This document shows positions 1-64,000 of a stretch of 64,000 bases of DNA, piece after piece. The position numbers and the translations under genes were made by a program. The notes beneath the pieces were generated by a model. It had not been told where the DNA came from. It worked only from the letters and a program-made list of their open reading frames with translations, and made no database searches. Source of the stretch: an uncultured Acidobacteriota bacterium. Its GTDB lineage: Bacteria > Acidobacteriota > Terriglobia > Acidiferrales > UBA7541. The stretch is from contig CAWHXI010000001.1 in the NCBI GenBank assembly GCA_963833345.1, positions 438,025-502,024 of the forward strand. The letters run 5' to 3'. Within the stretch, counting starts at the first letter, position 1. The number at the start of each line of letters is the position of its first letter.

Positions 1-911
1 CGGTGCTGGGCATTGTGCTGCCAGTTATTCCCGGCGTTGGCAGGAAGCGTTGTTGGCCGGTTGTTTACGTTGACCCGATTGATGTTCACGGAATTATAGT
101 GTCTGACGTAATTGTTGTTGCGGTTGACGATAATGGTCGTGTGCCGTCCCCATCCGCAGTTGTAGCCCCATCCGCCGCGGTAATACGATCCCACCGCAAT
201 GCCCACGCCAAACGCAAAAAACATCCCCGCTGCGTAATACGAAGGTGGAGGGTAATAAATGGGTGGATACGGATATATCGGCGGCCCGTAAACAACGACG
301 GGGTTGTATGTGGGCACATAAACAATCTGGGGGTTTGCCGGCTGAATCACTACCACTGTTTTGCTTTCGACCGTTTGCGTTTCTACTTTCATCTGCTCAT
401 TGGTCTTCAGCTTCCCGGCATCCATTGCCTTCGTGCGCATGCGTTGCACCGCGTCCATGACATCGGACTGTTGCGCTAGGAAAGCGTTTCCAAGGTCCGT
501 GGTCCACTTAATGTCATCGGACAGACGCTTGACCAGGTCCGGAAAAACAGACATGGCCTGAATACTGGGGTCCCAATCCTGTTTCTGAACAGCGGTTGTC
601 AAGGCATCGCCGGTGAGGCCGGGATTTTTCTGGATCCATTGCTGCAGTTGGATGAGTTCCAGTGGATAAGTGGAAGCCACCAGGACTTGGGTCAGCAGCG
701 GGTCCGGATAGAGCGCGATGGGCGCGACCAGAGAATCCAGTTGGTCAGCGGGAATTGCCGGAGCTGCTTGATCTCCTGGCGCATTTTGCAGTGGCATAGG
801 CTGAGCGAAGACCGCGGTATCTCCTGGGGCGAGCGCTATCACGCAGAGAATTGCCACAAGACTCTGACCTATTCTCATGCGGAATTTTTTTCGAAGCGGT
901 TTTGTGGTCAT
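1..911 (-). CDS. DUF3300 family secreted protein (partial; C-terminus lies beyond the left window edge)
   Basis: My own reverse-complement translation from ATG 911..909 gives MTTKPLRKKFRMRIGQSLVAILCVIALAPG...DQLDSLVAPIALYPDPLLTQVLVASTYPLELIQLQQW...VIQPANPQIVYVPTYNP... and stays open to position 1. It is not in the supplied ORF track. It is collinear with the paralog at 52462..53517 (LVAPIALYPDALVAQILAASTYPTQIVEADRW). Confidence 0.8.
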   Translation of the reverse strand, partial: MTTKPLRKKFRMRIGQSLVAILCVIALAPGDTAVFAQPMPLQNAPGDQAAPAIPADQLDSLVAPIALYPDPLLTQVLVASTYPLELIQLQQWIQKNPGLTGDALTTAVQKQDWDPSIQAMSVFPDLVKRLSDDIKWTTDLGNAFLAQQSDVMDAVQRMRTKAMDAGKLKTNEQMKVETQTVESKTVVVIQPANPQIVYVPTYNPVVVYGPPIYPYPPIYYPPPSYYAAGMFFAFGVGIAVGSYYRGGWGYNCGWGRHTTIIVNRNNNYVRHYNSVNINRVNVNNRPTTLPANAGNNWQHNAQH

Positions 912-1647
912 AGTTTTTAACACCTTTTTGATCGTTCTGTTCCGATGGAAGAGCTAACCGATCCAAGTTCCCCTGCCGCAATTCAAAGCCTGACGGTAAC
1001 CAGCCGAGTCAGCTCCAGCATGGCCTTCTTCTTTTCTCGCTACACCGTCGGGAGCAATTGTTTGTGTATATATATTATATTGTTCGGCCCGTACACCTGC
1101 ATTCCATATGGCCACCGAACAAATTTGTCCAATTGCGCGAACCACGCTTTTATAGCTTCAGCGAGCGATTGCTGACACTGGCAAAACTAACAGAGCACCG
1201 CCAATACAAGGCTCACGAAAACCATCGGAACTTCCGTCGCCTTTTCGTAAATCCGCAAAAAGACTGAAAAAACTGAATTCTCCGCGCTTACTGATCTGAA
1301 CTTCACCATGGGGAGAGGGGTCTGTCACTTTTGCCAGTTCCCCCGCATGTGAGCAGCCCCTATGTTAGCGAGTGACGGAAAACCGAGAACCCGCAAAGAA
1401 GCGGGGCTCACTCGTGAAGGGAACTGCAGTTCGCCCCTTCTGGGTCTCTTTTCTGGGTCCTCGGACCAGGCAGGGCTTATGAGAAAGATTGGAGCGGCAA
1501 GTTTCGAAGCGCCGGCGGGCGAGTATTCGCGACCTCCGTAGGTGCAATGCGCCTGATCAGTAGATGGGACTCCCTGGCTGGCTTTTCAGGTCGCTGCGGG
1601 AGTGGGAGCGTGGCTGTAAATTGGGTTCTCGAATAAAAATCTAGAAA

Positions 1648-2304
1648 ATGAGGAGAAAAGAAATGAAGATCAGGAGTGCATTTGTTCTGGGAATGGTTCT
1701 GTTGTTCGGAAGTGCGGCATTTGCTCAGGATTTCCCGAAGCTTGAAACTTCACCGGCATTCATGTACATCCGCACCCCTACTTCCTTCACGATCCCGGTG
1801 GGAAGTCCGGTGGGGGTTGCGGGCACGAGCTTTAGCGAAAGCTTTAACTGTGCTGGCGGTGGGGGCACGATCGCCTACAACGTGAGCAGTGTGGTCGGCA
1901 TAGCTGCTGACTTGGGTGGTTGCAAATATTTTGGGAATAACATCCCCGCCTTGAGTGCAAAACTTAGCGGGAGTGATTTTACCTATATGTTCGGGCCGCG
2001 GTTTACCTATCGAAACAGCAGCAAGTTCCAGCCATTTTTCGAGGTGAATTTCGGCGGGAATCGCCTCAAACTCAGTTGCAACAACAACACTGCGTGCAAC
2101 GGCACCTCTTATTCCAAGAATGCCTTCGCCTTGACGGCGGGAGGCGGATTTGACATCAAGCTGAACAAAAAATTCGCCATACGACTCATCCAGGCCGAAT
2201 ATCTATACACCCGCTTCGGCAATAACTGCCAGTTAGTACTCTGCAGCAACAACAACAATCAGAACAGCTTTCGGTTGAAGAGTGGGCTCGTGGTTGCTTG
2301 GTAA
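1648..2304 (+). CDS. outer-membrane beta-barrel protein (OmpA-like barrel/porin family)
   Basis: Signal peptide MKIRSAFVLGMVLLFGSAAFAQ, alternating beta-strand pattern and a C-terminal aromatic residue (..LVVAW). GAGGAG-like RBS lies upstream; the ATG at 1660 is the likely start. Confidence 0.7.
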   Translation: MRRKEMKIRSAFVLGMVLLFGSAAFAQDFPKLETSPAFMYIRTPTSFTIPVGSPVGVAGTSFSESFNCAGGGGTIAYNVSSVVGIAADLGGCKYFGNNIPALSAKLSGSDFTYMFGPRFTYRNSSKFQPFFEVNFGGNRLKLSCNNNTACNGTSYSKNAFALTAGGGFDIKLNKKFAIRLIQAEYLYTRFGNNCQLVLCSNNNNQNSFRLKSGLVVAW

Positions 2305-3227
2305 AGTCGAAGCGTCCACCCAAAGTTTGTTTGGGCGTGCGCACTAGAATCCGTACAGGAACGTGGTACGGCGAAAGGCTCCGCCGGTGCGCCGCCAACT
2401 CTGGCTCTTTCAAGGTTGGCGGCGAGCCGCGTAATCACACAAAAAAGGCGGGAGCCTTCCGCACCGGTCGTGGCTGATTGGTTGTTTTTCCTCGCACCCG
2501 GAATTTCGGGGGCATCCTTGTTTTCCCAGTTGGAGGGTCTCACTGGTACTTTTGACAATTCACAAGGAATCGGCACATGCACTAATGTCGATTCACTTGA
2601 ACCGCGAGGGGATCCGGCTTGAGAGACCAACCTCCCTCCGATAGCGGGGCGTATGTTGCCTCGGCTTTCTCTCACATGTTGCCGGGTCCCCCTCCGAATT
2701 TAGGCCAAACAGAAATCACAACGAGTCAACCACCGGGCCGCGCACGCGCAATCGATTTTGCTGGAGTCCATCCTCGCCGGGTCCGACATCCTGTCACTAA
2801 TGACAGTATCGCGTTAGGTGGTGGATCGCTAACTTGGGGCACTTTGGTGCGGATTCGTTTCGCCTTCCTGGGAAACGTTCAACCGTTTCGGTCGGAATCC
2901 GCGCGGATTTTCTTGCTTCGAGCAAGAACAGCCAATTGTGAGCTTCACATGCACGGACGAAGAGAAGAGCCCCCCATGAATTTGATTCGAGTCTGGTGTG
3001 AGACTCGTCTTCAGATCGCGGACGCTAGCTTGAGTTTTATCGCTTGCATACTAGGTGCCCTGGCGGGGATCAGGTTCAGAGGCTTCTACAAACTTCGTCC
3101 ACGAGTGGCCAGGAGCTTCAAGGGCCAATCCGCAGCCTGGAAGAGAACGAGAACCTTCGCTCAACTACCCCTGACAGTCTCACCCCAAGGGGCGCAGGCA
3201 ATTACCGTGTTTGTGGGGAGGTAGAAT

Positions 3228-3860
3228 TTGGGTCGCCCTCGTGTACTGCTCGCTGATGACCATCTCATGCTGGTCGAAGCGCTCAAGAAAGTATTGGAAG
3301 TTGAATATGACGTTGTAGGTTCGGTCGGTGATGGGCTTGCACTTTTGAATGCTGCCGAAAAGCTACGGCCCGACGTCGTCGTACTCGACATTGCCATGCC
3401 CCTCTTGAACGGCCTCGACGCTGGTCGACAGCTGCGACACAATTTTCCCTCCGTAAAACTCGTTTTCCTGACAATGAATGAAGATCCATACCTGGTAGGT
3501 GAGGCTTTTCGCGCCGGAGCTTCCGCGTACTTGCTCAAGCAGGGAGCAGCATTGGAGCTTACCAAGGCAATCTCCGATGTCCTGAAAGGTTTGACCTACG
3601 TAACGCCGTGTATTGCGGGGGGGCTGGCCAACATCTCATTGCTCGACCCCGAAGCTCGTGAGCAAGCCCCCCAACCGACGGCCCGGCAGCGCCAGGTCAT
3701 TCAGCTATTGGCAGAAGGGCGCTCGATGAAGGAGATAGCGGACTTGCTGCACATTACCATGCGGACTGTCGCCTCGCACAAATATCGCGTAATGGAAATC
3801 CTGCAGATCAAGACCAGCGCCGAACTTGTACGCTATGCCGTTAAGCACAGAATCGTTTGA
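3228..3860 (+). CDS. NarL/LuxR-family response regulator (REC + LuxR HTH)
   Basis: Receiver motifs RVLLADDH...DVVVLDIAMPLLNG...FLTM, then LTARQRQVIQLLAEGRSMKEIADLLHITMRTVASHK (LuxR-type HTH). TTG start. Confidence 0.9.
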   Translation: MGRPRVLLADDHLMLVEALKKVLEVEYDVVGSVGDGLALLNAAEKLRPDVVVLDIAMPLLNGLDAGRQLRHNFPSVKLVFLTMNEDPYLVGEAFRAGASAYLLKQGAALELTKAISDVLKGLTYVTPCIAGGLANISLLDPEAREQAPQPTARQRQVIQLLAEGRSMKEIADLLHITMRTVASHKYRVMEILQIKTSAELVRYAVKHRIV

Positions 3861-4056
3861 AACTGTTCATGCACGGCGAGCTGCTTCACACGATAGTTGA
3901 ACTACTCGGCTGTAGTCCGTTTGTCTCCCGCAACCGGTTCTAGCAAGTTCCGCCTTGGGCAAGATCACCGCATCCTCCAAGTGGAGTTTCATGGACGCAA
4001 CACTGTGACCGACTGCAAGAGGCTGTCATTTTTGACAGGTTCGTCTCCCGTCTCCT

Positions 4057-4072
4057 TGGCACAGTATCAGCA
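4057..4072 (+). promoter_or_regulatory. candidate sigma-54 (-24/-12) promoter upstream of the sulfatase gene
   Basis: TGGCACAGTATCAGCA: the GG and GC dinucleotides have the canonical spacing of TGGCACG-N4-TTGCW. About 90 nt upstream of ATG 4160. Confidence 0.35.
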
Positions 4073-4156
4073 TATATGTAAGGAGTTCGTCGCACTCTTC
4101 CGTGCAGGATTCCGCCGCATTGTTTTTGTTCCCGGGAACAAAGGACAAGGAGGAGT

Positions 4157-5767
4157 TTGATGAAGTGCATCGGAAAGCAAGCTCTTGTTGTTGCAGTATT
4201 CTTCACAGTTATAGGGTTAGTAGCGCCGCCCTCCGCCTCGGCGCAGGCCAAGAAACCCAATATCCTCGTCATCTTTGGTGACGATATCGGTTATTCCAAC
4301 ATCAGCGCCTACAACCTGGGCCTGATGGGCTACCGAACGCCGAATATCGACCGTGTAGCGCAACAGGGCGCCCTCTTTACTGACTATTACGCACAACAGA
4401 GCTGCACTGCGGGCCGAGCTGCCTTCATTACTGGACAGAGTCCGTTCCGTACCGGGCTGTTGAAAGTCGGGCTCCCCGGCGCTGAGCTCGGGTTGCAGCC
4501 CCAGGATCCTACGATTGCTGATTTGCTGAAGGGCCGTGGTTACATGACCTTCCAGAACGGTAAAAATCATTTGGGCGACCGGAATGAATTTTTCCCCACG
4601 GTGCACGGTTTTGATGAATTCTTCGGCAATTTCTATCACCTGAATGCCGAAGAAGAGCCGGAGAACGTGGACTACCCGAAGAACCCTGCGTTTATGGCCA
4701 AATTTGGGCCGCGAGGTGTCTACAAGTGCAAGGCCACCGCAACAGAGAATCCAGCACCGCCCGATCCCCGTTTTGGTCCTTGGGGCAAGCAGACCTGTGA
4801 AGACACTGGCCCTCTGACCAAGCTGCGCATGGAAACGGCGGATGAAGAGTTTCTCGCGGTAACATTGGACGATATGGATCGCTCTGTAAAAGCGGGCAAG
4901 CCATTCTTCATCTGGCATAACACTACTCGCATGCATATCTGGACCCATCTCCAGCCAAAGTACCAGGCTATGATTCCGGAGAAGGGTCTCTACGGCGCGG
5001 GCATGACGGAATTCGATGACAACATCGGTGTGTTGTTAAAAAAGCTGGACGATTTAGGTATAGCCGACAACACCATCGTCATCATCACTACCGATAACGG
5101 CGCCGAGACGTTTTCCTGGCCCGACGGTGGTACAACCCCATTCCGCGGCGAGAAAAACACCAACTGGGAAGGTGGCTACCGCGTGCCTATGGTCGTTCGC
5201 TGGCCAGGCCTGATCAAACCTGGGACTATAATCAACGATATTTGCGCTCACGAGGATTGGGCTGCCACGCTCCTGGCGGCGGCAGGCGAACCCGATGTTA
5301 CCCAAAAGCTTCTGACGGGCTACCAGTCAAACGGGAAAACCTTCAAAGTCCATCTGGATGGCTACAACCTTATGGATATGCTAGCCGGCAAGGCGCCCGG
5401 GCCGCGCAAGGAGTTCTTCTACTGGACCGATGACGGCGATTTCGCGGGTCTTAGGTACGACAAATGGAAACTCGTTTTCCTGGATCAGCGTGTGCATGGA
5501 TTTGGCGTGTGGAGTGAGCCCTTAGTTGTTCTGCGCGTTCCTTTGATTGAAGACCTCCGTGCCGATCCCTATGAACGGGCCACTTATGAAGCTTCTGACT
5601 ACGACCATTGGATGATTGACCGCATTTACCTCCTCGTTCCGGCGCAGGCGTTCGTCGGGAAGTTCCTGATGACGTTCAAGGAATTCCCCCCGCGCCAGTC
5701 ACCTGCGAGCTTCAGTCTGGACCAGGTGATGCAGAAACTGCGTGAGGGTGTCCAGTCAAATAACTAA
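4157..5767 (+). CDS. arylsulfatase (formylglycine-dependent sulfatase family), secreted
   Basis: Signal peptide, then NILVIFGDDIGYSN...SCTAGRAAFITGQ (C-x-A-x-R FGly motif)...TTDNGAE. AGGAG RBS precedes ATG 4160, which is the likely true start. Confidence 0.9.
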   Translation: MMKCIGKQALVVAVFFTVIGLVAPPSASAQAKKPNILVIFGDDIGYSNISAYNLGLMGYRTPNIDRVAQQGALFTDYYAQQSCTAGRAAFITGQSPFRTGLLKVGLPGAELGLQPQDPTIADLLKGRGYMTFQNGKNHLGDRNEFFPTVHGFDEFFGNFYHLNAEEEPENVDYPKNPAFMAKFGPRGVYKCKATATENPAPPDPRFGPWGKQTCEDTGPLTKLRMETADEEFLAVTLDDMDRSVKAGKPFFIWHNTTRMHIWTHLQPKYQAMIPEKGLYGAGMTEFDDNIGVLLKKLDDLGIADNTIVIITTDNGAETFSWPDGGTTPFRGEKNTNWEGGYRVPMVVRWPGLIKPGTIINDICAHEDWAATLLAAAGEPDVTQKLLTGYQSNGKTFKVHLDGYNLMDMLAGKAPGPRKEFFYWTDDGDFAGLRYDKWKLVFLDQRVHGFGVWSEPLVVLRVPLIEDLRADPYERATYEASDYDHWMIDRIYLLVPAQAFVGKFLMTFKEFPPRQSPASFSLDQVMQKLREGVQSNN

Positions 5768-6062
5768 AGCGCTCCTTACGTCCGTCACCCGACGGCAAAC
5801 TTCTAACAGGTTCCGCCTTTGCTTCGGACGACTGGAATTTAATGTCCCCTGTTCCGGAAGCCCGGCGCAGTTTACATCGCGAGAGCCCTCGGGTTGCAAT
5901 CTGAAGAGTGATACCGGCTCCAGATCAGTGCCGGATGGAGGTCTTTTAGTTTTTCACCCAAGGGGATCCCGGGTGCCGCTCGACTCCGGCAATCACTTGA
6001 TTTCCAGGTTTCTCCACGGTGATCGGCGCTTCAAAAACCGTGGCAATCGTAGGAGTCAAACA

Positions 6063-7127
6063 ATGACCGCTCCCATTTCTACATTTCTTCGCGCGGGCAG
6101 TCTTTGCTCCCTCGCGCTTCTCTTGGCTTGCCTCTCATCTCCGGCTCAGGGAGAACGAAAAGACGTGGTCGTCATGAAAAATGGCGACCGTCTAACCGGG
6201 AAGGTAAAACGCCTGCAAAACGGCTTGTTGTTCGTCGAGATGCCATACGCGTCGGGTAATATCGGCCTGGATTGGGATCAAGTGGACTCTGTCCAAAGCA
6301 CTGCAACCTTCCAAATCATCTTAAACAACGGGCAAAGGCTTGAGGGTACCATTGAAAAAATCTCGGGTGAAAAAGCGAAGAATGAGGATTTTCTGATTCA
6401 CGAAGCCACCGAGGAAGTTGAGGTCCCCTCCACTTCCATCGCGAATATCGACCAGAAAAAACCCACATTCTGGCGACAGTTGCAGGGCAACATCGATTTC
6501 GGCTACAGCTTTGCGAGTGGAAATAGTCAGTCCACATTGAACTCGGATACTAGCGCAGCCTACAAAACCAAGGCATGGCAGGCCACGACTTCTTTCGATT
6601 CGACGTTTAGCGGCCAGTCGGGAGCCTCCAGCACTAATCGCGAAGATCTCCAGGCAACGCTCACCAAGTTCTTGAATAGAGATTCTTTCGTTGCTGGTAT
6701 ATCCGATTTTCTTCACAGCAGCCGGCAAGACTTGAATCTGCGCACCACCCTTGGTGGCGGTTATGGACGATTTCTGAAGCGTACGACCAGCAGCAACCTC
6801 GCCTGGCTGGGCGGCGTCGTTTACATTCATGAGTCCTTCGACACCACTGCCGGTCAACCATCGGGCCAGAGTATGGAGGGCGTGTTGGGATTGCAGTACA
6901 GCTATATTCGTTTCAACCTGGGCGAACTCGACTCTCAGTTGCGAATATATCCGGGACTGACGGATTCCGGTCGCGTGCGTCTAACCACAAATAATTCACT
7001 CTCGATCAAACTAAGAAACAATTTTTACCTCCTTTTCACGTTCTGGGATAACTTCGATAGTCGGCCGCCCGCGACGGCCAGAAAAAACGAGCTCGGCACG
7101 AGTACGGGGGTTGGCTGGTCCTTTTAG
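6063..7127 (+). CDS. DUF481-like outer-membrane beta-barrel protein
   Basis: In-frame ATG at 6063 gives signal peptide MTAPISTFLRAGSLCSLALLLACLSSPAQG. Followed by the VVMKNGDRLTGKV motif, a Ser/Thr/Gly-rich beta-strand region and a terminal ..GVGWSF. The longer 5742 start looks like a spurious extension. Confidence 0.6.
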   Translation: MTAPISTFLRAGSLCSLALLLACLSSPAQGERKDVVVMKNGDRLTGKVKRLQNGLLFVEMPYASGNIGLDWDQVDSVQSTATFQIILNNGQRLEGTIEKISGEKAKNEDFLIHEATEEVEVPSTSIANIDQKKPTFWRQLQGNIDFGYSFASGNSQSTLNSDTSAAYKTKAWQATTSFDSTFSGQSGASSTNREDLQATLTKFLNRDSFVAGISDFLHSSRQDLNLRTTLGGGYGRFLKRTTSSNLAWLGGVVYIHESFDTTAGQPSGQSMEGVLGLQYSYIRFNLGELDSQLRIYPGLTDSGRVRLTTNNSLSIKLRNNFYLLFTFWDNFDSRPPATARKNELGTSTGVGWSF

Positions 7128-7406
7128 ATACCCTGCCAGTCCGCTAGAGGCCTTTCGTTGCCTTCAGAATCCCCGCTAAGTGGGAGCACAGTCGCGCCGC
7201 ACGACGTCCGCGGCAAGAATTTCTGATTTCGGCCACGAACTGGATGGTTTTCTATTGCAAGATTGGAGAATTTACTTGGCGTTGCAGACGGGATGAACCG
7301 AGCTAAAGTTGGAAAGCTAATCAACGCAGAAAATATCGAAGCCTCAATGCGGCCGATGTGAGAATGCTTCTCAGCGAACAACGTAGAAAATCACGTCGGC
7401 TGTCTT

Positions 7407-8060
7407 TCAAGGCTTCCGGCTGATGACGTTTTCTTTTTCCAGCGCATCGATTACGACCTTAACCAGCCCCTTAATCGCCTTCATCGGCGAATTGCCATCA
7501 AAAGTATTCGTGGTTCCCGTCCAAACGAGTTCTCCGTCTGGCTTTGCCGTGGCGTAAAAATTTGTCTCCACCTGCGCAAGTTTCTCTTTCTCCATATATC
7601 CAGGGGAATAGACCAGGGGAGACACGGCGCTGTAATACCCGTAAAAATTCCCATAAAGAGGATACGGATTGTAAACCTCGCCGGGCACGTAGGTGGTCTT
7701 CACCTGTGCTTTGGTCAATCGCGCCACGACGATTGCATCAAACTTCTGTTCCTGTATCAGCTCTTTCAAATCTTTCATGTCGATGGGCGTCGCGTTGGGA
7801 CGTGGCAGAAACACATAACTCTGTGTGGCCTGAACTCCCGGCCTGGCGATCGCCGCGACCAGCTCATCCTCGAATTCCGCGCGGTTCTCTGCCTTGCCGT
7901 TCAGGGCCAGCACGAGAATGTTGCTAAAGTGAGTCGTCCCCGAATAGTCCGGATTCTTCCAGCTCAGCAGCAATTTCGGGGAACTAGCCGCCAAGATCGC
8001 GGGGATGGCGAGTGCGGCCGCGATTAAAAGTGATCGTCGTCTCAAAGTCATTCCTCCCAC
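7407..8060 (-). CDS. hypothetical secreted protein
   Basis: 217-aa ORF with signal peptide (LRRRSLLIAAALAIPAILAAS). I do not recognise any family motif. Confidence 0.5.
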   Translation of the reverse strand: MGGMTLRRRSLLIAAALAIPAILAASSPKLLLSWKNPDYSGTTHFSNILVLALNGKAENRAEFEDELVAAIARPGVQATQSYVFLPRPNATPIDMKDLKELIQEQKFDAIVVARLTKAQVKTTYVPGEVYNPYPLYGNFYGYYSAVSPLVYSPGYMEKEKLAQVETNFYATAKPDGELVWTGTTNTFDGNSPMKAIKGLVKVVIDALEKENVISRKP

Positions 8061-8639
8061 TAGCTTTGTTTAATTCCTTGCGGCCAGAGCGTCCCCCGTT
8101 TACTGGTAACGACCGAGTTTAGCTCGCTGTTTGGGAGCGTGGGCTCAGCCTGTCCCCATTATCTGCGCAACTTCCCGGGCTAAGCCCTTTTGAATCATGG
8201 ATCAACGCGCGAGAGTCGTTGAAGTTACTGTAGCCTACCTCTGTTACGCGTCGACGCACACTGTCAAAACTTACAGACTCTTAACCGGCATCTTTTGGGG
8301 GCGTACCCTCAGTCGCGGAAAGCCCGCCACGGCTGCCGGCGGCGATTTATATCGTGGCGGTGAAGTCCCGAAGCGTATATGATTTGCAACATCCGCTGTG
8401 GTTAACGCGTCTCCGGGTTCAGGTGGCGCTTGCATCCTGAAGAAGAACGTCAAAATGCACAAAAACCTCAGCCCCGATTGCACTTGCAGTCCAGCATCAT
8501 CCCCCGTGGGATTGTTCTCCCCAGCCCTGCGGTTTGTCCTGTCATCGCTCTGCCTTGCCATAAGGGTCAACGCCAGCGCGTTACTTCTCTGCTTGGCAGC
8601 GTATTCGTGGCTAGACGCTTTCGCACAGTCGAGGTCCGA

Positions 8640-11600
8640 ATGAGCCCCACCCAGAGTCGCCTGTTGTGGGGCACGCCGAATCTGGATTCCCGGATCTCCA
8701 TAGCCGCACTCGCACTCCTGGTGGCCACAGTATCCTATCTGGCTGCGAAGCTGGCTGGGGCACTAGTCATTACTATCCCCCAAACGGTTTGGCCAATGTG
8801 GCCCGGGTGCGCGATCTTGGTCGCTGTTCTCCTTCTAGTGCCGCGGAAAACCTGGCCTATTCTTCTTCCTGCGGGCCTGGCCGGTTTTGTTCTCTATGAC
8901 TTGCAAGCGGGTGTCCCCCTTCCTTCGATCGTCTGGCTCATTCTCGTCGACACTCTTGAAATTCTCGTCGCTACCTGGGGGGTGAACTTTTTCCTGCATG
9001 GCAAGCCCCGTTTGGACAGCTTGGGAGCCCTTGCAAAGTACTCACTCTGTACTGTGTTTCTTGCTTCGCTCGTCGTTGCATCACTCGGAAGCCTCCGCTT
9101 AACCGGGGACTTCTGGCTCAGCTGGCGGTTTAGCTTTCTTTCGGAGGCGTTGGGCTTTCTCACTATAACACCGGCCATAATCGGTCTGTTCGGATTGCGC
9201 CGACCGTTTATCCGCGTCTCGCGAGTTCATTACCTGGAAGCAGCCATCCTGTTTTCTGTACTGGCTTCCTTGTGCTACCTCGTGTTCATGGCTCCTGGGA
9301 GGAGCGCTCCGCCGGCACTTCTCTATTCTCTCGTCCCATTTCTTATCTGGTCCGCTCTGCGGTTTGGGTCCGAAGGCGTCGGCTCCTCGGCTACCATTGT
9401 TGCCCTGATGTCCATTTGGGGTGCCGTTCACGGACGCGGCCCCTTCACGGAATCTGACCCCATCAACCGCGTGCTATCGTTGCAGCTCTTCTTATTGTGC
9501 ACTTCCATCCCTTTTATGGTTCTCGCTGTCCTCGTCGAAGAGCGCAAGATCGCACAGGTCGAGCTCAGCGAAAGCGAAGAGCGCTTACGTCTGTCTATGG
9601 AATCCGGTAAAGCAGTAGGCTGGGAGTGGGACCTTAAGACCGGAAGAGACTCCTGGTTCGGTGACCTCAAATCTATGTTCGGAATCCCAGCCGAGCATTT
9701 TGTCGGACGTCCAGAAGACTTCCATCGTTACGTTCACCCGGAGGATCGACATTACGTCTCCCAGGCCGTAGCCGAAGCAAGGCTAAGCCATCTGCCTTAC
9801 GATGCGGAGTTCCGCGTTGTTTGGCCCAACGGGAACGTCCGCTGGGTCGCGGCGAAGGGGAATTTTTACTATTCGGAGACTGGCCTACCCGAGCGCATGC
9901 TAGGCATGGCCCTAGATGTTACGGAGCGCAAACTCGCGGAACAGGCCTTGCGCGAGAGTGAGGCAGCCCTCACGGAAGCGCAGCGGCTTGCAAACGTGGG
10001 CAGCTGGCAATGGGATGTGCAAACCGATACGGTCACCTGGTCAGAACAACTCTATCGGATCGCAGGTATTGATCCCTCTCTGCCCGCCGTCAGTTACCAG
10101 GGGCACGCAACCCTCTACACCCACGAAAGCTGGCTCCGCCTTCGGAGCGCGGTCGAGGAAGCGTTGCGTTCGGGAGCCCCCTACGAACTCGATCTTGAGA
10201 TGAATCACTCCGACGGCACTAGAAAATGGATCATCGCCAAGGGTGAAGTACGTCGCGATGGCGCCGGGAACATCGTCAAGCTTCGCGGTACGGTTGATGA
10301 CATTACCGTTCGCAAACGAGCGCAGGAGGAACTTCGCAAGAGCGAGGAGCGGCTGCGTCTCGCAATCCAGGCCGGAAAAATGTTTACCTGCGACTGGGAC
10401 GCGACCACAAATGTATTCACCCACTCGCCAGAAAGCGTCCAGATTCTCGGGGAGGATCAGGCTAGCTCTAGCACCGGCGAACAAATCTTGGACAGCGTAC
10501 ATACAGAAGATCGAGAGGTATTTACGGCCGCGGCTGCTAGCCTCACCCCCGAAAAGCCCGACATTAGGATCAGCTACCGCATGATGCGCTCGGACGGCAC
10601 CGTGATCTGGTTGGAAAGGAATAGTCGCGCGCAGTTTGACCCACAAGGCAGGTTGCTGCGGATAATCGGCATTGTAACGGACATCACGGAGCGCAAACGC
10701 GCGGAAGATGCAGTCCGGCAAAGCGAAGAAAAGTATCGCAGGATCGTGGAGACTACAAATGAGGGAATTTGGCTTCTTGATTCAAACTTTGACACCTCCT
10801 TTGTGAATCGTCAGATGGCGGAGATGCTCGGATACCAACCGGCAGAAATGCTCGGGCGCAGCGTTTTCGATTTTTTCTTTCCCGAGGATGTTGGGCGCAA
10901 GCGGCGAGGTTTGGCGCGCCGTCGGGAAATGCACAGCGAACAATTGGATGATCGGCTCCGTCGAAAGGACGGCGCTGAATTATGGGTACGAATGACAGCC
11001 ATTCCGATCTCCAAGGACAATGGAGATTTTGGCGGCTCTATGGCGATCGTGGCTGACATTTCCAGCCAGAGGCTAGCAGAAATTGCTCTTCGCGAGAGCG
11101 AATCACGCTTTCGCTTGGTGGCCAACACCGCCCCCATGCTAATTTGGATGTCGGATACCTCAAGGTTGTGCACCTATTTCAATCACTCCTGGCTCGCGTT
11201 CACTGGTCGTTCTATGGAGCAGGAGCTCGGAAATGGCTGGACGGAGGGCGTTCACCCCGAGGATTTGCAAAAGTGTTTTGATACTTATGTTCAGGCTTTT
11301 GATGCGCACGAGAAGTTCACGATAGAGTATCGCCTCCAGCGCTACGACGGCGAATATCGCTGGGTTCTGGATCTTGGGGTGCCCAGGTTCAACCAGGATG
11401 GTTCTTTTGCAGGCTACATTGGCTCGTGTGTAGATGTTACCGACCGCAAGCTCGCCGAAGAAGCCCTTTCTGGCGTGAACAGCAAGCTCATTGAGGCCCA
11501 AGAGCGTGAACGCGCCCGCATCTCCAGAGAGCTTCACGACGACATCAGTCAGCGTCTCGCGATGTTGACCATCGAGTTAGAGCAGCTCGGGCAGAAGTTC

Positions 11601-12128
11601 TTCGATTCGCCTCCCGACTTGCTCCACCGAGTTGCTCGATTACGAAACCAAAGCGCTGACATCGCCACCGACGTTCAATCCTTGTCGCACGAGTTGCACT
11701 CCTCAAAACTGGAATACCTCGGCATTACCACGGCCATGCGAGCCTTCTGTCATGAGTTCTCTGACCAGCAGAATGTCGAAGTCGTTTTTGCTCATGATGA
11801 AATCCCGCGCACGCTCCCGCAGGATATTTCACTTTGCCTCTTCCGCGTCTCGCAGGAAGCTCTGCAAAATGCCTTCAAGCATAGCGGTGTCCGGCACTTC
11901 GATGTGGAGCTCCGTTGCGCCTCTGATGCCATCCAACTTACCGTGCGCGATTCGGGATCCGGATTCGACCCCGAAGGGGCGAGCAAAACGCAAGGGCTTG
12001 GTCTCGTCAGCATGGCGGAGCGTGTGAAGCTCGTGGGAGGGCGGCTTTTGATTGACTCGCAGCCCCATCGTGGCACGACAATCCACGCCAAAGTGCCCCT
12101 CAGCAAAGCCGCAAGCGCGTCGGCGTAA
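8640..12128 (+). CDS. sensor histidine kinase: MASE1-like membrane domain, 5 PAS/PAC modules, HisKA_3, HATPase_c
   Basis: ATG 8640 (MSPTQSRLLWG...) is followed by about 8 hydrophobic helices. Five PAS/PAC units each end in D[IV]T/S-x-RK (DVTERK, DITVRK, DITERK, DISSQR, DVTDRK). Then ERERARISRELHDDISQRL (HisKA_3) and GLGLVSMAERV (ATPase G2 box). Confidence 0.9.
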   Translation: MSPTQSRLLWGTPNLDSRISIAALALLVATVSYLAAKLAGALVITIPQTVWPMWPGCAILVAVLLLVPRKTWPILLPAGLAGFVLYDLQAGVPLPSIVWLILVDTLEILVATWGVNFFLHGKPRLDSLGALAKYSLCTVFLASLVVASLGSLRLTGDFWLSWRFSFLSEALGFLTITPAIIGLFGLRRPFIRVSRVHYLEAAILFSVLASLCYLVFMAPGRSAPPALLYSLVPFLIWSALRFGSEGVGSSATIVALMSIWGAVHGRGPFTESDPINRVLSLQLFLLCTSIPFMVLAVLVEERKIAQVELSESEERLRLSMESGKAVGWEWDLKTGRDSWFGDLKSMFGIPAEHFVGRPEDFHRYVHPEDRHYVSQAVAEARLSHLPYDAEFRVVWPNGNVRWVAAKGNFYYSETGLPERMLGMALDVTERKLAEQALRESEAALTEAQRLANVGSWQWDVQTDTVTWSEQLYRIAGIDPSLPAVSYQGHATLYTHESWLRLRSAVEEALRSGAPYELDLEMNHSDGTRKWIIAKGEVRRDGAGNIVKLRGTVDDITVRKRAQEELRKSEERLRLAIQAGKMFTCDWDATTNVFTHSPESVQILGEDQASSSTGEQILDSVHTEDREVFTAAAASLTPEKPDIRISYRMMRSDGTVIWLERNSRAQFDPQGRLLRIIGIVTDITERKRAEDAVRQSEEKYRRIVETTNEGIWLLDSNFDTSFVNRQMAEMLGYQPAEMLGRSVFDFFFPEDVGRKRRGLARRREMHSEQLDDRLRRKDGAELWVRMTAIPISKDNGDFGGSMAIVADISSQRLAEIALRESESRFRLVANTAPMLIWMSDTSRLCTYFNHSWLAFTGRSMEQELGNGWTEGVHPEDLQKCFDTYVQAFDAHEKFTIEYRLQRYDGEYRWVLDLGVPRFNQDGSFAGYIGSCVDVTDRKLAEEALSGVNSKLIEAQERERARISRELHDDISQRLAMLTIELEQLGQKFFDSPPDLLHRVARLRNQSADIATDVQSLSHELHSSKLEYLGITTAMRAFCHEFSDQQNVEVVFAHDEIPRTLPQDISLCLFRVSQEALQNAFKHSGVRHFDVELRCASDAIQLTVRDSGSGFDPEGASKTQGLGLVSMAERVKLVGGRLLIDSQPHRGTTIHAKVPLSKAASASA

Positions 12129-12307
12129 TAGCGCAGTCCGCCCCCAAACGGAGTCCTGTCTCTCTCTCGCCAGCCCGCTCTTTTCCGCGGCCGCCTCTGG
12201 TTTGACTGTCACTTTTGCCGCTTTACTTCACAAGACCGCTCGGCTATCGTCTGTCGAGAGAACAGGGTCATACCTGATTGTGTACGGGATATTCTGGTTG
12301 AGACCTT

Positions 12308-12508
12308 ATGCCCTGCAAGAAATGCGGGTCGGATCACCTGACGGAGTATGGCTCAGAGATTAATGTGCACTCTCTCGGAACCAGCGACCTGGACAAGCAA
12401 GCTGTCTTGCTGTTCCCGAAACTCTTGGTCTGCCTAAAGTGCGGTTTTACGGAGTTTACCATCTCGGAGCGCGATTTGCCCCTCCTTTCAAAGCGCGCAG
12501 AGCAATGA
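12308..12508 (+). CDS. small 4-Cys zinc-ribbon-like protein (66 aa), paralog of 14999..15229
   Basis: MPCKKCGS...LFPKLLVCLKCGFTEF: CxxC...CxxC. Aligns without gaps to the 14999 ORF. Confidence 0.6.
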   Translation: MPCKKCGSDHLTEYGSEINVHSLGTSDLDKQAVLLFPKLLVCLKCGFTEFTISERDLPLLSKRAEQ

Positions 12509-12609
12509 GCTTCAGCTGGCTTAGGTCGGCTTTTCAACTGCATAGCTAACTGAGTGCTCTTCAAAAACACGATATAAAATGTAGCTCTCCTCGTCGCCGT
12601 GCGAACTAC

Positions 12610-12909
12610 TCAAGTGCGACTAACATACTGTTCGCCCGTAAGGACAGCTTCCACAGCCGCGAGCAGGTCGGTGCCAGCTCGAGTTTTCACAACATAACCC
12701 AGTGCCCCCAAGCTGAGCGCCTCTTGCACTACATCCTCGGAGGATTCTTGGGTCAGAAAAATTATTTTGGCGCTTGGAACGATCTTGCGGATTTGCCGGC
12801 CAGCCTCAATTCCATTCAAACCGGGGAGACCGATGTCGAGCAGAATCAGATCGGGGTTAAGTTCTTTGGCCTTCTGGACGGCGGCTAACCCGTCTGAAAG
12901 TTCGCACAC
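12610..12909 (-). CDS. response regulator receiver protein (REC only); N-terminus disrupted or without a canonical start
   Basis: DLILLDIGLPGLNG...IIFLTQ...GALGYVVK. The beta1/acidic-pocket segment RIRVLVVEDFEPF is encoded in frame upstream (to 13029), but no ATG/GTG/TTG is available there (see finding). Confidence 0.75.
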   Translation of the reverse strand: MCELSDGLAAVQKAKELNPDLILLDIGLPGLNGIEAGRQIRKIVPSAKIIFLTQESSEDVVQEALSLGALGYVVKTRAGTDLLAAVEAVLTGEQYVSRT

Positions 12910-13147
12910 TACTTCCAGCTCCGGCTTTTGCTTGAGCGCCGTGCAAACGAAAGACCGAAAAGGTTCAAAATCCTCTACTACCAGGACTCGTATGCGCGAT
13001 GTTGTCAGGGGGCCCCATTTCTGAAGAGGTCACATCACGAACTGTGGGGGACGCGACAATACTAGTCGAACTTCTTCCTCAAGCGCAACTCATTCGTTTT
13101 CTGTTAATTCGTTTCAAAGCATTCAAGCAGATTCTTACGTGCTAGCC

Positions 13148-14599
13148 TCACTCCAAGCTGATCGGCACGTAGATCAATCTGCCCTCCCGCTGGATTTGCA
13201 GCACAAAAGGGACTCCCGGTGGGCAAGCTTTCAATGCTGAGCGCAAGCGCTCTAAGGTAGTCATAGGCTGGGTGTTCAAACTGCGGATCACATCCCCCGG
13301 CGCAAGAGGGACGTCCCCTAGGGATCCCGTCACCCGCGCGGTCACAACAATGCCAAACGGATCTCTCAATCCCCGCAACATAGCAGCGGTCTTCTTGTCG
13401 ATTTCCACACCCACTATGCCTAGCGGTGAAATCAGATTCTTTTGAGGGTCCGCAAGCGAGATGAGCTGATCCACATCTTGGCCTTCCTCAACCGTCCCCA
13501 CGCTGAAAACTTGTTTCGCTGTTCCTCTGAGAACGGTGACTTGCACCTTGTCTGCTGAATCCCGCAGGAGGAAAAAATAGTTCACACTCGGCAGGTTGTC
13601 GGCAGGCTGCCCATCGATCGACACCAGTATATCGCCAACCATCAAGCCCGCTGCTTCCGCAGGACCCCCAGGAAGCACGTCCGAAATGATGACCCCATAT
13701 TCCTGTTTCAATCCAAGTCCCACAGCAATGGACGGCGTGATGGTTTGGATTCCAATACCAATCTCTTGCCTGCGCAGGTGTCCGAACTGCTTCAGCTGCC
13801 GGTACACCGTTCTGACCGTTGCCGAAGGGATGGCAAAACCCAACCCCTCGTTCCCACCCGATTGCGAAAGGATGAATGTGTTTACGCCAACGACCTCTCC
13901 ATTTAAGTTTACAAGCGGACCGCCCGAGTTCCCCGGGTTGATCGGTGCGTCGGTTTGGATGTAGATCAGCGGCGAATCAGGGTCGAGTTGCCTTGCCACC
14001 GCCGAGATCAACCCATGAGTGATGGAATTTCTTAGCCCTTCGGGGCTGCCAAAAGCAAAAACAGTATGGCCTTGCCTCACCTCCCGGTAGGACGCTAGCG
14101 GCAGTGCCGGAAGTTTTGTGTTTTCAATTTTTAGCAGCGCGAGGTCCTTCTCACGCGCCACTCCGATGAGTCGAGCCGGGACGGTATCGATCCTTCCCGA
14201 AAGGGCAGTCGCCAGCGAACCGTCCGTGTTTGGGGGTGGAAGGACGACCTCGATGCGCTGCGCTCCGTTCACCACATGCGCGTTCGTTATGATGTAGCCT
14301 TCCGCATCGATGACGAACCCCGAACCGCTGGCGCGTTGCCGTCCAATCACGGCCCCCGCATTCCCCCGGCTGCTATCCTCGAGGGGCGCATAGGCCGTCA
14401 CGATGATCTGGACGACGCTCGGCGAAACCTTTTTGATCAGCGCATCCACCATCGAGTCAAATTGGCTGGCGGATTTTGCCGTGGAAGGTGCTTGGGCGAG
14501 GGCTTGGAACGCGAATCCGAACAGCACACACTGTACCAAAATGGCGCGGCAGCCGAGCCTCTTGGCAAACCGAACGCGATGAAAGCCGACTTCAGGCAT
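13148..14599 (-). CDS. HtrA/DegP/DegQ-family periplasmic serine protease (trypsin-like domain + 2 PDZ)
   Basis: GSGFVIDAEGYIITNAHVV (His), D in REKDLALLKI, GNSGGPLVNLNGEVVGVNT (Ser). Two PDZ-like segments follow. ATG at 14599 is preceded by AAGGAG; the ORF track extends to 14665. Confidence 0.9.
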   Translation of the reverse strand: MPEVGFHRVRFAKRLGCRAILVQCVLFGFAFQALAQAPSTAKSASQFDSMVDALIKKVSPSVVQIIVTAYAPLEDSSRGNAGAVIGRQRASGSGFVIDAEGYIITNAHVVNGAQRIEVVLPPPNTDGSLATALSGRIDTVPARLIGVAREKDLALLKIENTKLPALPLASYREVRQGHTVFAFGSPEGLRNSITHGLISAVARQLDPDSPLIYIQTDAPINPGNSGGPLVNLNGEVVGVNTFILSQSGGNEGLGFAIPSATVRTVYRQLKQFGHLRRQEIGIGIQTITPSIAVGLGLKQEYGVIISDVLPGGPAEAAGLMVGDILVSIDGQPADNLPSVNYFFLLRDSADKVQVTVLRGTAKQVFSVGTVEEGQDVDQLISLADPQKNLISPLGIVGVEIDKKTAAMLRGLRDPFGIVVTARVTGSLGDVPLAPGDVIRSLNTQPMTTLERLRSALKACPPGVPFVLQIQREGRLIYVPISLE

Positions 14600-14998
14600 T
14601 CGACACGCTCCTTTTCCTGGGTCGCCCGATTCGAGAGCCGCTCGATCTTCTGAGCGCTTGGCCACAGGTTTACCCTGTCGGTTCGCGCAGCTCTCCCCGA
14701 GCGTTGGCAGCTTATGACTGCCTACTTAGCTCAGTACACTGGCAAAACTACCGCGTCGCTTTAGCGCTACCCTTGCGCCAGAAGCTAGAGTCGGACTACC
14801 GCCACCCAGGAGCGCGCGCCCCGGGCGTCGCCACTTACAATCCGGTTGCTGCGTCAATCTGCGCCTTGGGGAGAAAAGCCCGCACTAAAATGTGCAATGT
14901 TGGACAGTCAGACCAGATTCTGATTATCTACACTCGCCTCCTAGAGTCTCCAGGTTTGTGTCCACTGGCACGGACCATCAGGAAGTGTGGGAGGGTTT

Positions 14999-15229
14999 AT
15001 GTCTTGTCTGGCATGCGAGTCGGCTAATCAGGTTGAATTCTCTGCTGAGATAATCCTCCATTTCGCGGCGCTCCAAACCTTGGATATTCCACGTGTCGAG
15101 CTATTCCCCAAGCTTTTAGTCTGCTTGGATTGCGGCTTTAGCCGTTTTAACGTCTCACCACTCGAATTGGCGTCGCTTGCCACTGGTACTCAGAGAGCGG
15201 AACGGTTCACGAGGCAGGCGCATCCATAA
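14999..15229 (+). CDS. small 4-Cys zinc-ribbon-like protein (76 aa), paralog of 12308..12508
   Basis: ATG 14999 is preceded by GGGAGGG. MSCLACES...LFPKLLVCLDCGFSRF. The N-terminus aligns exactly with the paralog when this ATG is used. Confidence 0.6.
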   Translation: MSCLACESANQVEFSAEIILHFAALQTLDIPRVELFPKLLVCLDCGFSRFNVSPLELASLATGTQRAERFTRQAHP

Positions 15230-15332
15230 ACCACACTCTTCAGCAGTCCCTCATCAGTCACGAACACTCTTTTGAATCCTTCTAGTTGAATCACTGCCAA
15301 GTATCATTGATAAAAGTATTAAAAGTGGAGGA

Positions 15333-18300
15333 GTGATGCGCTCACTCGGGGTGTGGTCTGTCCTGGCGGTCTCTCTCTTTTACAGCGGCAGCGGAGCCAT
15401 TGCTGCCGCGCAAGACGCTCCCAGTCCGTTGATAGTGGAAGAAGACAAGATGCGCTTCCGCTTGCTTCCTCATACTGTTCTCGAATTGCCTGTCGTTAAT
15501 TCCACCAATAAACCCGTCTCTGGAAAGTTCAAGCTGTCGTTGCTCAACTACGAGGACGACTCGGTTGCCGCCGCGATGTCAGGAACGTTTGTCGAGTCAC
15601 CGGGCGAAACCGTAGAGAAGATCGATTGGCCAGTCGCACATTTGCCGAGCGACACGCCAACCGAACTCGGCTGGTATCGCCTGCAATACAGCTTTGAGCC
15701 AGAAACCGAGTCTGGCGTACCAGCGGCCAGCGGAATCGTCCAGCTTGGTAAAATCATTACCGACGGGTTCGGAATAACCATCGCTGCGGCAACGAAAGTC
15801 GCGCCCGGCAGCAAGTATCCTGTACGCCTCCATGTAGAAAACCCATCGACGCACCAGCCCTATGCGAATAGTCCCATCGAGCTCGTGCTAGAGTTCGGCG
15901 ACAACGAAGATACTGACGTTAAGCGCAAGATCAAAACCGATGCGGCAGGCAATGCTACCGCTGCCTTTGACCTGCCGCAGAATCCTTCGGATCAACGCGG
16001 AGAGGTCACTGCCACAGTGGCCCGCGGTCCATACAGCGAAGAAGCCAAGCTCGAGTTTGAATTCCCGGATAAGCCCGCTCCGGCACTAACCGTCACAACT
16101 GATAAGCCGCTCTACCAGCCTGGCCAAACCGTTCATGTACGTCTTTTTGCCATCGATTCGGACAGGCACGCCATGGCCGGCGCGAAGTTAGACGTGGAAA
16201 TTGACGATGAAGCTGGCGGCGAACAGTTCCATGAAAAACTGACCACTTCTCGCTTTGGCATTGCTTCGGCGGATTGGGAAATCCCAAAAAAGCTGCAACT
16301 TGGCAATTCCACTATAGTCGCCCAATTTGACCGTTCGGAAGCCGACTACTGGAGTCAACGCCGCACCGAAATCCGCATTAGCCGCTATGAGTTGCCAACT
16401 TTCACCGTCAGCGTCGACCCCGACCATACGTATTATCTCCCCGGCAGCAATGCTGTCGTGGATGTGCATGCGGATTATCTTTTTGACAGGCCTGTGCAAC
16501 ACGGCAAAGTAAGAATCGTACAGCAGGAGAACCGGCACTGGGATTATGCAACGCAGAAATGGGAAGTCGACGAATCGGCGCCCGTCGAAGGTGAACTCGG
16601 GAGCGATGGCCATTTCAAAGGCACGATCAACCTTGCCGACGAATTCAAAAGTTTCAAGGAAGGCGATTCCGATCGATTCGAAGATCTTACTCTGGCGGCG
16701 TATTTGACGGACTCCTCAACCGGCCGCACCGAGCAGCGAAGGTTCAAAATCCGCATAACCGCCCAGCCCATTCACCTGTACGTTCTCGAGTCGGCCACCG
16801 CGCACCGCAATCAGCCTTCTGTTTTCTATGTCACCAGTTCGTACGCCGATGGAACCCCTGTCTCGGCAAAGGGGAAGATATTCGCTGCGCAACCCACCAA
16901 TGACGAGAATTCTCAGAACGGCTTTGACCTCAGCCGCCGCAGGCAAATTGGCAGTTTCCGTACGAATCGCTTTGGCGTCGGCCGCGTGGAAGTTTCTCCC
17001 TTTCTGGAAGAGGATCTTCGCATCCCAACGTGGTACCCCCATCGGCACAATTATCAATATGGCTACGATGAAGCGTCCACTAATGAACCCACCGAGCGTA
17101 CTGCATGGCTCGTACTAGAAGCTCTCGATTCCAAAGGATTAAGCGGTGAGTACGATCAGCAACTTTCCGTCGCAACCAATGATGAATTCCTCCGCGTCCA
17201 GACTGATCAAACTCTATATCACCCCGGAGATTCGATCCTTGTCACGCTGAATTCCAACTCGAAAAATAGAGATGCAGTGTTGAGTGTTTGGGGCGAGAAA
17301 GGACTCCTGTCCTCCCAGCTCGTGCCTTTGGTCCGCGGCCACGCCACCGCAACGGTTGAATTCGATCCGCGCTTCCTCGGAAGTGTTTTTCTGACGGCCT
17401 CCAGCCTGGTTCCTTCCGGCGATCAGCAAACGGCGCTCTACGGATGGACGCAAGTCCTCTACCCGGCCCGCAAAGAGCTAGAAGTAAAGGTAAAGATGCC
17501 GCAAACCACTTTCAAACCCGGTGAGCAAGTTTCCGCCGACGTCCGCGTTCTGACTCCGGAAGGCCATTCGACGGAAAGCGCCCTGGGACTTCTGGTCTTC
17601 GATCGTGCTGTGGCGGAACGCGTTCGAACCGACGAGGATTTCGGACGCGATTATGGCTACTCCATCTTTGATTACTTTGGCTGGGAATATCAACGCAGTA
17701 TTGGTGGCATCAGTCATCGCGACTTGCTTGATTTGGACGCGACCAAGCCATTTCCCGAAGGGCTGGACCTCGTTGCCGAGGGCATGATGCGCACGGGTTC
17801 TGGTCCATGGATGGCCGTCGAATCACTGGAGGGCGGGGGATGGGACGCGCTCGGCGCGTCCGGCACTTTTTCGAAATGGATGCAGATCATGCTCCAACCG
17901 GTCAGAAAAGCTTTGAATGACTGGTACTCCGCGAACGGTGAATACCCAAGCGATGAAACCGGCGTGCGCGCGGCGCTACAGTCGAAAGGTATTGATACCG
18001 ATCAGATCCGCGATCCCTGGGGCAATCCTTTTCTCGTTAAATCTTTTTTTAAGGGCGCGGACCATGTCGTGAACCTCCTCAGCAGCGGTGTGGATAAGAA
18101 GCCCGGCACCAGCGATGACTTCGTCGTCGCCACTTTTCACTGGCCCTACTTTCGTAAAATTGGAATGCAAATCGACCACGCGTCCGCCCAATATTTCTCA
18201 GCGACCGGGAAATATATCCGCGACTATGACACTCTGAAAGAGGAAATGAGAGAGCAGGGAATCGATCTGGATACTCTCCGCGATCCGTGGGGCCACGCGT

Positions 18301-18971
18301 ATTCCTTCACTTTCGATATTTCGGGTCCATATTTCCGAATCTCGGCTGATAGCGCTGGTCCGGACGGCATCTTCAACAGCAAAGCCAAAGCATCGTGGGA
18401 CGACGTCGAAGTCTGGATGTCCAGCATCCACTATTTTATGGCCGAGAACGCCGCACTGAATACTGCCATCGCTGAAAACTTCAAAGCCACTGGATCTTTT
18501 CCCCAGAACGAAGAGCAGCTCAAACCGATTCTCGCCATGGCGAAGTTGGACCCCGAGCGCCTTCTCGATCCTTGGGGCCATCCCTATCACTTTACATTTA
18601 GCGCCCAAAGCCGTTACGCCGACCGGCTCACTGTTCGCGACGTCCGCGCTTATTCCGATCCCGCACAAAGCAAGAAAGTGACAGAAGACATTCCGGTAAC
18701 CCAACAGGTCGCCTACCTCAGCGTGCTTAGCAATGGTCCGCAGAACGATCCGAATCAGGCCTTTTCCGTCACCGAATTCAGCCGCGTAGTTGCTGAACAA
18801 ACGAGCAAGGACAAGGCGCCTGTTGCCACCGGAAATCAAAAACCGCTCGCAGGCAACACCGGCGGCATCTACGGTGTGATCACCGACCCGTCCGGCGCAG
18901 CCATTACCAATGCGGAGGTCACCGCAGTTTCCGTTGACACAGGACAAGTCTTTACAACTCAAGCCGACTAG
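15333..18971 (+). CDS. alpha-2-macroglobulin-like secreted protein, N-terminal part (MG domains + 3 GspG-like modules), ending at an in-frame TAG
   Basis: Signal peptide. MG-type motifs: TTDKPLYQPGQTVHVRL, QTDQTLYHPGDSILVTL, TTFKPGEQVSADVRVL. Three DPWG pseudopilin-like repeats. Ends inside a CarboxypepD_reg domain. Confidence 0.85.
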   Translation: MMRSLGVWSVLAVSLFYSGSGAIAAAQDAPSPLIVEEDKMRFRLLPHTVLELPVVNSTNKPVSGKFKLSLLNYEDDSVAAAMSGTFVESPGETVEKIDWPVAHLPSDTPTELGWYRLQYSFEPETESGVPAASGIVQLGKIITDGFGITIAAATKVAPGSKYPVRLHVENPSTHQPYANSPIELVLEFGDNEDTDVKRKIKTDAAGNATAAFDLPQNPSDQRGEVTATVARGPYSEEAKLEFEFPDKPAPALTVTTDKPLYQPGQTVHVRLFAIDSDRHAMAGAKLDVEIDDEAGGEQFHEKLTTSRFGIASADWEIPKKLQLGNSTIVAQFDRSEADYWSQRRTEIRISRYELPTFTVSVDPDHTYYLPGSNAVVDVHADYLFDRPVQHGKVRIVQQENRHWDYATQKWEVDESAPVEGELGSDGHFKGTINLADEFKSFKEGDSDRFEDLTLAAYLTDSSTGRTEQRRFKIRITAQPIHLYVLESATAHRNQPSVFYVTSSYADGTPVSAKGKIFAAQPTNDENSQNGFDLSRRRQIGSFRTNRFGVGRVEVSPFLEEDLRIPTWYPHRHNYQYGYDEASTNEPTERTAWLVLEALDSKGLSGEYDQQLSVATNDEFLRVQTDQTLYHPGDSILVTLNSNSKNRDAVLSVWGEKGLLSSQLVPLVRGHATATVEFDPRFLGSVFLTASSLVPSGDQQTALYGWTQVLYPARKELEVKVKMPQTTFKPGEQVSADVRVLTPEGHSTESALGLLVFDRAVAERVRTDEDFGRDYGYSIFDYFGWEYQRSIGGISHRDLLDLDATKPFPEGLDLVAEGMMRTGSGPWMAVESLEGGGWDALGASGTFSKWMQIMLQPVRKALNDWYSANGEYPSDETGVRAALQSKGIDTDQIRDPWGNPFLVKSFFKGADHVVNLLSSGVDKKPGTSDDFVVATFHWPYFRKIGMQIDHASAQYFSATGKYIRDYDTLKEEMREQGIDLDTLRDPWGHAYSFTFDISGPYFRISADSAGPDGIFNSKAKASWDDVEVWMSSIHYFMAENAALNTAIAENFKATGSFPQNEEQLKPILAMAKLDPERLLDPWGHPYHFTFSAQSRYADRLTVRDVRAYSDPAQSKKVTEDIPVTQQVAYLSVLSNGPQNDPNQAFSVTEFSRVVAEQTSKDKAPVATGNQKPLAGNTGGIYGVITDPSGAAITNAEVTAVSVDTGQVFTTQAD

Positions 18972-18986
18972 GCGGGAGCCTACGCC

Positions 18987-21431
18987 TTGCTGAATCTGCC
19001 CGCAGGCTTCTACCAAGTCGAGTGCACTTCGAAGGGATTTAACCGCAGCATCGTGCAGCGCGTGCCGGTTGAAATGGGTTTTTCGACAAAGGTCGATCTC
19101 ACACTCAATGTAGGCGCTGTATCGGAGAGCGTAGAAGTCACCGCAAACGCAGCTACAGTTCAAACCCAGTCCGCCCAAGTGACTGCCGTTTCCAACCAAA
19201 TAGCTTCCACCGCACAGAAAAAGCCGCTCTTCACTCCGCGCCTGCGCAAATATTTTCCGGAAACGTTGCTCTGGCGGCCCGAAGTCATCACCGATGAACG
19301 CGGCCATGCCCACATCGACTTCCCCATGGCCGACAATATCACCGCCTGGAAAATGTCTGTGCTTGCCTCCACCGAAGCTGGTCAGGTCGGCATCGCGGAA
19401 AAAGAGCTGCGCAGTTTTCAGCCTTTTTTCCTGGAAAACGATCCGCCAAAGGTTCTGACCGAAGGTGACCAAATCAGTTTGCCAATCGTCCTGCGCAACT
19501 ACACCGCCGTTCCGCAAACGGTCTTCACGGAAATGCAGCCGGCGCAGTGGTTCACGATTCTGTCGGCGCCAAAGCTAAGCCTCACCGTCCCTCCGAACGG
19601 CGACGCCACATCCGTATTCACCTTCCGCGCGGATCGCAGCGAGAGAAACGCCAAGCAGCGCGTGACCGCAAGAAATAGCGCGGCTGGCGACGCCGTCGAA
19701 CGCGAACTGGTTGTTCATCCAGACGGGCAGGAAATTTCATTCACCTCGAGCCGCATTCTTGCGGGCGATCATAATTCTATCGATGTGCAAGTACCCGATA
19801 CCGCCATCTCCGGCTCGATAGACGCCGAACTCCGCATCTATCCGAACTTGCTAGCTCACGTTTTGGACGCCATGCACGGAATTGGCAAGCTTCCCACCGG
19901 TTGCGCCGAGCAAATCACCTCCACGTCCTATGTAAGTCTGATGGCGCTCCAACTCCTCCAGAAAAGCGCACCAGATAAACAGGACACTTTGAATCCGCGT
20001 GCCGCGCTTGCAGCAGAAGCCCGGGCCGCAGTCCAGGAAGGTTACGACCAACTGGCAGGATTGCAGAATTCGGACGGCGGTTTTATCTACTGGAAAGGCA
20101 TGCCATCCAATGTCGCTCTGACCGCCTATGTTTTGCGCTTCTTGAATTTGGCAGGAGACTTCATCGAAGTCGATGGAGCGATCCGCCGAAGGGCGCGCGA
20201 TTATTTGGTCGCACGCCAGGCCAAGTCAGGCGCCTGGACTTCTTATCGCTGGGATCTTCAAAAAGAAAAAGAAGAGGACGATCCCAACCTGACCGCCTAT
20301 GTCGCGCGTGCCTTGGCCGGCATGAAAATTGATCCGGCCGCCAAAGATCCTGAAAAGCAAAAGCAAGCTCAGACCTCGTTGAAATCCGCCCTGGACTTCC
20401 TTGAAGCGCGCATCGATTCCTGGAGCGACCCGTATCTCGCCGGAAACTATGCAATTGCCGCAGTCGAAAGTGCACGCCCGGAGCATATCGAAAACGCCGA
20501 ATCAGTTCTGCGCCGCCTCGCCCATCGCGAAGGCGATGCGACTTACTGGAACCTCGAGGCCAATACATCACCATTCTACGGTTGGGGACTTGCCGGCCGA
20601 CTGGAGACCACCGCACTCGCGGTGAAGGCTCTTTCCGAATTGCAGACCAAGCGTCCTGAGCAAGATGTTCCAGATATGATCAGCCGCGGACTCCAATATC
20701 TCCTGACCCACAAAGATCGATACGCGATGTGGTACTCAACGCAAGCCACACAAAACGTGTTGGAGGCCATGATCGCGGCACTTCCTCCAGCCGCCGAGGG
20801 CGCCGCAGCGTCCGAGGCCGTGCTAAAAATCGATGACCGCGTGCTGCGTTCTGTGGCCCTGCCAAACCCACAAGATGTCGTCGGCCCGGTGACAATTCCA
20901 CTGGCCAACGATTTGACGAAAGGCACGAACAAAATCGAATTCGCTCGATCTGGCAGTGCAGGGGCGATGAATGCCTCGGTAGTCACAAGCTATTACATCC
21001 CGTGGACCGAGTCCGAAGCCATCGCCAAGGAGGCTTTCAAGACGGGCGAGAATCGCGCCCTGCGATTCAAAGTCCTCTACGATCGCAACGAACTTCGATT
21101 GGGAGACACAGTCCGTTGCACCGTCGAAGCCGAGCGCGTCGGATTTCGCGGCTACGGCATGATGCAGGCGGAGGTGGGACTTCCCCCCGGTGCCGAGGTA
21201 GATCGCTCCTCGCTGGAGAACGCCGAATCCTCTCCTGGAGTCTTTGGCTATGAAATTCAGCCCGACAGAGTGGTTTTCTATTTGTGGCCCACCGCTGGGG
21301 GAACAACTTTCGCTTTCGACTTCCGCATGCGATATCGCATCGCAGCAATGACCGCGCCCGCTGTTGTCTACGACTACTACAACCCTGAGGCAAACGCCAC
21401 CGTCGCGCCGGTGCGTTTCACGGTTCGCTAA
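18987..21431 (+). CDS. alpha-2-macroglobulin-like protein, C-terminal part (A2M core, thioester domain, receptor-like domain); same frame as 15333..18971
   Basis: RKYFPETLLWRPEVITDERGHA...DNITAWKMSVLA (A2M core). Thioester motif GCAEQ at 19899..19913. No RBS of its own. Contiguous in frame with the upstream ORF across TAG 18969..18971. Confidence 0.85.
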   Translation: MLNLPAGFYQVECTSKGFNRSIVQRVPVEMGFSTKVDLTLNVGAVSESVEVTANAATVQTQSAQVTAVSNQIASTAQKKPLFTPRLRKYFPETLLWRPEVITDERGHAHIDFPMADNITAWKMSVLASTEAGQVGIAEKELRSFQPFFLENDPPKVLTEGDQISLPIVLRNYTAVPQTVFTEMQPAQWFTILSAPKLSLTVPPNGDATSVFTFRADRSERNAKQRVTARNSAAGDAVERELVVHPDGQEISFTSSRILAGDHNSIDVQVPDTAISGSIDAELRIYPNLLAHVLDAMHGIGKLPTGCAEQITSTSYVSLMALQLLQKSAPDKQDTLNPRAALAAEARAAVQEGYDQLAGLQNSDGGFIYWKGMPSNVALTAYVLRFLNLAGDFIEVDGAIRRRARDYLVARQAKSGAWTSYRWDLQKEKEEDDPNLTAYVARALAGMKIDPAAKDPEKQKQAQTSLKSALDFLEARIDSWSDPYLAGNYAIAAVESARPEHIENAESVLRRLAHREGDATYWNLEANTSPFYGWGLAGRLETTALAVKALSELQTKRPEQDVPDMISRGLQYLLTHKDRYAMWYSTQATQNVLEAMIAALPPAAEGAAASEAVLKIDDRVLRSVALPNPQDVVGPVTIPLANDLTKGTNKIEFARSGSAGAMNASVVTSYYIPWTESEAIAKEAFKTGENRALRFKVLYDRNELRLGDTVRCTVEAERVGFRGYGMMQAEVGLPPGAEVDRSSLENAESSPGVFGYEIQPDRVVFYLWPTAGGTTFAFDFRMRYRIAAMTAPAVVYDYYNPEANATVAPVRFTVR

Positions 21432-21864
21432 AGTTTGCTTTGAAAGCCTGCTGGAGCCAAACGGGCCCGGATTTTCTTCCGTGTTTCCATAAGTGCGCGG
21501 GAATCATCAGGTCTTCTCTGTAAGAAACATGGGATTTTCAATTAAAAACGATGGACATCCAGAATGACTCGCATGTACAGCAGATTATCGCGGCCATGAC
21601 CGCGGACGCCATTTCAAGCGGTTTCTTGTTAGAAGACTCTTCCGAAATCGCCGAGATCGGTTTCACGTACCTCGAACGAAACCATCATGCTCTGAATCCG
21701 TGAGGAATCTCGCGCCCGTCACGGAGCCCGCCCCACAGTCAGAAACCGCGGACGCCTCGGCCTATGGGAGCTGAGCATTTTTGTTACCGAGTCAAATCTG
21801 TGGTATTAATGAAGTGAGCCCCCGCCCTCCACTCAGCCCAGAAATGAATCTAAGGAGAATCGTA

Positions 21865-22260
21865 ATGAAAATCGAAAGAATATTGGGCGGATTGGTGTCC
21901 TTGGGTATGGTTGCGGCGATGGCCGTACCCTTGGCGTTAGCGAAACCACAAGACCCATCCGCACCCCAAGCCTCAGGTAAAGAAATGGGAATGCGCGGTG
22001 GACTGCAGGCCGCAGTAGAGAGCTTGAATCTTACTGACGACCAGAAAGCAAAGGTAAAGGATATCTTTACTGATGCGAAGACCAAGCGCCAAGCAGTATC
22101 CAACGACACTTCGCTTAGCGATGACCAGAAAAAGGCGAAGTTGAAGGAGCTTCACGAAGGCACGATGGCCAAGCTGAACGCCGTGCTGACACCTGATCAA
22201 CAGACCGAGTTGAAGAGCAAGATCGAAGCTGCAAAGACAAAACCACCATCGCAGCCGTGA
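21865..22260 (+). CDS. Spy/CpxP-like periplasmic LTXXQ-motif protein
   Basis: AAGGAG RBS, signal peptide MKIERILGGLVSLGMVAAMAVPLALA. Repeated LTDDQKAKV / LSDDQKKAKL / LTPDQQTEL motifs. Confidence 0.7.
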   Translation: MKIERILGGLVSLGMVAAMAVPLALAKPQDPSAPQASGKEMGMRGGLQAAVESLNLTDDQKAKVKDIFTDAKTKRQAVSNDTSLSDDQKKAKLKELHEGTMAKLNAVLTPDQQTELKSKIEAAKTKPPSQP

Positions 22261-22440
22261 TCTAACAATCCACCCGGTCAACTGGTGATAAACATGAGAA
22301 AAGGAGCCTGGTTCGGAAGGACCGGGCGCTTTTGACATACGGGGTGTGTGTTCTGCAGCTACTAGGTGAATGTCCTGCGGACCCAGAGTTGGATGTAACG
22401 CCAATCTGCATGGCGGGTCGCCACGCCATCTTATTTCTCT

Positions 22441-22956
22441 TCAAATATCCAGTTTGGCCTTGCGAATGGAGCATCTACCAATGTCGCCAGCATGGGAGAT
22501 CTTGTGCCTTTCCTCGCGGACAGCACGTATAAAGCTCAGCTCGATATCGGTAGGACACCACGGGCTCCGAATCACATCAAATGCTCCGCGGCGCGTCGCA
22601 TCCATGTAGAGTTCCCATTCTCCGTTTCGCGTAAGTACGACAATCGGTGGTGTAATTCCGCCCGGAAGTTTCAATTCTAAAAGGTCCGCATAACCGCCGT
22701 CGGGCAGGCGCTCATCGCAGAAGATGAGACTTGGGCTTTGAAGCAAAAGTACTTGTTCGGTTTGGGCCAACGTGGAGCAGGGGATTACGTTAACGGAAAG
22801 GGCTTCCAGAATATTGCTAACTGTTCGCCGGCTCTCTAAATTGGCCGAGACGACCAAAATGGTAAGTTCGTCCTGCAACCCAGACTCGTAAGTTGTTGAT
22901 ATCTCAAAACGATGGGCTGCATTCTCTCGCATCGAGGGGTTCATTTTGACATTCAC
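22441..22956 (-). CDS. atypical (pseudo-)receiver domain protein
   Basis: REC-like layout ILVVSANLESR...LIFCDERLPDG...VVLTRNG...DVIRSP. The N-terminal acidic pair is replaced by S-A and the conserved Lys by Arg. Divergent from the poly-HAMP kinase. Confidence 0.55.
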   Translation of the reverse strand: MNVKMNPSMRENAAHRFEISTTYESGLQDELTILVVSANLESRRTVSNILEALSVNVIPCSTLAQTEQVLLLQSPSLIFCDERLPDGGYADLLELKLPGGITPPIVVLTRNGEWELYMDATRRGAFDVIRSPWCPTDIELSFIRAVREERHKISHAGDIGRCSIRKAKLDI

Positions 22957-23279
22957 CTCACGTCTCTAACCCTCTTGGCCGAAACCAGAATCTCGGGAGA
23001 ACACTCATAGAAGATTCGCATTTCCCGGTCAATACAGCATTTCACCTATGGCCAGCGAATTTCCCTTCGGAGCGCTATACAGGAAAAACTGTAGAGCATA
23101 CCTACAGTTCTTGTGCTAATTAATTCTTCTTGACTTACACTCCGAAATTCTAAGAAGTGATGATCCGTAGCGGCAAGCTCGACGCTGGATAAGCCCATCT
23201 GCTAAGAGGGGCAAGGAGATCTCGGCAGCGTGGAAAGCCAAAAGATTCAACTACTTAGCCAATCTATCTCAATGCCGGC

Positions 23280-26200
23280 TTGGAGATGACCATGAAGAGA
23301 GTTGACCGCGATCCACCGGGCGCAAGTCTAAGGCCAGTTCCCGGTGCGGAATCGAGAAACAATGGGAAAGACCATGTTGCCGAAATATCGGCACCCGATC
23401 TCAGCCTCTTACTTTCGAGCCTGCAGACCATGCGTGACGGTGACTTCTCCGTTCGCCTCCCCGGAACTTGGACAGGCTTGCCTGGAAAACTCGCGGATAC
23501 ATTCAATGAGATTGTCTCTTCGAATCAGCAAATCGCTCATGAGCTGAGGCGCGTGGGCCAGGTAGTAGGGAAGGAAGGCAAAACGCGCGAGCGAACACAA
23601 TTTCACCAGCCGCGGGGCGCTTGGGGCGAGATGGAGGTATCGATCAACACGCTCGTTGACGACCTGCTCCAGCCGAACACAGAAGTCACGCGCGCGATCG
23701 CTGCCGTAGCGCAAGGCAACCTGACGCAAACCGTTCGCCTGGACGTGGATGGACGACCGCTCGAAGGCGAATTTCTCCGTTCCGCCACAATCGTTAACAC
23801 CATGATTCAGCAGCTCGGCGTTTTTACCGCCGAGGTGACTCGCGTCGCTCGTGAAGTTGGTACGGATGGAAAGCTCGGCGGCCAGGCACAGGTGCCAGGT
23901 GTCGCTGGTACTTGGAAAGACCTGACGGACTCCGTGAATTCGATGGCCAGCAACTTGACCGGGCAAGTTCGTAACATCGCCGAAGTGGCCACGGCGGTTG
24001 CCAGCGGCGACCTCTCACGCAAGATCACGGTAGATGTCCGCGGAGAAATTTTACAGCTCAAGGAAGCCATCAACACGATGGTCGATCAGTTGCGCTCCTT
24101 CGCTTCCGAAGTCACGCGTGTTGCCCGCGAGGTTGGCACGGACGGCAAGCTCGGTGGCCAGGCGGTTGTGCCCGGCGTGGCGGGAACCTGGAAAGACCTT
24201 ACGGACTCCGTCAACGCGATGGCCGGCAACCTCACGGCGCAGGTACGCAACATTGCCGAGGTGACGACCGCAGTGGCGCGAGGCGACTTGTCGCGCAAAA
24301 TCACCGTGGACGTGAAGGGCGAGATCCTCGAATTGAAAGACACCATCAATACGATGGTGGACCAGCTGAACGCTTTCGCGGGCGAAGTCACGCGTGTCGC
24401 TCGCGAGGTCGGCACCGAAGGCAAACTGGGAGGCCAGGCGCAGGTCCCAGGCGTCGGTGGTACGTGGAAAGACCTCACCGACAACGTGAACTTTATGGCC
24501 AGCAACTTGACCGGCCAGGTTCGCAACATCGCCGAAGTCGCCACGGCCATCGCCAGCGGCGACCTCTCCCGAAAGATTACGGTCGACGTGCGCGGAGAAA
24601 TCCTGCAACTGAAAGAAACTCTCAATACCATGGTGGACCAGCTAAACCGGTTCGCGGGCGAAGTGACGCGCGTAGCTCGCGAAGTAGGTAGCGAGGGCCG
24701 GCTGGGTGGACAAGCGAACGTGCCCGGAGTCGCCGGTACTTGGAAAGACCTAACGGATTCTGTTAATTCGATGGCAGGAAACCTGACCGGCCAGGTGCGC
24801 AACATCGCTGAGGTCACGACGGCAGTCGCACGCGGCGACTTGTCTCGCAAAATCACCGTAGACGTGAAAGGCGAAATTCTCGAACTGAAGAACACCATTA
24901 ACACGATGGTGGACCAGCTCAACGCCTTCGCCGCGGAAGTCACTCGCGTCGCTCGCGAAGTCGGCACCGAAGGGAAGTTGGGAGGCCAGGCACAAGTTCC
25001 TGGCGTCGGCGGCACCTGGAAGGACCTCACCGACAACGTAAACTTCATGGCCAGCAACCTCACCGGCCAAGTCCGTAACATCGCCGAAGTTGCCACCGCA
25101 GTTGCACGCGGCGACCTCTCCCGCAAAATTACTGTGGACGTCAGGGGCGAGATTCTCGAGCTGAAAGACACGCTCAATACGATGGTGGACCAGTTGCGCG
25201 CTTTTGCGTCTGAAGTGACGCGCGTCGCTCGCGAAGTTGGTACCGACGGAAAACTCGGCGGCCAAGCGCAAGTTCCCGGTGTCGCAGGCACATGGAAAGA
25301 CCTTACGGACTCCGTCAATTCCATGGCCAGCAACCTGACTGGCCAGGTACGCAATATCGCGGAAGTCGCAACGGCCATCGCCAGCGGCGACCTCTCAAAG
25401 AAAATCACAGTCAACGTGAGCGGCGAAATCCTGCTACTCAAAGAAACCATCAACACGATGGTGGACCAGCTAAACGCTTTCGCCGGCGAAGTCACGCGCG
25501 TCGCGCGCGAAGTAGGCAGCGAAGGCCGCCTTGGTGGCCAGGCCAACGTGCCTGGGGTTGCCGGAACTTGGAAGGACTTGACGGACTCGGTCAACTCGAT
25601 GGCAGGAAACTTGACCGGGCAAGTGCGCAACATCGCCGAAGTCACGACTGCGGTCGCGCGCGGCGACCTATCCCGCAAGATCACCGTGGACGTAAAAGGC
25701 GAAATCCTCGAACTAAAAGACACCATCAACACGATGGTGGACCAGCTGAACGCCTTCGCCGGCGAAGTCACCCGCGTGGCCCGCGAAGTCGGCACGGACG
25801 GTAAACTCGGCGGTCAAGCCCAAGTCTCTGGCGTGGCCGGCACATGGAAAGATTTGACCGACAACGTCAACGTCATGGCTGCCAACCTCACCGAACAGGT
25901 GAGAGGTATCGTCAAAGTCGTCACCGCTGTCGCAAACGGCGAGCTGACCAAGAAACTCACCGTCAACGCCAAAGGCGAGGTTGCGGCCTTGGCCGAAACC
26001 ATCAACAACATGACCGATACGCTTGCCACTTTTGCCGATCAGGTAACGACGGTCGCCCGCGAAGTGGGCGTCGAGGGGCGCCTTGGCGGACAGGCCAACG
26101 TCCCCGGAGCTGCCGGCACATGGAAAGATCTTACGGGCAACGTAAACCTTCTTGCAGATAACCTGACCAACCAGGTTCGCGCCATCGCGGAAGTAACAAC

Positions 26201-29054
26201 CGCGGTCACCAAAGGCGATCTCACACGTTCCATTCAGGTGGAGGCAAGCGGAGAAGTAGCCGAGCTCAAAGATTACATCAACACCATGATCGACAACTTG
26301 CGGCTAACGACGGACCGGAACAAGGAACAAGACTGGCTGAAAACCAATCTCGCGCGCTTTACCGGTATGCTCCAGGGCCAGCGCGATCTCTCCACCGTAG
26401 GGCGCATGCTCCTGTCCGAGCTCGCACCCCTCGTCAACGCCCAGCAAGGCGTGATCTATCAAATGGAGACAGATGAATCGTCTGAGATGATGCTTCTCTC
26501 GGCCTACGCCGATGACGCACCGAACGGACATGCGCGTCAGTTGCGAGTGGGCGAGGGTCTCGTTGGCCAGTGCGCGGCGGAGAAGCGCCGCATGCTCATC
26601 ACCGAAGTCCCGCCGCATGCTGTTCCCATTCGTTCCGGATTATTCAAGGCTGTGCCTCTGAACGTGATCGTGCTTCCCGTGCTTTTCGAAGATCGCGTTA
26701 AAGCGGTCATTGAGCTGGCCTCATTGAGCACTTTTACGGCCTCCCATCTCGCGTTCCTAGAACAATTGACCGCCAGCATCGGCATTGTGCTCAACAGCAT
26801 CGAGGCCACGATGCAGACCGAAGGCCTGCTAAAACAATCTCAGCAATTGGCTACCGAACTCCAAACGCAGCAGAAAGAGTTGCAGCAGACCAACGAGCAG
26901 CTTGCTCAAAAAGCCCAGCAACTTGCTGAACAAAACGTCGAAGTGGAACGTAAGAACCAGGAAATCGACCAGGCCCGCCGCGCCGTGGAAGAAAAGGCAA
27001 AAGAACTGGCTCTCACCTCCAAGTACAAATCAGAGTTTCTTGCCAACATGTCCCATGAGCTGCGAACTCCGCTCAACAGTATTCTCGTCCTAGGCCAGCA
27101 GCTTACTGATAATCCCGACGGCAACTTGACCGTCAAACAAGTCGAGTTTGCCCGCACCATTCACGGGGCCGGCACGGACCTGCTGAATCTCATTACCGAC
27201 ATTCTCGATCTCTCCAAGATTGAATCAGGAACGGTTTCCGTTCAGGCTGAAGAAGTTTTCTTTGCAAGTTTGCTCGACATGATGGCTCGTCCATTCCGGC
27301 ATGAGGCGGAGAACCGTCGCTTTACATTCGAGTTGACCACGGATCCGCGGTTGAGCCGCAGTTTGGTCACAGATTCGAAGCGATTGCAGCAGGTCCTCAA
27401 GAATCTGCTCTCCAACGCATTTAAATTCACCGAACAAGGCAGTGTGCGGCTGTCCGTGTTCCTGGCCGAGCGCGGCTGGAGTGATGACCATGCCGTTCTT
27501 CGAGCAGCGCCAGCCGTCATTGCTTTCCAGGTCGAGGACACTGGCATCGGCATTCCACCGGAAAAACAGCGCATTATCTTCGAAGCCTTCCAGCAGGCCG
27601 ACGCAGGGACTAGCCGTAAGTATGGCGGCACGGGACTAGGACTGGCCATTAGCCGTGAGCTGGCTAATCTCCTCGGCGGCGAAATCCAACTACGTAGCGA
27701 AGCTGGAAAGGGCAGCACGTTTACCCTCTATCTCCCGCAAACCTACGTGGGGCCATCGACGGGCGTCAATGTTTTGGAAATGAGAACCGCTCCCATTCAG
27801 GCTCCGCAATTGGTTCCTGCAATCGCACCCGAACACCGTATCGAACCGATTGAAGATGATCGTGCAAACCTCCAGGAGACCGACGCCGTTTTATTGGTTG
27901 TCGAGGATGACCCCCACTATGCCCGTTTGCTCCGCGATTTGGCGCGAGACAAGGGATTCAAGGTTCTGGTTGCCACTCGGGGCGCCGAAGGGCTCGCCTT
28001 GGCACGCGAGTTCCATCCCATGGCCGTTTCCCTTGATATCTTCCTGCCGGACATGCTGGGTTGGACCGTGCTCAATCACCTGAAGCAAGATCCCTCCATG
28101 CGCCACATTCCGGTACAAATCCTGACCCTGGATGAAGACCGACAGCACGGCCTCTCTCGTGGGGCATTTGCATTTGTTCAAAAACCTACGACGCCCGATG
28201 AACTCAACAATGCGTTTTCACGCATCAAAGAATACGCAGCGCCTCATCTCAAGCGTCTACTGGTTGTAGAAGATAACCCCGGTGAGCAGCTGAGTATTCG
28301 CGAGCTGCTCGGCCATCACGATATCCACGTTTCTATCGCCGCGACTGGTGAAGAGGCGTTGGCCGCCATTGCTAAAGAGACATTCGATTGCATGGTTCTT
28401 GACCTCCGTCTGCCCGATGTGTCCGGCTTCGATGTTTTGGAGCGCTTGCGCGATACACCATCACGAATTGATTTACCGGTAGTTGTATTCACGGGGAAGG
28501 ATTTGTCCCCAGAAGAAGATGCCCGCCTGCGCACTCTGGCCCGAAGTGTAGTTGTGAAAGGCGTGGAATCGCCGGAACGGCTTTTGGACGAGACCGCCCT
28601 TTTCTTGCATCGCGTCGTTGCCCACCTTCCTGTCGAGAAGCAGCAAATGCTGGACCGCTTGCACCGCTCGGATGACGCACTGGTAGGAAAGAAGGTTCTC
28701 GTTGTGGATGATGATGTCCGCAATATCTTTGCTCTGAGCAGCGTGCTCGAGCGTCGTGGAATGACAGTCTTGACTGCCGGTACGGGCCGCGAAACCATTG
28801 ATATCCTTAGTTCAACTCCTGATGTGGCGATCGTACTCATGGATATCATGATGCCGGAGATGGATGGTTATGAGACCATGCAGGTCATCAGGCAGAATCC
28901 GGCATTCCGGCGTCTTCCGATCATTGCCCTCACGGCAAAAGCAATGAAGGGGGATCGAGAGAAGTGTCTGGAAGCAGGTGCATCTGAATATCTTGCGAAG
29001 CCGGTCAATACGGAACAATTGCTGTCGGCACTACGAATGTGGCTCCATCGGTAA
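23280..29054 (+). CDS. soluble poly-HAMP hybrid sensor histidine kinase (HAMP array, GAF, coiled coil, HisKA, HATPase_c, 3 x REC)
   Basis: No TM segment. Eleven HAMP-pair units, 9 of them near-identical. GAF-like segment ([14 protein letters not shown]). [16 protein letters not shown] (H-box). [13 protein letters not shown] (G2). Three receivers ([10 protein letters not shown].., [10 protein letters not shown].., [10 protein letters not shown]..). Confidence 0.95.
23823..26306 (+). repeat. in-frame tandem array, 9 x 276 bp (92-aa di-HAMP units)
   Basis: Each unit starts F-[AT]-x-[EQ]-V-T-[RT]-V-A-R-E-V-G and ends ..NTM[VI]D[QN]L. Unit boundaries checked at 23823, 24099 and 26306. Confidence 0.9.
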
Positions 29055-29124
29055 GAATGGATCGGTTGCAATGTGTCGAATGAGCGCGGCGAACGGTAAG
29101 CTCATCGTCTGCGAGGGCTAGTCT

Positions 29125-30246
29125 ATGGCCGGGCACGAAAAAGTGAACATTCTCATGGTGGACGACCAGGTTGGCAAGCTGCTCAGCTATGAAGTCATTC
29201 TTGCTGGTCTCGGTGAGAATCTAATCAAAGCCTACTCGGGCAAAGAGGCACTCGATCACCTTTTGAAGTCGGACATCGCCGTAATCCTTCTGGACGTCAG
29301 CATGCCGGAACTTGATGGTTTTGACCTCGCGGAAATGATCCGCCAGCATCCGCGTTTTCACAGAATACCGATCATTTTCATCTCCGCTGTGCTTCTGACG
29401 GACGTCGATCGTCTCAAGGGTTACGAACGCGGTGCCGTGGACTATATTTCCGTCCCCGTTGTGCCGGAATTATTGCGAGCCAAGGTGAGTGTTTTTGTAG
29501 ATTTGCATCGCAAGACGCGGCAATTGGAAATGTTGAACCTCGAGTTGCGGCGCCTTTCTAGCAGTCTCATCGCAGCGCAGGATCAGGAGCGGCGTAGGAT
29601 CGCCCGGGACCTGCACGATGGTCTGGGACAAGAGCTCAGCGGCGCAAAGATGATGGTCGATTGCATGCAGATGCAAAATCAGTCCATGGAGTGGAAGGAG
29701 AAGGCTGCCGCCGAGGCCAGCGCCCTAATCGATCAGGCTATCCAGCAAGTTCGCAGTATTTCGCATCTCCTGCATCCTCCTATGCTCGACGAAATCGGCC
29801 TGCAATCTTCACTCCGGTGGTATTTGGATGGCTTGACGAAACGGAGCGGCCTTGAAACTTCATTGGAAGTGCAACCGGAGGATTTTCCCCGCTTCGGATC
29901 AGAGTTGGAAACCACCATATTCCGCGTCGTCCAGGAAGCCCTCACCAATGTGTTTCGCCACGCTGAGGCTAGAAGAGTCGGTCTTGATCTGGCGATAAGA
30001 GATGGTCAAATAATTATAAAGGTGCGTGACGACGGGAAGGGCATTCCGGACTCCGTCGCGGATTTTGACGGTGACAAGATTGGGGTTGGCATTGCAGGAA
30101 TGCGGCAACGCGTCAAGGAATTAGGTGGAGAGCTGCGTCTGCGAAATGGCAACCCAGGGACACTTCTTGAGGCGGTCATTCCGATTAAATCTGGGGCATC
30201 CCGTCTCGCTGAACATTTAACCGCTTCGTGGGACGTCAACCGTTGA
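29125..30246 (+). CDS. REC-HisKA_3-HATPase_c kinase (receiver-regulated histidine kinase)
   Basis: ILMVDDQ...VILLDVSMPELDG...IIFISA, then QERRRIARDLHDGLGQEL (HisKA_3) and GVGIAGMRQRV (G2 box). Confidence 0.9.
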   Translation: MAGHEKVNILMVDDQVGKLLSYEVILAGLGENLIKAYSGKEALDHLLKSDIAVILLDVSMPELDGFDLAEMIRQHPRFHRIPIIFISAVLLTDVDRLKGYERGAVDYISVPVVPELLRAKVSVFVDLHRKTRQLEMLNLELRRLSSSLIAAQDQERRRIARDLHDGLGQELSGAKMMVDCMQMQNQSMEWKEKAAAEASALIDQAIQQVRSISHLLHPPMLDEIGLQSSLRWYLDGLTKRSGLETSLEVQPEDFPRFGSELETTIFRVVQEALTNVFRHAEARRVGLDLAIRDGQIIIKVRDDGKGIPDSVADFDGDKIGVGIAGMRQRVKELGGELRLRNGNPGTLLEAVIPIKSGASRLAEHLTASWDVNR

Positions 30247-30637
30247 TTTCGGGTCCTTGCACCTTCGGTAGCCGATGCTGAGTCACTGCTGTGTCGATCG
30301 TCCTGATTAGATCCCACACTTGGGCTTTCGAAACCACCTGGCAGATCCCCGCCTGACGAGCAGGGCCCTCGAGCCCCTCCAAATCCAGGATCGTGAATAG
30401 GACGAGAGGGATGCTACCGTCCAAGGAAGACATTCGTTTGGCGACTTCGATGCCATTCATATCCGGCAATGCCAGGTCAATGATAACCAGGTCTGGTTTT
30501 AGGGCCTCATACTGTTCAACGCCCAAGAGGCCATTCTCGGCTTCTCCGCAAACGCTCCACTCACGGCTACCTATGATGGCGCGCAGGAGCCGCCGCGTGG
30601 CTTCAGAATCGTCCACAATCAATATTCGCAAATCCAA
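30236..30637 (-). CDS. stand-alone response regulator receiver (CheY-like)
   Basis: MDLRILIVDDSEATRR...CGEAENG...DLVIIDLALPDMNG...VLFT. Overlaps the 3' end of 29125..30246 by 11 nt (convergent). Confidence 0.85.
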   Translation of the reverse strand: MDLRILIVDDSEATRRLLRAIIGSREWSVCGEAENGLLGVEQYEALKPDLVIIDLALPDMNGIEVAKRMSSLDGSIPLVLFTILDLEGLEGPARQAGICQVVSKAQVWDLIRTIDTAVTQHRLPKVQGPEING

Positions 30638-30779
30638 TGTTTGACACTCCGTCTATTTTTATACGTTAGGAAAGCAGCGCAGAACCATAGGGTTTTTACC
30701 GTAGATAGCGCGACGCGGCCCACGGTGCCAGACTGACGGGATACCAATCGCGTTCACTCACGGCAAATGAAAATGGCTT

Positions 30780-31166
30780 CTATTGGATCGTCTGTTTCGA
30801 TTTCTGCGCAAAAACAGTCTCAATCTTGGCTATTAGCTTCCAAGCCTCGCTCTTGCGCACTACCGCGCAGATACCCGCCTTGGCTGCCTCTCGTTCAACG
30901 CCCTCTATATCCCATATCGTGAATAAGATAAGCGGTACAGTCGGATTAGCCGTGGACATCCGCGAAGCTGCTTCGATCCCATTGATGTCGGGCATTCCAA
31001 AATCCAGCAGTACCAGATCCGGATTCAGTTCCTGAAACATTTGAATTCCAGACAAGCCATTCTCCGCTTCGCCGCATATTGCCCAGCCGGAATGCGAACG
31101 CAAAATAGTTGCGATAATTCGCCTCATGCTTAGGGAGTCATCCACGATAAGGATTCGGAGGTCCAT
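30780..31166 (-). CDS. stand-alone response regulator receiver, tandem paralog of 30236..30637
   Basis: In-frame ATG 31166: MDLRILIVDDSLSMRR...CGEAENG...DLVLLDFGMPDING...ILFT. The longer ORF-track start (31403) is an extension with no protein-like character. Confidence 0.85.
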   Translation of the reverse strand: MDLRILIVDDSLSMRRIIATILRSHSGWAICGEAENGLSGIQMFQELNPDLVLLDFGMPDINGIEAASRMSTANPTVPLILFTIWDIEGVEREAAKAGICAVVRKSEAWKLIAKIETVFAQKSKQTIQ

Positions 31167-31459
31167 GGCAGCCAAGTTCGCCACCACTCTACAACCCTGA
31201 CAAAAGGCCGGGAATACCAGTGAAACCGTAGAAAAAGAACGCGAACAGGGGTGTGCGCAAGGGGAGGGCCAATGGCGTTTCGGCTCCGGCATACCATAAA
31301 TGCTGTATATGTTGTCGCCGCGACGAATGTTAACTTTGGGTCTTCGGTGCGTCTTGGCGTCGCGTTTTTGCATGCTGCGTAAATTGCCCAAGCAGCGCGC
31401 CATCTGGCCGGGAAGTGGAGGGCTATGCTCGGGTTTTCAACGGCAGACCGGGGGTCTGA

Positions 31460-31870
31460 GTGCGAGTTCTCATAGTGGATGACCACGAAGTAGTACGAAG
31501 AGGGGTGCGGTCGCTCCTGCTGACGCAACGAGACCTCGACGTCTGTGGCGAGGCCGTAGACGGCCGCGATGCGATAGAGAAGGCAAAAATGCTGTTGCCA
31601 GATCTCGTGCTCATGGATTTCAGCATGCCGAATTTGAATGGCTTTGAGGCCACCCAGGAAATTCGCCGCATACTTCCGCAAACCGAGGTAGTCATCCTGA
31701 GCCAGCACGAAACGCCTCAAATGGCCACGCAGGCGTTCCGTGCAGGTGCTCTGGGATATGTTGTAAAGTCGTCGGACTCGAAAAACCTTTTCGCGGCGCT
31801 GGAAAGAGTCGGCCGCCACGAGACCTTCTGTGATCCCAATATCGCTGCCTCCACGAACAGCCAAATCTAA
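31460..31870 (+). CDS. NarL-type receiver protein lacking the HTH output domain
   Basis: MRVLIVDDHEVVRRG...CGEAVDG...DLVLMDFSMPNLNG...VILSQH...GALGYVVK..RHETFCDP, then stop. No LuxR HTH appears in any downstream frame. Confidence 0.8.
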   Translation: MRVLIVDDHEVVRRGVRSLLLTQRDLDVCGEAVDGRDAIEKAKMLLPDLVLMDFSMPNLNGFEATQEIRRILPQTEVVILSQHETPQMATQAFRAGALGYVVKSSDSKNLFAALERVGRHETFCDPNIAASTNSQI

Positions 31871-32032
31871 GCCGTGGAAAAATATCCTCAGGGATAGGCG
31901 CGCATTCCAACGAGCGCGGTATTGAGCCGCCCAGCCAGAGCCCCCTCCCCCTGGGCGTTTTCTCGTAACTGCGGATTCTACGGGAGTTAGAGGCGTGTTT
32001 TTTGGAAATGCGGATTCTAAAGAGTTTAGAGG

Positions 32033-32072
32033 AAAAAACAAAGCGGGCAAGAACCCGCGGGGCTGAAGCCCC
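32033..32072 (-). terminator. intrinsic terminator (minus strand)
   Basis: Minus strand reads GGGGCTTCAGCCCC GCGGGTTCTTGCCCGC TTTGTTTTTT: two GC hairpins followed by a T-tract. It is orientation-specific (A-tract on the plus strand). Confidence 0.5.
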
Positions 32073-32158
32073 ACACCTACAACGACGAGAAAAAGAGCCG
32101 CGGAGAAAGGAGAGGCCAGGCGAAGGGGAGGGTGATTGGACGGAATGCGACGAAAGCA
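32033..32158 (-). ncRNA. candidate small RNA (~125 nt) bounded by a sigma-70-like promoter and the intrinsic terminator
   Basis: Minus strand: TTGACA (32193..32188), 17 nt, TACCCT (32170..32165). Transcript body is CU-rich (CACCCUCCCCUUCGCCUGGCCUCUCCUUUCUCC) and ends at the terminator. No convincing ORF. Confidence 0.25.
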
Positions 32159-32585
32159 TGGGATAGGGTAGCATGGTTTCTGATTACTGTCAATAACTAT
32201 TATTGAAAGAGTATCATTCGAATGAGACGCGTGGAAGTCAAGAGGATGCAAGGAGTTGGCGGGAATTTGCAAGTTTGGCAAGACAGGGCAGCAACAGCCA
32301 ACCCAAGACCCAGGTTCAAAAACCGAACCTGGGGACCCTCCGCCTTTTTCTAATGCGAGCAGAAAATGACGGGAAGCTATCTCCCGGCCACCCGCCCCCA
32401 AATCGAAAGGGAAAGTCCAGGAATGGAAGAGGCAGACCCACCCTTTTCAAGAACCAAACCCGAAAGGGTGGGGCACCCCGACAGGAAAAGACAAATTCAA
32501 AGCCGTTTCGCAGGGCGAACGGTGTCCCACCCGCCAACCAGTTATTTAGGGACATCTACTACGAATACTTGAAGTTAGCTGAGAC

Positions 32586-34575
32586 CTAGCGGGAGTTTAC
32601 TGCGAGTGCTCTCCCGAAACGCTGCGCATTCCCACTAACTCATTCCATGCGTAGGATTTAATCGGGTTTCTCCTTCTTGGAATGTGTATTACCCTACATT
32701 GTTTGACTGTACTGCGATTATTTCCGCATTTTATGCTTGACAAACAATAGCGTTGCGTTTATGTATTACCCTTAATGGCTAGCCTCGTCAAAAAGAAAAA
32801 AGGCAACCGCCTCTACTACTACCTCGTCGAAAGCGCCCGCGTCGACGGCCAACCTCGTATCGTTCATCAGGCCTATCTGGGCACCGCCGAAAAACTCGCT
32901 GAACTCGTTCAGCAAAAGACGGCCCCTGTCCCGCTCTCCGCCACCTTGCGAGATTTCGGTCTCCCCGGCGCCTTGTGGCTGGCTGCCAAACAGTCCGGCG
33001 TATGGCCACTACTGGAATCCCTGTGGCCTTCTCCGCGTTCCGGACCCGGTCCTGCCCACTATCTCCTGCTCGCGGCCATTCACCGCATCTGTGATCCCGG
33101 TCCGAAGACCGAAGTCAGCCATTGGTACGACCGAACCATCCTCGCTTCCCAGTGGGGTTTTCCTGCCGAACGCTTTACTTCGCAAGCCTTCTGGGACGCC
33201 TTCGAACAGATGCTGCCAGAGACCAGCGAGCCCTGCGCTCCCGCGGAAGATCCTCTCGATCGTGCACAGTTGCGTTTACTCGGTCTGTGGAAGGAGCAGC
33301 AACTGGTCGGTCGTCGACTGCTGGCCTACGATACCACCAACTTTTACACCTACATTGCCAGCACCAACACGCGGAACCAGCTGGCCCAGCGCGGCCACAA
33401 CAAACAGGGCCGCCACAATCTGCGCCAAGTGGGTCTGAGCTATGTTCTGGACGGAGAGAATGGGTTGAGCCTATGCCACCACGTCTATCCGGGTAACGTG
33501 GCCGATGTCGAAGAGTTCCCCGTGGCGTTAACACGCATCGTGCGCTTGCTGGATCAAAACCAAATTGCTCGCGACACCGTTACGCTGGTCTTCGACAAGG
33601 GCACAGCCGCACTGGACAACACCGTGCAACTGGAACAGGCCAGGGTGGGATGGATTTCCGCTCTGCCGTGGAATCAAGCGCCGGCGGAGTTGCGCGAGCG
33701 CTCCACGGAACAGCTGCCGCTCTGCAGCGCGGAACAACCGGGTGTGCGGGCCGTGGCCGAGAAGCTGTTGGTGCATGGCCAGGAATACCTCGCGGTGCTG
33801 AAGTATTCGGCGCCTTTTGCCGCCGAGCAACTGCACAGCTTGACCACCAGCATCAGCCGCGCGCTGCAGTCCCTGCGACGCTTCTCCAAGGAATTGAATA
33901 AACCTCGAGCGCGTTGGACCGAGGAAGGTATCACGCGCAAGATTCAGAAGTGGTTGTCCGGGCAGTTCCTCTCCGAGGTAATTCGCTATCAGCTGGAATC
34001 TCGCGACGGGCAATGGCGACTACAGTTTGATTTCGATCAGGCCGCGTTCGAGCGCCTTCTTGGGCGTCGTTTAGGCCGAACGGTGCTGCTCACCAACCGT
34101 ATGGACTGGACGGCGGAACAAGTGGTGGCCGGTTATGCCGGCCAGCAACAGGTCGAGCGCGTCTTCCGCGGCCTGAAAGACGGAGAGTGGCTCGCTTGGG
34201 GACCGATGCATCACTGGACCGACCGCAAGATTCGCATCCATGCGTTTTACTGCATGCTGGGCATTTCTCTGCTGCAGTATGTGCATCGCCAGGCCAAAGC
34301 TGCCTGGAGCGATCTTTCCATGGAACAACTCATCGAAGAGTTGCAGCAGATTCAGCAGTTCATCCTGCTCTATCCACAGCAAGGCGAGAAAGGCCCTGAT
34401 CGCGCGGCCTATGTGCTCTCGAAGCAAACTCTTGCGCAGCAGGCTTTGACCAAGGCGCTGAAACTGGATGAACTGCAGATTACCCACCGTGGGTAATACC
34501 AACTGGACGATATAAACTTCACAAAAAGAAGCTCTTAGAAATCTGCCGACCGAGTCCGCAGTAAACTCCCGCTAG
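32586..34575 (+). mobile_element. IS1634-family (IS4 superfamily) insertion sequence, ~1.99 kb
   Basis: Perfect 19-bp terminal inverted repeats: CTAGCGGGAGTTTACTGCG at 32586..32604 and its reverse complement at 34557..34575. They enclose a single transposase ORF. Confidence 0.85.
32775..34496 (+). CDS. IS1634-family DDE transposase
   Basis: N-terminus MASLVKKKKGNRLYYYLVESARVDGQPRIVHQAYLG is typical of IS1634-type transposases. DDE candidates: LLAYDTTNFYT, VTLVFDKGT and YAGQQQVERVFRGLK (Y-x2-R/Q-x3-E-x6-K signature). Confidence 0.9.
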   Translation: MASLVKKKKGNRLYYYLVESARVDGQPRIVHQAYLGTAEKLAELVQQKTAPVPLSATLRDFGLPGALWLAAKQSGVWPLLESLWPSPRSGPGPAHYLLLAAIHRICDPGPKTEVSHWYDRTILASQWGFPAERFTSQAFWDAFEQMLPETSEPCAPAEDPLDRAQLRLLGLWKEQQLVGRRLLAYDTTNFYTYIASTNTRNQLAQRGHNKQGRHNLRQVGLSYVLDGENGLSLCHHVYPGNVADVEEFPVALTRIVRLLDQNQIARDTVTLVFDKGTAALDNTVQLEQARVGWISALPWNQAPAELRERSTEQLPLCSAEQPGVRAVAEKLLVHGQEYLAVLKYSAPFAAEQLHSLTTSISRALQSLRRFSKELNKPRARWTEEGITRKIQKWLSGQFLSEVIRYQLESRDGQWRLQFDFDQAAFERLLGRRLGRTVLLTNRMDWTAEQVVAGYAGQQQVERVFRGLKDGEWLAWGPMHHWTDRKIRIHAFYCMLGISLLQYVHRQAKAAWSDLSMEQLIEELQQIQQFILLYPQQGEKGPDRAAYVLSKQTLAQQALTKALKLDELQITHRG

Positions 34576-34586
34576 AACGGAAAGGC

Positions 34587-35531
34587 TTACTTTCCAGCTA
34601 GGGCGCGGTTCACCAAGACCTTGACTTCGACACGCCGGTTCTCGGCACGTCCTTGTGCTGTTTCGTTTGTGGCTGTCGGATCGCTCGTGCCCATTGCTCC
34701 AGGCGCTACGATGTGCCGTACGGGCACGTTGCAGTTCTGCATCAAATACGCAATGACCGCCTGGGCCCGATCCATGCTCAGCGTTTGGTTCATAGCGGCA
34801 TTGCCTGACGAGTCAGCATAGCCCTTCACCTCGATGATGTAGCCTGTGAGGTTCACCGCATCGTGCGCCAGCTTCGTGAGGGCCTCCTTGTCGGTAGCTG
34901 AAATTACGGAGCTTGCGACTGCGAAGTTGACGTTAGTGTCGGCCTTAACCTCATACTCGGTCAGCTCGGAGAATCGCTTGGAGGTATCCTCGATGTCCTT
35001 CTCGTTGGCTGCAATCTTCTCTTGATTGGCGCCAATTTGTTGCGCGTTCTTTTGAACGGCCTGTTGGTTGGACTGAATACCCTGTTGATTAGCCTGGATG
35101 TCCTTCTGGTTCGCTTTAATCTTCTGCTGGCTGGCCTGGACCTGCTGCTGGGTCGGCGTCAACCCAGCTTGAATCGTTTCTGCCAGTTGCAGGTCGTCCT
35201 GGTTGAAGTTAATCGTCGAGGCTGTCACCTGGCTTTGCGCATCACCGACGCCATCAACTGAAATTTGGAGGCCCGGGATGAGCACAGCAGCTGACATCTG
35301 CTTCTTGCGAAGGCCGAGACCTTTTGGCTGTTGCACCTTGGTGTCATCGGTTAGAGTGACGGTGACGGTGTTTCCTGCTTGGGTCTTCACGGTCAGAGTC
35401 TCTCCGGTTCGTGTGGTGATCAACCCTTTGATCTTGACCTTGTCCCCGTCACCTCTGCCGTACACCGACCCGGCAGCCAGACAGCACACCAGCACGAGAT
35501 ACCCGGCAATCTTTCCATATTTTCGAGTCAT
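34587..35531 (-). CDS. OmpA-family protein (N-terminal beta domain, heptad coiled coil, OmpA_C peptidoglycan-binding domain)
   Basis: MTRKYGKIAGYLVLVCCLAAG. Heptads QQKIKAN QKDIQAN QQGIQSN QQAVQKN AQQIGAN QEKIAAN. C-terminus: GYADSSGNAAMNQTLSMDRAQAV...NRRVEVKVL. Confidence 0.85.
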   Translation of the reverse strand: MTRKYGKIAGYLVLVCCLAAGSVYGRGDGDKVKIKGLITTRTGETLTVKTQAGNTVTVTLTDDTKVQQPKGLGLRKKQMSAAVLIPGLQISVDGVGDAQSQVTASTINFNQDDLQLAETIQAGLTPTQQQVQASQQKIKANQKDIQANQQGIQSNQQAVQKNAQQIGANQEKIAANEKDIEDTSKRFSELTEYEVKADTNVNFAVASSVISATDKEALTKLAHDAVNLTGYIIEVKGYADSSGNAAMNQTLSMDRAQAVIAYLMQNCNVPVRHIVAPGAMGTSDPTATNETAQGRAENRRVEVKVLVNRALAGK

Positions 35532-35946
35532 GTCTTTCTCCGATCCTTTTCCATCTTGAAATATTGGGGTCAAATTGCAGAACCAATAAGGCCCGAATTC
35601 AGTTGTTTGAAACGCTCCGGCTGGTAATCACTGCGGTCGCCGGATGGACCACAAACCGCTTCCCGACCAGATGCTAGGCGGGCGCCGGTCATCATGAAAC
35701 TGTCAAAAATACCAATCAAGGAAGATCGCATTCGGAATCAACCCGCTTCTCTGTACGACCCGCTACTCGTAGAAGTGCCCCTCGCCTCCACATCATTTCT
35801 GGCATATCGTCGCCCACTCGAAACTTAAAGCGGCTGGGGTTTCACTCTACCGCCGGCAGTTATTGCGATTTGCCCGCTCATGCCGAATCGGCCCGTAAGG
35901 CTTTTGGTGCCCACAGTCTGTCATTTCTACCAGTAGCCGTCAGTGA

Positions 35947-36318
35947 CCGTATGCCGTCGCTTTCGTGGATTCCACAGGAAAGGCACTCGACGGCAGCAAG
36001 ACCTATAAGGTTCACCTGCCGCCCAACATTCCCGCCAAGACATTTTGGTCGTTTGTCGTTTATGACAATCAGACACGCTCCGAACTCCAAACCGACGCAC
36101 AGTTCCCGAGCGTTGGCAGCCAAAGTAAGGGTTTCTTCATGAATCCCGACACATCCGCGGATGTTTATTTCGGACCGACCGCGCCAGCAGGTCACGAATC
36201 GAACTGGGTTCAGACCGTGCCCGGCAAAGGCTGGAACACCATCCTGCGCCTTTACGGTCCGCTACAGCCGTGGTTCGACAAGGCTTGGAAGCCCGGCGAA
36301 ATTGAACTGGTGAAGTGA
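35947..36318 (+). pseudogene. 3' remnant of a DUF1214-family gene
   Basis: PYAVAFVDSTGKALDGSKTYKVHLPPNIPAKTFWSFVVYDNQT...GWNTILRLYGP matches only the C-terminal DUF1214 region. In-frame TGA at 35944..35946. Weak continuation (ARKAFGAHS) lies in another frame upstream. Confidence 0.5.
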
Positions 36319-36515
36319 CATAGACGGCCAAATATTTTGAAGACCGAGACGATTCGCCAAAGGGACAAGTCGAATGTTTAAGAAGAATCAACCGATGAAG
36401 AGAGAACTTTTGCGCAGCCTGTCATTTCTGACAGTTACCCCTCCGTACCTTACGGCCTACCATTCCTCCTTCCACAATGGACAGCTCGGAAAGGCGTAGA
36501 GCGGGAGAGTAATCC

Positions 36516-37478
36516 TTGCCCACTAATAAAGGGTTCCTGGCAATGGCGGTATTTCTGCTATCAGCTATGCCGCTGCTTGCGCAAGATACACCCATCGGCC
36601 CGGAGGGAACTCAGGTGGCCACGCAGGCAACGCCAGCGGCCGCGGCGAATACCGATGCCTTGAGAAACGCGGCGCAAAATCCGGTGGCCAGCCTCATCAG
36701 CGTTCCTTTGCAGGAAAACTTCAACTTCAACATCGGGCCGTCCGACCGCACCCAGAATGTTCTGAACATCCAGCCGGTAGTGCCGTTCAGCGTGTCGAAA
36801 GACTGGAACCTGGTCGTCCGCTGGATTATGCCGGTCGCCTATCAACCAATTCCCGTGGCGCAGGTATCCGGACCTCCGGCCCAAACCACCGGAGTCTATG
36901 GATTAGGAGACATGAATCCTTCGTTTTTTCTGGTCCCGAAAAAGAGCAAGATAATCTGGGGCATCGGTCCGACGATGGTATTGCCAACGGCAACCAATAC
37001 GACTTATTTGGGGCAGGGGAAACTCAGCATGGGGCCGTCGGTGGTGGTGCTGGTGCAGCCGCCACATTGGACGATCGGGGCTCTTGCAAACAACGTCTGG
37101 TCTGTGGCCGGTCATTCCAACCGCGATAAACCTGCCGTGAACCAGTTCCTCCTCCAGTGGTTCGTCAACTACAACATGAAGAAAGGCTGGTATCTCACCA
37201 CCTCGCCGATCGTCACGGCCAACTGGAGGGGAAGCGACAGCAACGTGTGGACGGTACCGTTTGGCGGAGGAGTAGGAAGGATTATGAAGCTCGGGTTCCA
37301 ACCGGTGAACATCACCGCGCAGTTCTATGGCAACGCCGTCCATCCGCCGGGAGCTTCGCCGTGGGGTTTGCGGTTACAATTTGTGCTGCTGTTTCCCAAG
37401 CTAAGCAAGGAGCAGGAGAAGGCCTTGCTGGAGCAAAAATTGAAACAGATGAATCAGCCGGCGCCGCAACAGCATTGA
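36516..37478 (+). CDS. outer-membrane beta-barrel channel (MetA-pathway/transporter-like family)
   Basis: Signal peptide AMAVFLLSAMPLLAQ. NPVASLISVPLQENFNFNIGP...VLNIQPVVPF...GLGDMNPSFFL...WTVPFGGGVGRI are typical of this OMP family. Confidence 0.6.
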   Translation: MPTNKGFLAMAVFLLSAMPLLAQDTPIGPEGTQVATQATPAAAANTDALRNAAQNPVASLISVPLQENFNFNIGPSDRTQNVLNIQPVVPFSVSKDWNLVVRWIMPVAYQPIPVAQVSGPPAQTTGVYGLGDMNPSFFLVPKKSKIIWGIGPTMVLPTATNTTYLGQGKLSMGPSVVVLVQPPHWTIGALANNVWSVAGHSNRDKPAVNQFLLQWFVNYNMKKGWYLTTSPIVTANWRGSDSNVWTVPFGGGVGRIMKLGFQPVNITAQFYGNAVHPPGASPWGLRLQFVLLFPKLSKEQEKALLEQKLKQMNQPAPQQH

Positions 37479-37751
37479 ATCTAACTAGCGCCTGCGTTCG
37501 GTCGCGTCACCGCATATTTGCCAACAGCTTTCGGTTGCAAATTGCGGTAGCCGCTTTATCGGGCGCTAGGTTCACTTGAGGACCAATCTCTGCAATCAAA
37601 GACCTGGGCGGTGTATTGCATGCCGAGGCGGTCGGAAGTACAGTATCTTTTGGTCAGGAAGTCAAAACGAAAATTCCGGCTGATAACTTTTCCCATCTAT
37701 ATCTTGTGATCCACAGTCATCGAGGATGGGCGTGGGGAGGGGAGGGATCCC

Positions 37752-39494
37752 GTGAAGCGATCGCGGATATCGATAGGTCTGGTGTTAGTGCTGCCGCTTG
37801 TCGCTATCACCCTGTTGTGGAGCTACAGGGTCGGCTCCGCAAGAAACGCAGGCGCACGAACTGAAGCTTCCGCAAAGCCCGACGCGCCGCCGCAGCAACT
37901 TAGCCCTGATGGCCAGGCTTCGTTGCGCGCTATCATCCAATCGGGAAATCTCTCGGACCTGCGCTGGCCGGATTTCAGCGATTATGACAAGCACGTGCAG
38001 AAATTCTACGAGTCGTATGGATATTCCCTGCCGTGGGTCAGGGGAATGCAACCGACTGCGCAGGCGGAGCAGGTCATTTCGCTTCTCTTACAAGCCGAGC
38101 AAAGGGGATTAGCCGCTGAGGATTACGACGGGCCGCGCTGGAGCGGCCGGCTGGCGAAGCTGAAACCCTCTGCGGCGCAACCATCCGAAGCAGACGCGGT
38201 GCGATTCGATGCTGCGCTCACCGTTTGCGTAATGCGATATATCTCGGACCTTCATATTGGCAAGGTGAATCCTAAGCATTTCGACTTTGGCCTCGATGTT
38301 GATACCAAGAAATACGATTTACCGGAATTTACGAAAGAGAATGTTGTGGACGCCCCGGACGTCCCCAGCGTCCTGGCAAAAGTTGAACCTCCTTACCCCG
38401 GATACCAGCGTACAATCCAGGCCCTGCATTCTTATTTAGAGTTTGCCAAGGAATATGACGGAAAACCGTTTCCCGCCATACAAAAAACGGTTGGGCCCGG
38501 CGACTCCTATCCCGGAGTTCCTCAACTGATCCGATTGCTCCGCCTTGTCGGCGACCTTCCTGCCGACGCAAATGTTCCGTCCGATGGAACCGTGTATCAA
38601 GGCCCACTGGTGGATGCGGTCAAGAATTTTCAAAGGCGGCATGGCAGAGCCCCGGATGGGCGAATCACTGCGCAAACATTGGCCGACCTGAACGTACCTC
38701 TCACAAGCCGAGTGAGGCAGATGCAACTGACGCTGGAGCGATGGCGGTGGCTGCCTGTTTCCTATCAACAGACGCCCATCGTCGCGAATATTCCGGAGTT
38801 TCACCTCCGCGCCTACGACGATAAGTTCAAAATTGCTTTGCAGATGAATGTGGTTGTAGGCAAAGCCTATGACCACAATACGCCGGTGTTTGGCGACACC
38901 ATGCAGTATGTGGTATTTCGGCCCTACTGGAGTGTTCCCTACTCCATCGCCAAAGCCGAATTCCTCCCGCGCATCGCTCGCGATCCCGACTATTTAGCGA
39001 AGAAGGGATTTGAGGTGGTGAACAGCCGCCAGGAGGTCGTCACGTCGGGAACTGTGACGAGTGACATGCTCGCGCAGCTCCGGGCGGGCAAGCTGTTCAT
39101 CCGACAATTGACAGGTCCCAAAAACTCACTCGGTCTCGTGAAGTTTATTTTTCCCAATAGCTACAACGTTTACATGCACGATACACCGGCTCAGGAATTC
39201 TTCGCGAAGTCCAGGAGGGATTTCAGCCATGGGTGCATCCGATTGGAAAAGCCTGACGATCTGGCTGTGTGGGTCCTGCGCGATAATCCGAGCTGGGACA
39301 TGGCTCGAGTCCGCGCGGCCATGAATGGAACTCCGAATCAGCAAGTGAATCTCGCACATCCGATTCCCGTATTAATCCTGTATGCCACGGTAATCGTGAC
39401 GGAAGATGGAATCGTCCATTTTTACGACGACATCTACGGACACGACGCCGCGCTCGAAAAGGTTCTTGCGAAGGGTTATCCCTATCCGGGTTAA
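37752..39494 (+). CDS. L,D-transpeptidase, YcbB/LdtD-like (PG-binding domain + YkuD domain)
   Basis: AVKNFQRRHGRAPDGRITAQTLADLN (PG_binding_1), YkuD core with the catalytic ...SHGCIRLEKP. Confidence 0.85.
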   Translation: MKRSRISIGLVLVLPLVAITLLWSYRVGSARNAGARTEASAKPDAPPQQLSPDGQASLRAIIQSGNLSDLRWPDFSDYDKHVQKFYESYGYSLPWVRGMQPTAQAEQVISLLLQAEQRGLAAEDYDGPRWSGRLAKLKPSAAQPSEADAVRFDAALTVCVMRYISDLHIGKVNPKHFDFGLDVDTKKYDLPEFTKENVVDAPDVPSVLAKVEPPYPGYQRTIQALHSYLEFAKEYDGKPFPAIQKTVGPGDSYPGVPQLIRLLRLVGDLPADANVPSDGTVYQGPLVDAVKNFQRRHGRAPDGRITAQTLADLNVPLTSRVRQMQLTLERWRWLPVSYQQTPIVANIPEFHLRAYDDKFKIALQMNVVVGKAYDHNTPVFGDTMQYVVFRPYWSVPYSIAKAEFLPRIARDPDYLAKKGFEVVNSRQEVVTSGTVTSDMLAQLRAGKLFIRQLTGPKNSLGLVKFIFPNSYNVYMHDTPAQEFFAKSRRDFSHGCIRLEKPDDLAVWVLRDNPSWDMARVRAAMNGTPNQQVNLAHPIPVLILYATVIVTEDGIVHFYDDIYGHDAALEKVLAKGYPYPG

Positions 39495-40102
39495 TCGCCG
39501 GCGATGAGGCTGGCAGAGCACTGGAAACACCACTGTCGAACACGGCCGACGTCCACATGAATGAAGTCTGAGTGAGGATAGTAGCCCACGCCGCCGCGGC
39601 CCAGAGCGAGGGCCGCTCTGCGCAGTTTGAGTGTGTCGATACCGGGCATACGCAGATCGATGGCTTCCGCCTGAATGTGCAGGCTGTTCTTGGCGACTCC
39701 CGTGGTGTGTTCGCGGAGAGATTCGTTCGTCGACGAAGTGCGGTAGCCACAGACAATGTCGAGTTCGCCGCCGGTATGGCCGACCGACGTAGTGAGATCA
39801 GATAGGATATCGTACAGGCGAGGATCAAAATGTCGAACGTCGCCGGTCCGATGATCGCGCAGGAAATTATCTAGCTTGGCGAGCGCGTCCGGAAGGTACT
39901 CGTCGCCGCGACGATAAATAATGTCTATCCGCTCAGCGGTGTGGGTGTTGTAAAGCCGTAAGAGATGTTCCTGGCTATCCTGGGGGGACGACTGGTGTGA
40001 GGATACCTCGCGCGATTGCGCAGGCGTATAGATTGGTGCGATCAGGAAAAGTGTCGCGCCCGCAACCCAAAGACACCACAGAATATTTCTAGATTTGTGC
40101 AT
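39491..40102 (-). CDS. DUF882/peptidase M15A protein (YcbK/MepK-like murein endopeptidase)
   Basis: IVCGYRTSSTNESLR...SLHIQAEAIDLRMPG...GGVGYYPHSDFIHVDVGRVRQW. Confidence 0.85.
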   Translation of the reverse strand: MHKSRNILWCLWVAGATLFLIAPIYTPAQSREVSSHQSSPQDSQEHLLRLYNTHTAERIDIIYRRGDEYLPDALAKLDNFLRDHRTGDVRHFDPRLYDILSDLTTSVGHTGGELDIVCGYRTSSTNESLREHTTGVAKNSLHIQAEAIDLRMPGIDTLKLRRAALALGRGGVGYYPHSDFIHVDVGRVRQWCFQCSASLIAGD

Positions 40103-40280
40103 TTGTTTTCTCTCAACCTAATTTTAACACAAGCAGTCGTGTCGCCTCCTTGCTCCAGGGCAAGCCGGCAGCCTTACCATCGAACGCTGCGAAATCAACT
40201 CGCTTCGCGAGATTGCGTTAGTACCTATGCGATTACCTATGGTTAATCGCCGAGAAGCGCGCTCTCCAGGAATCAGCCGA

Positions 40281-42095
40281 TTAATTCCGATTGGGCGATG
40301 TGCGATGGCTCGCGGCCCACACATAGGCTGCGAGCGCAGAAACCTGGGCCGGTGTAAGTTGCGCTCCACCCATCGGCGGCATAGGGCTGCGATATTCTTT
40401 TGGTTGTGAAACACCATCGGTGATCGTCTTCGCGATTCCGGCGTAGCTGCCATCGCTCCACAGCCATTTCTTACCCGTGAGATCTGGACCTAGAGGCGTG
40501 CCCTGACCGCTATCCCCATGGCAGCCAGTGCACGCCGCACCGCCCACTTGGCCGCGGTAGACGCGTTCTCCAAGCGCAACCATTTCTCGTGTCGCGCCTT
40601 CAGGAACTGGAAGATTGCTGGATGCGGCTGCACCTGCGTCTGGATGCGTGCCCTCTGGCGGTTGCGCGGCCACTTCAACGGGACTGCCGGCCGAAGCTGT
40701 TAAGCTCGGACACGCAGTTATGTTGGCGGCACCGCCTTCAGAGCCACCTTGATAGACAATCCGGTAGATCCGTCCCCGTATATCGTCGGAAACATAGAGT
40801 GAGCCGTCGGGTCCCACCGCCAAGCCACTAGGACGATGTTCGGCTCGGGCTGGCGATTTCACCGCTCCCGCGAAACCATCCGCAAATATCTCGCACTGGC
40901 CGGATGCGCGGTTCCCGTCGAGAGTCTGAAAAACCACGTTGTAACCAGCTTGCGCATACGGCGCCCGATCCCATGACCCGTGGAAGGCAATGAACACGCC
41001 GCCACGGTAGCGCGCCGGGAATTGCGTCTTGTCGTACAGCACCATGGCATTAGGCGCCCAATGAGCAGGAAATGCGGCGATGGGAGCAATCTTGTTGGCG
41101 CATACGCCGATCATCTTGCCGCCGTCGCCGCCGTATTCCGGCGCCAGAACCAACTTTTGCACGAACGCATCGTAGTAGCACTCAGGCCAGCCGTAGTCCC
41201 CGTTTGCCTTCAAAAGCAACAATTCTTCAGCTGGTTGCGTTGCCTCCTGTTCGGGCTTATACAGATCGGGCCAATTCGCGTGCAATTGGTCGCGTCCGTG
41301 TTGGGTCACAAATATTCGGCCGCTAGAGTCGATTGCGAAACCTTCCGTGTTGCGAATTCCTGTAGCGAAGCGTTCAGCCGTTGAAAAAGTTTGGTTCGTC
41401 TTATTCGCGTCATAGAGCCAGACGCCACCGCGGGTCTCAAGTTCCGTGCACGGTTGCACGCCGGGCGACTTAAGTGTCCGATTCTTCATCTGGCAGGAAT
41501 TGGTCGCGGTTCCCAGGTCAACGTACATCGATCCTTCGGCATTGATGATGAACGGATGCATCGGATGGTCGCCGCCCAGCGGCAAACCGGAAACGATGGT
41601 ATCGGCCGGGCCACTCGGCACAATGGAATCCCCGGGCAGAGAATATCGCACGATGCGATCGTTGATCTCGGCGTAGACCCATCCTTTATATAGGCCAATG
41701 CCGGTTCCGCCTGCTCCGCCGGTTTGGACAGTTTCGCCAAAGCGCTCAATGACATCGGCCTTTCCGGCACCGCTCTTGTCCTGCAGAGCGACGAGGAAGC
41801 CACCGGCATGTGGCGTGTCGTTGCCGTAGTACCTGCCCGACCAGGTGTTGACGTAAAGAACGCCGTTCGACGCAACCATCATGTGGCGGGCGTGACCAAT
41901 GCCGTCAGCGAAGACAGTTGCGCAAAAACCGGCAGGTAACTTCAACCCGCTGTCATCGTTCGGGCACGCTTGGCTCTTGGCTTCTGCAGCCGGATTAGAT
42001 TGATTGTGCGCCGGTGCCAGTGAACTACCCAAGCACAGTGCGGTGAGAGCGAATAGGGCAGACAACAGAGCCTTATTTTTTACGTTATTCCGCAT
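40281..42095 (-). CDS. PQQ-dependent sugar/sorbosone dehydrogenase-like beta-propeller fused to a C-terminal cytochrome c domain
   Basis: In-frame ATG 42095 gives a signal peptide. Propeller motifs: GIRNTEGFAIDSSGRIFVTQHGRD, GDYGWPECYYD. C-terminal CTGCHGDSGQG (CxxCH) ...PMPPMGG. Confidence 0.75.
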   Translation of the reverse strand: MRNNVKNKALLSALFALTALCLGSSLAPAHNQSNPAAEAKSQACPNDDSGLKLPAGFCATVFADGIGHARHMMVASNGVLYVNTWSGRYYGNDTPHAGGFLVALQDKSGAGKADVIERFGETVQTGGAGGTGIGLYKGWVYAEINDRIVRYSLPGDSIVPSGPADTIVSGLPLGGDHPMHPFIINAEGSMYVDLGTATNSCQMKNRTLKSPGVQPCTELETRGGVWLYDANKTNQTFSTAERFATGIRNTEGFAIDSSGRIFVTQHGRDQLHANWPDLYKPEQEATQPAEELLLLKANGDYGWPECYYDAFVQKLVLAPEYGGDGGKMIGVCANKIAPIAAFPAHWAPNAMVLYDKTQFPARYRGGVFIAFHGSWDRAPYAQAGYNVVFQTLDGNRASGQCEIFADGFAGAVKSPARAEHRPSGLAVGPDGSLYVSDDIRGRIYRIVYQGGSEGGAANITACPSLTASAGSPVEVAAQPPEGTHPDAGAAASSNLPVPEGATREMVALGERVYRGQVGGAACTGCHGDSGQGTPLGPDLTGKKWLWSDGSYAGIAKTITDGVSQPKEYRSPMPPMGGAQLTPAQVSALAAYVWAASHRTSPNRN

Positions 42096-42603
42096 CGTGT
42101 ATGTCCTTTCCAATCTAATTGTCGTCCGTACCAAAAACTGTTTTCGCGATCCCGCCTTTGCAACAGACGATGCACCCTGAATGCCAAAGTGGGGCATGAG
42201 CGAGATTCTCAGGAAGCTATGGGAAACGGGTAGCCTACACAGAGAGACGGAAATTCAGTGCGAGGGATTAAACGCTAAGAGTCCAGCGAATTGAATGGTT
42301 TTCAGCGAGTTTAAAGGATATTTTCCTGCAAAAAGAATAGGAATCTAGACTGCCCTGCGAGGCTCCGACAACGTTGGAGGGTTATACGCGAATGCAATCC
42401 AATTTCCAGCGGACTGACAGTGTCCAAGGGATTCGACAGACGACTCTTACCATCGGTGGCTTGGCTCCCTCCGCTTGCCACTCGTATTCTCCATGCTACC
42501 AACACCTTCCATGAATATTTGGCGCCTTTCGCGAAACGGTGCAACACGTGCTTTTGAAGCAGGTGGAAGTTGAAATCGTAGCTTAGTCAAAAGGCGATTC
42601 ATC

Positions 42604-43542
42604 ATGAAACCAATCACGCAGGAAACCGACAGGCTTGGATTTATCGGGATCGGCTACATGGGCCGGCCGATCGCGCGGAGGTTGCTCGAAGCCGGCTTCA
42701 AGCTGACAGCGTATGACCGAGACCCGAATAAGGCGGACGAGCTAGTTCGATACGGCGGAACCGTCGCGCAGGGCGTTTCGGGACTTTCCTCAAGTTGCAA
42801 CGTCGTGTTGTCGTGCCTGCCTAGCGATCAAGCTGTGTTGGACATTTATAGAGGATCTGGCGGGGTTTTCGCCCACGCGCGTCCCGGCTCGGTGATCATC
42901 GACATGAGCACGGTCTATCCGGAAACCTCGCAGGAACTCTCGAAACGGGGGTCAGAGCGTGGAGTTGAAGTCCTTGATGTGACCATGTCAGGGAGTACGC
43001 CTACCGCGGAAAATGGGTTGCTGACCCTGTTTGGGGGCGGGAACAAGGAACGCTTCGACTCTGCCGAGTCGATCTTTCGCGTTATCGCCAAAAACTATTT
43101 TTATCTCGGGCCGAGCGGCTCTGGAGCGACGATGAAACTTGTGGTGAACGCTTTGCTGGGAATCGGAATGCAGGCGATTGCCGAAGCTGTTGCACTCGGT
43201 GAGAAGGCTGGTCTTGATCGCAATCGTTTGCTGGATGTGTTGTCCCAGACTGCAGTAGTCGCTCCGGCGCATGCGGGCAAACTGCAAAGAGCGAAGAAGA
43301 GCGACTACAGCCCGCAATTTCCGATTCGGCTAATGAACAAGGATTTCGGGTTGATTTTCAATCTTGCGGCTGCCGTTGGCGCGCGAATGCCCGCTGCTGG
43401 TGCTGCTTTCGAGATCAATGCGAGGCAGACGGACGAAGGACCGGAACAAGATTTTTCGGCGGTGATTCTACAAATGGAAAAGCAAGCTCATTTGGGTTCC
43501 ACAGACAGAGGGCAGACTGGAGTCGGCGTCGCTTCGGCGTAA
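42604..43542 (+). CDS. NAD(P)-dependent oxidoreductase (3-hydroxyisobutyrate/6-phosphogluconate dehydrogenase-like)
   Basis: LGFIGIGYMGRPIARRLLEAGFKLTAYDR (Rossmann), GSGATMKLVVNALLG. Confidence 0.85.
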   Translation: MKPITQETDRLGFIGIGYMGRPIARRLLEAGFKLTAYDRDPNKADELVRYGGTVAQGVSGLSSSCNVVLSCLPSDQAVLDIYRGSGGVFAHARPGSVIIDMSTVYPETSQELSKRGSERGVEVLDVTMSGSTPTAENGLLTLFGGGNKERFDSAESIFRVIAKNYFYLGPSGSGATMKLVVNALLGIGMQAIAEAVALGEKAGLDRNRLLDVLSQTAVVAPAHAGKLQRAKKSDYSPQFPIRLMNKDFGLIFNLAAAVGARMPAAGAAFEINARQTDEGPEQDFSAVILQMEKQAHLGSTDRGQTGVGVASA

Positions 43543-43703
43543 AAGTAGGTCTACTTGTAAGAAGTTTATCGCTTGTGCAGCCGTCCGCGCGGAGACGTGC
43601 GAACTCTTCCACTGAGGGTTAACGGAATTGAACAGCCGCTTGGCGACGAGGCTGAGCGAGAAGGGCCATTTGCAAAAATTCTTGTGCATCGGAGAGCAAA
43701 GCT

Positions 43704-44279
43704 ATGAGCAAGACAAAACGACTGTGTTGTGCATTGGTACTGGTTGGGATCGCGGGCCTGACGGCGTATTCGCAGGAGAAGGAAAGCGAATACGTTGCCC
43801 CGTCTGAAGCCATTCCAAGGGGCAAGGCGCCCAAGATGCAGGTTCGATTGCTGAATCCTGGGGAGACGACGAAACAGTACGAGGTCATTTTCTACCAGGG
43901 AGACGAGGCTTTTTCCGGACTGGTGGAGTTTGCGGAGAAATACCACGTTACGAGTGCGCATTTCACTGCTATTGGAGCGCTGAATGGAGCAGTATTAGGC
44001 TGGTTCGATCCCGGGCGCAAAATGTACAAAAAGATTCCCATCAACGGGCAACAAGAAGCGATTGGGATGAGCGGCGATATCGCCCTCTATCAAGGAAAGC
44101 CCATAGTCCATACGCACATGGCGGTGGGGAGTTCAGACGGAACGGCGCACGGTGGTCACGTTCTCGAGGCGCATGTGTCGCCGACGCTAGAAGTAATGGT
44201 TACAGTCGATCCAGTAACGATGCAAAAGCGCTTCGATCCCGAAACAGATCTGACGCTGATTGATCCAGGTGCGAAATAG
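43704..44279 (+). CDS. PPC/DUF296 domain protein with signal peptide
   Basis: EVIFYQGDEAFSGLVEFAEKYHVTSAHFTAIGALNGAVLGWFD...IVHTHMAVGSSDGTAHGGHVLEAHVSPTLEVMV. Confidence 0.65.
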   Translation: MSKTKRLCCALVLVGIAGLTAYSQEKESEYVAPSEAIPRGKAPKMQVRLLNPGETTKQYEVIFYQGDEAFSGLVEFAEKYHVTSAHFTAIGALNGAVLGWFDPGRKMYKKIPINGQQEAIGMSGDIALYQGKPIVHTHMAVGSSDGTAHGGHVLEAHVSPTLEVMVTVDPVTMQKRFDPETDLTLIDPGAK

Positions 44280-44334
44280 CAGCCCAGTGTGAGGCAAATG
44301 CAAAGCAACTATGTATGGAGGAGGGTCAGCAACC

Positions 44335-44643
44335 ATGGCTGATGTGCATGTGATCGCAAGATCTGTGGCGCGCAGAGGAAGGGAAACCCAACTCAGAGAA
44401 CTCCTGCGGGGCATGTTAGCTCCTACCCGCGCCGAATCGGGATGCAAATTGTATGAACTCTATGAGTCAGACTCGCAGGGGCGCTTCTATTTCTACGAAA
44501 CATGGGAAAGTCAAGCTGCACTCGATCAACACGCAGCCAGCCCTCACTTTAAGCACTTGGAGCAGGCAGTCGGGGAACTAGTAGAGGAACCGTTAGAGGT
44601 AAATATCCTCGGGAGGATTCTGACAGGCGCGGCAGCAGCGTGA
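44335..44643 (+). CDS. ABM-family (antibiotic biosynthesis monooxygenase-like) protein
   Basis: MADVHVIARSVARRGRE...GCKLYELYES...FYFYETWESQAALDQHAASPHFKHL. Confidence 0.7.
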   Translation: MADVHVIARSVARRGRETQLRELLRGMLAPTRAESGCKLYELYESDSQGRFYFYETWESQAALDQHAASPHFKHLEQAVGELVEEPLEVNILGRILTGAAAA

Positions 44644-44714
44644 AGTTCGCAGGTTACAAGAGTCGAATCCCCCCGGGCTTAGCAACGGATGCGTTGAAAG
44701 GGTGATTTATCCCT

Positions 44715-45116
44715 ATGACACAAGACAAGCCTGAACGACATGCAATGTTTGCTTATCCATTTTTGATCATGATTTTTGCTGGCCTCACGCTCTTTGTCTT
44801 CTCGATTGCGCGAGCCAATCTCGGTCCAGACAGCGCCGCCAGCATTGCGACGTTCCGGACGAAATGCGCCCTGTGCCACGGCCCGGATGGGAGGGGCTCA
44901 GCGGTCGGAAGGAGCATGAACGTTCCGGATCTTCGCTCACCGGAAGTCCAGAAGCTGCCCGATGCTCAACTTGCCCAATTCATTTCCGACGGTAAGGGCG
45001 GAATGCCTTCCTTCAAGAGTTCGCTCAGTGAGGATCAGATTCACGGGCTGGTTACGTACATTCACTCGCTGCATCGTCCGGTTGTGATGCTGAGAGGGCG
45101 AGAGGGTACATTATGA
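44715..45116 (+). CDS. membrane-anchored class I c-type cytochrome
   Basis: N-terminal TM helix, CALCHGPDGRG (CxxCH), distal GGMPSF Met ligand region. Confidence 0.8.
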   Translation: MTQDKPERHAMFAYPFLIMIFAGLTLFVFSIARANLGPDSAASIATFRTKCALCHGPDGRGSAVGRSMNVPDLRSPEVQKLPDAQLAQFISDGKGGMPSFKSSLSEDQIHGLVTYIHSLHRPVVMLRGREGTL

Positions 45117-46195
45117 ATAGCAAGAAAAATCGACATAAACGCGAGGGTCGACAAGATCCGGACCGTGCGCCGGATTCGGTGACCAATGATGCCGCGGACT
45201 CTGAGATTTCCCGGCGCGGATTCCTGAGCTTCGCGGCAGCGTCCATTTTCATGGCGCACGCGGAGCAACAGTCCCCGCGATCGGAATCCAGGAATGGCAT
45301 TCCCTATCGAAAGCTAGGCCGCACCGGGGAAAAAGTCTCGCTCGTTGGCCTCGGTGGCTATCATCTTGGCAAGCAGACGGATCCCCAGGACAGCATTCGC
45401 ATCATTCGAGCTGGCCTCGATGAGGGCGTCAATTTCCTCGACAACTGCTGGGACTACAATGGCGGCGAGAGTGAAATCCGCATGGGCAACGCGCTACGCG
45501 ACGGTTACCGTCAAAAAGCGTTTCTCATGTCCAAGATCGATGGACGCACCAAAGCCGCCGCCGCGAGTCAAATTAACGAGTCTCTGCGCCGTCTTCAGAC
45601 TGACCGAATCGATCTCCTCCAGTTCCACGAAGTGATTCGCGACACGGATCCGGACCGCATTTTTGCCGAAGACGGAGGGATGGAGGCAGTCCTGGCAGCG
45701 CAAAAGGGGGGCAAGATCCGCTTCATCGGCTTCACAGGCCACAAGAGTCCGGACATACATCTGAAAATGCTGGCCACCGCTTCAAAACGCAGCTTTACGT
45801 TCGACGCCGTTCAGATGCCCCTCAATGTAATGGACGCGCACTTCAACAGTTTCGAAAAGAAAGTTTTGCCTGTTTTGCTCAAGAATGACATCGGCGTGCT
45901 CGGTATGAAACCGATGGGTGACCACTTTATTCTCGAAAGCAAGACAGCCACTGCCGTGGAGTGCCTTCACTACGCTATGAATCTTCCAACCAGTGTGGTC
46001 ATCACCGGCTGCGATTCGCTTCCCATTCTTCAGCAAGCTCTCGACGCGGCTCGTAGTTTCCAACCGCTTGACTCTTCCCAGGTTGCGGCGCTTCTAGCGA
46101 AAACGATGAGAGCCGCGCAAGCAGGCCAGTTTGAGCTTTATAAAACGAGCCACCAGTTCGACGGCACCTACGCCAACCCACAGTGGCTTGGCTAG
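45113..46195 (+). CDS. aldo/keto reductase with twin-arginine (Tat) signal peptide
   Basis: SRRGFLSFAAASIFMAHA Tat motif. AKR core: FLDNCWDYNGGESE, FLMSKIDG, DLLQFHEV. ATG overlaps the cytochrome c stop (ATGA). Confidence 0.85.
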   Translation: MNSKKNRHKREGRQDPDRAPDSVTNDAADSEISRRGFLSFAAASIFMAHAEQQSPRSESRNGIPYRKLGRTGEKVSLVGLGGYHLGKQTDPQDSIRIIRAGLDEGVNFLDNCWDYNGGESEIRMGNALRDGYRQKAFLMSKIDGRTKAAAASQINESLRRLQTDRIDLLQFHEVIRDTDPDRIFAEDGGMEAVLAAQKGGKIRFIGFTGHKSPDIHLKMLATASKRSFTFDAVQMPLNVMDAHFNSFEKKVLPVLLKNDIGVLGMKPMGDHFILESKTATAVECLHYAMNLPTSVVITGCDSLPILQQALDAARSFQPLDSSQVAALLAKTMRAAQAGQFELYKTSHQFDGTYANPQWLG

Positions 46196-46278
46196 AAACA
46201 CAACGAATTCCAAATAAGCACGGAGATGCGGAAAGTCAGCGTTGGATCAGGTTAAAGGAAGGATTCTGGAGGTCAATC

Positions 46279-47157
46279 ATGAACAATAAAGAACATTCTG
46301 TAAGTTTAGCAGGAGATATTTCGTTGGGTGGGGAAATTTCCGTGCATCGTCTCGGCTTCGGTGCGATGCGCCTTACCGGCGAGGGCATTTGGGGACCGCC
46401 GAAAGATCGCAACACGGCGTTAGCGGTTCTGCGCCGGGCCGTGGAGCTGGATATCAACTTCATTGACACCGCGGATTCCTACGGCCCGCACGTTAGCGAG
46501 GAACTGATTTCCGAAGCATTGTTCCCATACCCGGCGGGCCTTGTAATCGCCACCAAGGGAGGCTGGAATCGTCCAGGCCCGAATCAGTGGACGCACGATG
46601 CTACCCCCGTGCATCTCCGAAAGGCGATCGAGGGGAGTCTAAAGAGACTGCGTCTGGACCGCATTGACGTCTATCAATTGCATATTCCGGATCCTGCCGT
46701 ATCGTTTGAGACGTCTGTGGAAACGTTGGCTCAGTTGCGAAACGAAGGCAAGATTCGCCTGGTCGCGTTGTCCAACGTCACGCAAGAGCATATCGAGCGA
46801 GCGCGCAAAATCGTCCCCATCGTTTCGGTACAGAACCGCTATAGCTTTGCGGATCGCGAATGGGACTACGTGGTGGATTATTGTGAGCGCAATGGAATTG
46901 CGTTTATTCCTTGGTATCCACTGGGAGCTGGCAAAGTTGCCGGCGAAGTGCTTAACCAAATCGCCGAGGTACAACATGCGAGCCCTACACAGGTAGCGCT
47001 GGCTTGGCTCCTGCGGCGATCTCCCATTATGCTGCCCATACCAGGGACTTCCTCCATTGAACACCTCGAGCAAAACGTTGCAGCGGCATCCCTGCGTTTA
47101 TCTGACGAAGACTACCGAAAGCTTTCTGGAGTCTCCGCGCTGGCCGCATCGCGGTGA
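46279..47157 (+). CDS. aldo/keto reductase (cytoplasmic)
   Basis: GGAGG RBS before ATG 46279. LGFGAMRLTG...FIDTADSYGPHVSEE...DVYQLHIPD...IPGTSSIEHLEQN. Confidence 0.85.
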   Translation: MNNKEHSVSLAGDISLGGEISVHRLGFGAMRLTGEGIWGPPKDRNTALAVLRRAVELDINFIDTADSYGPHVSEELISEALFPYPAGLVIATKGGWNRPGPNQWTHDATPVHLRKAIEGSLKRLRLDRIDVYQLHIPDPAVSFETSVETLAQLRNEGKIRLVALSNVTQEHIERARKIVPIVSVQNRYSFADREWDYVVDYCERNGIAFIPWYPLGAGKVAGEVLNQIAEVQHASPTQVALAWLLRRSPIMLPIPGTSSIEHLEQNVAAASLRLSDEDYRKLSGVSALAASR

Positions 47158-47274
47158 AGGGGTTGGCGCCTCTTCACGGACCGTCGGTAGATTGCAGGTG
47201 GGTATCTCCTCATTAAACCTAAATCGGAAGAGCTCATTCGACGCTTTGTCTCGCGAACCGCCAGTTCGCACATG

Positions 47275-47913
47275 TTAACAGCGCTGCGCCTGCCCCGGAA
47301 CGGTCGTATAGACTCCCCAGAGGAGTCCAGCATTTACTCGGCCACGTAACTTCCGGCGCCCTTGGAAGAGACGTGCTTTCACGGCGGTAGTTGACGTGCC
47401 TAGAATTCTAGCCGTTTCCTCGACGGATCTTTCTTCGAGGTCGCGGAGCAGGATCGTCTTTCGAATCTTAGGACCCAATCGATTGATCGCTTTGGTTAAG
47501 AGGTCCGTGCGTTCGCGGTGCCAACAGGACTCTTCAGGATTAGGACTCCGCTCAACAAATGCCTCCGCGCTCGCCCTATCGACATCTTCAGGGTTCTCAG
47601 GCAAGACTTCGATGACTCTTCGTCTTCCACGAAGTAACATGAAGGCTTGATTCATCGCGATGCGCGTTAGCCACGTAGAGAAGCGCGACTTTTCTTGAAA
47701 ACCATCGAGGTGAAGAAAGGCCTTGTGAAAACTCTCCTGCGCCACGTCCTCTGCATCCTCCCGGTTGTTGGTAATCCGTTGTGCCACGGCCAGCACTGTC
47801 CGCTCGTGACGTAGAACCAAAGTCTCGAACGCCCGCGTATCTCCGCGCTTTGCGGCAGCTACCAAGACCTCGTCGGAGTCTTTGTTTGTATCAGTTGTGC
47901 GGAACGTTTTCAT
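47275..47913 (-). CDS. ECF-type RNA polymerase sigma-70 family factor
   Basis: In-frame ATG 47913. Region 2: EDVAQESFHKAFLHLDGFQEKSRFSTWLTRIAMNQA. Region 4: LRDLEERSVEETARILGTSTTAVKARLFQGRRKL. Confidence 0.85.
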   Translation of the reverse strand: MKTFRTTDTNKDSDEVLVAAAKRGDTRAFETLVLRHERTVLAVAQRITNNREDAEDVAQESFHKAFLHLDGFQEKSRFSTWLTRIAMNQAFMLLRGRRRVIEVLPENPEDVDRASAEAFVERSPNPEESCWHRERTDLLTKAINRLGPKIRKTILLRDLEERSVEETARILGTSTTAVKARLFQGRRKLRGRVNAGLLWGVYTTVPGQAQRC

Positions 47914-48436
47914 GAATCCGATCCTCCTCCGCCAATGCGGCACAAAGTAAGAAAAACTAGTTAGCTCGCCAGCCACAGCGCATATCGAATGGACTGGAAT
48001 ATGGTCCACTCGTGATGCGCCCGCAGAATGCGATACCAGTCGAGAAGGGATAGAGCTTTCATAGTGCACTCCTGTCTGCGTCCCGGCTCGTGGTCCTGCG
48101 AAACTGTCACGCGCTGGCTGCGAATTCTATTTACCGGGAACATGCCAGCCCCCCAATTAGAAAGGCAATTGGAGTGCCGGAAATTGCAGGTTGCGAAGGC
48201 AGCCTGGAACTGACTGGCAGAATGAGAGATAGCACCGTTTCATGCGTGCCATGGCGGCGTCACTCGATGCCTAAACTGTCAGAGTGTTGGCACTCCGCCT
48301 ATTCGGTTGGACGAACCGAGGAGATCACCTAACCGCGAGAGAAGGCTGACACGCGTCACATGGCCGACCTGGCCCGAGCAGGACACTTTCTGATGTTAAG
48401 ATTCGGATTGTAGGGAGCATTCGGCGGAATAGAACC

Positions 48437-50020
48437 ATGCCCACGTCAAATCCTTTTGTGTGGCTCAAACCGGCCGCGATTTGGAGTTACGGGATTGCTG
48501 TTTCATCGGTCCTCGCAGCAGCGATCATTTCATTGTGGCCGCCGTTTCATTTGCAGAGCGCTCCCGCGTCGCTGTTTCTTTGCGCTGTTCTGGTCAGCGC
48601 TTGGTTTGGTGGAAGCGGGCCAGGGTTGCTTGCTACGGCTCTTTCCGCACTCGCTTTCTATTATTATTTCCTAACTCCGATCCATTCGCTGGCTGCTAAA
48701 CCCGAGGGAATTCCCCGTCTTGCGATCTTTATAGTGGCAGCCATTTTTGTCGAATCGCTGAGTGCCTCGCAAAGGAGAAACACCGAATCGCTCAGGCGCG
48801 CGCGCGACGACCTGAAAGTAACAGTTCAAGACCTCCAGAATGCCAACGAGGCTTTGCAGGCAGAGAGCCGTGAGCGCAAATCCGCGGAAGAAACGTTGCG
48901 GCGGACCGAGGGTTATCTGGCAGAAGCGCAGAGGCTGGCCCACACTGGGAGTTGGGCCTGGCGGGTGCCGGGAAGAGATGCTTTGCATCTCTCCGAGGAA
49001 TGGTATCGCATTTATGGTTTCGATCCGGAAGATGGCTTGTCGGCTTGGGAAAAACGTCGGCAGCGCATGCATCCTGAGGATCGCGCTAAGTGGAAAGAGA
49101 CAACCGATCGAGCAATCCGTGAAAAGTCGGATTACGAAGTGGAACTCCGAATTCTTCTTCCGGACGGTACTGTTAAATACACCCACACCGTTGGTCATCC
49201 TGTTCTGAACGCATACGGGGATGTGGTGCAATTCGTGGGAACCATGATGGACGTCACCGAGCGTAAGCGGGCAGAGGAAGAGCGCGAGAGATTGCGCCAA
49301 GCACAGGCGGATCTCGCACGCGTCAATCGGGTGACCACCATGGGAGAGCTGACCGCTTCACTGGCGCATGAAGTGAATCAGCCGATTGCCGCTGCGGTCA
49401 CCAACGCCAATAGTTGTTACCGGTGGCTGGCGGCCGACGTCCCAAATCTCGACAAGGCCCGAGCGGCCGCCATGAGGATCGTGAAAGACGGAACGCGGGC
49501 GGCGGAAATCATCAGCCGAATTCGTCTCCTCTTCCAAAAGGGTACACAGCAATTGGATTTGGTCGACGTAAACGAAATCATTGAAGAGATGATCGCCCTG
49601 TTACGCGGCGAAGCAACGCGATACTCGATCTCCGTCCAGACGGAACTCACGGCAGATATTCCTCCGGTTATGGGGGATCGCGTGCAATTGCAGCAGGTCA
49701 TGATGAACCTCATAACGAACAGCGTCGATGCAATGAAGAGCGTGGACGGGAAGCGGGAGCTGGCTATCAGGTCACAGCGAGCGGACAACGAGCAACTATT
49801 GGTGTCCGTCAGCGATACCGGCGTGGGGTTGCCCCCCGAGCAAGTGGACCAGATCTTCAATGCGTTCTTCACCACAAAACCTCACGGTACCGGCATGGGA
49901 CTGCGGATCTGCCGCTCCATCGTGGAGTCGCATGGCGGCCGCTTGTGGGCTGGCGACAACGCTCCCCGCGGCGCGAGCTTCTACGTCAGCCTACCCACCA
50001 GAGTCGAGACACGTGAATGA
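48437..50020 (+). CDS. sensor histidine kinase (DUF4118-like membrane domain, PAS, HisKA, HATPase_c)
   Basis: Three or four TM helices, PAS/PAC ending DVTERKRAEEE, H-box ELTASLAHEVNQPIAA, G2 box GTGMGLRICRSIVE. Confidence 0.9.
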   Translation: MPTSNPFVWLKPAAIWSYGIAVSSVLAAAIISLWPPFHLQSAPASLFLCAVLVSAWFGGSGPGLLATALSALAFYYYFLTPIHSLAAKPEGIPRLAIFIVAAIFVESLSASQRRNTESLRRARDDLKVTVQDLQNANEALQAESRERKSAEETLRRTEGYLAEAQRLAHTGSWAWRVPGRDALHLSEEWYRIYGFDPEDGLSAWEKRRQRMHPEDRAKWKETTDRAIREKSDYEVELRILLPDGTVKYTHTVGHPVLNAYGDVVQFVGTMMDVTERKRAEEERERLRQAQADLARVNRVTTMGELTASLAHEVNQPIAAAVTNANSCYRWLAADVPNLDKARAAAMRIVKDGTRAAEIISRIRLLFQKGTQQLDLVDVNEIIEEMIALLRGEATRYSISVQTELTADIPPVMGDRVQLQQVMMNLITNSVDAMKSVDGKRELAIRSQRADNEQLLVSVSDTGVGLPPEQVDQIFNAFFTTKPHGTGMGLRICRSIVESHGGRLWAGDNAPRGASFYVSLPTRVETRE

Positions 50021-50664
50021 CGTCAGCGGGTACTCCCACGGTGTTTATCATTGATGACGATGCCGCGGTGCGCGCGTCCATCCAAGATCTGCTGGAGTCG
50101 TGCGGGTTGCGTTCCGTATCCTTCGGGACAGCGGAAGAGTTCCTGCGAAGCGAACTGAAGGGGGAGCCACGCTGTCTAGTCCTGGACGTGAGCCTTCCCG
50201 GAATCAGCGGTTTGGACTTTCAGCGCCGGTTGGCTGACGCAGGTTTCCAAATTCCCATCATCTTCGTTACCGGTCACGGAGATATTCCGATGACGGTGAA
50301 GGCCATGAAATCTGGCGCGATGGAATTCCTGACCAAACCCTTTCTGGACCGTGACCTGCTGGATGCGATCCGCCAGGCTTTGGATCGCGACCAAGCGACA
50401 CGCCGAGAGCGTGCTGAGCTTGCCGAATTGCGAGAACGCTACGAGACGCTGACCGCACGCGAGCGCGAGGTCATGGGCCTGGTGGTTTCGGGCATGCTCA
50501 ATAAGCAGATCGCTGGTGAACTCGGGAACAGCGAAGTTACGGTGAAGATCCAACGCGGCCGCGTGATGAAGAAGATGAAAGCTGGATCTCTGGCGGAATT
50601 GGTGAAAATGGGGGGGCTATTGGGGGTTCCGCCCGGCCAGAAATTGCATAATACCAACGTGTGA
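50017..50664 (+). CDS. FixJ/LuxR-family response regulator
   Basis: VFIIDDDAAVR...CLVLDVSLPGISG...IIFVTGHGD...FLTKP, then LTAREREVMGLVVSGMLNKQIAGELGNSEVTVKIQR. Overlaps the kinase stop by 4 nt. Confidence 0.9.
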   Translation: MTSAGTPTVFIIDDDAAVRASIQDLLESCGLRSVSFGTAEEFLRSELKGEPRCLVLDVSLPGISGLDFQRRLADAGFQIPIIFVTGHGDIPMTVKAMKSGAMEFLTKPFLDRDLLDAIRQALDRDQATRRERAELAELRERYETLTAREREVMGLVVSGMLNKQIAGELGNSEVTVKIQRGRVMKKMKAGSLAELVKMGGLLGVPPGQKLHNTNV

Positions 50665-50700
50665 TTGCGCTGCTTTCCGCGAAACTGGTAGGTTTCTGTC

Positions 50701-51078
50701 ATGGTCAATCAGAACAAAACCAAGTTGGTCGTGGTTGTCGACGACGACGATTCGATGCGCAGCGCAGTGCAGGACTTGCTTGAAGCAGTTGGGTTGCCAG
50801 CAAGAGGCTTTGCGTCCGCCGAGGAATTCCTCAGGTCTGGCAAACAGTACGAGACTGCATGCCTGATCACGGATATCCGCATGCCGGGAATGTCCGGTCT
50901 CGATCTGCAGGCGCAGTTGAACGCCGAACGTTGCAGGATTCCGATTATCTTCATTACCGCACATGGCGACGAAAAAATGCGGTTGCAGGCGCGGAGAGAA
51001 GGCGCGGTAGAGTTTCTGTCAAAACCGTTCGACAACGAAGTCTTGCTCGATGGAGTTCGAGCCGCTCTGGAAAGCTAA
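50701..51078 (+). CDS. stand-alone FixJ-type receiver domain protein
   Basis: VVVVDDDDSMR...CLITDIRMPGMSG...IIFITAHGD...FLSKP. No output domain. Confidence 0.85.
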   Translation: MVNQNKTKLVVVVDDDDSMRSAVQDLLEAVGLPARGFASAEEFLRSGKQYETACLITDIRMPGMSGLDLQAQLNAERCRIPIIFITAHGDEKMRLQARREGAVEFLSKPFDNEVLLDGVRAALES

Positions 51079-51123
51079 GCCCGCAGGTAGAGGCGCGAAT
51101 CAGGTTGCGCTAGGAGGTCTTAC

Positions 51124-52128
51124 GTGGCTGCTGTTGTAAGATTCGGATCCGCCGACCAGGACGGCAATCCCCGCAGGTTCGAGCAGATCATAGGCAAGAG
51201 TTCTGCCCTGGAGTCCGTACTCGAACAAGTCGAACAGGTCGCGTCCACGGATTCCACCGTTCTTATCCAGGGAGAAACAGGTACCGGCAAGGAGCTGATC
51301 GCGCGGGCTGTTCACGACTCTAGTTCCCGATTCGCACGACCGTTCATCAAGCTGAACTGCGCTGCCATTCCGTTCGATCTACTGGAAAGCGAGCTATTTG
51401 GCCATGAGAAAGGCGCCTTTACAGGGGCCATTGCACAAAAGGTTGGTCGCTTCGAATTGGCCGACAAAGGAACGCTCTTCCTGGACGAAGTAGGTGACAT
51501 TCCGTTGGGACTGCAGCCGAAACTGCTGCGGGTCCTGCAGGAGCAGGAGTTCGAACGTTTGGGCGGGACTCGGACTCACCAGGTGGACGTTCGGCTCGTG
51601 GCGGCAACCAACCGAAATTTGGCGGAGATGGTCAAACGCAACGAATTCCGCAGCGACCTCTACTACCGATTGAATGTGTTTCCGATCCCGTTGCCACCGC
51701 TGCGGGATCGCCGCGAAGACATTCCTGCGCTGGTTTCGCATTTTGTGGAGCTTTATGGCCGCCGTATGGGTAAGCACATCGAACATATCCCTTCAGACAC
51801 GATGTCCGCGCTCAGCTCGTATGTGTGGCCGGGAAACATTCGTGAGCTCCAAAATTTTATCGAGCGGAGCGTAATCGTTACTTCAGGCAATGTCCTGCAC
51901 CCCCCTCTCACGAGTTTGAAGAGCGCCGCAGCGGTGGATTCGATCGGGGCAATTACCCTGGAGGACGCGGAGCGCGACCACATTCTCAAGACTCTCGAGC
52001 AAACCCGGTGGGTGGTCTCCGGCCCCAACGGGGCGGCCTCCCGATTGGGAATCAAAAGATCCACCCTTTACTTTCGGATGCAAAAGCTTGGCATCTCACG
52101 TACCAACAGGAATCTCCTTTCCTCGTAG
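51124..52128 (+). CDS. sigma-54-dependent transcriptional activator (AAA+ + Fis-type HTH) without N-terminal regulatory domain
   Basis: AGGAGG RBS + GTG. VLIQGETGTGKELIA (Walker A), ESELFGHEKGAFTGA (GAFTGA), TLFLDEVGD (Walker B), C-terminal NGAASRLGIKRSTLYFRMQKLGI. Confidence 0.9.
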   Translation: MAAVVRFGSADQDGNPRRFEQIIGKSSALESVLEQVEQVASTDSTVLIQGETGTGKELIARAVHDSSSRFARPFIKLNCAAIPFDLLESELFGHEKGAFTGAIAQKVGRFELADKGTLFLDEVGDIPLGLQPKLLRVLQEQEFERLGGTRTHQVDVRLVAATNRNLAEMVKRNEFRSDLYYRLNVFPIPLPPLRDRREDIPALVSHFVELYGRRMGKHIEHIPSDTMSALSSYVWPGNIRELQNFIERSVIVTSGNVLHPPLTSLKSAAAVDSIGAITLEDAERDHILKTLEQTRWVVSGPNGAASRLGIKRSTLYFRMQKLGISRTNRNLLSS

Positions 52129-52369
52129 CAAACTCGCTTTCAGCTGGGAATTGGTCATCCAATCGACTGGCCCCGTCTCTGCAGCAGCCACAACGCACTC
52201 GCGATCACATCTCCAGTCGACCTGAATCCGGAGCTGTCTAACCCACGATCAGATAAATAACCACACTGGCCTGTCAGCATGCGGAGTCACGTCTAGCGGG
52301 CTGGCATCCTCTAACGCACCAGCGTCCGTGTCGGCCTCTACTTTCAGTCACTTACGCAATGAAGATATT

Positions 52370-52385
52370 TGGTAGCGCTATTGCA
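52370..52385 (+). promoter_or_regulatory. candidate sigma-54 (-24/-12) promoter for the DUF3300-DUF2950-CCP genes
   Basis: TGGTAGCGCTATTGCA: GG/GC spacing is identical to TGGCACG-N4-TTGCW. 77 nt upstream of ATG 52462 and 240 nt downstream of the activator gene. Confidence 0.45.
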
Positions 52386-52461
52386 TTCTCCAGTTCTGTC
52401 GCTCGACGCACCGAAACTTTGGCGGCGATAGAAATGCGGGAAAAAGCCTGGAGAATTTGCC

Positions 52462-53517
52462 ATGAGCATTGAGAAGATTTTTAAGCAGGTTTTAGTCGTA
52501 CTTCTGTGCGGGGTACTTGCGGAATTCACGGCGCAGGTGGACGCATACGGAGCCATAGCCCAATCGAATGACCAACCGGCCGCTTCGCCCGCGAAACAGT
52601 CTCCCAAGGCGTTGCAGCAACTTGTTGCTCCGATCGCTTTATACCCGGACGCTTTGGTGGCTCAGATTTTGGCCGCTTCGACGTATCCGACTCAGATCGT
52701 TGAGGCAGACCGCTGGATGCAAGGGCATTCCAACCTCAAGGGCGAAGAGCTAGCCAAAGAAGTCGACAAGCAGGACTGGGATCCGAGCGTAAAGGCCGTG
52801 GCGCAGTTTCCTTCGGTTCTCGAAAACATGGACAAGAACCTCTCTTGGACCTCGTCGCTCGGCGATGCATATATCAATCAGCCGCAGGATGTCACGGATG
52901 CTGTGCAAACTCTACGTCAGCAGGCCCGCAACGCAGGGCATCTGAACAGCAACGAACAGGAGAATGTGACCACGCAAGGCAAGACCATCGTCATCGAACC
53001 AGCCAACCCCGAGGTGGTCTACGTACCTGCCTATGAACCTTGGTTGGTGTACGGGGCACCTATCGTCGCCTACCCAGGCTGGTATCCCGTGCCTGGGATT
53101 TATTGGGGAGGCATCGGCCTTAGCTTTGGAATTGGTTTTGGTATCGGCTTCTTAGGAGGGTTTGGATGGGGCTGGGGCCACTGGGGCTATGACTGGTATG
53201 GCCATCGTGCATTTTTTGACCATCACGCCTTCGTCTCCCGTAGCCGAGACTTCGGTCACGAGGATTTCCATCACGGTGATTTCGCCCACGGAAACTTCGG
53301 CCACGGCGGGTTCGCTCACAGCGGGGGATTCCATGGGTCTTCGAGTTTTCACGGAGGTTCCAGCTTTCACGCGCAGTCAGGAACGCGCTCCGGTGCGTTC
53401 AGCGGCTTTGATCACGGCGGCGATGCCCGAGGCTTCTCTTCTCGCGGGCAGTCGAGTTTTGGAGGCGGCTCCCACGGAGGTGGTTTCCATGGCGGCGGTG
53501 GGGGACACCACAGGTGA
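52462..53517 (+). CDS. DUF3300 family secreted protein with Gly/His/Phe-rich tail
   Basis: LQQLVAPIALYPDALVAQILAASTYPTQIVEADRWMQ...VIEPANPEVVYVPAYEP. C-terminal low-complexity HGDFAHGNFGHGGFAHSGGFHG... Confidence 0.8.
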   Translation: MSIEKIFKQVLVVLLCGVLAEFTAQVDAYGAIAQSNDQPAASPAKQSPKALQQLVAPIALYPDALVAQILAASTYPTQIVEADRWMQGHSNLKGEELAKEVDKQDWDPSVKAVAQFPSVLENMDKNLSWTSSLGDAYINQPQDVTDAVQTLRQQARNAGHLNSNEQENVTTQGKTIVIEPANPEVVYVPAYEPWLVYGAPIVAYPGWYPVPGIYWGGIGLSFGIGFGIGFLGGFGWGWGHWGYDWYGHRAFFDHHAFVSRSRDFGHEDFHHGDFAHGNFGHGGFAHSGGFHGSSSFHGGSSFHAQSGTRSGAFSGFDHGGDARGFSSRGQSSFGGGSHGGGFHGGGGGHHR

Positions 53518-53572
53518 TGGCATGAACCAGCGACGGGAAGTTGTCGAAACTTCAAGTATAGTGAGGAATACA

Positions 53573-54532
53573 ATGCTGCACAATATTTCGATTTTGTTTC
53601 AACGTGAATGCACGCGCTTTGTTCGACTTGTGGTGGCCGCCCTGTTTGCAGGCACCTTGGGGTGCTCGTCAGCCCCAAGCTTCGCCCAGGAGGCGGGGCA
53701 GCAGACGTTTACCTCCGCTGAAGATGCCAGTCACGCTCTCTTTGACGCCATGCAGGCACAGAACGAGCAAGCTCCCTTGAGCATCCTCGGGCAGGCTGGA
53801 AAGGATATTCTCTCGTCCGGTGACCCAGAGGAAGATTCGAACGCTCGCGTCGGCTTCGTCGTCAAATACCAGGAGATGCATCGCCTCGTCACAGAGGCGA
53901 ACGGAACTGTAAACCTGATCGTGGGCGCCGAAAACTGGCCGTTTCCGATTCCGCTGGTGAATAATCGCGGCTCGTGGTATTTCGACACGCCTGCGGGCAA
54001 AGACGAAATCCTCTTCCGTCGCATAGGCAAAAATGAACTAGCCGCCATGGATGCATGCCGCGAGTTAGGCGCGGCGCAAAACCAATATTTTGCGCACCCG
54101 CCGGCTAATCTTCCCAATCAATTCGCCCAGAAACTGGTCAGCGATGAAGGCCGGCATAATGGTCTTTACTGGCACGGTGCTAGCGATGAGTTCGATAGCC
54201 CAATCAACCCCCTCATCGCTTACGCACACCAAAATCTCCCAACGGACCAAGTTGGCGAGCATGTTCCTTTCAATGGCTATATGTTTCGGATACTCACGAG
54301 CCAAGGACCGCATGCGCCTGGCGGAGCCAAGAACTACATCGTCGATGGCATGATGAGCAGAGGTTTTGCTTTCGTCGCTTACCCTGTGGAGTACCGCTCT
54401 TCAGGTGTGATGACTTTTATTGTCGACGCATCCGGAACCATTTACGAAAAGGACCTCGGCCCCGACACGACAAAGCTTGCCCAAGCGATGACCAACTTTG
54501 ACCCGGATTCTACTTGGCACAAGACAGAATGA
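53573..54532 (+). CDS. DUF2950 family secreted protein
   Basis: In-frame ATG 53573 gives a signal peptide/lipobox-like LFAGTLGCSS. ENWPFPIPLVNNRGSWYFDTPAGKDEILFRRIGKNELAAMDAC...GFAFVAYPVEYRSSGVMTFIV. Sits immediately downstream of DUF3300. Confidence 0.75.
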   Translation: MLHNISILFQRECTRFVRLVVAALFAGTLGCSSAPSFAQEAGQQTFTSAEDASHALFDAMQAQNEQAPLSILGQAGKDILSSGDPEEDSNARVGFVVKYQEMHRLVTEANGTVNLIVGAENWPFPIPLVNNRGSWYFDTPAGKDEILFRRIGKNELAAMDACRELGAAQNQYFAHPPANLPNQFAQKLVSDEGRHNGLYWHGASDEFDSPINPLIAYAHQNLPTDQVGEHVPFNGYMFRILTSQGPHAPGGAKNYIVDGMMSRGFAFVAYPVEYRSSGVMTFIVDASGTIYEKDLGPDTTKLAQAMTNFDPDSTWHKTE

Positions 54533-54558
54533 ACGTTGACGGAAGGGGAACCCAAACC

Positions 54559-56088
54559 ATGGGTAATCGAAATGTGGCCGTGTCGCTTTTCGGTCTTCTT
54601 ACATTCGGCGCGCTCTTGATCTCAGCGGCGAGCAAACCGCATGTTGGTGCGCCCGTTTCCAGCCAAGCAAAGTCTCCGAGCAATCTCGGTGGTCAGATGC
54701 CTACCTCGTTCGATCAGGATGTGGCGAGGGTCGTCGCCGAACTTGATCGGATTGAGGCCGATGCCCAGAGCCAGATGGAACACACTAAGCTCGATCGGCA
54801 GGGACAGGTTCGTTCCCTGGGAAAGTTACTGCTCTTCGACAAGCATCTCTCGGTCAATCAGAACGAAGCTTGCAGTTTCTGCCATACGCCGGAGACGGGA
54901 TTCACCGGACCCATTCAATCGTTGAATGAAACGACCGTGTCATATCCGGGATCCGTGAGAACGCGGTTCAGCAATCGAAAGCCGCAGAGCTACATGTACG
55001 CGCCCTTCGCTCCCGTGCTCCATTACAATGATCTCCAGGGTGACTTTGTCGGCGGCAATTTCTGGGATATGCGCGCGAGCGGCTATCGCCTGCAGAATCC
55101 CAGCGCAGAACAAGCGCAAGGACCGCCAACGAATCCAGTAGAAATGGGTTTGCCGGATTCGGCTTGTGTTGCGTACCGGCTTTCACAGGCTCCCTATCGC
55201 AAGCTTTTTGAGACGGTGTGGGGTGCGGACTTGTTCGCCATTCACTGGCCTGGCGACGCGGAAAAGGTCTGCGCGACTCCAGGGCCGCCGCCGGCAAATG
55301 ATCCGTTACCGGTGCACTTGAGTACTGCGGACCGAGGTCGCGCTGATCATGTCTACGACGGATTCGGGCTGGCCGTTTCCGCGTACGAGTTCTCGCCAGA
55401 GGTGAGTCCTTTCACGTCGAAGTATGACTACGTGCAAGCAGGAAAAGACAAATTCACGCAGCAGGAAGAATTGGGCTATGCGCTATTCCGTAGCACGGCG
55501 CGATGTAACGAGTGTCACCGCGATGGCGGGCCTGGAGAAGAGCCTCTGTTTACGGACTTTACCGCCAGTAACCTGGGCGTCCCCAGAAATCCGGGATTGC
55601 AATACTTCTACGAGGGCCAGCCTGACCAACGCAGCTACAGTCCCAATCGAGCCGGAGCGGCGTACGTCGACACGGGGGTCGGAGCCTTCCTGCGTACACT
55701 GCAAAGCGATAGCGGTCAACTAAATCCCGATTCTGAGTGGATCAAACTCGCTCCGAAGTTCGAAGCGAAAATCCAAGTACCCACTTTGCGCAATGTCGAC
55801 ATGCGTCCCACGCCGAGTTTCGTAAAAGCGTATATGCACAACGGCTACTTCAAGAGCCTGAAAGAAGTCGTGCATTTCTACAACACACGCGACGTTTTGC
55901 CCAAGTGCAGGCCAGGCGATTCCGGCGAAAAGGTCACTTGCTGGCCAGCACCCGAGGACTCAACCAATCTCAATAAACGGCAACTCGGCAACCTTAAGCT
56001 CACAGACCTGGAAGAAGATGCCCTCGTTGCTTTCCTTAAAACTCTTACGGATGGCTACAAGATGCCAAATCCACAAACGGCGAAATAG
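54559..56088 (+). CDS. di-haem cytochrome c peroxidase (CCP/MauG family)
   Basis: Two CxxCH motifs, CSFCHTPETGFTG and CNECHRDGGPG, plus YMHNGYFKSLKEVVHFY. Confidence 0.85.
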   Translation: MGNRNVAVSLFGLLTFGALLISAASKPHVGAPVSSQAKSPSNLGGQMPTSFDQDVARVVAELDRIEADAQSQMEHTKLDRQGQVRSLGKLLLFDKHLSVNQNEACSFCHTPETGFTGPIQSLNETTVSYPGSVRTRFSNRKPQSYMYAPFAPVLHYNDLQGDFVGGNFWDMRASGYRLQNPSAEQAQGPPTNPVEMGLPDSACVAYRLSQAPYRKLFETVWGADLFAIHWPGDAEKVCATPGPPPANDPLPVHLSTADRGRADHVYDGFGLAVSAYEFSPEVSPFTSKYDYVQAGKDKFTQQEELGYALFRSTARCNECHRDGGPGEEPLFTDFTASNLGVPRNPGLQYFYEGQPDQRSYSPNRAGAAYVDTGVGAFLRTLQSDSGQLNPDSEWIKLAPKFEAKIQVPTLRNVDMRPTPSFVKAYMHNGYFKSLKEVVHFYNTRDVLPKCRPGDSGEKVTCWPAPEDSTNLNKRQLGNLKLTDLEEDALVAFLKTLTDGYKMPNPQTAK

Positions 56089-56150
56089 GCTTGACAACCG
56101 ATCGCCGAACTCGCCGGCACATATACCAGTATTCTTGACACCGATTCCAA

Positions 56151-57332
56151 ATGACTACCACCACTCAATCTTTGACGCCGACCAAGTTGCGCGATTTCCA
56201 CGAGAGTGCACTGTTGCGCTCTCTTCTCCGGAAGGATGTGGCTTTAAATGGACCGGCCTGGGTGCCACTCGCAGTGGTCTTGGGAGCCCTTGGCGCGGTC
56301 GCGTACGCAGACCACCTCGTCGTTTCGATTTCGCTCGTCTACTTGTACATCCTTCCCATCGCCGTCGGCGCGATTTTTCTGCGCAGGAAGGTCAGCTACA
56401 GCCTTGTCATCATTTGTGTTTTGTTTCATGATTATGACTCTCCGAGAACTATAGTTCCGGCACTCCGCATCTTCCATAATCTCTCCGCGATATTGTGCTT
56501 CGCTTTTGTTGTTTATCTCATCCAGCGGTACATGGAACAAAGGGAAGCGCTTGCCAAGACCGTTCAGCAGCAGCGTGATGACCTCCTCAAGGACGTAGAG
56601 TTAGCTGCGCAGGTCCAGCGTCTATTTCTTCCCTCGGGCAAACCAGCCATCGCTGGACTCGAAATAGCCGGGATGATGCACCCCGCGCGGGGCATAGGTG
56701 GCGATTACTACGACTATTTTCCCCTCGATGCGTACACCACCCAAGTCATCGTTGCCGACGTAGCCGGGAAAGGTGTTCCCGCAGCCCTCCTAATGTCTGC
56801 CACGGCCGCAGCCCTGCGGCTTGAGGCGAACCATGATCGAAACATGCTCGAGCAAGTGGAACGATTGAACACGGGAATCCACTCCGTGTCGGACTCCGAC
56901 CGCTTCGTGACATTGCTGGTCGCAGAGATCGACGCCCAAAGGCGAACGCTTCGCTATGTCAATTGTGGCCACAATCCCGGGCTTCTGTTTCGAGCAAAGA
57001 CGGGCACGCTCACACGCTTGGATTCGTCTTGCCCACCCATCGGATTATCTGCAGAAGAAATTTGTGAACAGGCCGCAGAAGACCTTATGGCTGGCGATGT
57101 ATTGGTTTTCTATACCGATGGGGTCACTGAGGCAGAGGACCGGCCTGGCGAAGAATTCGGCATGGAGCGTCTTTCCGCGACAGTACTCCGCGGTTCTTCG
57201 CTGTCCGCCGAGGATCTCATGACCAATATCTATAACGCTGCAGCAGATTTTTGTGGCCATGACTTCAACGACGATATGACCATTCTCGTCGTCAAATGCA
57301 ACTTCGATCGCTCCTCGAATACTAGCTCGTAA
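56151..57332 (+). CDS. membrane-bound PP2C/SpoIIE-family serine phosphatase
   Basis: N-terminal TM helices. GIGGDYYDYF...VADVAGKGVPAALLMS...LVFYTDGVTEA...DDMTILVV. Confidence 0.85.
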   Translation: MTTTTQSLTPTKLRDFHESALLRSLLRKDVALNGPAWVPLAVVLGALGAVAYADHLVVSISLVYLYILPIAVGAIFLRRKVSYSLVIICVLFHDYDSPRTIVPALRIFHNLSAILCFAFVVYLIQRYMEQREALAKTVQQQRDDLLKDVELAAQVQRLFLPSGKPAIAGLEIAGMMHPARGIGGDYYDYFPLDAYTTQVIVADVAGKGVPAALLMSATAAALRLEANHDRNMLEQVERLNTGIHSVSDSDRFVTLLVAEIDAQRRTLRYVNCGHNPGLLFRAKTGTLTRLDSSCPPIGLSAEEICEQAAEDLMAGDVLVFYTDGVTEAEDRPGEEFGMERLSATVLRGSSLSAEDLMTNIYNAAADFCGHDFNDDMTILVVKCNFDRSSNTSS

Positions 57333-57576
57333 GACTCTCCTTGAGTGAGCACGTTAAGTCCCCGCGGGACCTAGACCCGGGGATACCCTTCGTTCACATG
57401 TGTTCTCCCTCGTTCGGTAGTCGCCCTCCGTCCTGAAAGACAAGTTGTCAGTGTGCTGACAATCATCCAATGCGCTGGACTCCTCGGTCTTCGTCTCCTG
57501 TGCCTAATTCTCGACTCATTTTTATTAAGCGTCATTGTTTCAACCACTTCCCGAAACTCCCGTTCACTCCTCACTG

Positions 57577-57592
57577 TGGCAACAGGGCTGCA
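57577..57592 (+). promoter_or_regulatory. candidate sigma-54 (-24/-12) promoter upstream of the SYLF gene
   Basis: TGGCAACAGGGCTGCA with canonical GG/GC spacing. 44 nt upstream of ATG 57636. Confidence 0.45.
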
Positions 57593-57635
57593 TTCCTAGT
57601 ATCCGAAGCAAGAAAAACTACTTGAGGGAAATCAC

Positions 57636-58346
57636 ATGCGAAAATTACTGACCTTTCTTAGCTCCATCTTATTTGTATTTGCACCACTCTTCGCCCAGGT
57701 GGCGAGTGCAGCGGACCAATCCAAAGACGACGACCGATTGAGAAATTGCGGAACGGTCTTGAAGGAGATTCTTGACGTTCCAGATGACATTCCGCGGGAC
57801 TTGCTCGACAAGGCAGATTGCGTCGTTGTCTTTCCGTCTGTCTTAAAAGCCGCATTTATCGTAGGCGGAAGCTACGGGCGGGGCGCCATGTCGTGCCGCA
57901 AGGGCGAAGACTTCCGGGGATCATGGGGCGCCCCCACGATGATGGCGCTGGAGGGCGGCAGCTTTGGCCTTCAAATCGGTGGAGAAGCCACGGATTTTGT
58001 CTTGCTTGTAATGAATGAACGTGGCGCGCGCGGCATTCTCGCCAGCAAGGTCAAGCTGGGAGGCGACGCTGCCGTGGCTGCAGGTCCCGTCGGCCGCGAT
58101 TCGTCAGCCGAATCGGACGCGACCCTGCGTGCCGAAATCTTGAGCTACTCCAGGGCGCGCGGCTTGTTCGCCGGCGTCTCTCTCGAGGGCTCCACAATCC
58201 GTCCAGACAATGGCGATAACACCCGCGTGTACGGCAGGAAGATTCCTGCGAGAGACATCGTTCTGTCCGGAAAGGTCCCGGTGCCCGCGGGAGCGGAGCT
58301 ACTGATCTCGACTCTAGATGCAAGGACGCCGAGGCACAGGTCGTAA
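57636..58346 (+). CDS. SYLF (DUF500/Ysc84-like) lipid-binding domain protein, secreted
   Basis: Signal peptide. CVVVFPSVLKAAFIVGGSYGRGAM...GGSFGLQIGGEATDFVLLVMN...KLGGDAAVAAGPVGR...YSRARGLFAGVSLEGS. Confidence 0.8.
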   Translation: MRKLLTFLSSILFVFAPLFAQVASAADQSKDDDRLRNCGTVLKEILDVPDDIPRDLLDKADCVVVFPSVLKAAFIVGGSYGRGAMSCRKGEDFRGSWGAPTMMALEGGSFGLQIGGEATDFVLLVMNERGARGILASKVKLGGDAAVAAGPVGRDSSAESDATLRAEILSYSRARGLFAGVSLEGSTIRPDNGDNTRVYGRKIPARDIVLSGKVPVPAGAELLISTLDARTPRHRS

Positions 58347-58404
58347 CGCCAATTCAGCGGATGTAGTCCGGCTCTGCCGGGCGGAAAGATTAGAGCCGTA
58401 AATC

Positions 58405-61400
58405 ATGTGGATAGTCAGACTAGCGTTGCGGCGACCTTATACGTTCGTCGTGTTGTCGATACTCATCGTCATAATGGGTGGGCTTTCGATTGTTCGCACG
58501 CCCACCGACATCTTCCCGAACATCGACATTCCCGTTGTCAGCATCATCTGGAATTACAACGGCCTCGTACCTGAAGACATGAGCGATCGCATCGTTAGCG
58601 TCACCGAGCGAGCGCTGACCACTACCGTCGACAACATCGAGCACATCGAATCGCAGTCCCTGTATGGAATTGCTGTCGTCAAAGTGTTCCTGCAGCCGAG
58701 TGCGAACATTCAACAGGGTATTGCGCAGATTACGGCGGTTTCTCAGACCCAACTCAGGCAGTTGCCCGCCGGGAACGACGCCGCCTCTCATTACTTGCCT
58801 ACAGCGCATCGAGCGTGCCGGTTCTCCAGTTGGCCCTCTCGGGACAAAACCTGTCGGAGCAAGAACTCAACGACTATGGCCTGAATTTCATTCGCACGCA
58901 GCTCATCACCGTGCCTGGCGCATCTGTGCCCTATCCCTATGGCGGTAAACAACGCCAGGTGCAGGTAGACCTGAACACGACAGCGTTGCAGTCGAAGGGC
59001 CTGTCCGCGCTGGATGTCGTCAATGCGATCAGCGTGCAAAATCTGATCCTGCCCACGGGAACGTCCAAGATCGGCTCCAGGGAATACGATGTTTCCATTC
59101 CCAATGCAGCGCCGCAGACGATTGCCGACCTAAACCGAATCCCGATCAAGACGATTGGCGGCACGACCATCTACATCAAAGATGTCGCCTGGGTGCGCGA
59201 TGGCTTTCCACCGCAGACGAATATCGTACGCGTTAACGGACAGCGCTCCGTATTGCTGACCATCCAAAAGGCGGGCAATGCGTCAACCCTGAACGTGATC
59301 GCCGGTATCAAGGCGCTTCTGCCTCAAATCAAGACCACGGTTCCACCCCAGCTCGAGATAGCACCCCTGGCTGATCAATCGATTTTCGTTCGTGGTGCGA
59401 TCAGTGGAGTGGTCAGGGAAACGCTGATTGCCGCGTGCCTGACCGCTTTCATGATTCTCATTTTTCTGGGCAGTTGGCGAAGCACCGTCATCATCGCCAC
59501 CTCCATCCCTCTGGCGATCCTGACCTCCATCATTGTGCTTCAGCGCGATCGGAGAAACGATCAATATCATGACCCTCGGTGGACTCGCTCTGGCGGTCGG
59601 CATCCTGGTGGACGACGCCACCGTCGAGGTCGAGAACATCAATCGCAACCGCGAGGCGGAACCCGAGAAGGACATGGACGAAGTTGTCCTCGACAGCGCG
59701 TCGCAAATCGCCACACCTGCCTTCGTGTCCACCCTGTCGATCTGCATTGTGTTTGCTCCCGATGTTTCTGCTGTCCGGCGTGGCGCGGTATCTATTTGTG
59801 CCGCTCGCGGAAGCAGTCGTTTTCGCCATGTTGGCCTCCTATTTTCTGTCGCGGACCATCGTTCCGACAATGGCCAAGTACCTGTTGCGGGGAGAGAAGA
59901 GCGAGGCGAGATGGCCTCGAGCCGCAATCCTTTTGTACGGCTCCAGAAGGGTTTTGAGGCGGCCTTCGAGAGATTTCGTCACAGCTATCGCGGTCTGCTG
60001 GAGATTTGCCTCCATCACCGGCGCTGCTTTCCTGATTGCCTTCTTCGCGACCTGCCTTGGCTCTCTGGCAATTCTGATTCCCTGGTTGGGCCGGGACTTC
60101 TTCCCCAGCGTTGACAGCGGCTCTTTCAAGCTTCATTTGCGTGCGCCCACTGGAATGCGCATCGAGGAAACCGCCAACCTTTGCGATCAGGTCGAACAGT
60201 CGATTCGGCAGCAGATTCCGGCAGGCGAAGTCCACAACGTGATTGACAACATAGGTCTGCCCTACAGCGGCATCAATCTTTCCTACAGCAATTCGGCGCC
60301 CGTTGGCACATCGGACGCCGACATTCTTGTGACGCTTTCCGCCAATCACCATCCCACGGACGACTACATTCACCACCTTCGTCTGACGCTCCCAAAACAG
60401 TTTCCCGGTGTGACCTTCGCGTTCTTGCCTGCGGACATGGTCAGCCAAATCCTGAATTTTGGCTTGCCGGCCCCGATCGATGTTCAGGTGGTGGGAAACG
60501 ACCTGGAGGGAAACCGGCGCTATGCAAATGCGCTGCTCAGCAAGTTGAAATACGTTACAGGAACGGCGGATCTGCGGATCCAGCAGCCCTTCGATGAGCC
60601 TTATCTGAACCTGCGGGTCGAGCGGACGAAGGCAGAGGAGCTTGGTTTCACTGCTCACGATATTGCGCAAAATCTTCTTGTGTCACTGAGCGGCAGCTTC
60701 CAAACCTCACCAACATTCTGGGTTGACCCCAAGAATCGTGTCAGCTATCAAATCGCCACGCAGACGCCGCAATATCGCGACCGACACATTGCAGGATGTT
60801 GAGAACATCCCGATCACCGGCACAGACCCAACAGCTCCTCCGTCGCTCATGGCCAGTCTGGTATCAACGCAACGCGGCGCGGGAATGGCAGTGGTTTCTC
60901 ATTACAACGTAGCGCCGGTGATTGACATCTTTGGCGCGGCCACCGGACGCGATCTGGGCGGCGTGGCGGGCGACATCAATAAGATCATTGACGATACACG
61001 CCAGCAACTACCGCGCGGTTCTCGCGTCGTTGTCCGTGGGCAGGTTCAAACGATGCGAGCGTCCTACATCGGTCTTCTGAGCGGACTGGCGTTCTCGATC
61101 GTGCTCGTATACCTGCTGATCGTCGTCAACTTTCAGTCCTGGTTGGATCCTTTCATCATGATTTCCGCGCTGCCTGCAGCTCTCGCAGGCATTGCCTGGT
61201 TTTTGTTCATAACGCAGACGACTCTCAGCGTGCCCGCGCTTATGGGGGCCATCATGTGCATGGGCGTGGCCACCTCCAACAGCATCTTGGTCGTGAGCTT
61301 TGCTACGGAGAAAATGCAGGAAGGAAGTGATTCCATCAGCGCCGCGTTGGAGGCGGGCTTTACGCGCTTTCGACCTGTGCTGATGACTGCGCTGGCCATG

Positions 61401-61586
61401 ATCATCGGCATGGTGCCCATGGCCCTCGGACTGGGAGACGGAGGCGAACAAAATGCCCCTCTTGGCCGGGCGGTCATAGGTGGCTTGATTTTCGCTACGG
61501 TTTCGACGCTGTTCTTTGTCCCGGCATTTTTCAGCGTTCTGCAGGGTTCGCGCCGGCATTCGGCTCAACCGGTAAAGCAGCACTAA
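58405..61586 (+). pseudogene. RND efflux permease (AcrB/CzcA superfamily) disrupted by at least 7 frameshifts
   Basis: Collinear RND segments are spread over ORFs 58405.., 58664.., 58815.., 59533.., 59579.. and 60723.. in frames 1,2,0,1,2,1,2,0. Examples: ..RQLP|PPGTTPPLI|AYSASSVPVLQL.., ..TSIIVL|SAIGETINIMTLGGLALAVGILVDDA.., ..IVFAP|MFLLSGVARYLFVPLAEAV.. Confidence 0.85.
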
Positions 61587-61608
61587 GCAAAATCTGTGTG
61601 GAGTCATT

Positions 61609-62829
61609 ATGTCGCAACAAACTGAAGAGGAAAAACAAATGGGCGGGCAAACGCCCCGATCGAACGAAGTTGGAAGACCGCAGCGTCCGCACAGGCAATG
61701 GTTGGGTCTGGCGATTGCGTTGATCGTCGTCGCCGCCCTGTTGGTCTCGGGCATCTTGTCCCGTGTCAGAGCCCGCACAACGCTCAAGGCGGAAACGGCG
61801 CAAGTCGCTCTCACCGCGGTGTCGGTCGTTTCGCCAAAACAAACCGCGCCCGCCGAGGAGATCATCCTTCCAGGAAATGTGCAACCGTTCATCACTTCAC
61901 CGATCTATGCGCGAACCAACGGCTATCTGAAGAAGTGGTATTTCGATATAGGAGCGCATGTCAAGGAGGGGCAATTGCTTGCTGTCATCGAAACGCCAGA
62001 AGTTGATCAACAACTCCAGCAAGCTCGTAGCAACCTGGCAACCGCACAGGCAAATCTTGAACTCGCCGCCATCACGAAAGCACGATATCAGGGACTCTTG
62101 AAAAGCAATGCGGTATCGCAGCAGGATGTTGACAATGCCGTTGGTACCTACAATGCCAATAAAGCAATCGTCGAAGCTGACCAGGCGGCTGTAGACCAAT
62201 ATGGGGCACTGGTGTCCTTTGAGAAGGTTTACGCTCCATTCGACGGCGTTATCACTGCACGAAACACTGACATCGGTGACCTAATCAATTCCGGCAGCAA
62301 TGCCAACGCAAAAACCGATCTCTTCCACATCGCCCAACCGGGAACCTTGCGCGTTTACGTGAACGTCCCAGAGGAATATTCGCGAGGGATCAAAGTCGGC
62401 ATGACCGCGGATCTCAGTCTCGCCGAGTTTCCGGGACGCAAATTTCAGGGGAAGTTGGTGCGTACTGCTGATGCGATCAATGTGACGACTCGCACGTTGC
62501 TGATTGAAATCGATGTAGCCAATCCGACCGGCACCCTCCTCACCGGTTCTTATGCAGAGGTCCACTTGGCGGTTCCGACGCAGGCGACTACCTTCCTGCT
62601 TCCAGTCAATACGCTGCTATTCCGCTCGGAGGGTTTACAGGTCGGCGTCGTAAGAGACGGCAAAGTAGTGCTCTCGGCCGTAACTCCCGGGCACGATTTC
62701 GGAAACCAGATTGAGATCGTCTCCGGTCTTAAGCCAGACGATCAGGTCATCATCAATCCCCCCGACTCGCTCGTTACAGGCCAGCAAGTCCAAATTGTCC
62801 AGGCAACGTTGCCGGGAGATATCAAGTGA
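61609..62829 (+). CDS. RND efflux periplasmic adaptor (membrane fusion protein, HlyD/AcrA family)
   Basis: TM anchor. GYLKKWYFDIGAHVKEGQLLAVIETPEVDQQLQQA...APFDGVITARNTDIGDLI...VVRDGKV. Confidence 0.9.
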   Translation: MSQQTEEEKQMGGQTPRSNEVGRPQRPHRQWLGLAIALIVVAALLVSGILSRVRARTTLKAETAQVALTAVSVVSPKQTAPAEEIILPGNVQPFITSPIYARTNGYLKKWYFDIGAHVKEGQLLAVIETPEVDQQLQQARSNLATAQANLELAAITKARYQGLLKSNAVSQQDVDNAVGTYNANKAIVEADQAAVDQYGALVSFEKVYAPFDGVITARNTDIGDLINSGSNANAKTDLFHIAQPGTLRVYVNVPEEYSRGIKVGMTADLSLAEFPGRKFQGKLVRTADAINVTTRTLLIEIDVANPTGTLLTGSYAEVHLAVPTQATTFLLPVNTLLFRSEGLQVGVVRDGKVVLSAVTPGHDFGNQIEIVSGLKPDDQVIINPPDSLVTGQQVQIVQATLPGDIK

Positions 62830-64000
62830 CACGCTCTCTAAATGCGATTTGGGTCGTGCGCCGGCGCCGAACATCTCGCGGTATTGTTCTGCTCGCGATC
62901 ACTGCACTCCAGTTGAGTGGATGCACAGTTGGGCCAAAATATCAGCGCCCGACGGCAGAAGTTCCGCCAGCTTATAAAGAGGTAGGCGATTGGAAACCTG
63001 CCCAACCGAACGACCAGAACCTCGGTACTAACTGGTGGGAAATTTTTCAAGATCCCCAACTCAATGCCTTCGAAGCGCAGGTCAACGTCTCCAATCAGAA
63101 CTTGAAGGCGGCCGCAGCCCAATATACCCAGGCTCGTGCTGTGCTCCGCTACTATCGCGCCGATTACTTTCCAACGGTCACCGCAGATCCATCGGCAACC
63201 CGCACCAGGACTTCCAAAAACCGTCCGCCTCCCAGCTCGATCTTCAACGGCATCACCTACAACGATTTTCAAATTCCCTTCGAATTGTCCTATCAAATCG
63301 ATGTCTGGGGACGCGTGCGTCGTACCGTTGAGGCCTATCGCGACCAGGCACAAGCCAGTGCAGCCGACCTGGCCACCGTGAACTTGTCCATGCACGCCCA
63401 ACTGGCCTTGTACTATTTTCAGGCCCGTATGCTTGATGCCGAAGAGCAGCTTCTCAGTTCGACGGTAACGCAGTACGAGCAAGCCTTGGAGTTGATCCAA
63501 AGCCGGTTTGCCGGAGGCATTGCTTCCGATGTGGAAGTGCAACAAGCCGAGACTCAACTGGAGACAACTCGCGCGCAGGCCATTGACGTTGGAGTTGCCC
63601 GCGCACAGTACGAGCACGCCGTGGCGGTCTTAATCGGCAAGCCTCCGGCTTCTTTCAGTCTCGCTCCTCTTCCTTTAACGATGCCCCCTCCGGCGATTCC
63701 CGTGGGCCTGCCTTCCGAATTGCTCGAACGGCGACCCGACATCGCATCTGCTGAGCGCCTCATGGCCTCCGCCAACGCGCAGATTGGAGTTGCCAAGGCC
63801 GCCTACTATCCCAATATCAGCTTGGGGGCGACTGGGGGATTTGAGAGCAGTGCCATCACAACATTACTCTCAGGCCCTAGCATTTTGTGGTCAGCCGGGC
63901 CTTCCGCTCTGTTTACTGTCTTCGACGTAGGTAGGCGGCGTGCTGCTTCAGACCAAGCCGTCGCTGGTTACAATCAAGCGGTTGCCAATTATCGCCAAAC
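62826..64000 (+). CDS. efflux outer-membrane factor lipoprotein, NodT family (partial; continues beyond the right window edge)
   Basis: My own translation from GTG 62826 (GTGA overlap with the adaptor stop): ..IVLLAITALQLSGCTVGPKYQRPTAEVPPAYKE...WWEIFQDPQLNAFEAQV...ERRPDIASAERLMASANAQIGVAKAAYYPNISL... It stays open to position 64000. Absent from the supplied ORF track. Confidence 0.85.
   Translation, partial: MTRSLNAIWVVRRRRTSRGIVLLAITALQLSGCTVGPKYQRPTAEVPPAYKEVGDWKPAQPNDQNLGTNWWEIFQDPQLNAFEAQVNVSNQNLKAAAAQYTQARAVLRYYRADYFPTVTADPSATRTRTSKNRPPPSSIFNGITYNDFQIPFELSYQIDVWGRVRRTVEAYRDQAQASAADLATVNLSMHAQLALYYFQARMLDAEEQLLSSTVTQYEQALELIQSRFAGGIASDVEVQQAETQLETTRAQAIDVGVARAQYEHAVAVLIGKPPASFSLAPLPLTMPPPAIPVGLPSELLERRPDIASAERLMASANAQIGVAKAAYYPNISLGATGGFESSAITTLLSGPSILWSAGPSALFTVFDVGRRRAASDQAVAGYNQAVANYRQ

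Follow-up and report, generated by a model that had tools for sequence, protein, structure and literature searches.

The window, a 64,000-nucleotide stretch of DNA from an uncultured Acidobacteriota bacterium, carries two small genes, mp1 and mp2, whose products are, as judged from their alignment, genuine paralogous 4-Cys zinc-ribbon-like micro-proteins. They belong to a family of small proteins that is genetically coupled to two-component genes, and the conserved partner of this family is a receiver gene, not the HtrA protease or A2M-like genes that also lie nearby. We give an even chance to the interpretation that the micro-protein is coupled to its receiver as an accessory of a branched two-component pathway of the HisKA_3 type, with mp1 as the functional copy and mp2 as an orphan duplicate. 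An attractive but unsupported link of HtrA and A2M to the signalling unit is corrected here. The features discussed are as follows.

8430/8640..12128, + strand: MASE1-PAS(x5)-HisKA_3-HATPase histidine kinase (Pfam), with a 179 bp gap to mp1
12206..12221, no strand assigned: CTGTCACTTTTGCCGC, a degenerate version of the palindrome CTGTCA-N4-TGACAG, with the mp1 start codon following about 94 nt downstream
12308..12508, + strand: mp1, a real ORF with an ATG start (66 aa); canonical family member, kinase upstream and receiver convergent
12610..13008, − strand: stand-alone NarL/VraR-class receiver (REC; Pfam Response_reg, E 5e-25)
13148..14665, − strand: HtrA/DegP-type serine protease (Pfam Trypsin_2 and two PDZ); a neighbour only, outside the conserved unit
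14999..15229, + strand: mp2, a 76-aa paralogue with an ATG start; an orphan that lacks a neighbouring receiver and lies between the divergently oriented HtrA gene and the A2M gene downstream
15336..21431, + strand: A2M-like gene (Pfam MG2, A2M_BRD, A2M, TED, A2M_recep); a neighbour only

Both micro-protein reading frames had been placed at these coordinates by the first-pass annotation and are confirmed; its gene order, with the receiver and HtrA on the opposite strand between mp1 and mp2, is as the Pfam assignments have it.

The micro-proteins and their family

Aligned without gaps, mp1 and mp2 share 24 of their first 50 residues, including C3, C6, C42 and C45 (both CxxC pairs) and the LFPKLLVCLxCGF block; our own count agrees with that made earlier. 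BLASTP gives 43% identity with an E value of 3e-17, far beyond chance. The mechanical ORF of mp2 opens at a GTG at 14987, but the family alignment favours the ATG, which has a Shine-Dalgarno-like GGGAGGG just before it. Scanned with the family HMM, the 64-kb window yields these two copies and no others. Neither micro-protein shows a signal peptide or membrane segment on inspection, so we take them to be cytoplasmic and not part of the envelope.

Two single-sequence searches returned 51 and 90 homologues, the 51 found with mp1 being nearly all 66 aa in length, and the homologue search proposed in the first-pass annotation, when run with a profile, extended this to 1223 sequences at E ≤ 1e-5. 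Clustering at 50% identity leaves 1633 clusters with E ≤ 1e-3 and 1037 with E ≤ 1e-10. The family is one of soil Acidobacteriota, its members coming almost only from Terriglobia/Acidobacteriota MAGs, with many paralogues per genome and two to three copies per 12 kb. The family core reads M-x-C-x2-C...E...H...FPKLLVCLDCGF. Among 37 members, C42 and C45 never vary and at least 90% have C3 and C6; all four Cys residues are invariant in 28 full-length micro-protein/receiver pairs; E17, H21 and FPKLLVCLxCGF are likewise invariant or nearly so. The family is set apart from the zinc ribbons of Pfam by an insert of 35 residues in which E-I-x-[IV]-H-F and L-D-K-P are conserved. Searches of Pfam, NCBIfam and PADLOC with both peptides gave no significant family and we found no literature on these micro-proteins. 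The family is large, unnamed and lineage-specific, and none of the profile libraries that we used has a model for it.

Fusions were limited to tandem doubles (P0055 and P0288-P0290), an arrangement that would be compatible with the binding of a dimeric partner. No fused helix–turn–helix (HTH), other DNA-binding domain or other domain occurs in the best 120-150 family members. P0254, in which a PAS domain precedes the micro-protein, was considered as a Rosetta-stone fusion and set aside, since the gene call seems to have joined a truncated PAS fragment to a micro-protein whose own start, M-S-C-R-S-C, is normal.

Predicted fold

The AF2 model of mp1 has a mean pLDDT of 85 and is a beta-rich zinc ribbon with a C-terminal helix (strands 11-15, 18-20, 33-35, 38-42 and 48-50; helix 57-65). 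The family fold is thus predicted to be a zinc ribbon in which a beta-hairpin and a three-stranded sheet surround a putative metal site, in keeping with the zinc-ribbon character proposed in the first-pass annotation, and we infer that the micro-proteins bind zinc. The four-Cys site is followed by a variable tail that is probably disordered. The best Foldseek matches in the PDB are themselves zinc ribbons (MqsA-N and TFIIS), with E values of only 0.08-0.5. A sequence-profile search of the PDB returned only a chance match to CasX (E 1.4).

Two other assignments were discarded. A histidine phosphotransfer (Hpt) protein would be a four-helix bundle carrying the phosphorylatable His, whereas the model predicts mostly beta structure and only one helix, at the C-terminus. 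The zinc-binding anti-sigma factors (ZAS) carry an H-x3-C-x2-C motif that the family lacks; its sole conserved histidine, H21, lies 20 residues before C42, just after a beta-strand and near the zinc site in the predicted structure. The anti-sigma-like role suggested in the first-pass annotation, for which a co-transcribed ECF sigma factor gene would be expected, is not supported by the neighbourhoods either: among 87 downstream neighbours Sigma70_r4_2 was found in four and Sigma70_r2 in two, sigma domains are absent from the top upstream families and no sigma factor gene lies next to mp1 or mp2.

Some JGI records title homologues 'predicted nucleic-acid-binding Zn-ribbon protein'. The micro-proteins could then be small transcription or translation regulators of the convergent receiver gene or of other targets, and not binders of the receiver protein, a reading to which the TFIIS ribbon among the Foldseek matches and Pfam matches to Zn_ribbon_13, TFIIB and TFIIS ribbons (E 0.009-0.3 for single members) would lend themselves. 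These Pfam matches are all sub-threshold, as no family member attains the gathering score of any Pfam family; the conserved core is slightly acidic, with a mean net charge of -1.25 that is untypical of nucleic-acid binders, and the fusions described above include none to a DNA-binding domain. We regard this reading as unlikely.

The top Foldseek match, to MqsA-N (PDB entry 3ga8; E 0.076, TM 0.43), together with both CxxC pairs being in register with MqsA, raises the idea that the micro-proteins are relatives of the N-terminal zinc domain of MqsA that act like antitoxins or bind toxins. Homology was rejected: hhalign of the family alignment (A1) against E. coli MqsA gave a probability of 4.3%, and only a weak fold resemblance remains. 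With no HTH, no MqsR-like neighbour, no PADLOC match and receivers as the actual neighbours, such a relationship is barely credible.

Genomic coupling to receivers

To describe the neighbourhoods we used 76 loci from about 53 species genomes, holding 95 family copies; the loci were gathered with one exact peptide pattern (FPKLLVCLxC), by which divergent members are under-sampled, and neighbouring ORFs were called by a simple greedy method. In this set 59 of the 95 copies (62%) have a convergent NarL-class REC within 300 bp, at a median gap of 16 bp, against a background REC frequency of 5% in the same loci (binomial P ~5e-51). Counting any orientation raises the number to 69 of 95; for about a quarter of the copies the nearest 300 bp hold no receiver, and for 16 of the 95 the whole fetched locus lacks one. 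The tail-to-tail spacing is typically 0-60 bp. The partner is either REC alone or REC-MEDS, in which MEDS is an inactive KaiC-like domain: Response_reg was found in 47 of 87 downstream neighbours, 11 of them also with MEDS. Upstream neighbours include Response_reg (13/87), HisKA_3 (8/87) and Crp-like regulators (4/87), the last recurring upstream of family members. Metagenome contexts (L005/L006, L090 and L091/L092) independently agree with the coupling. The two-component link proposed in the first-pass annotation is supported; HisKA_3 kinases, whose co-occurrence it wished to see checked, are present in 18 of the 76 loci.

Residues D101, D146 and K196 of the paired alignment (A4), corresponding to the acidic pocket, the phospho-acceptor Asp and the Lys, are invariant in 28 partner receivers. 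Micro-protein and receiver are inherited or duplicated as a unit: in 24 of 55 pairs, where about three were expected, the three closest receivers include the one that is paired with the closest micro-protein. A mirror-tree test gave a Mantel r of 0.16, about 1.9 s.d. above permutations; this signal was too weak for a claim of deep co-evolution, which we dropped, the near-neighbour concordance alone being clear.

The zinc site with its four Cys residues and the variable tail behind it, which is probably disordered, would also suit a stand-alone stress sensor or holdase acting as a thiol or zinc switch and merely co-regulated with the receiver. A comparable protein is Ruc of M. tuberculosis, described as a redox-regulated zinc-ribbon chaperone of similar size (PMC7448276). 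Searches with PDB profiles and Pfam showed no sequence similarity to any characterised chaperone, and a stress role leaves unexplained why one receiver subfamily lies convergently beside 62% of the copies; we consider it quite improbable.

The kinase–mp1–receiver cassette

The mp1 gene of the window is part of a canonical cassette, kinase > mp1 > < REC. A kinase of the same architecture lies upstream of the mp1 orthologues in L001, L009, L010, L011 and L016, at gaps of 166-185 bp, and the synteny of kinase, mp1 and convergent REC is kept in L001-L004, L009, L010, L011 and L016. The best PDB matches of the window receiver are the receivers of CheY, VraR and NarL, and its sequence contains VVED, LLDIGLP, FLTQ and GYVVK; the acidic pocket, phospho-acceptor Asp, conserved Thr/Ser and Lys of a phosphorylatable REC are all present. 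No ATG, GTG or TTG is found upstream of the receiver fold, and translation probably starts at a non-canonical CTG (13008-13006). A frameshift or sequencing error was rejected as the cause, the same anomaly occurring in different sequence in L001, L011 and L016.

The palindrome upstream of mp1 is perfect (CTGTCA-N4-TGACAG) in L009, L010 and L001 and has one to two mismatches in L011 and L016 in the alignment of mp1-upstream regions; the window holds nine matches, against 2.0 expected. It is a putative operator-like site at this locus. As a family-wide operator it was discarded, with only about 2.6-fold enrichment upstream of family members. RNA folding of the mp1–REC gap was no better than that of shuffled sequences (z 0.33), an Rfam search of 11900-15500 gave no match and no convincing terminator or promoter was seen.

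The two copies in the window differ in constraint. The dN/dS of mp1 is 0.08-0.10 against its orthologues in L001 and L009, which points to strong purifying selection on mp1-type copies. For mp2 it is 0.55-0.85, compared with 0.19 for HtrA of the same genome pair. An exact copy of mp2 (P0052) is present in strain L007, but its orthologues are confined to close relatives, and that in L093 has lost the near-invariant E17 and H21.

These values for mp2 would suit a history of hitch-hiking, in which an ancestral cassette was copied many times in Terriglobia with its genes functionally unrelated and mp2 is a decaying, pseudogene-like remnant. The density of paralogues noted above and the convergent orientation are in line with this: the genes of functional partners mostly run in one direction within an operon, and adjacency here could therefore stem from co-regulation or from cassette duplication with no physical contact between the products. 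The arrangement has, however, been retained despite pairwise distances of about 45% in both of the paired proteins, the mp1-type copies are under strong purifying selection, and the pairing is kept in three upstream contexts (a kinase, a Crp-like regulator and an HK-RR-REC operon). Hitch-hiking is, to our minds, distinctly unlikely.

HtrA, the A2M-like gene and mp2

The first-pass annotation had joined HtrA, the A2M-like protein, the kinase–receiver pair and both micro-proteins into one envelope-proteolysis surveillance module, with the micro-proteins as regulators acting on the protease, on the kinase or on a sigma factor. The genes are indeed adjacent in the window and its closest relatives, and the divergent HtrA–mp2 arrangement with its 333-bp intergenic region persists where mp2 is 71% identical. 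Across the 76 loci, however, the 6 kb on either side of the family members contained HtrA in no locus and A2M in one, with the window and L001 detected as positive controls. HtrA–mp2 adjacency is limited to close relatives with mp2 at least 71% identical, and A2M adjacency to relatives at 88% identity or above. L001, with an mp1 that is 78% identical, keeps kinase, mp1, REC and HtrA and lacks mp2 and A2M; the more distant mp1 orthologues (L009-L016) keep kinase, mp1 and REC but not HtrA. The HtrA–mp2 intergenic region scored high in a four-way alignment and was rejected as a special element, its conservation (78%) being no greater than that of the flanking coding DNA (83-92%). Together with the missing export signal and ZAS motif and the rarity of sigma factors as neighbours, these observations largely refute the module as a conserved unit, and we hold it to be very improbable as an explanation. 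The A2M-like gene itself has an in-frame TAG at 18969-18971 in the window; strain L007, which is 99.95% identical, has TAT at that codon, and its A2M is a single 2031-aa gene.

Proposed role

The explanation that we favour, a receiver-coupled accessory role, would run as follows. The conserved unit is a micro-protein gene lying tail-to-tail with a phosphorylatable NarL-class receiver, REC or REC-MEDS, and often has a HisKA_3 histidine kinase or a Crp-like regulator immediately upstream. The micro-protein, as a small protein-binding module, would dock on the neighbouring receiver and act as its effector or partner in the manner of a partner switch; alternatively, it may modulate receiver phosphorylation as a connector does. 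We infer both the physical binding and the direction of regulation. With the convergent genes nearly overlapping, their expression may be mutually antagonistic. Within the window mp1 would be the functional, cassette-embedded copy and mp2 a younger orphan duplicate under relaxed constraint, whose position beside HtrA and A2M may be a recent local accident of gene order.

A bolder version of this role, which we put forward tentatively and regard as doubtful, is that the micro-protein, as a free zinc ribbon, is the effector of the NarL-class receiver, whether this stands alone or is fused to MEDS, and that phosphorylation of the receiver decides between binding and release. Convergent transcription would then serve as a toggle and weak or non-canonical starts, such as the CTG here, would keep the receiver sub-stoichiometric, giving an unrecognised mode of two-component output present in many copies per Terriglobia genome.

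Comparison with known systems

Structurally, the nearest likeness is to MqsA-N (YgiT-type; PDB entries 3ga8 and 3gn5), a toxin-binding, protein–protein interaction module of about 65 residues with a CxxC at 3-6, a second CxxC about 35 residues later and a small beta-sheet. MqsA lacks the FPKLLVCLDCGF signature, E17 and H21, and the family lacks the C-terminal HTH and the MqsR neighbour of MqsA. The Pfam ribbons (Zn_ribbon_13/DUF2082, A2L_zn_ribbon and TFIIB/TFIIS) have the two CxxC knuckles in common with the family, single members of which match them below threshold. Docking of a zinc module on stand-alone receivers has a parallel in the N-terminal zinc-binding domain of ClpX, a C4 module that docks CpdR and RssB. 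That domain differs in Cys spacing and fold class and is part of a large ATPase, whereas the family consists of free micro-proteins, and the PDB profile search detected no similarity between them.

On the receiver side, a census of archaeal two-component systems lists MEDS(iKaiC), REC-MEDS and MEDS-REC among the output architectures of response regulators (PMC5847659). REC-MEDS is the exact architecture of the partner gene in many of our loci; the census covers archaea only and mentions no zinc-ribbon gene (PMC5847659), and the partner in the window is REC only.

The closest functional analogy may be with very small proteins whose genes accompany two-component genes or lie near them, namely PmrD, SafA, MzrA and NepR, the last in the PhyR partner switch. 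These connectors and partners bind a receiver or kinase and have no catalytic activity, and the likeness lies in small size, two-component neighbourhood and, for the family, presumed receiver binding. None of the four is known to be a 4-Cys zinc ribbon or to be related to the family in sequence or fold; the family also differs in being restricted to Terriglobia, massively paralogous and convergent to its presumed partner. Single-domain or atypical receivers need a protein partner for output. Stand-alone receiver domains rank with the commonest response regulators and, since what they do hinges on unknown protein partners, also with the least understood. The present family, with more than 1,000 clusters and from a dominant and poorly studied soil lineage, has a genomic tie to a single receiver subfamily that takes in the enigmatic REC-MEDS proteins. 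If the micro-protein is the partner of the receiver, the pair would offer a testable handle on orphan receiver signalling in the form of two small soluble proteins, and would add to the connectors a new type of small-protein component in two-component systems.

The micro-protein genes and their neighbours

The first-pass annotation had reported two paralogous 4-Cys micro-protein genes, which we call mp1 and mp2. Both ORFs are present in the window at the positions that it gave, and the neighbouring genes that it described were confirmed by Pfam.

Micro-protein genes and neighbours in the window
8640-12128, + strand, MASE1-PAS-HisKA_3-HATPase kinase
12308-12508, + strand, mp1, ATG start, 66 aa
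12610-13008, - strand, receiver, 132 aa
13148-14665, - strand, HtrA protease (Trypsin_2 and two PDZ domains)
14999-15229, + strand, mp2, 76 aa, ATG preceded by GGGAGGG
15336-21431, + strand, A2M-like gene

An identical gene arrangement is found in a 99.95%-identical strain (L007, an ENA contig of 784 kb). The first 50 residues of mp1 and mp2 share 24 identities without a gap, in agreement with the count of the first-pass annotation, among them both CxxC pairs and the LFPKLLVCLxCGF block, and BLASTP aligns the proteins with 43% identity (E = 3e-17). tblastn and the family HMM found no third copy of the family in the 64 kb window. mp1 and mp2 are an old pair: each has its nearer relatives among the copies of other genomes, so the two did not arise by recent local duplication around a functional unit.

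A family of predicted zinc-ribbon micro-proteins

Neither protein matched any model in Pfam-A, NCBIfam or PADLOC, and relaxing the threshold to E <= 10 returned only sub-threshold zinc-ribbon models. They are nevertheless members of a real and large family that has no profile model: we found 51 homologues of mp1, nearly all of exactly 66 aa, and 90 of mp2, a family profile search gave 1223 homologues at E <= 1e-5, and an exhaustive HMMER search gave 1633 clusters at 50% identity (1037 of these at E <= 1e-10). All members are short (~60-190 aa). The consensus of the family alignment is M-x-C-x2-C-x-S ... E-[IV]-x-[IV]-H-F-x-G-L-K-N-L-D-K-P-x-V-x-x-F-P-K-L-L-V-C-L-D-C-G-F-[ST]-x-F ... E-L-x-L-L, in which FPKLLVCLDCGF, E17 and H21 are conserved; Cys42, Cys45, Phe36, Gly46, Phe47 and Leu57 are invariant, and Cys3, Cys6, Glu17 and His21 occur in at least 90% of members. 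Purifying selection on mp1 is strong, with substitutions distributed 15/7/32 by codon position and a dN/dS of 0.10 against its orthologue at locus L001, and a dN/dS of 0.08 against that at L009. Apart from tandem doubles of the zinc-ribbon domain (P0055, P0288, P0289 and P0290), no fusions were found; one entry with a PAS domain fused to the micro-protein looks like a gene-call artefact. A subfamily of ~115 aa from metagenomes (P0043, P0049, P0316, P0338, P0325, P0336 and P0362) is extended at its C-terminus by the conserved segment W-S-x-D-L-S-E-F-x-A-G-L-P-F-S-S-G-E-I-E-T-x-E-C-A-A-D-x-P-L-A-L-K-N-G-F-Y-R.

Both the motif and the predicted fold make the family a zinc ribbon: AlphaFold2 with the family alignment gave a β-rich zinc-ribbon core followed by a single C-terminal helix (pLDDT 85). 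Foldseek found no significant match in the PDB; the top-ranked hit was the N-terminal zinc domain with which MqsA binds its toxin (E = 0.076, TM 0.43), and TFIIS-type ribbons ranked next. A profile comparison of the family with MqsA gave a probability of 4%, so the likeness is at most a resemblance of fold. The core conserved in the family is slightly acidic (mean net charge -1.25).

One exact peptide pattern, run against a single genome for each GTDB species, gave 76 loci in about 53 genomes, 75 of them in Acidobacteriota/Terriglobia MAGs (Acidoferrum, Sulfotelmatobacter, Acidobacteriaceae and others). The exception, L044 (DATKNR010000096.1), is a 55 kb contig in a MAG labelled 'Patescibacteria group' and is probably mis-binned, since the other 75 loci are all from Acidobacteriota. 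Several loci can occur in one genome (at least six in one MAG; four with seven copies in another), and with two or three copies in 12 kb at 17 of the loci the total comes to 95.

Coupling to receiver genes

Neighbouring ORFs were called greedily by a simple procedure and searched against Pfam. Downstream (n = 87), 47 carried Response_reg, 11 of these with MEDS too, and four carried sigma-70 region 4; upstream (n = 87) there were 13 with Response_reg, eight with HisKA_3/HATPase and four with cNMP-binding and HTH_Crp domains. In a census of receivers using stop-to-stop ORFs, 59 of the 95 copies have a receiver tail-to-tail on the opposite strand within 300 bp (median gap 16 bp; 14 pairs overlap), and 69 have one within 300 bp in any orientation, leaving about a quarter of copies with no adjacent receiver. 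Among the ORFs of these loci that are not adjacent to a copy, 5% are receivers, and against this background P ≈ 5e-51. The same pairing is seen on independent metagenome contigs (L006, L090, L091 and L092).

The partner receivers form one subfamily, 47-76% identical to the receiver of the window over the fused alignment, and their acidic pocket, phospho-acceptor Asp and Lys are retained; the PDB entries closest to the receiver of the window are CheY and the VraR/NarL receivers. For 24 of 55 pairs the partner of the nearest micro-protein was among the three nearest receivers, against ~3 expected, showing that micro-protein and receiver are inherited as a cassette. Deep co-variation is marginal (Mantel r = 0.16). 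Recurrent upstream contexts are a PAS-HisKA_3 kinase (nine immediate neighbours), a Crp-like regulator (six) and a full HK-RR(GerE)-REC-micro-protein operon followed by the convergent receiver (L065-L067 and L075/L005). The coupling to this phosphorylatable NarL-class receiver subfamily is tight and specific, and that to HisKA_3 kinases and Crp-like regulators is looser.

The partner is either REC alone (~135-190 aa) or REC-MEDS (~345 aa), MEDS being one of the response-regulator output domains, an inactive KaiC-like one, that PMC5847659 lists. The longer form is found at L011 (6205-7263), L016 (6217-7275), L063, L066, L069, L040, L022, L019 and L012. L011 and L016 are orthologous to the kinase-mp1 cassette of the window, and as the window and L001 have the REC-only version, MEDS appears to have been lost in their lineage.

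The mp1 cassette and the start of its receiver

mp1 lies in the canonical cassette, kinase and mp1 followed by a convergent receiver, which is kept in L001-L004 (mp1 78% identical) and in L009, L010, L011 and L016 (about 65%). The kinase-mp1 gap is constant at 166-185 bp, and HtrA accompanies the cassette only in L001-L004. The 101 bp between mp1 and the receiver in the window have no special structure.

No ATG, GTG or TTG start lies between the in-frame stop at 13032-13030 and the receiver fold (12610-13032, - strand), and the orthologues in L001, L011 and L016 likewise have none upstream of the fold. A block, GAA[A/T]TGG[G/A]GC, is conserved before the receiver in the window, L001, L009, L010, L011 and L016 and probably holds a GGAG/GGGG Shine-Dalgarno sequence; in five of the six orthologues an in-frame CTG (13008-13006 in the window) follows 4 nt past it. 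A conserved ATG/TTG within the block is out of frame and meets a stop ~16 codons later. The missing start could alternatively be explained by a +1 frameshift, but the likely reading of the sequence is that the receiver starts at the non-canonical CTG. Public gene calls shorten this receiver to 99 aa in L007 and L085 and to 60 aa in L001, and omit a partner receiver at L005 entirely.

A palindrome, CTGTCA-N4-TGACAG, is over-represented in the window, with nine matches at two or fewer mismatches against 2.0 expected (none of 100 shuffles reached nine), and looks like a putative operator, for which a GerE-type regulator encoded in the window (3228-3860) or a Crp-like regulator would be candidate binders.

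CTGTCA-N4-TGACAG sites in the window
1322-1337
2791-2806
4023-4038
8261-8276
12206-12221
36419-36434

Sites lie upstream of a GerE-type response-regulator gene, a sulfatase gene, the MASE1-PAS kinase gene and an ORF at 36516. Orthologues of mp1 have a perfect or near-perfect palindrome ~92-100 nt upstream; the copy in the window has three mismatches.

mp2 is an orphan copy

No receiver is paired with mp2, whose orthologues are restricted to close relatives.

mp2 and orthologues
Window, 14999-15229
L085, 2647-2877
L093, 573-803

At 88% identity the context is the same (receiver and HtrA on one strand, mp2 and A2M on the other), at 71% HtrA alone is retained, and mp2 is absent from L001. Its protein sequence changes much more rapidly than those of its neighbours: dN/dS is 0.85 against L085 and 0.55 against L093, compared with 0.19 for HtrA of the same genome pair, and the L093 orthologue has both near-invariant residues Glu17 and His21 replaced. 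This pattern is consistent with an orphan copy that is decaying or neofunctionalizing.

HtrA and the A2M-like gene

The first-pass annotation had proposed a module for envelope-proteolysis surveillance. phmmer searches of the 76 family loci with the HtrA and A2M proteins of the window as queries, and with the window and L001 as positive controls, found HtrA at none and A2M at one. The family is not coupled to either, and the supposed module reflects a gene order that arose by coincidence in this lineage. What stands of that interpretation is the link of paralogous zinc-ribbon proteins to two-component signalling.

The A2M-like gene is split by an in-frame TAG at 18969-18971, where L007 has TAT (Tyr) and a single gene of 2031 aa; the TAG is a nonsense mutation specific to the strain or else a sequencing error. 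Residues ~850-1090 of the A2M-like protein (15333-18971) match the type II secretion pseudopilin G domain (Pfam T2SSG, E = 1e-9), contain three DPWG[NH]-x-[FY] repeats and are inserted after the bait-region domain, and a CarboxypepD_reg-like segment precedes the A2M domain. This architecture is unusual for a bacterial macroglobulin. Beyond this gene, the ORF at 22441-22956 (- strand) encodes a degenerate receiver-like protein (ILVVSAN/LIFCDERLPDG) without the usual acidic pair, after which L007 encodes a protein of >1900 aa with many HAMP repeats.

Proposed role and comparison with known systems

The family is conserved and under selection, with a predicted zinc-ribbon fold, and we infer its function from a genomic signal that is strong and directly testable. 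The micro-protein would dock on the receiver encoded next to it and, once bound, act as its effector or partner or modulate its phosphorylation. A protein-binding module, which may engage a dimeric partner, would fit the acidic core, the lack of fusions to DNA-binding domains, the existence of tandem doubles and the likeness to a zinc domain that binds a toxin. As the nearly abutting convergent genes leave scant space for separate terminators, their transcripts might overlap and, more speculatively, be expressed reciprocally.

No account of such a family turned up in full-text literature searches. Membership of MqsA/YgiT was rejected for want of profile similarity, an HTH and a toxin neighbour, that of the ZAS anti-sigma factors because HxxxCxxC is missing and sigma factors are rare among the neighbours, and that of the Hpt proteins because the micro-proteins are not helical. 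The proposed role would be analogous in logic, not ancestry, to that of connector proteins or partner-switch components. Functionally closest are the small-protein accessories of two-component systems; the present family differs from them in its fold, narrow phyletic range, massive paralogy and unusual convergent arrangement. We suggest that this new family, which no model in Pfam-A, NCBIfam or PADLOC covers, is a further variant among the small-protein accessories of two-component systems.

Follow-up and report, generated by a model that had tools for sequence, protein, structure and literature searches.

Bacterial alpha-2-macroglobulins of Type I, such as ECAM (YfhM) of E. coli and SaA2M of Salmonella, are exported proteins with a CXEQ thioester motif, and they presumably trap proteases entering the periplasm (PMC5764988, PMC4498604). 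Type II proteins, such as MagD of P. aeruginosa and YfaS of E. coli, have no CXEQ motif and belong to a six-gene mag operon (PMC5764988). The eukaryote-type members of the superfamily (A2M, A2ML1, CD109, TEP1 and C3/C4) have the Pfam order MG2/MG3/MG4, A2M_BRD, A2M (MG7), TED_complement with CXEQ, and A2M_recep. In length, Type I bacterial proteins are about 1,650 aa.

Here we describe a gene on the forward (+) strand of a 64,000-nt stretch of Acidobacteriota DNA, which is called the window below. Judged by sequence comparison, the family to which it belongs is widespread in Acidobacteriota, and its thioester proteins resemble A2M, TEP and complement of animals more closely than ECAM of E. coli. 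The protein has the same Pfam order as the eukaryote-type members, and its best PDB matches were 7s62 A2M, 2pn5 TEP1, C4, CD109 and human A2M (E 1e-29 to 1e-23, query 1300-2020). At E<=1e-3, the phmmer PDB matches were eukaryotic A2M, TEP, CD109, complement and cobra venom factor chains only, with no ECAM or SaA2M chain among them. Unlike the eukaryote-type proteins, the window protein is bacterial, has a signal-peptide-like N-terminus, carries an insert of ~520 aa (three pseudopilin-G-like modules and a CarboxypepD_reg domain) where the bait region lies and is, in the window strain, cut by a stop codon.

With the Type I proteins the family appears to share its character of an exported-type bacterial macroglobulin with a CXEQ thioester. 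However, it is longer (~2,030 aa), and the pbpC (PBP1c) neighbour is missing; the neighbours here are HtrA-like, LTXXQ and two-component (response-regulator/histidine-kinase) genes. At the place of the Type I lipobox, the window and its nearest relative (see below) read ...SLFYSGSGA, without a Cys. The proteins P0001 (...SLFYCGSGA) and P0002 (...SLFYCGAGA) do have the Cys, but with an atypical Tyr at -1. The macroglobulin fold is shared with Type II, from which the window protein differs in having GCAEQ and in the lack of a mag-like operon around it. Several homologues bear the automatic JGI name 'YfaS'.

Organisation of the gene

A previous inspection of the letters and open reading frames (the sequence-only reading) had described two ORFs in the same frame, 15333..18971 and 18987..21431, separated within a frame of ~2030 codons by a sole TAG at 18969..18971. 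Our analysis confirmed this layout: the frame runs from ATG 15336 to TAA 21429-21431 and comprises 2,031 codons, and the TAG is the only stop before the TAA that ends at 21431. More than 100 homologues of 1,980-2,098 aa found in the homologue search span 98-100 % of the joined reading frame, showing that the two halves form one gene and do not lie together by chance. The first ORF as listed opens with GTG 15333. The start is likely to be ATG 15336 instead, judging by the Shine-Dalgarno-like GGAGGAG in front of it (15327..15333) and the matching MRSLGV N-termini of orthologues.

The upstream part of the gene (15336..18971, 1,211 codons plus TAG) encodes, according to its Pfam matches, a signal-peptide-like N-terminus, MG2/MG3/MG4, A2M_BRD, three pseudopilin-G-like modules and the opening 34 residues of a CarboxypepD_reg domain. 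MG2 was detected with E=1e-21 (PF01835), MG3 above the cut-off (PF17791) and MG4 just below it (PF17789); in the PDB search, query 203-393 was matched by MG1-MG3 of C3/C5. The bait-region domain (PF07703, E=3e-11, aa 620-760) is followed by A2M (MG7; PF00207, E=5e-19), and between these two lies the ~520-aa insert (17643..19206; PF08334 E=1e-9, PF13620). It consists of three T2SS pseudopilin-G-like modules, with DPWG at 18012, 18282 and 18567, and then the CarboxypepD_reg beta-sandwich. The insert is conserved among homologues and is skipped by the PDB alignments, in which query 1302-2020 aligns to A2M residues 717-1432. A deposited protein (P0134, 1,211 aa; NCBI and ENA) is identical to the upstream part and was found on one contig only, which measures 721,787 bp.

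The stop falls inside the CarboxypepD_reg-type domain (18867..19106), with Pfam profile positions 2-35 before it and 38-81 after it, and thus not at a domain boundary, as had been proposed. The downstream part (18972..21431, 819 codons plus TAA; PF00207, PF07678, PF07677) encodes the remainder of this domain, A2M (MG7), the thioester domain and the receptor-binding domain (MG8). No further stops or frameshifts were found in it, and no indels in an ungapped comparison with the nearest relative. The A2M hallmarks reported for this half, RKYFPETLLWRPEV at 19245-19286 and the thioester motif GCAEQ (CXEQ) at 19899..19913, are present; the thioester domain was matched with E=5e-26 (PF07678) and the C-terminal receptor-binding/MG8 domain with E=2e-9 (PF07677). 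The domain assignments of the sequence-only reading, and its conclusion that the thioester half is lost through the stop, are also correct, as the Pfam domain positions, the PDB matches and the motif show. In the superfamily all domains are on one polypeptide; in the window they are separated by the TAG at codon 1212, which makes this allele a disrupted member of the alpha-2-macroglobulin/thioester-containing protein superfamily.

Contrary to the sequence-only reading, the second half does have a Shine-Dalgarno-like element of its own. GGGAG at 18974-18978 lies 8 nt upstream of the in-frame TTG at 18987-18989 (whole element 18974..18989), which itself sits 16 nt past the stop. The GGGAG bases also occur in intact relatives, where they encode Ala-Gly-Ala (GCG GGA GCC). 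The GGGAG is a by-product of these codons, and with the TTG it makes a fortuitous, possible re-initiation site. An antisense ORF across the stop (18198..19517, 439 aa) had no Pfam match and was treated as spurious.

The stop codon in relatives

Comparison with relatives identified TAT (Tyr) as the ancestral state of the amber codon (codon 1212, 18969..18971). A contig from another sample, ERZ25039525:contig_119687 (L006), is 99.92 % identical to the window; its gene differs at 5 of the 6,096 bases, is intact (2,031 aa) and reads TAT at this codon. TAT was also found in the two 95 % relatives (L001 and L002) and in L029 and L030; the two JGI contigs containing the 30-mer read TAT, and a 79 % relative (L003) reads TAC. 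Across 128 homologues the column holds S, Y, A, G and other residues, and in none of them is the residue missing. Single proteins of 1,980-2,098 aa make up 118 of the 120 best homologues, and single intact ORFs are present at 19 of 21 GTDB Acidobacteriota loci.

By this comparison, the lesion is a single T>G transversion (TAT to TAG, Tyr1212) that is absent from relatives. As in a nonsense pseudogene, the ancestral sense codon is one base away and is kept in a near-identical genome. The alignment of orthologues that the sequence-only reading had suggested thus yielded a sense codon (Tyr, TAT/TAC). Its conclusion that a sense codon in orthologues would mean an assembly error is too strong, as a real recent mutation predicts the same. 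An independent second gene, which it had named as the mark of a two-gene arrangement, was found in none of the relatives compared.

Window-specific changes

The five differences between the gene in the window and in contig_119687 comprise one synonymous and four non-synonymous changes. With L001, L030 and L002 as outgroups, four of the five proved to be derived in the window, none of them synonymous. Besides the stop, they are T>C at 17715 (Tyr794His; Tyr in 114 of 128 homologues), T>C at 18631 (Ile1099Thr; a variable position) and T>A at 21166 (Leu1944Gln; L/I/V/M in 128 of 128), so that two of them hit residues that are near-invariant among the 128 homologues, Y794 and L1944. At the four derived sites the 12 closest relatives all read Y/I/Y/L.

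The remaining coding differences between the two contigs are 95 synonymous and 22 non-synonymous, and the ratio of 1:4 in the gene deviates from this (Fisher's test, p=0.007; p=0.067 when compared with the scattered differences alone). The probability that four out of four changes are non-synonymous is 0.016 at the long-term omega of the gene (0.17) and 0.34 under neutrality. These statistics are based on five differences only, a small sample, within which the four non-synonymous derived changes, two of them at near-invariant residues, point to relaxed constraint on the window allele. Long-term dN/dS is equally low before (0.18) and after (0.15) the stop, which makes the inactivation recent on the time scale of the 95 % relative.

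On the coding strand, each of the four private changes replaces a T (T>N; chance 0.002-0.017). This bias may point to a technical origin. Miscalls at methylation motifs were considered and rejected, as no sequence motif is common to the four sites. Import of the variants from a co-occurring strain was also rejected: H794, the stop and Q1944 are missing from all 12 closest relatives, and none of them occurs in more than 1 of the 128 homologues. A diversity-generating retroelement or other targeted mutagenesis does not fit changes that are at T and not at A and lie scattered, without a repeat, across 3.4 kb.

Origin of the stop codon

The sequence-only reading had left three options: a very recent nonsense mutation, an assembly error or stop read-through. 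The first is favoured by our results, the second remains as its competitor and the third has been removed by the evidence given below. We consider it probable (roughly 0.6) that the window carries a real, strain-specific pseudogene in early decay, caused by one T>G transversion. On this reading, a soil bacterium of the Acidobacteriota (Acidoferrales-like) has a single gene for a eukaryote-type, secreted alpha-2-macroglobulin/thioester protein. In that gene, and in this strain alone, a single T>G would have turned Tyr1212 (TAT) into an amber stop. The allele would have been drifting unconstrained roughly since the split from the closest sampled relative, and three private missense changes would have accumulated in it meanwhile, two of which affect near-invariant residues. 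Ribosomes would terminate at 18971 and release an exported fragment of 1,211 aa that ends within a beta-sandwich and is without MG7, CUB/TED (with the CXEQ thioester) and MG8. Such a fragment would be unable to trap or covalently bind proteases and would probably be degraded, and any product re-initiated at TTG 18987 would be without a signal peptide.

Several observations argue for a real change. Outside the gene, the substitutions between the window and contig_119687 are mostly synonymous or intergenic, and Logan k-mer contigs of run ERR12036785, whose support covers sites other than the stop, are 100 % identical to the window, including at four sites where the two contigs differ; together these substitutions look like real strain differences. 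Indels, the kind of error most usual in long reads, are absent from the gene, which also favours a real change. In its single-base lesion, the sense codon kept in near-identical strains, the otherwise intact frame and the first signs of relaxed constraint, the window allele resembles ordinary nonsense-mutation pseudogenes of bacterial accessory genes. It is nothing different in kind, and the finding is ordinary either way.

The main competitor, less likely but to be taken seriously, is that the TAG is a polishing or assembly consensus error in a long-read-only MAG and that the gene of the organism is intact and reads TAT. The window probably stems from a Nanopore-only MAG collection (Flye assembly, a single Medaka round). 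The Microflora Danica MAG set, of which related contigs are part, was made in this way, from Nanopore reads with no short-read polishing. The TAT and the intact 2,031-aa gene on the 99.92 % identical contig from the other sample are what such an error predicts too. Within the same window, an RND pump gene (58405-61586) carries seven frameshifting one-base insertions amid a divergence that is otherwise 80 synonymous to 16 non-synonymous changes, a typical sign of local consensus error, and in two Microflora Danica loci, from sister MAGs, the homologue of the macroglobulin gene is frameshifted too, once in L015 and at least 6 times in L022. The four private changes, mostly damaging and in one gene, also look as random errors would, 76 % of random substitutions being non-synonymous; all four are at T. 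However, the lesion is a substitution in 6,096 nt of gene with 0 indels, and only 3.6 % of random substitutions in the gene create a stop. Four substitution errors would have to be concentrated in one gene, whereas the other window-specific substitutions behave as selection-filtered, one block of them being confirmed by the Logan k-mer contigs. The near-identical contig from the other sample helps to separate real decay from long-read consensus error even without reads.

It is very improbable that the stop is real and the locus still functional, through amber read-through or suppression (or pyrrolysine) or through re-initiation at TTG 18987. The GGGAG ahead of this TTG would suit re-initiation, and the 819 downstream codons are without a second lesion except L1944Q. 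On the other hand, the absence of the stop from the 99.92 % identical genome and from other relatives indicates that nothing has been selected around it, and codon 1212 shows none of the conservation of a stop in relatives that recoding predicts, the close relatives reading Tyr (TAT/TAC). A C-terminal piece made by re-initiation would have no signal peptide, the split beta-sandwich would not fold, and the private changes Y794H and L1944Q speak against continued selection. TAG terminates 15 of the 54 long ORFs in the window, and among the genes that it ends, at least six are supported by Pfam or called by synteny (e.g. those ending at 3224, 7127, 44279, 46195, 52128 and 56088). No tRNA, including a suppressor tRNA, and no Rfam family was found within the 64,000-nt window, RNA folding near the stop does not stand out (z=-0.68), and a promoter and terminator scan around the stop gave nothing above chance. 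Reassignment of TAG, or its use for pyrrolysine, was rejected on the many ordinary genes that end in TAG, the Tyr in relatives and the lack of a tRNA in the window. Equally slim are the chances of low-level read-through, of a naturally split thioester protein or of a secreted MG scaffold with a use of its own.

An evolved two-gene arrangement, with one gene for the MG scaffold and another for the thioester part, has the two ORFs themselves and the annotation of the 1,211-aa product as a protein in the deposit in its favour, but it is hardly credible given that the ORF boundary halves a domain, that close and distant relatives have single ORFs (118/120 best homologues; 19/21 GTDB loci) and that the truncated product is found on one contig only. 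The exact ORF1, ORF2, IS transposase and 218-aa OMP product had no match in the contig index, and the ORF2 product starting at ATG 19074 was not found in the protein collection. Since relatives do not share the stop and have single ORFs, TAG ends ordinary genes, and no unusual RNA structure or suppressor tRNA lies in the window, neither programmed read-through nor a genuine two-gene layout has support.

Rather than a new way of decoding, the locus appears to show a gene broken in the ordinary manner in one strain, or possibly a slip in sequencing, and it has little import beyond annotation. Both ORFs should be treated as one disrupted alpha-2-macroglobulin-family gene and not as two proteins, labelled as a pseudogene or a suspected sequencing error, with the deposited record P0134 as its truncation product. 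The gene family is of more interest than the stop, having three pseudopilin-like modules at the site of the bait region.

A second in-frame TAG junction in the window, at 3222-3224, was examined as well, as the ORFs 2619..3224 and 3228..3860 are in frame with each other. The downstream ORF, 3 nt on, is a complete NarL-type response regulator from residue 6, so that the junction is an ordinary boundary between two genes.

Structure of the interrupted gene

Translation of positions 15333-21431 of the window gives 2,033 codons in one frame with one internal stop, the TAG at 18969-18971 (...GCC GAC TAG GCG GGA GCC...). The ORF list, which places 15333..18971 and 18987..21431 in one frame, agrees with the sequence-only reading that this TAG is the sole interruption of an alpha-2-macroglobulin-like (A2M) gene. 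That reading had the frame right but began the gene at 15333; the most likely start codon is ATG 15336, because GGAGGAG precedes it (15327-15333) and it matches the N-termini of the orthologues (MRSLGV). An antisense ORF of 439 aa (18198-19517, minus strand) spans the stop site; it had no match in Pfam and is most likely spurious, lying opposite a GC-rich coding region.

Pfam assigned MG2, MG3, MG4, A2M_BRD, a T2SS pseudopilin-G-like segment and positions 2-35 of the CarboxypepD_reg profile to the first part, and positions 38-81 of that profile, A2M, TED_complement and A2M_recep to the second. Since the CarboxypepD_reg profile is divided in this way, the stop lies inside a beta-sandwich domain, as had been proposed. 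The positions given earlier for the thioester motif GCAEQ (CXEQ; 19899-19913) and for RKYFPETLLWRPEV (19245-19286) were correct. With every domain hallmark present, the intact protein is, judged from its sequence, a member of the A2M/TEP superfamily.

The top matches in a sequence search of the PDB were A2M, TEP1, C4, CD109 and A2ML1; no ECAM/SaA2M chains were among the matches at E<=1e-3. The protein is thus nearer in sequence to animal A2M/TEP/complement proteins than to the Type I A2M of E. coli or Salmonella (ECAM/SaA2M), whose pbpC neighbour was not found beside the gene or its related loci. Some homologues carry the automatic name YfaS, but a Type II (MagD/YfaS) identity was rejected on the presence of CXEQ and the absence of a mag operon.

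What sets this macroglobulin family apart is a roughly 520-aa insert (17643-19206, aa ~770-1290) between A2M_BRD and MG7, where the bait region lies. It consists of three GspG-like (T2SS pseudopilin-G-like) modules, with DPWG motifs about 90-95 aa apart, and CarboxypepD_reg, the last domain, in which the stop falls. The insert is also present at L001:12218-14200 (a related contig locus) and 20 other loci, and is retained in over 100 Acidobacteriota homologues about 2,030 aa long. To our knowledge this architecture, a pseudopilin-like and CarboxypepD_reg insert in a macroglobulin, has not been described.

The gene in relatives

With the joined reading frame as query, 1,069 proteins were found at E<=1e-10. 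Among the best 120 of these, 118 were single proteins of 1,980-2,098 aa with a query cover of 98-100% and the same domain set. The closest, P0001 (95% identity), P0002 (89%) and P0003 (79%), all read ...TTQADYAGAY..., and the codon at the stop site is TAT, TAT and TAC, respectively. The window and L001, the contig that encodes P0001, are syntenic. Among GTDB species representatives, 21 loci were found, every one in an Acidobacteriota MAG (labels: Acidoferrales, Acidiferrum, Acidobacteriaceae, Angelobacter or Blastocatellia), and 19 of them contain an intact single ORF. The other two are frameshifted elsewhere in the gene (L022:2809-8889, at least six frameshifts; L015:2853-8880, one) and both come from long-read MAGs of the Microflora Danica (MFD) collection, a hint on the error rate of these data; all non-MFD and the remaining MFD loci are intact. 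Scanning JGI metagenomes with a 30-mer carrying N at the critical base gave two contigs, both TAT. The orthologue codon, which the sequence-only reading had proposed to inspect, is Tyr everywhere among the closest relatives, and the two-gene arrangement it had named as a contrary case has no counterpart in these single proteins and intact ORFs.

TAG is a real stop in this organism. It ends 15 of the long ORFs in the window (TGA 19, TAA 20), including several genes with Pfam support and identical gene calls on related contigs. A further TAG between same-frame ORFs (3222-3224) was considered as a second interruption and rejected as an ordinary gene boundary, with a complete NarL-type response regulator beginning 3 nt later. 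No tRNA or Rfam family was detected within the window, and the RNA fold around the stop was unremarkable (z = -0.68).

Comparison with a near-identical contig

ERZ25039525:contig_119687 (784 kb), from another sample, shares the neighbourhood and has the gene intact (2,031 aa). Ungapped comparison over the 6,096-nt gene showed five differences and zero indels (window/contig): 15758 T/C, synonymous; 17715 C/T, His794/Tyr; 18631 C/T, Thr1099/Ile; 18971 G/T, stop/Tyr; and 21166 A/T, Gln1944/Leu. All four non-synonymous states are derived in the window (outgroups L001, L002 and the contig L030), and the 12 closest relatives all have Y/I/Y/L at these sites. Of 128 homologues, 114 have Tyr at residue 794 and all have L, I, V or M at residue 1944. 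All four private changes replace a coding-strand T (T>C, T>C, T>G and T>A); the chance that all would fall on T is about 0.002, and that all would fall on any one base about 0.017. The four sites have no sequence motif in common, and the pattern is an oddity.

The comparison was extended to nearly the whole window. Differing sites were few, except for diverged tracts at 1205-2482 and from 58446 onward and a 1,982-bp IS insertion. Outside the gene, the scattered differences were synonymous (4501, 4744, 6557, 8825, 51558), intergenic (14667, 32502 and two one-base indels) or, at the single site 3113 in a hypothetical gene, non-synonymous. The diverged tracts were mostly synonymous (10 synonymous and 5 non-synonymous in an outer-membrane protein gene, 80 and 16 in an RND gene). 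Since synonymous change dominates outside the macroglobulin gene, the substitutions that separate the two assemblies bear the mark of true divergence that has passed through selection. The exception is the macroglobulin gene, where 1 synonymous change stands against 4 non-synonymous ones (Fisher p = 0.007 relative to every other coding difference and 0.067 relative to the scattered ones only). The probability of 4/4 non-synonymous changes is 0.016 at the gene's long-term omega and 0.34 under neutrality.

Origin and effect of the stop

Of the three options raised by the sequence-only reading, we favour a strain-specific nonsense mutation at 18971 (probability roughly 0.6). Measured against the 95% relative, long-term dN/dS does not differ between the two sides of the stop (0.18 before, 0.15 after), so the inactivation is young on the scale of that relative. 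The nonsense allele would have drifted neutrally since about the time of the split between both strains.

A base-calling or consensus error, the second option, is the less probable candidate. The related contigs come from the MFD collection, whose assembly used Nanopore reads, Flye and one Medaka round, without short-read polishing (PMC12313526). The truncated product as deposited (P0134, 1,211 aa) lies on an NCBI/ENA contig of 721,787 bp, so the window is probably of that origin too. In addition, seven one-base insertions in the RND gene, amid mostly synonymous substitutions, resemble local consensus error, so the contig is not error-free. Against this, the change at 18971 is a substitution and the gene contains no indel, a stop arises from only 3.6% of random substitutions in the gene, and four substitution errors would have to be crowded into one gene. 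Over 3.4 kb, the window is matched at 100% identity by Logan k-mer contigs of run ERR12036785. Four sites other than these, at which the window and contig_119687 differ, lie in that stretch, so those differences are not polishing artefacts.

Read-through, the third option, is unsupported, because TAG is an ordinary stop and relatives read Tyr, and recoding, functional splitting and a two-gene design are together very improbable. None of these readings is novel.

In the A2M family, a protease cuts the bait region, and the ensuing rearrangement exposes the CXEQ thioester of the TED and traps the protease (PMC5764988, PMC4498604, PMC9181621). A protein cut off at codon 1211 would retain the N-terminal signal-peptide-like segment, domains MG1-MG6 and the pseudopilin-like modules, and would stop 34 residues into the beta-sandwich, without MG7, CUB/TED and MG8. 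It would be unable to trap proteases and would probably be degraded. The downstream half had been said to have no Shine-Dalgarno sequence; TTG 18987 does have GGGAG 8 nt upstream, which is a by-product of the coding sequence. Re-initiation there is physically plausible and would give a cytoplasmic fragment with no signal peptide and a broken first domain.

Neighbourhood and other strain differences

An HtrA/DegP-like serine protease with PDZ domains is encoded on one side of the gene (13148-14599, minus strand) and a small LTXXQ-motif (Spy/CpxP-like) protein on the other (21865-22260, plus strand), which lends the neighbourhood an envelope-stress flavour. This neighbourhood is common to L001 and contig_119687 and missing in L002 and L003, and is therefore not a conserved operon.

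The AcrB-family RND efflux pump gene (58405-61586) is broken into four ORFs in different frames, covering 1-121, 136-377, 446-747 and 771-1020 of the ACR_tran profile (Pfam). It is intact in the near-identical contig (L031:18389-20648; 1,057 aa), and the window carries a diverged allele from 58446 onward. The insertions (58771, 58791, 59541, 59757, 59906-7 and 60023) have the look of long-read consensus errors in a patch of mixed strains, not of decay.

The tract 1205-2482, with 22 substitutions against the otherwise near-identical contig, surrounds an outer-membrane beta-barrel gene (1663-2304) and looks like a recombination import; the window bases at 2389, 2429 and 2482 were confirmed by a Logan contig (L035). 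The 1,982-bp IS (32590-34571) is absent from the related contigs L004 and L005. Its inverted repeats are CGGGAGTTTACTGCG, its target duplication is CTAG, and it encodes a 573-aa DDE_Tnp_1 transposase (32775-34496). The insertion is a true difference between strains.

Follow-up and report, generated by a model that had tools for sequence, protein, structure and literature searches.

What a folded, pseudopilin-like cassette can be doing at the site that controls the activation of a thioester protein is the question raised by one gene in a window of 64,000 nucleotides, the whole stretch of DNA analysed here, from an uncultured acidobacterium. Animals rely on thioester proteins (A2M, TEPs and complement) as a central mechanism of innate defence, whereas the bacterial relatives of these proteins are poorly understood; Acidobacteriota are one of the dominant soil phyla. 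According to the original prediction, the bait of this protein had been replaced by three modules similar to the globular head of GspG, the major pseudopilin of type II secretion, followed by a CarboxypepD_reg domain. The question can be answered in steps, starting from whether the gene is to be read as one, passing through the identity of the modules and the place of the bait, and ending with the most probable role of the cassette.

The gene consists of two open reading frames on the forward strand, 15333-18971 and 18987-21431, which have the same frame and one TAG between them. Reading them as a single protein is justified because the frame is shared, because the CarboxypepD_reg match (Pfam, residues 1179-1258, 55.6 bits) runs across the TAG, and because intact relatives encode a Tyr there: at least ten of them, at 90% identity or more, are uninterrupted proteins of 2030-2033 aa with Tyr where the TAG stands here, and in a syntenic contig of 97% identity the codon is TAT. 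The TAG results from a T-to-G change, which is either a mistake of the assembly or a nonsense mutation that arose recently. Since the relatives plainly encode Tyr (TAT), readthrough of the TAG or a pyrrolysine-type recoding is unsupported and was rejected. If the TAG were genuine, the locus would be a recently inactivated pseudogene, producing only a 1212-aa fragment without the thioester domain. This is possible, if somewhat doubtful: the TAG is present in the assembled sequence, an AcrB-like gene of the same window is also split, into four frames, and frameshifts or an IS element disrupt a small number of orthologues from other MAGs, but the comparison with the 97%-identical intact relative reveals one lesion only over 6096 nt, without indels, together with 72 synonymous and 64 non-synonymous codon differences, a ratio indicating that the locus was under constraint until recently. 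Moreover, the nearest relatives were obtained in long-read MAG projects, in which an error in the consensus is plausible, and an intact gene, with an uninterrupted frame of 1886-2199 codons, is found at 65 of the 80 species loci.

Fragmentation had at first seemed to be a general property of the family. The proteins found at first were all fragments of at most 720 aa, including those on contigs of more than 100 kb, and the six loci examined first were all frameshifted, at differing positions. This appearance is due to selection bias and to some error-prone long-read MAGs; a universal fragmentation of the orthologues, as programmed recoding or as systematic pseudogenisation, is ruled out by the intact members, and intact members of 2031 aa are found in the very cluster (90%) to which the window protein belongs. 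The architecture was found in 281 GTDB species genomes and in 318 clusters at 50% identity. The best 80 loci are all titled or placed as Acidobacteriota, and as far as sampled the family is confined to this phylum. Each of the 66 full-length members has one C[GA]EQ motif.

From a structural perspective, the joined protein contains the Pfam domains MG2 (80.7 bits), MG3 (23.9), A2M_BRD (41.4), T2SSG, CarboxypepD_reg, A2M (72.5), TED_complement and A2M_recep (36.5), all these scores exceeding their cutoffs, while Pfam gave no match to ANATO or NTR/C345C in the joined protein and no significant match to the bMG domains. Sec-like signal peptides, with no conserved Cys, are found at the N-termini of all 66 orthologues, and the protein, a member of the A2M/TEP/complement superfamily of thioester proteins by its domains and motif, is predicted to be secreted and not a lipoprotein (Table 1). 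Between the end of A2M_BRD (residue 760) and the start of the A2M core (residue 1311) lies an insert of about 540 aa, of which the folded cassette makes up about 420 aa. The LNK-like segment at its beginning is modelled by AF2 as short helices at low confidence. The loop that follows has the lowest conservation of the whole protein (0.30), a length of 21-37 aa among the orthologues and a pLDDT below 50 at residues 819-838.

Table 1. Features of the thioester protein gene, in window positions; residues are those of the joined protein.
Feature	Position	Strand	Details
Complete A2M/TEP-family thioester protein gene	15333..21431	+	2032 codons with TAG read through; same-frame ORFs
Sec-type signal peptide	15333..15410	+	~26 aa, end AAA/QD, without lipobox Cys; read from sequence
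A2M_BRD (MG5/MG6a)	17190..17612	+	residues 620-760; Pfam PF07703, E 2.2e-10
LNK-like segment	17613..17786	+	residues 761-818; conservation 0.55-0.61; with conserved D..KPxPxGLDLVAE helix region
Hypervariable, predicted-disordered loop	17787..17867	+	~residues 819-845; candidate upstream cleavage site
Module M1, GspG-head-like	17847..18149	+	residues 839-939; Ca-ligand motif DKKPGTSDD at 921-929
Module M2, GspG-head-like	18150..18434	+	residues 940-1034; Ca loop longer by ~5 aa
Module M3, GspG-head-like	18435..18806	+	residues 1035-1158; ~29 aa beta-hairpin insertion
Linker B	18807..18866	+	residues 1159-1178; P/T/Q/G-rich; pLDDT <50; disorder-promoting fraction 0.88
CarboxypepD_reg beta-sandwich	18867..19106	+	residues 1179-1258; Pfam PF13620, E 6.8e-15, 55.6 bits
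In-frame TAG	18969..18971	+	inside CarboxypepD_reg domain; Tyr (TAT) in relatives
Linker C	19107..19220	+	residues 1259-1296; variable, low-complexity, at canonical bait position
BR-C / Nt-alpha'-like plug TPRLRKYFPETLLW	19221..19274	+	R1305, F1308 invariant (66/66)
A2M domain	19263..19526	+	residues 1311-1398; PF00207, E 2.5e-20
Thioester domain	19866..20771	+	PF07678, E 2.6e-25; TED_complement 89.6 bits
GCAEQ thioester motif	19899-19913	+	residues 1523-1527
A2M_recep (MG8/RBD)	21156..21401	+	PF07677, E 7.7e-9

The span first singled out, 17870-19115, covers residues 846-1261 in the joined protein, and the three segments quoted from it are all there, their DPWG motifs lying at residues 894, 984 and 1079. 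Their assignment to the pseudopilins was upheld by profile searches: T2SSG matches M1 (residues 853-928, E 2.9e-9, 37.4 bits against a cutoff of 21) over model positions 17-100 of 108, and when the M1 profile is compared with the PDB, chains of GspG, PulG, XcpT and EpsG are the top six and 9 of the 17 matches listed, the best being 3g20 (E 1.5e-4), with alignments that reach from the helix to the C-terminal loop. By hhalign, M1 is related to M2 (99.7%, E 2e-25) and to M3 (99.6%, E 6.6e-25), and the comparison with 3g20 gives 95.6% for M1 (E 1.3e-8) and 90.5% for M3 over 73-74 columns. M2 matches T2SSG in 6 of 17 orthologues, and T2SSG is the sole Pfam family matched by the orthologous modules.

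It has nonetheless to be considered that the repeats might be a lineage-specific domain resembling GspG only by the short DPWG/DD motif. M2 and M3 of this genome, taken alone, reach E values of about 0.1 against T2SSG, below Pfam significance, and are tied to the GspG head only via profiles; the NCBIfam gspG match falls far under its cutoff; and Foldseek searches of the PDB gave no significant match either with the isolated M2 model, which is confident (pLDDT 86.7) and did not recover GspG, or with the model of the whole 417-aa insert, which returned noise only. The fold assignment thus rests on the sequence profiles and on the order of secondary structure elements, H-H-E-E-loop-E in the M2 model, which is compatible with GspG. 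Given the extent of the T2SSG and 3g20 alignments, the rank of the GspG chains and a Ca-ligand spacing in M1 identical to that of the calcium site in the beta2-beta3 loop of GspG, a non-homologous origin of the repeats seems very unlikely.

The modules have in common with GspG/PulG/OutG/XcpT the homologous globular head, the DPWG before beta1 and the spacing D-x4-T/S-x-DD of the Ca ligands. They differ from these proteins in having neither a class III signal peptide nor the hydrophobic alpha1-N polymerisation helix, and in being arranged in tandem inside a 2032-aa protein, outside any gsp operon. In fact, neither the window protein nor any of the 66 full-length members contains a prepilin motif (G[FM]T[LI][ILV]E), in keeping with the leaderless state first proposed, and each module begins with an amphipathic alpha1-C-like helix; such modules cannot assemble as pilins. 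No earlier case was found in which the pseudopilin head of type II secretion serves as an internal domain that does not polymerise. The CarboxypepD_reg domain does follow the three modules as predicted. Across the family the module count is three, or four in some species, and the survey of orthologues shows that the insert is kept and that the modules are as conserved (0.54-0.59) as the core (0.58-0.59 for MG2 and TED), conservation being lowest in the segments 821-845 and 1259-1296.

The second of these segments, linker C, bears on the part of the original prediction that did not hold. Three leaderless GspG-head-like modules and a CarboxypepD_reg domain do stand between A2M_BRD and the A2M core, but the bait has not been replaced, as a bait-like linker (1259-1296) and an R-x-Y-F plug are still at the canonical place. 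Linker C, 38-72 aa long among the orthologues, with a conservation of 0.43 and a disorder-prone composition, lies directly upstream of the conserved TPRLRxYFPETLLW segment, and is most likely, to judge from these traits, the scissile region. In the A2ML1 protein the BR-C residues Arg730 and Phe733 drive activation and have equivalents in C3b and C4b (PMC9156758); R1305 and F1308 correspond to them. Furthermore, the homology with eukaryotic proteins resumes at query residues 1299-1303 (A2M 727, C4 774, C3b alpha' 16), just past linker C. In ECAM, the bait is a short disordered stretch at about residues 923-942 (PMC4498604). With linker and plug both retained, the cassette has to be seen as something added upstream of them. 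Bait and ANA are equivalent in the MG6 insert, between LNK and BR-C/Nt-alpha' (PMC9156758), and as the cassette is at the position of the anaphylatoxin domain of C3/C4/C5, a structured domain there is not unprecedented in the superfamily.

From these data a C3-like organisation of the MG6 insert can be proposed, and we consider it fairly likely: activation would follow from a cut in the linker, and the cassette, at the ANA position, would be a wedge or a handle and not the bait. The order would be LNK-like segment, hypervariable loop, cassette, bait-like linker, BR-C plug and second half of MG6. A protease would cut the linker just upstream of the plug (~1259-1296), as in other family members; the plug would then retract, the protein would rearrange and the thioester would react. 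The cassette, in the place occupied in C3/C4/C5 by the anaphylatoxin domain, would probably serve as a conserved folded wedge or handle, either holding the native state or binding a conserved partner. It might be set free by a further cut, in the upstream loop (~819-845).

The idea that the modules replace the bait, acting as a decoy for, or in the recognition of, an attacker that the thioester would then tag (either a protease or a phage or predator protein directed at pilins), agrees with modules conserved like the core, as a conserved binding partner would require, with their number of three to four across lineages and with the location of the cassette within the activation region. True baits, however, are usually the most variable parts of A2Ms, and the modules are not variable; the variable bait-like linker and the invariant R-x-Y-F plug are kept at the canonical site, and we know of no ligand of GspG heads. 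On balance this alternative appears unlikely.

The C3-like scheme has a stronger counterpart, in which the family would be a bacterial equivalent of complement C3 and no simple protease trap. The pseudopilin-like and Ig-like domains would form a conserved safety wedge, excised by two cuts in the hypervariable linkers on either side; the fragment of about 45 kDa, or the Ca2+-dependent folding of its modules, would then signal or recognise a target. In common with complement C3/C4/C5, the protein has a folded domain at the same insertion point with variable segments on both flanks; unlike them, its cassette is no ANA four-helix bundle and is about five times larger, the C345C domain is absent, and nothing points to furin-like processing or to the release of a fragment. 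We hold this stronger scheme as a whole to be distinctly improbable. Were it true, the head of a pilus subunit would have been co-opted for a non-filament use; and a cassette that proved to be releasable, or to recognise a target, would give bacteria a parallel to the release of anaphylatoxin.

A role of calcium has also to be weighed. In OutG and PulG the metal is bound by D117, T/S122, (D124) and D125 (PMC13081927). The corresponding spacing D-x4-[TS]-x-DD is present in M1 of 65 of the 66 members and in M3 of 32, though not in M3 of this genome, while M2, with its lengthened loop, never has the strict motif. Judging from these residues, Ca2+ probably stabilises the folded cassette. Without calcium, PulG is disordered and degraded in vivo and OutG is stable (PMC13081927). 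The behaviour of PulG, with the near-universal motif of M1, would suit a calcium-gated bait, whose modules would unfold at low Ca2+, become protease-sensitive and trigger or tune activation; but the stability of OutG, the constant absence of the strict motif from M2 and its loss from M3 in half of the family, this genome included, speak against it, and cleavage on the upstream side of folded domains would not be expected to let the plug withdraw through its channel (inferred from PMC9156758). A calcium gate is for these reasons highly improbable.

Under the preferred reading, linker cleavage with a cassette that is not the bait, a conserved folded unit is placed exactly at the activation-controlling site of a large acidobacterial family, which lends itself naturally to testing how large a cargo MG6 tolerates in its insert with plug retraction still working. 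Searches of the literature on A2M and pseudopilins, on Acidobacteria and macroglobulins and on pseudopilin-like domains found nothing relevant, and no paper describing the architecture was found; the architecture is already in hundreds of database entries with automatic Pfam labels, where it went unremarked. The protein family is a known one; this variant of it is undescribed.

As regards the position of this variant in the superfamily, the nearest solved relatives (phmmer, PDB) are Xenopus A2M, TEP1, C4, CD109 and A2ML1. With the eukaryote-type A2M/TEP proteins (human A2M, A2ML1, Xenopus A2M, Anopheles TEP1, CD109) the acidobacterial protein has in common the order MG2/MG3/BRD/A2M/TED/RBD, the CxEQ thioester and a variable linker just before an R-x-Y-F-P-E-T plug; unlike them, it has the folded cassette of ~420 aa upstream of the linker and about 200 extra N-terminal residues, and it comes from bacteria and has a Sec signal peptide. 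ECAM/YfhM and SaA2M, which are of the thioester type, and MagD/YfaS, which is not, are likewise bacterial and envelope-directed, with a keyring of MG domains and a TED. Proteins of the ECAM/YfhM type have a lipoprotein signal peptide that anchors them to the inner membrane and are genetically linked with pbpC (Pbp1C), whereas the acidobacterial family has a Sec-type A-x-A site, no conserved lipobox Cys and no pbpC linkage. Those of the MagD/YfaS type have no thioester motif and belong to a six-gene mag operon, whereas here the thioester motif is present and there is no conserved operon. ECAM and SaA2M chains were absent among the 54 PDB sequence matches (phmmer), and in sequence the family is nearer to the eukaryotic proteins (A2M, TEP and C4) than to ECAM.

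The surroundings of the gene give no functional hint: no flanking family is common to more than 9 of the 80 loci, and no pbpC or mag-operon genes lie beside the locus, in the window or at the 80 loci. The neighbours in the window are an HtrA-like protease, an LTXXQ protein, response regulators and kinases; the HtrA-like and LTXXQ neighbours are absent at the other 80 species loci, being retained only in the 97%-identical relative. In the JGI annotation, relatives of the protein are labelled 'YfaS (alpha-2-macroglobulin family)'.

Two ORFs on the forward strand (15333-18971 and 18987-21431) share one frame and have a single TAG, at 18969-18971, between them; read through this codon, they give a protein of 2032 codons, whose domains are collected in the table below. 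The insert described in the original prediction, at 17870-19115, maps to residues 846-1261 of this joined protein, and the description of its coordinates and domains was accurate, since T2SSG, A2M, the thioester domain and CarboxypepD_reg are all matched in Pfam. The joined protein belongs to the A2M/TEP superfamily and carries an MG6 insert of a new kind, a feature that is real and conserved.

Domains and modules of the joined protein (Pfam matches, with module boundaries as set in this work)
Feature	Residues	Bits	Remark
MG2	254-342	80.7	
MG3	352-434	23.9	
A2M_BRD	620-760	41.4	
M1	839-939		pseudopilin-like module
T2SSG	853-928	37.4	cutoff 21, E 2.9e-9
M2	940-1034		pseudopilin-like module
M3	1035-1158		pseudopilin-like module
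CarboxypepD_reg	1179-1258	55.6	
A2M	1311-1398	72.5	
TED_complement	1512-1813	89.6	
Thioester motif GCAEQ	1523-1527		
A2M_recep	1942-2023	36.5	

The CarboxypepD_reg match runs across the stop, at codon 1213. The N-terminal ORF is present in the public protein collection, in a 90%-identity cluster where at least 10 members are intact, with lengths of 2030-2033 aa; in all four intact relatives from this cluster whose sequences were read, Tyr occupies the stop position (TTQADYAGAYALLNLPAGFY). One of the intact proteins is encoded on a syntenic contig with 97% DNA identity to the window, which has TAT in place of TAG; its gene differs from the window gene by 72 synonymous and 64 non-synonymous codons, with no indels over 6096 nt. 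Hence the TAG amounts to one T-to-G difference that is specific to the window's assembly, and it reflects an error in the consensus or else a nonsense mutation of very recent date. That the window sequence does contain errors or pseudogenes, which bears on the trust to be placed in the TAG, is seen from an AcrB/RND transporter gene (58405-61586, forward strand) that is split over four overlapping ORFs lying in different frames. Three of these ORFs cover positions 136-377, 446-747 and 771-1020 of the Pfam family ACR_tran, the HlyD-family partner lies downstream at 61609-62829, and the split reflects either assembly indel errors or a decayed pump.

Programmed recoding or systematic decay of the family was also considered, having been suggested by a first search that returned short fragments only and by six early loci frameshifted at differing positions (several of them long-read MAGs, one truncated by a transposase). 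This reading was rejected: the fragments-only pattern was a selection bias, long intact proteins not having been returned by that search. One orthologue (L002/L003; GCA_020072645.1, a short-read MEGAHIT assembly, ~6090-9824) has two frame changes and is interrupted after CarboxypepD_reg, close to the end of its contig, by a DDE_3 transposase gene; it looks like a genuine pseudogene in its lineage.

Residues 761-1177 were modelled with AlphaFold2 (alignment of 20 sequences, mean pLDDT 77). The model begins with a lead-in that is disordered at 761-789 and 819-838 (pLDDT <50) and continues with three compact alpha+beta units, all of them arranged helix-helix-strand-strand-strand. The three modules match one another by BLASTP (E 1e-8 to 1e-11), and profile-profile comparison gives 99.7% (E 2e-25) for M1 with M2 and 99.6% (E 6.6e-25) for M1 with M3, the latter carrying a hairpin insertion of ~29 aa. 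M1 passes the Pfam T2SSG cutoff and, when its profile is compared with all PDB sequences, GspG/PulG/XcpT/EpsG chains are the top six and 9 of the 17 matches listed, the best among these being 3g20 (E 1.5e-4); against the 3g20 sequence itself, the module profiles score 95.6% (M1), 90.5% (M3) and 71% (M2, partial). T2SSG is the sole Pfam family matched by orthologous M2 (6/17) and M3 (2/13) segments. The calcium ligands of OutG/PulG are D117, T/S122, (D124) and D125 (PMC13081927), and their spacing is reproduced in M1 by DKKPGTSDD (residues 921-929). Across 66 family members, this spacing is found in 65 M1 and 32 M3 modules, in the latter case outside the clade of the window genome, while the strict motif is never matched in M2, whose loop is lengthened. 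The pseudopilin call is supported by the significant T2SSG match of M1 and by profile matches to GspG chains; the one test without support for it was Foldseek, in which neither the whole insert model nor a confident M2-only model (pLDDT 86.7) had a significant PDB match and an XcpG filament model surfaced only at rank 7 (E 1.2). Judged from sequence, the homology of the modules to GspG is well supported. They are not functional pseudopilins, and a prepilin leader motif is absent from all 66 family proteins.

The joined protein is not a bacterial A2M of the ECAM or MagD type. The best PDB matches of an intact relative are of eukaryote type (Xenopus A2M, TEP1, C4, CD109, A2ML1, human A2M and C3), and ECAM and SaA2M chains are absent from its matches. 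In the query, the C-terminal homology block begins at residues 1299-1303, which align with A2M 727, C4 774 and C3b alpha' residue 16 and lie directly after the bait/anaphylatoxin region. Adjoining it upstream is a T/Q/A/S/V-rich segment of 38 aa (1259-1296; conservation 0.43), whose counterpart measures 38-72 aa among 66 orthologues; on its downstream side comes TPRLRxYFPETLLW, which hardly varies and in which 66/66 sequences share R1305 and F1308. In the A2ML1 cryo-EM study, the LNK region and the bait form one insert in MG6, complement proteins have the anaphylatoxin (ANA) domain in place of the bait, and cleavage is followed by retraction of the BR-C segment through a channel, a movement that the conserved Arg730 and Phe733 drive (PMC9156758); R1305 and F1308 correspond to these two residues. 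The proposal that the bait had been replaced is thus not supported, as a variable, bait-like linker and a near-invariant plug are still in place; the cassette of M1-M3 and CarboxypepD_reg rather occupies the position of the ANA domain at the MG6 insert site, with the probable scissile region retained downstream of it. Before the cassette lies another highly variable stretch, a loop (~819-845) that is predicted to be disordered, is poorly conserved (0.30) and measures 21-37 aa. The conservation of the modules (0.54-0.59) is like that of the core (MG2 0.59, TED 0.58), which argues against their being bait sequence; a conserved structural or binding role is more likely.

By analogy with A2ML1, C3 and C4, a protease would cut within 1259-1296, the R-x-Y-F plug would then retract, the MG ring would rearrange and the thioester would react. 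The cassette presumably could not pass the channel, so it would stay on the N-terminal fragment, or be released if 819-845 were also cut. Its most likely function is that of a folded wedge or handle stabilised by Ca2+; a decoy, recognition or calcium-gating element is a possible alternative.

Scanning a single genome for each GTDB species gave 281 genomes that encode a relative of the three-module region. The best 80 loci all come from MAGs and all but three have acidobacterial titles (Acidoferrales/Acidoferrum, Acidobacteriaceae, Terriglobales, Bryobacterales, Solibacteraceae, Angelobacter, Pyrinomonadaceae, Blastocatellia), the exceptions being an 'uncultured bacterium' and Betaproteobacteria and Clostridia loci, these last two probably mis-binned. 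The frame is uninterrupted (1886-2199 codons) in 65 of the 80, most others being cut by contig ends. Each of 66 full-length proteins has exactly one C[GA]EQ and a Sec-type signal peptide with no conserved lipobox. In the signal-peptide region of the window gene (15333-15410), Ser stands in SLFYSGSG where four close relatives (P0031, P0032, P0034, P0043) have Cys (SLFYCGSG); the F-Y-C context is not a typical lipobox, and conservation of this Cys does not extend to the family at large. When 1.84 billion representatives were searched exhaustively by HMM, 318 clusters were obtained at E <=1e-30, most of them 1900-2140 aa long with modules at ~780-1150. The modules are present and conserved across the family, and their number is evolvable, since M1 is duplicated (M1-M1'-M2-M3) in an Angelobacter/Acidobacteriota MAG clade (L035-L038, L040). 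Existing labels are generic ('YfaS (alpha-2-macroglobulin family)', 'alpha-2-macroglobulin family protein', 'carboxypeptidase-like regulatory domain-containing protein'). The claim of novelty holds for the searchable literature, where no description of A2M with pseudopilin-like domains was found, but not for databases, whose precomputed Pfam labels already pair T2SSG with A2M domains; the architecture is therefore already in databases, yet undescribed as far as that literature shows.

No flanking gene family is common to more than 9 of the 80 loci. In the window, the neighbours of the A2M gene are the divergent gene of an HtrA/DegP-like serine protease (Trypsin_2 and PDZ; 13148-14665, reverse strand) and that of a small Spy/CpxP-like protein of the LTXXQ type (21781-22260, forward strand), which lend an envelope-stress flavour; the 97%-identical relative (L087) shares this arrangement, and none of 80 loci from other species has it. 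Further along the forward strand, a hybrid histidine kinase of 1924 aa (23280-29054) combines at least nine HAMP/HAMP_2 repeats, an unusually long array, with GAF, HisKA/HATPase and three receiver domains, and is followed by a receiver-HisKA_3 kinase (29125-30246). The listed ORFs of DUF3300 and DUF2950 proteins (52462-54532, forward strand) overlap by ~350 nt, the true start of the second probably lying downstream, and after them comes a di-haem cytochrome c peroxidase-like gene (54514-56088).
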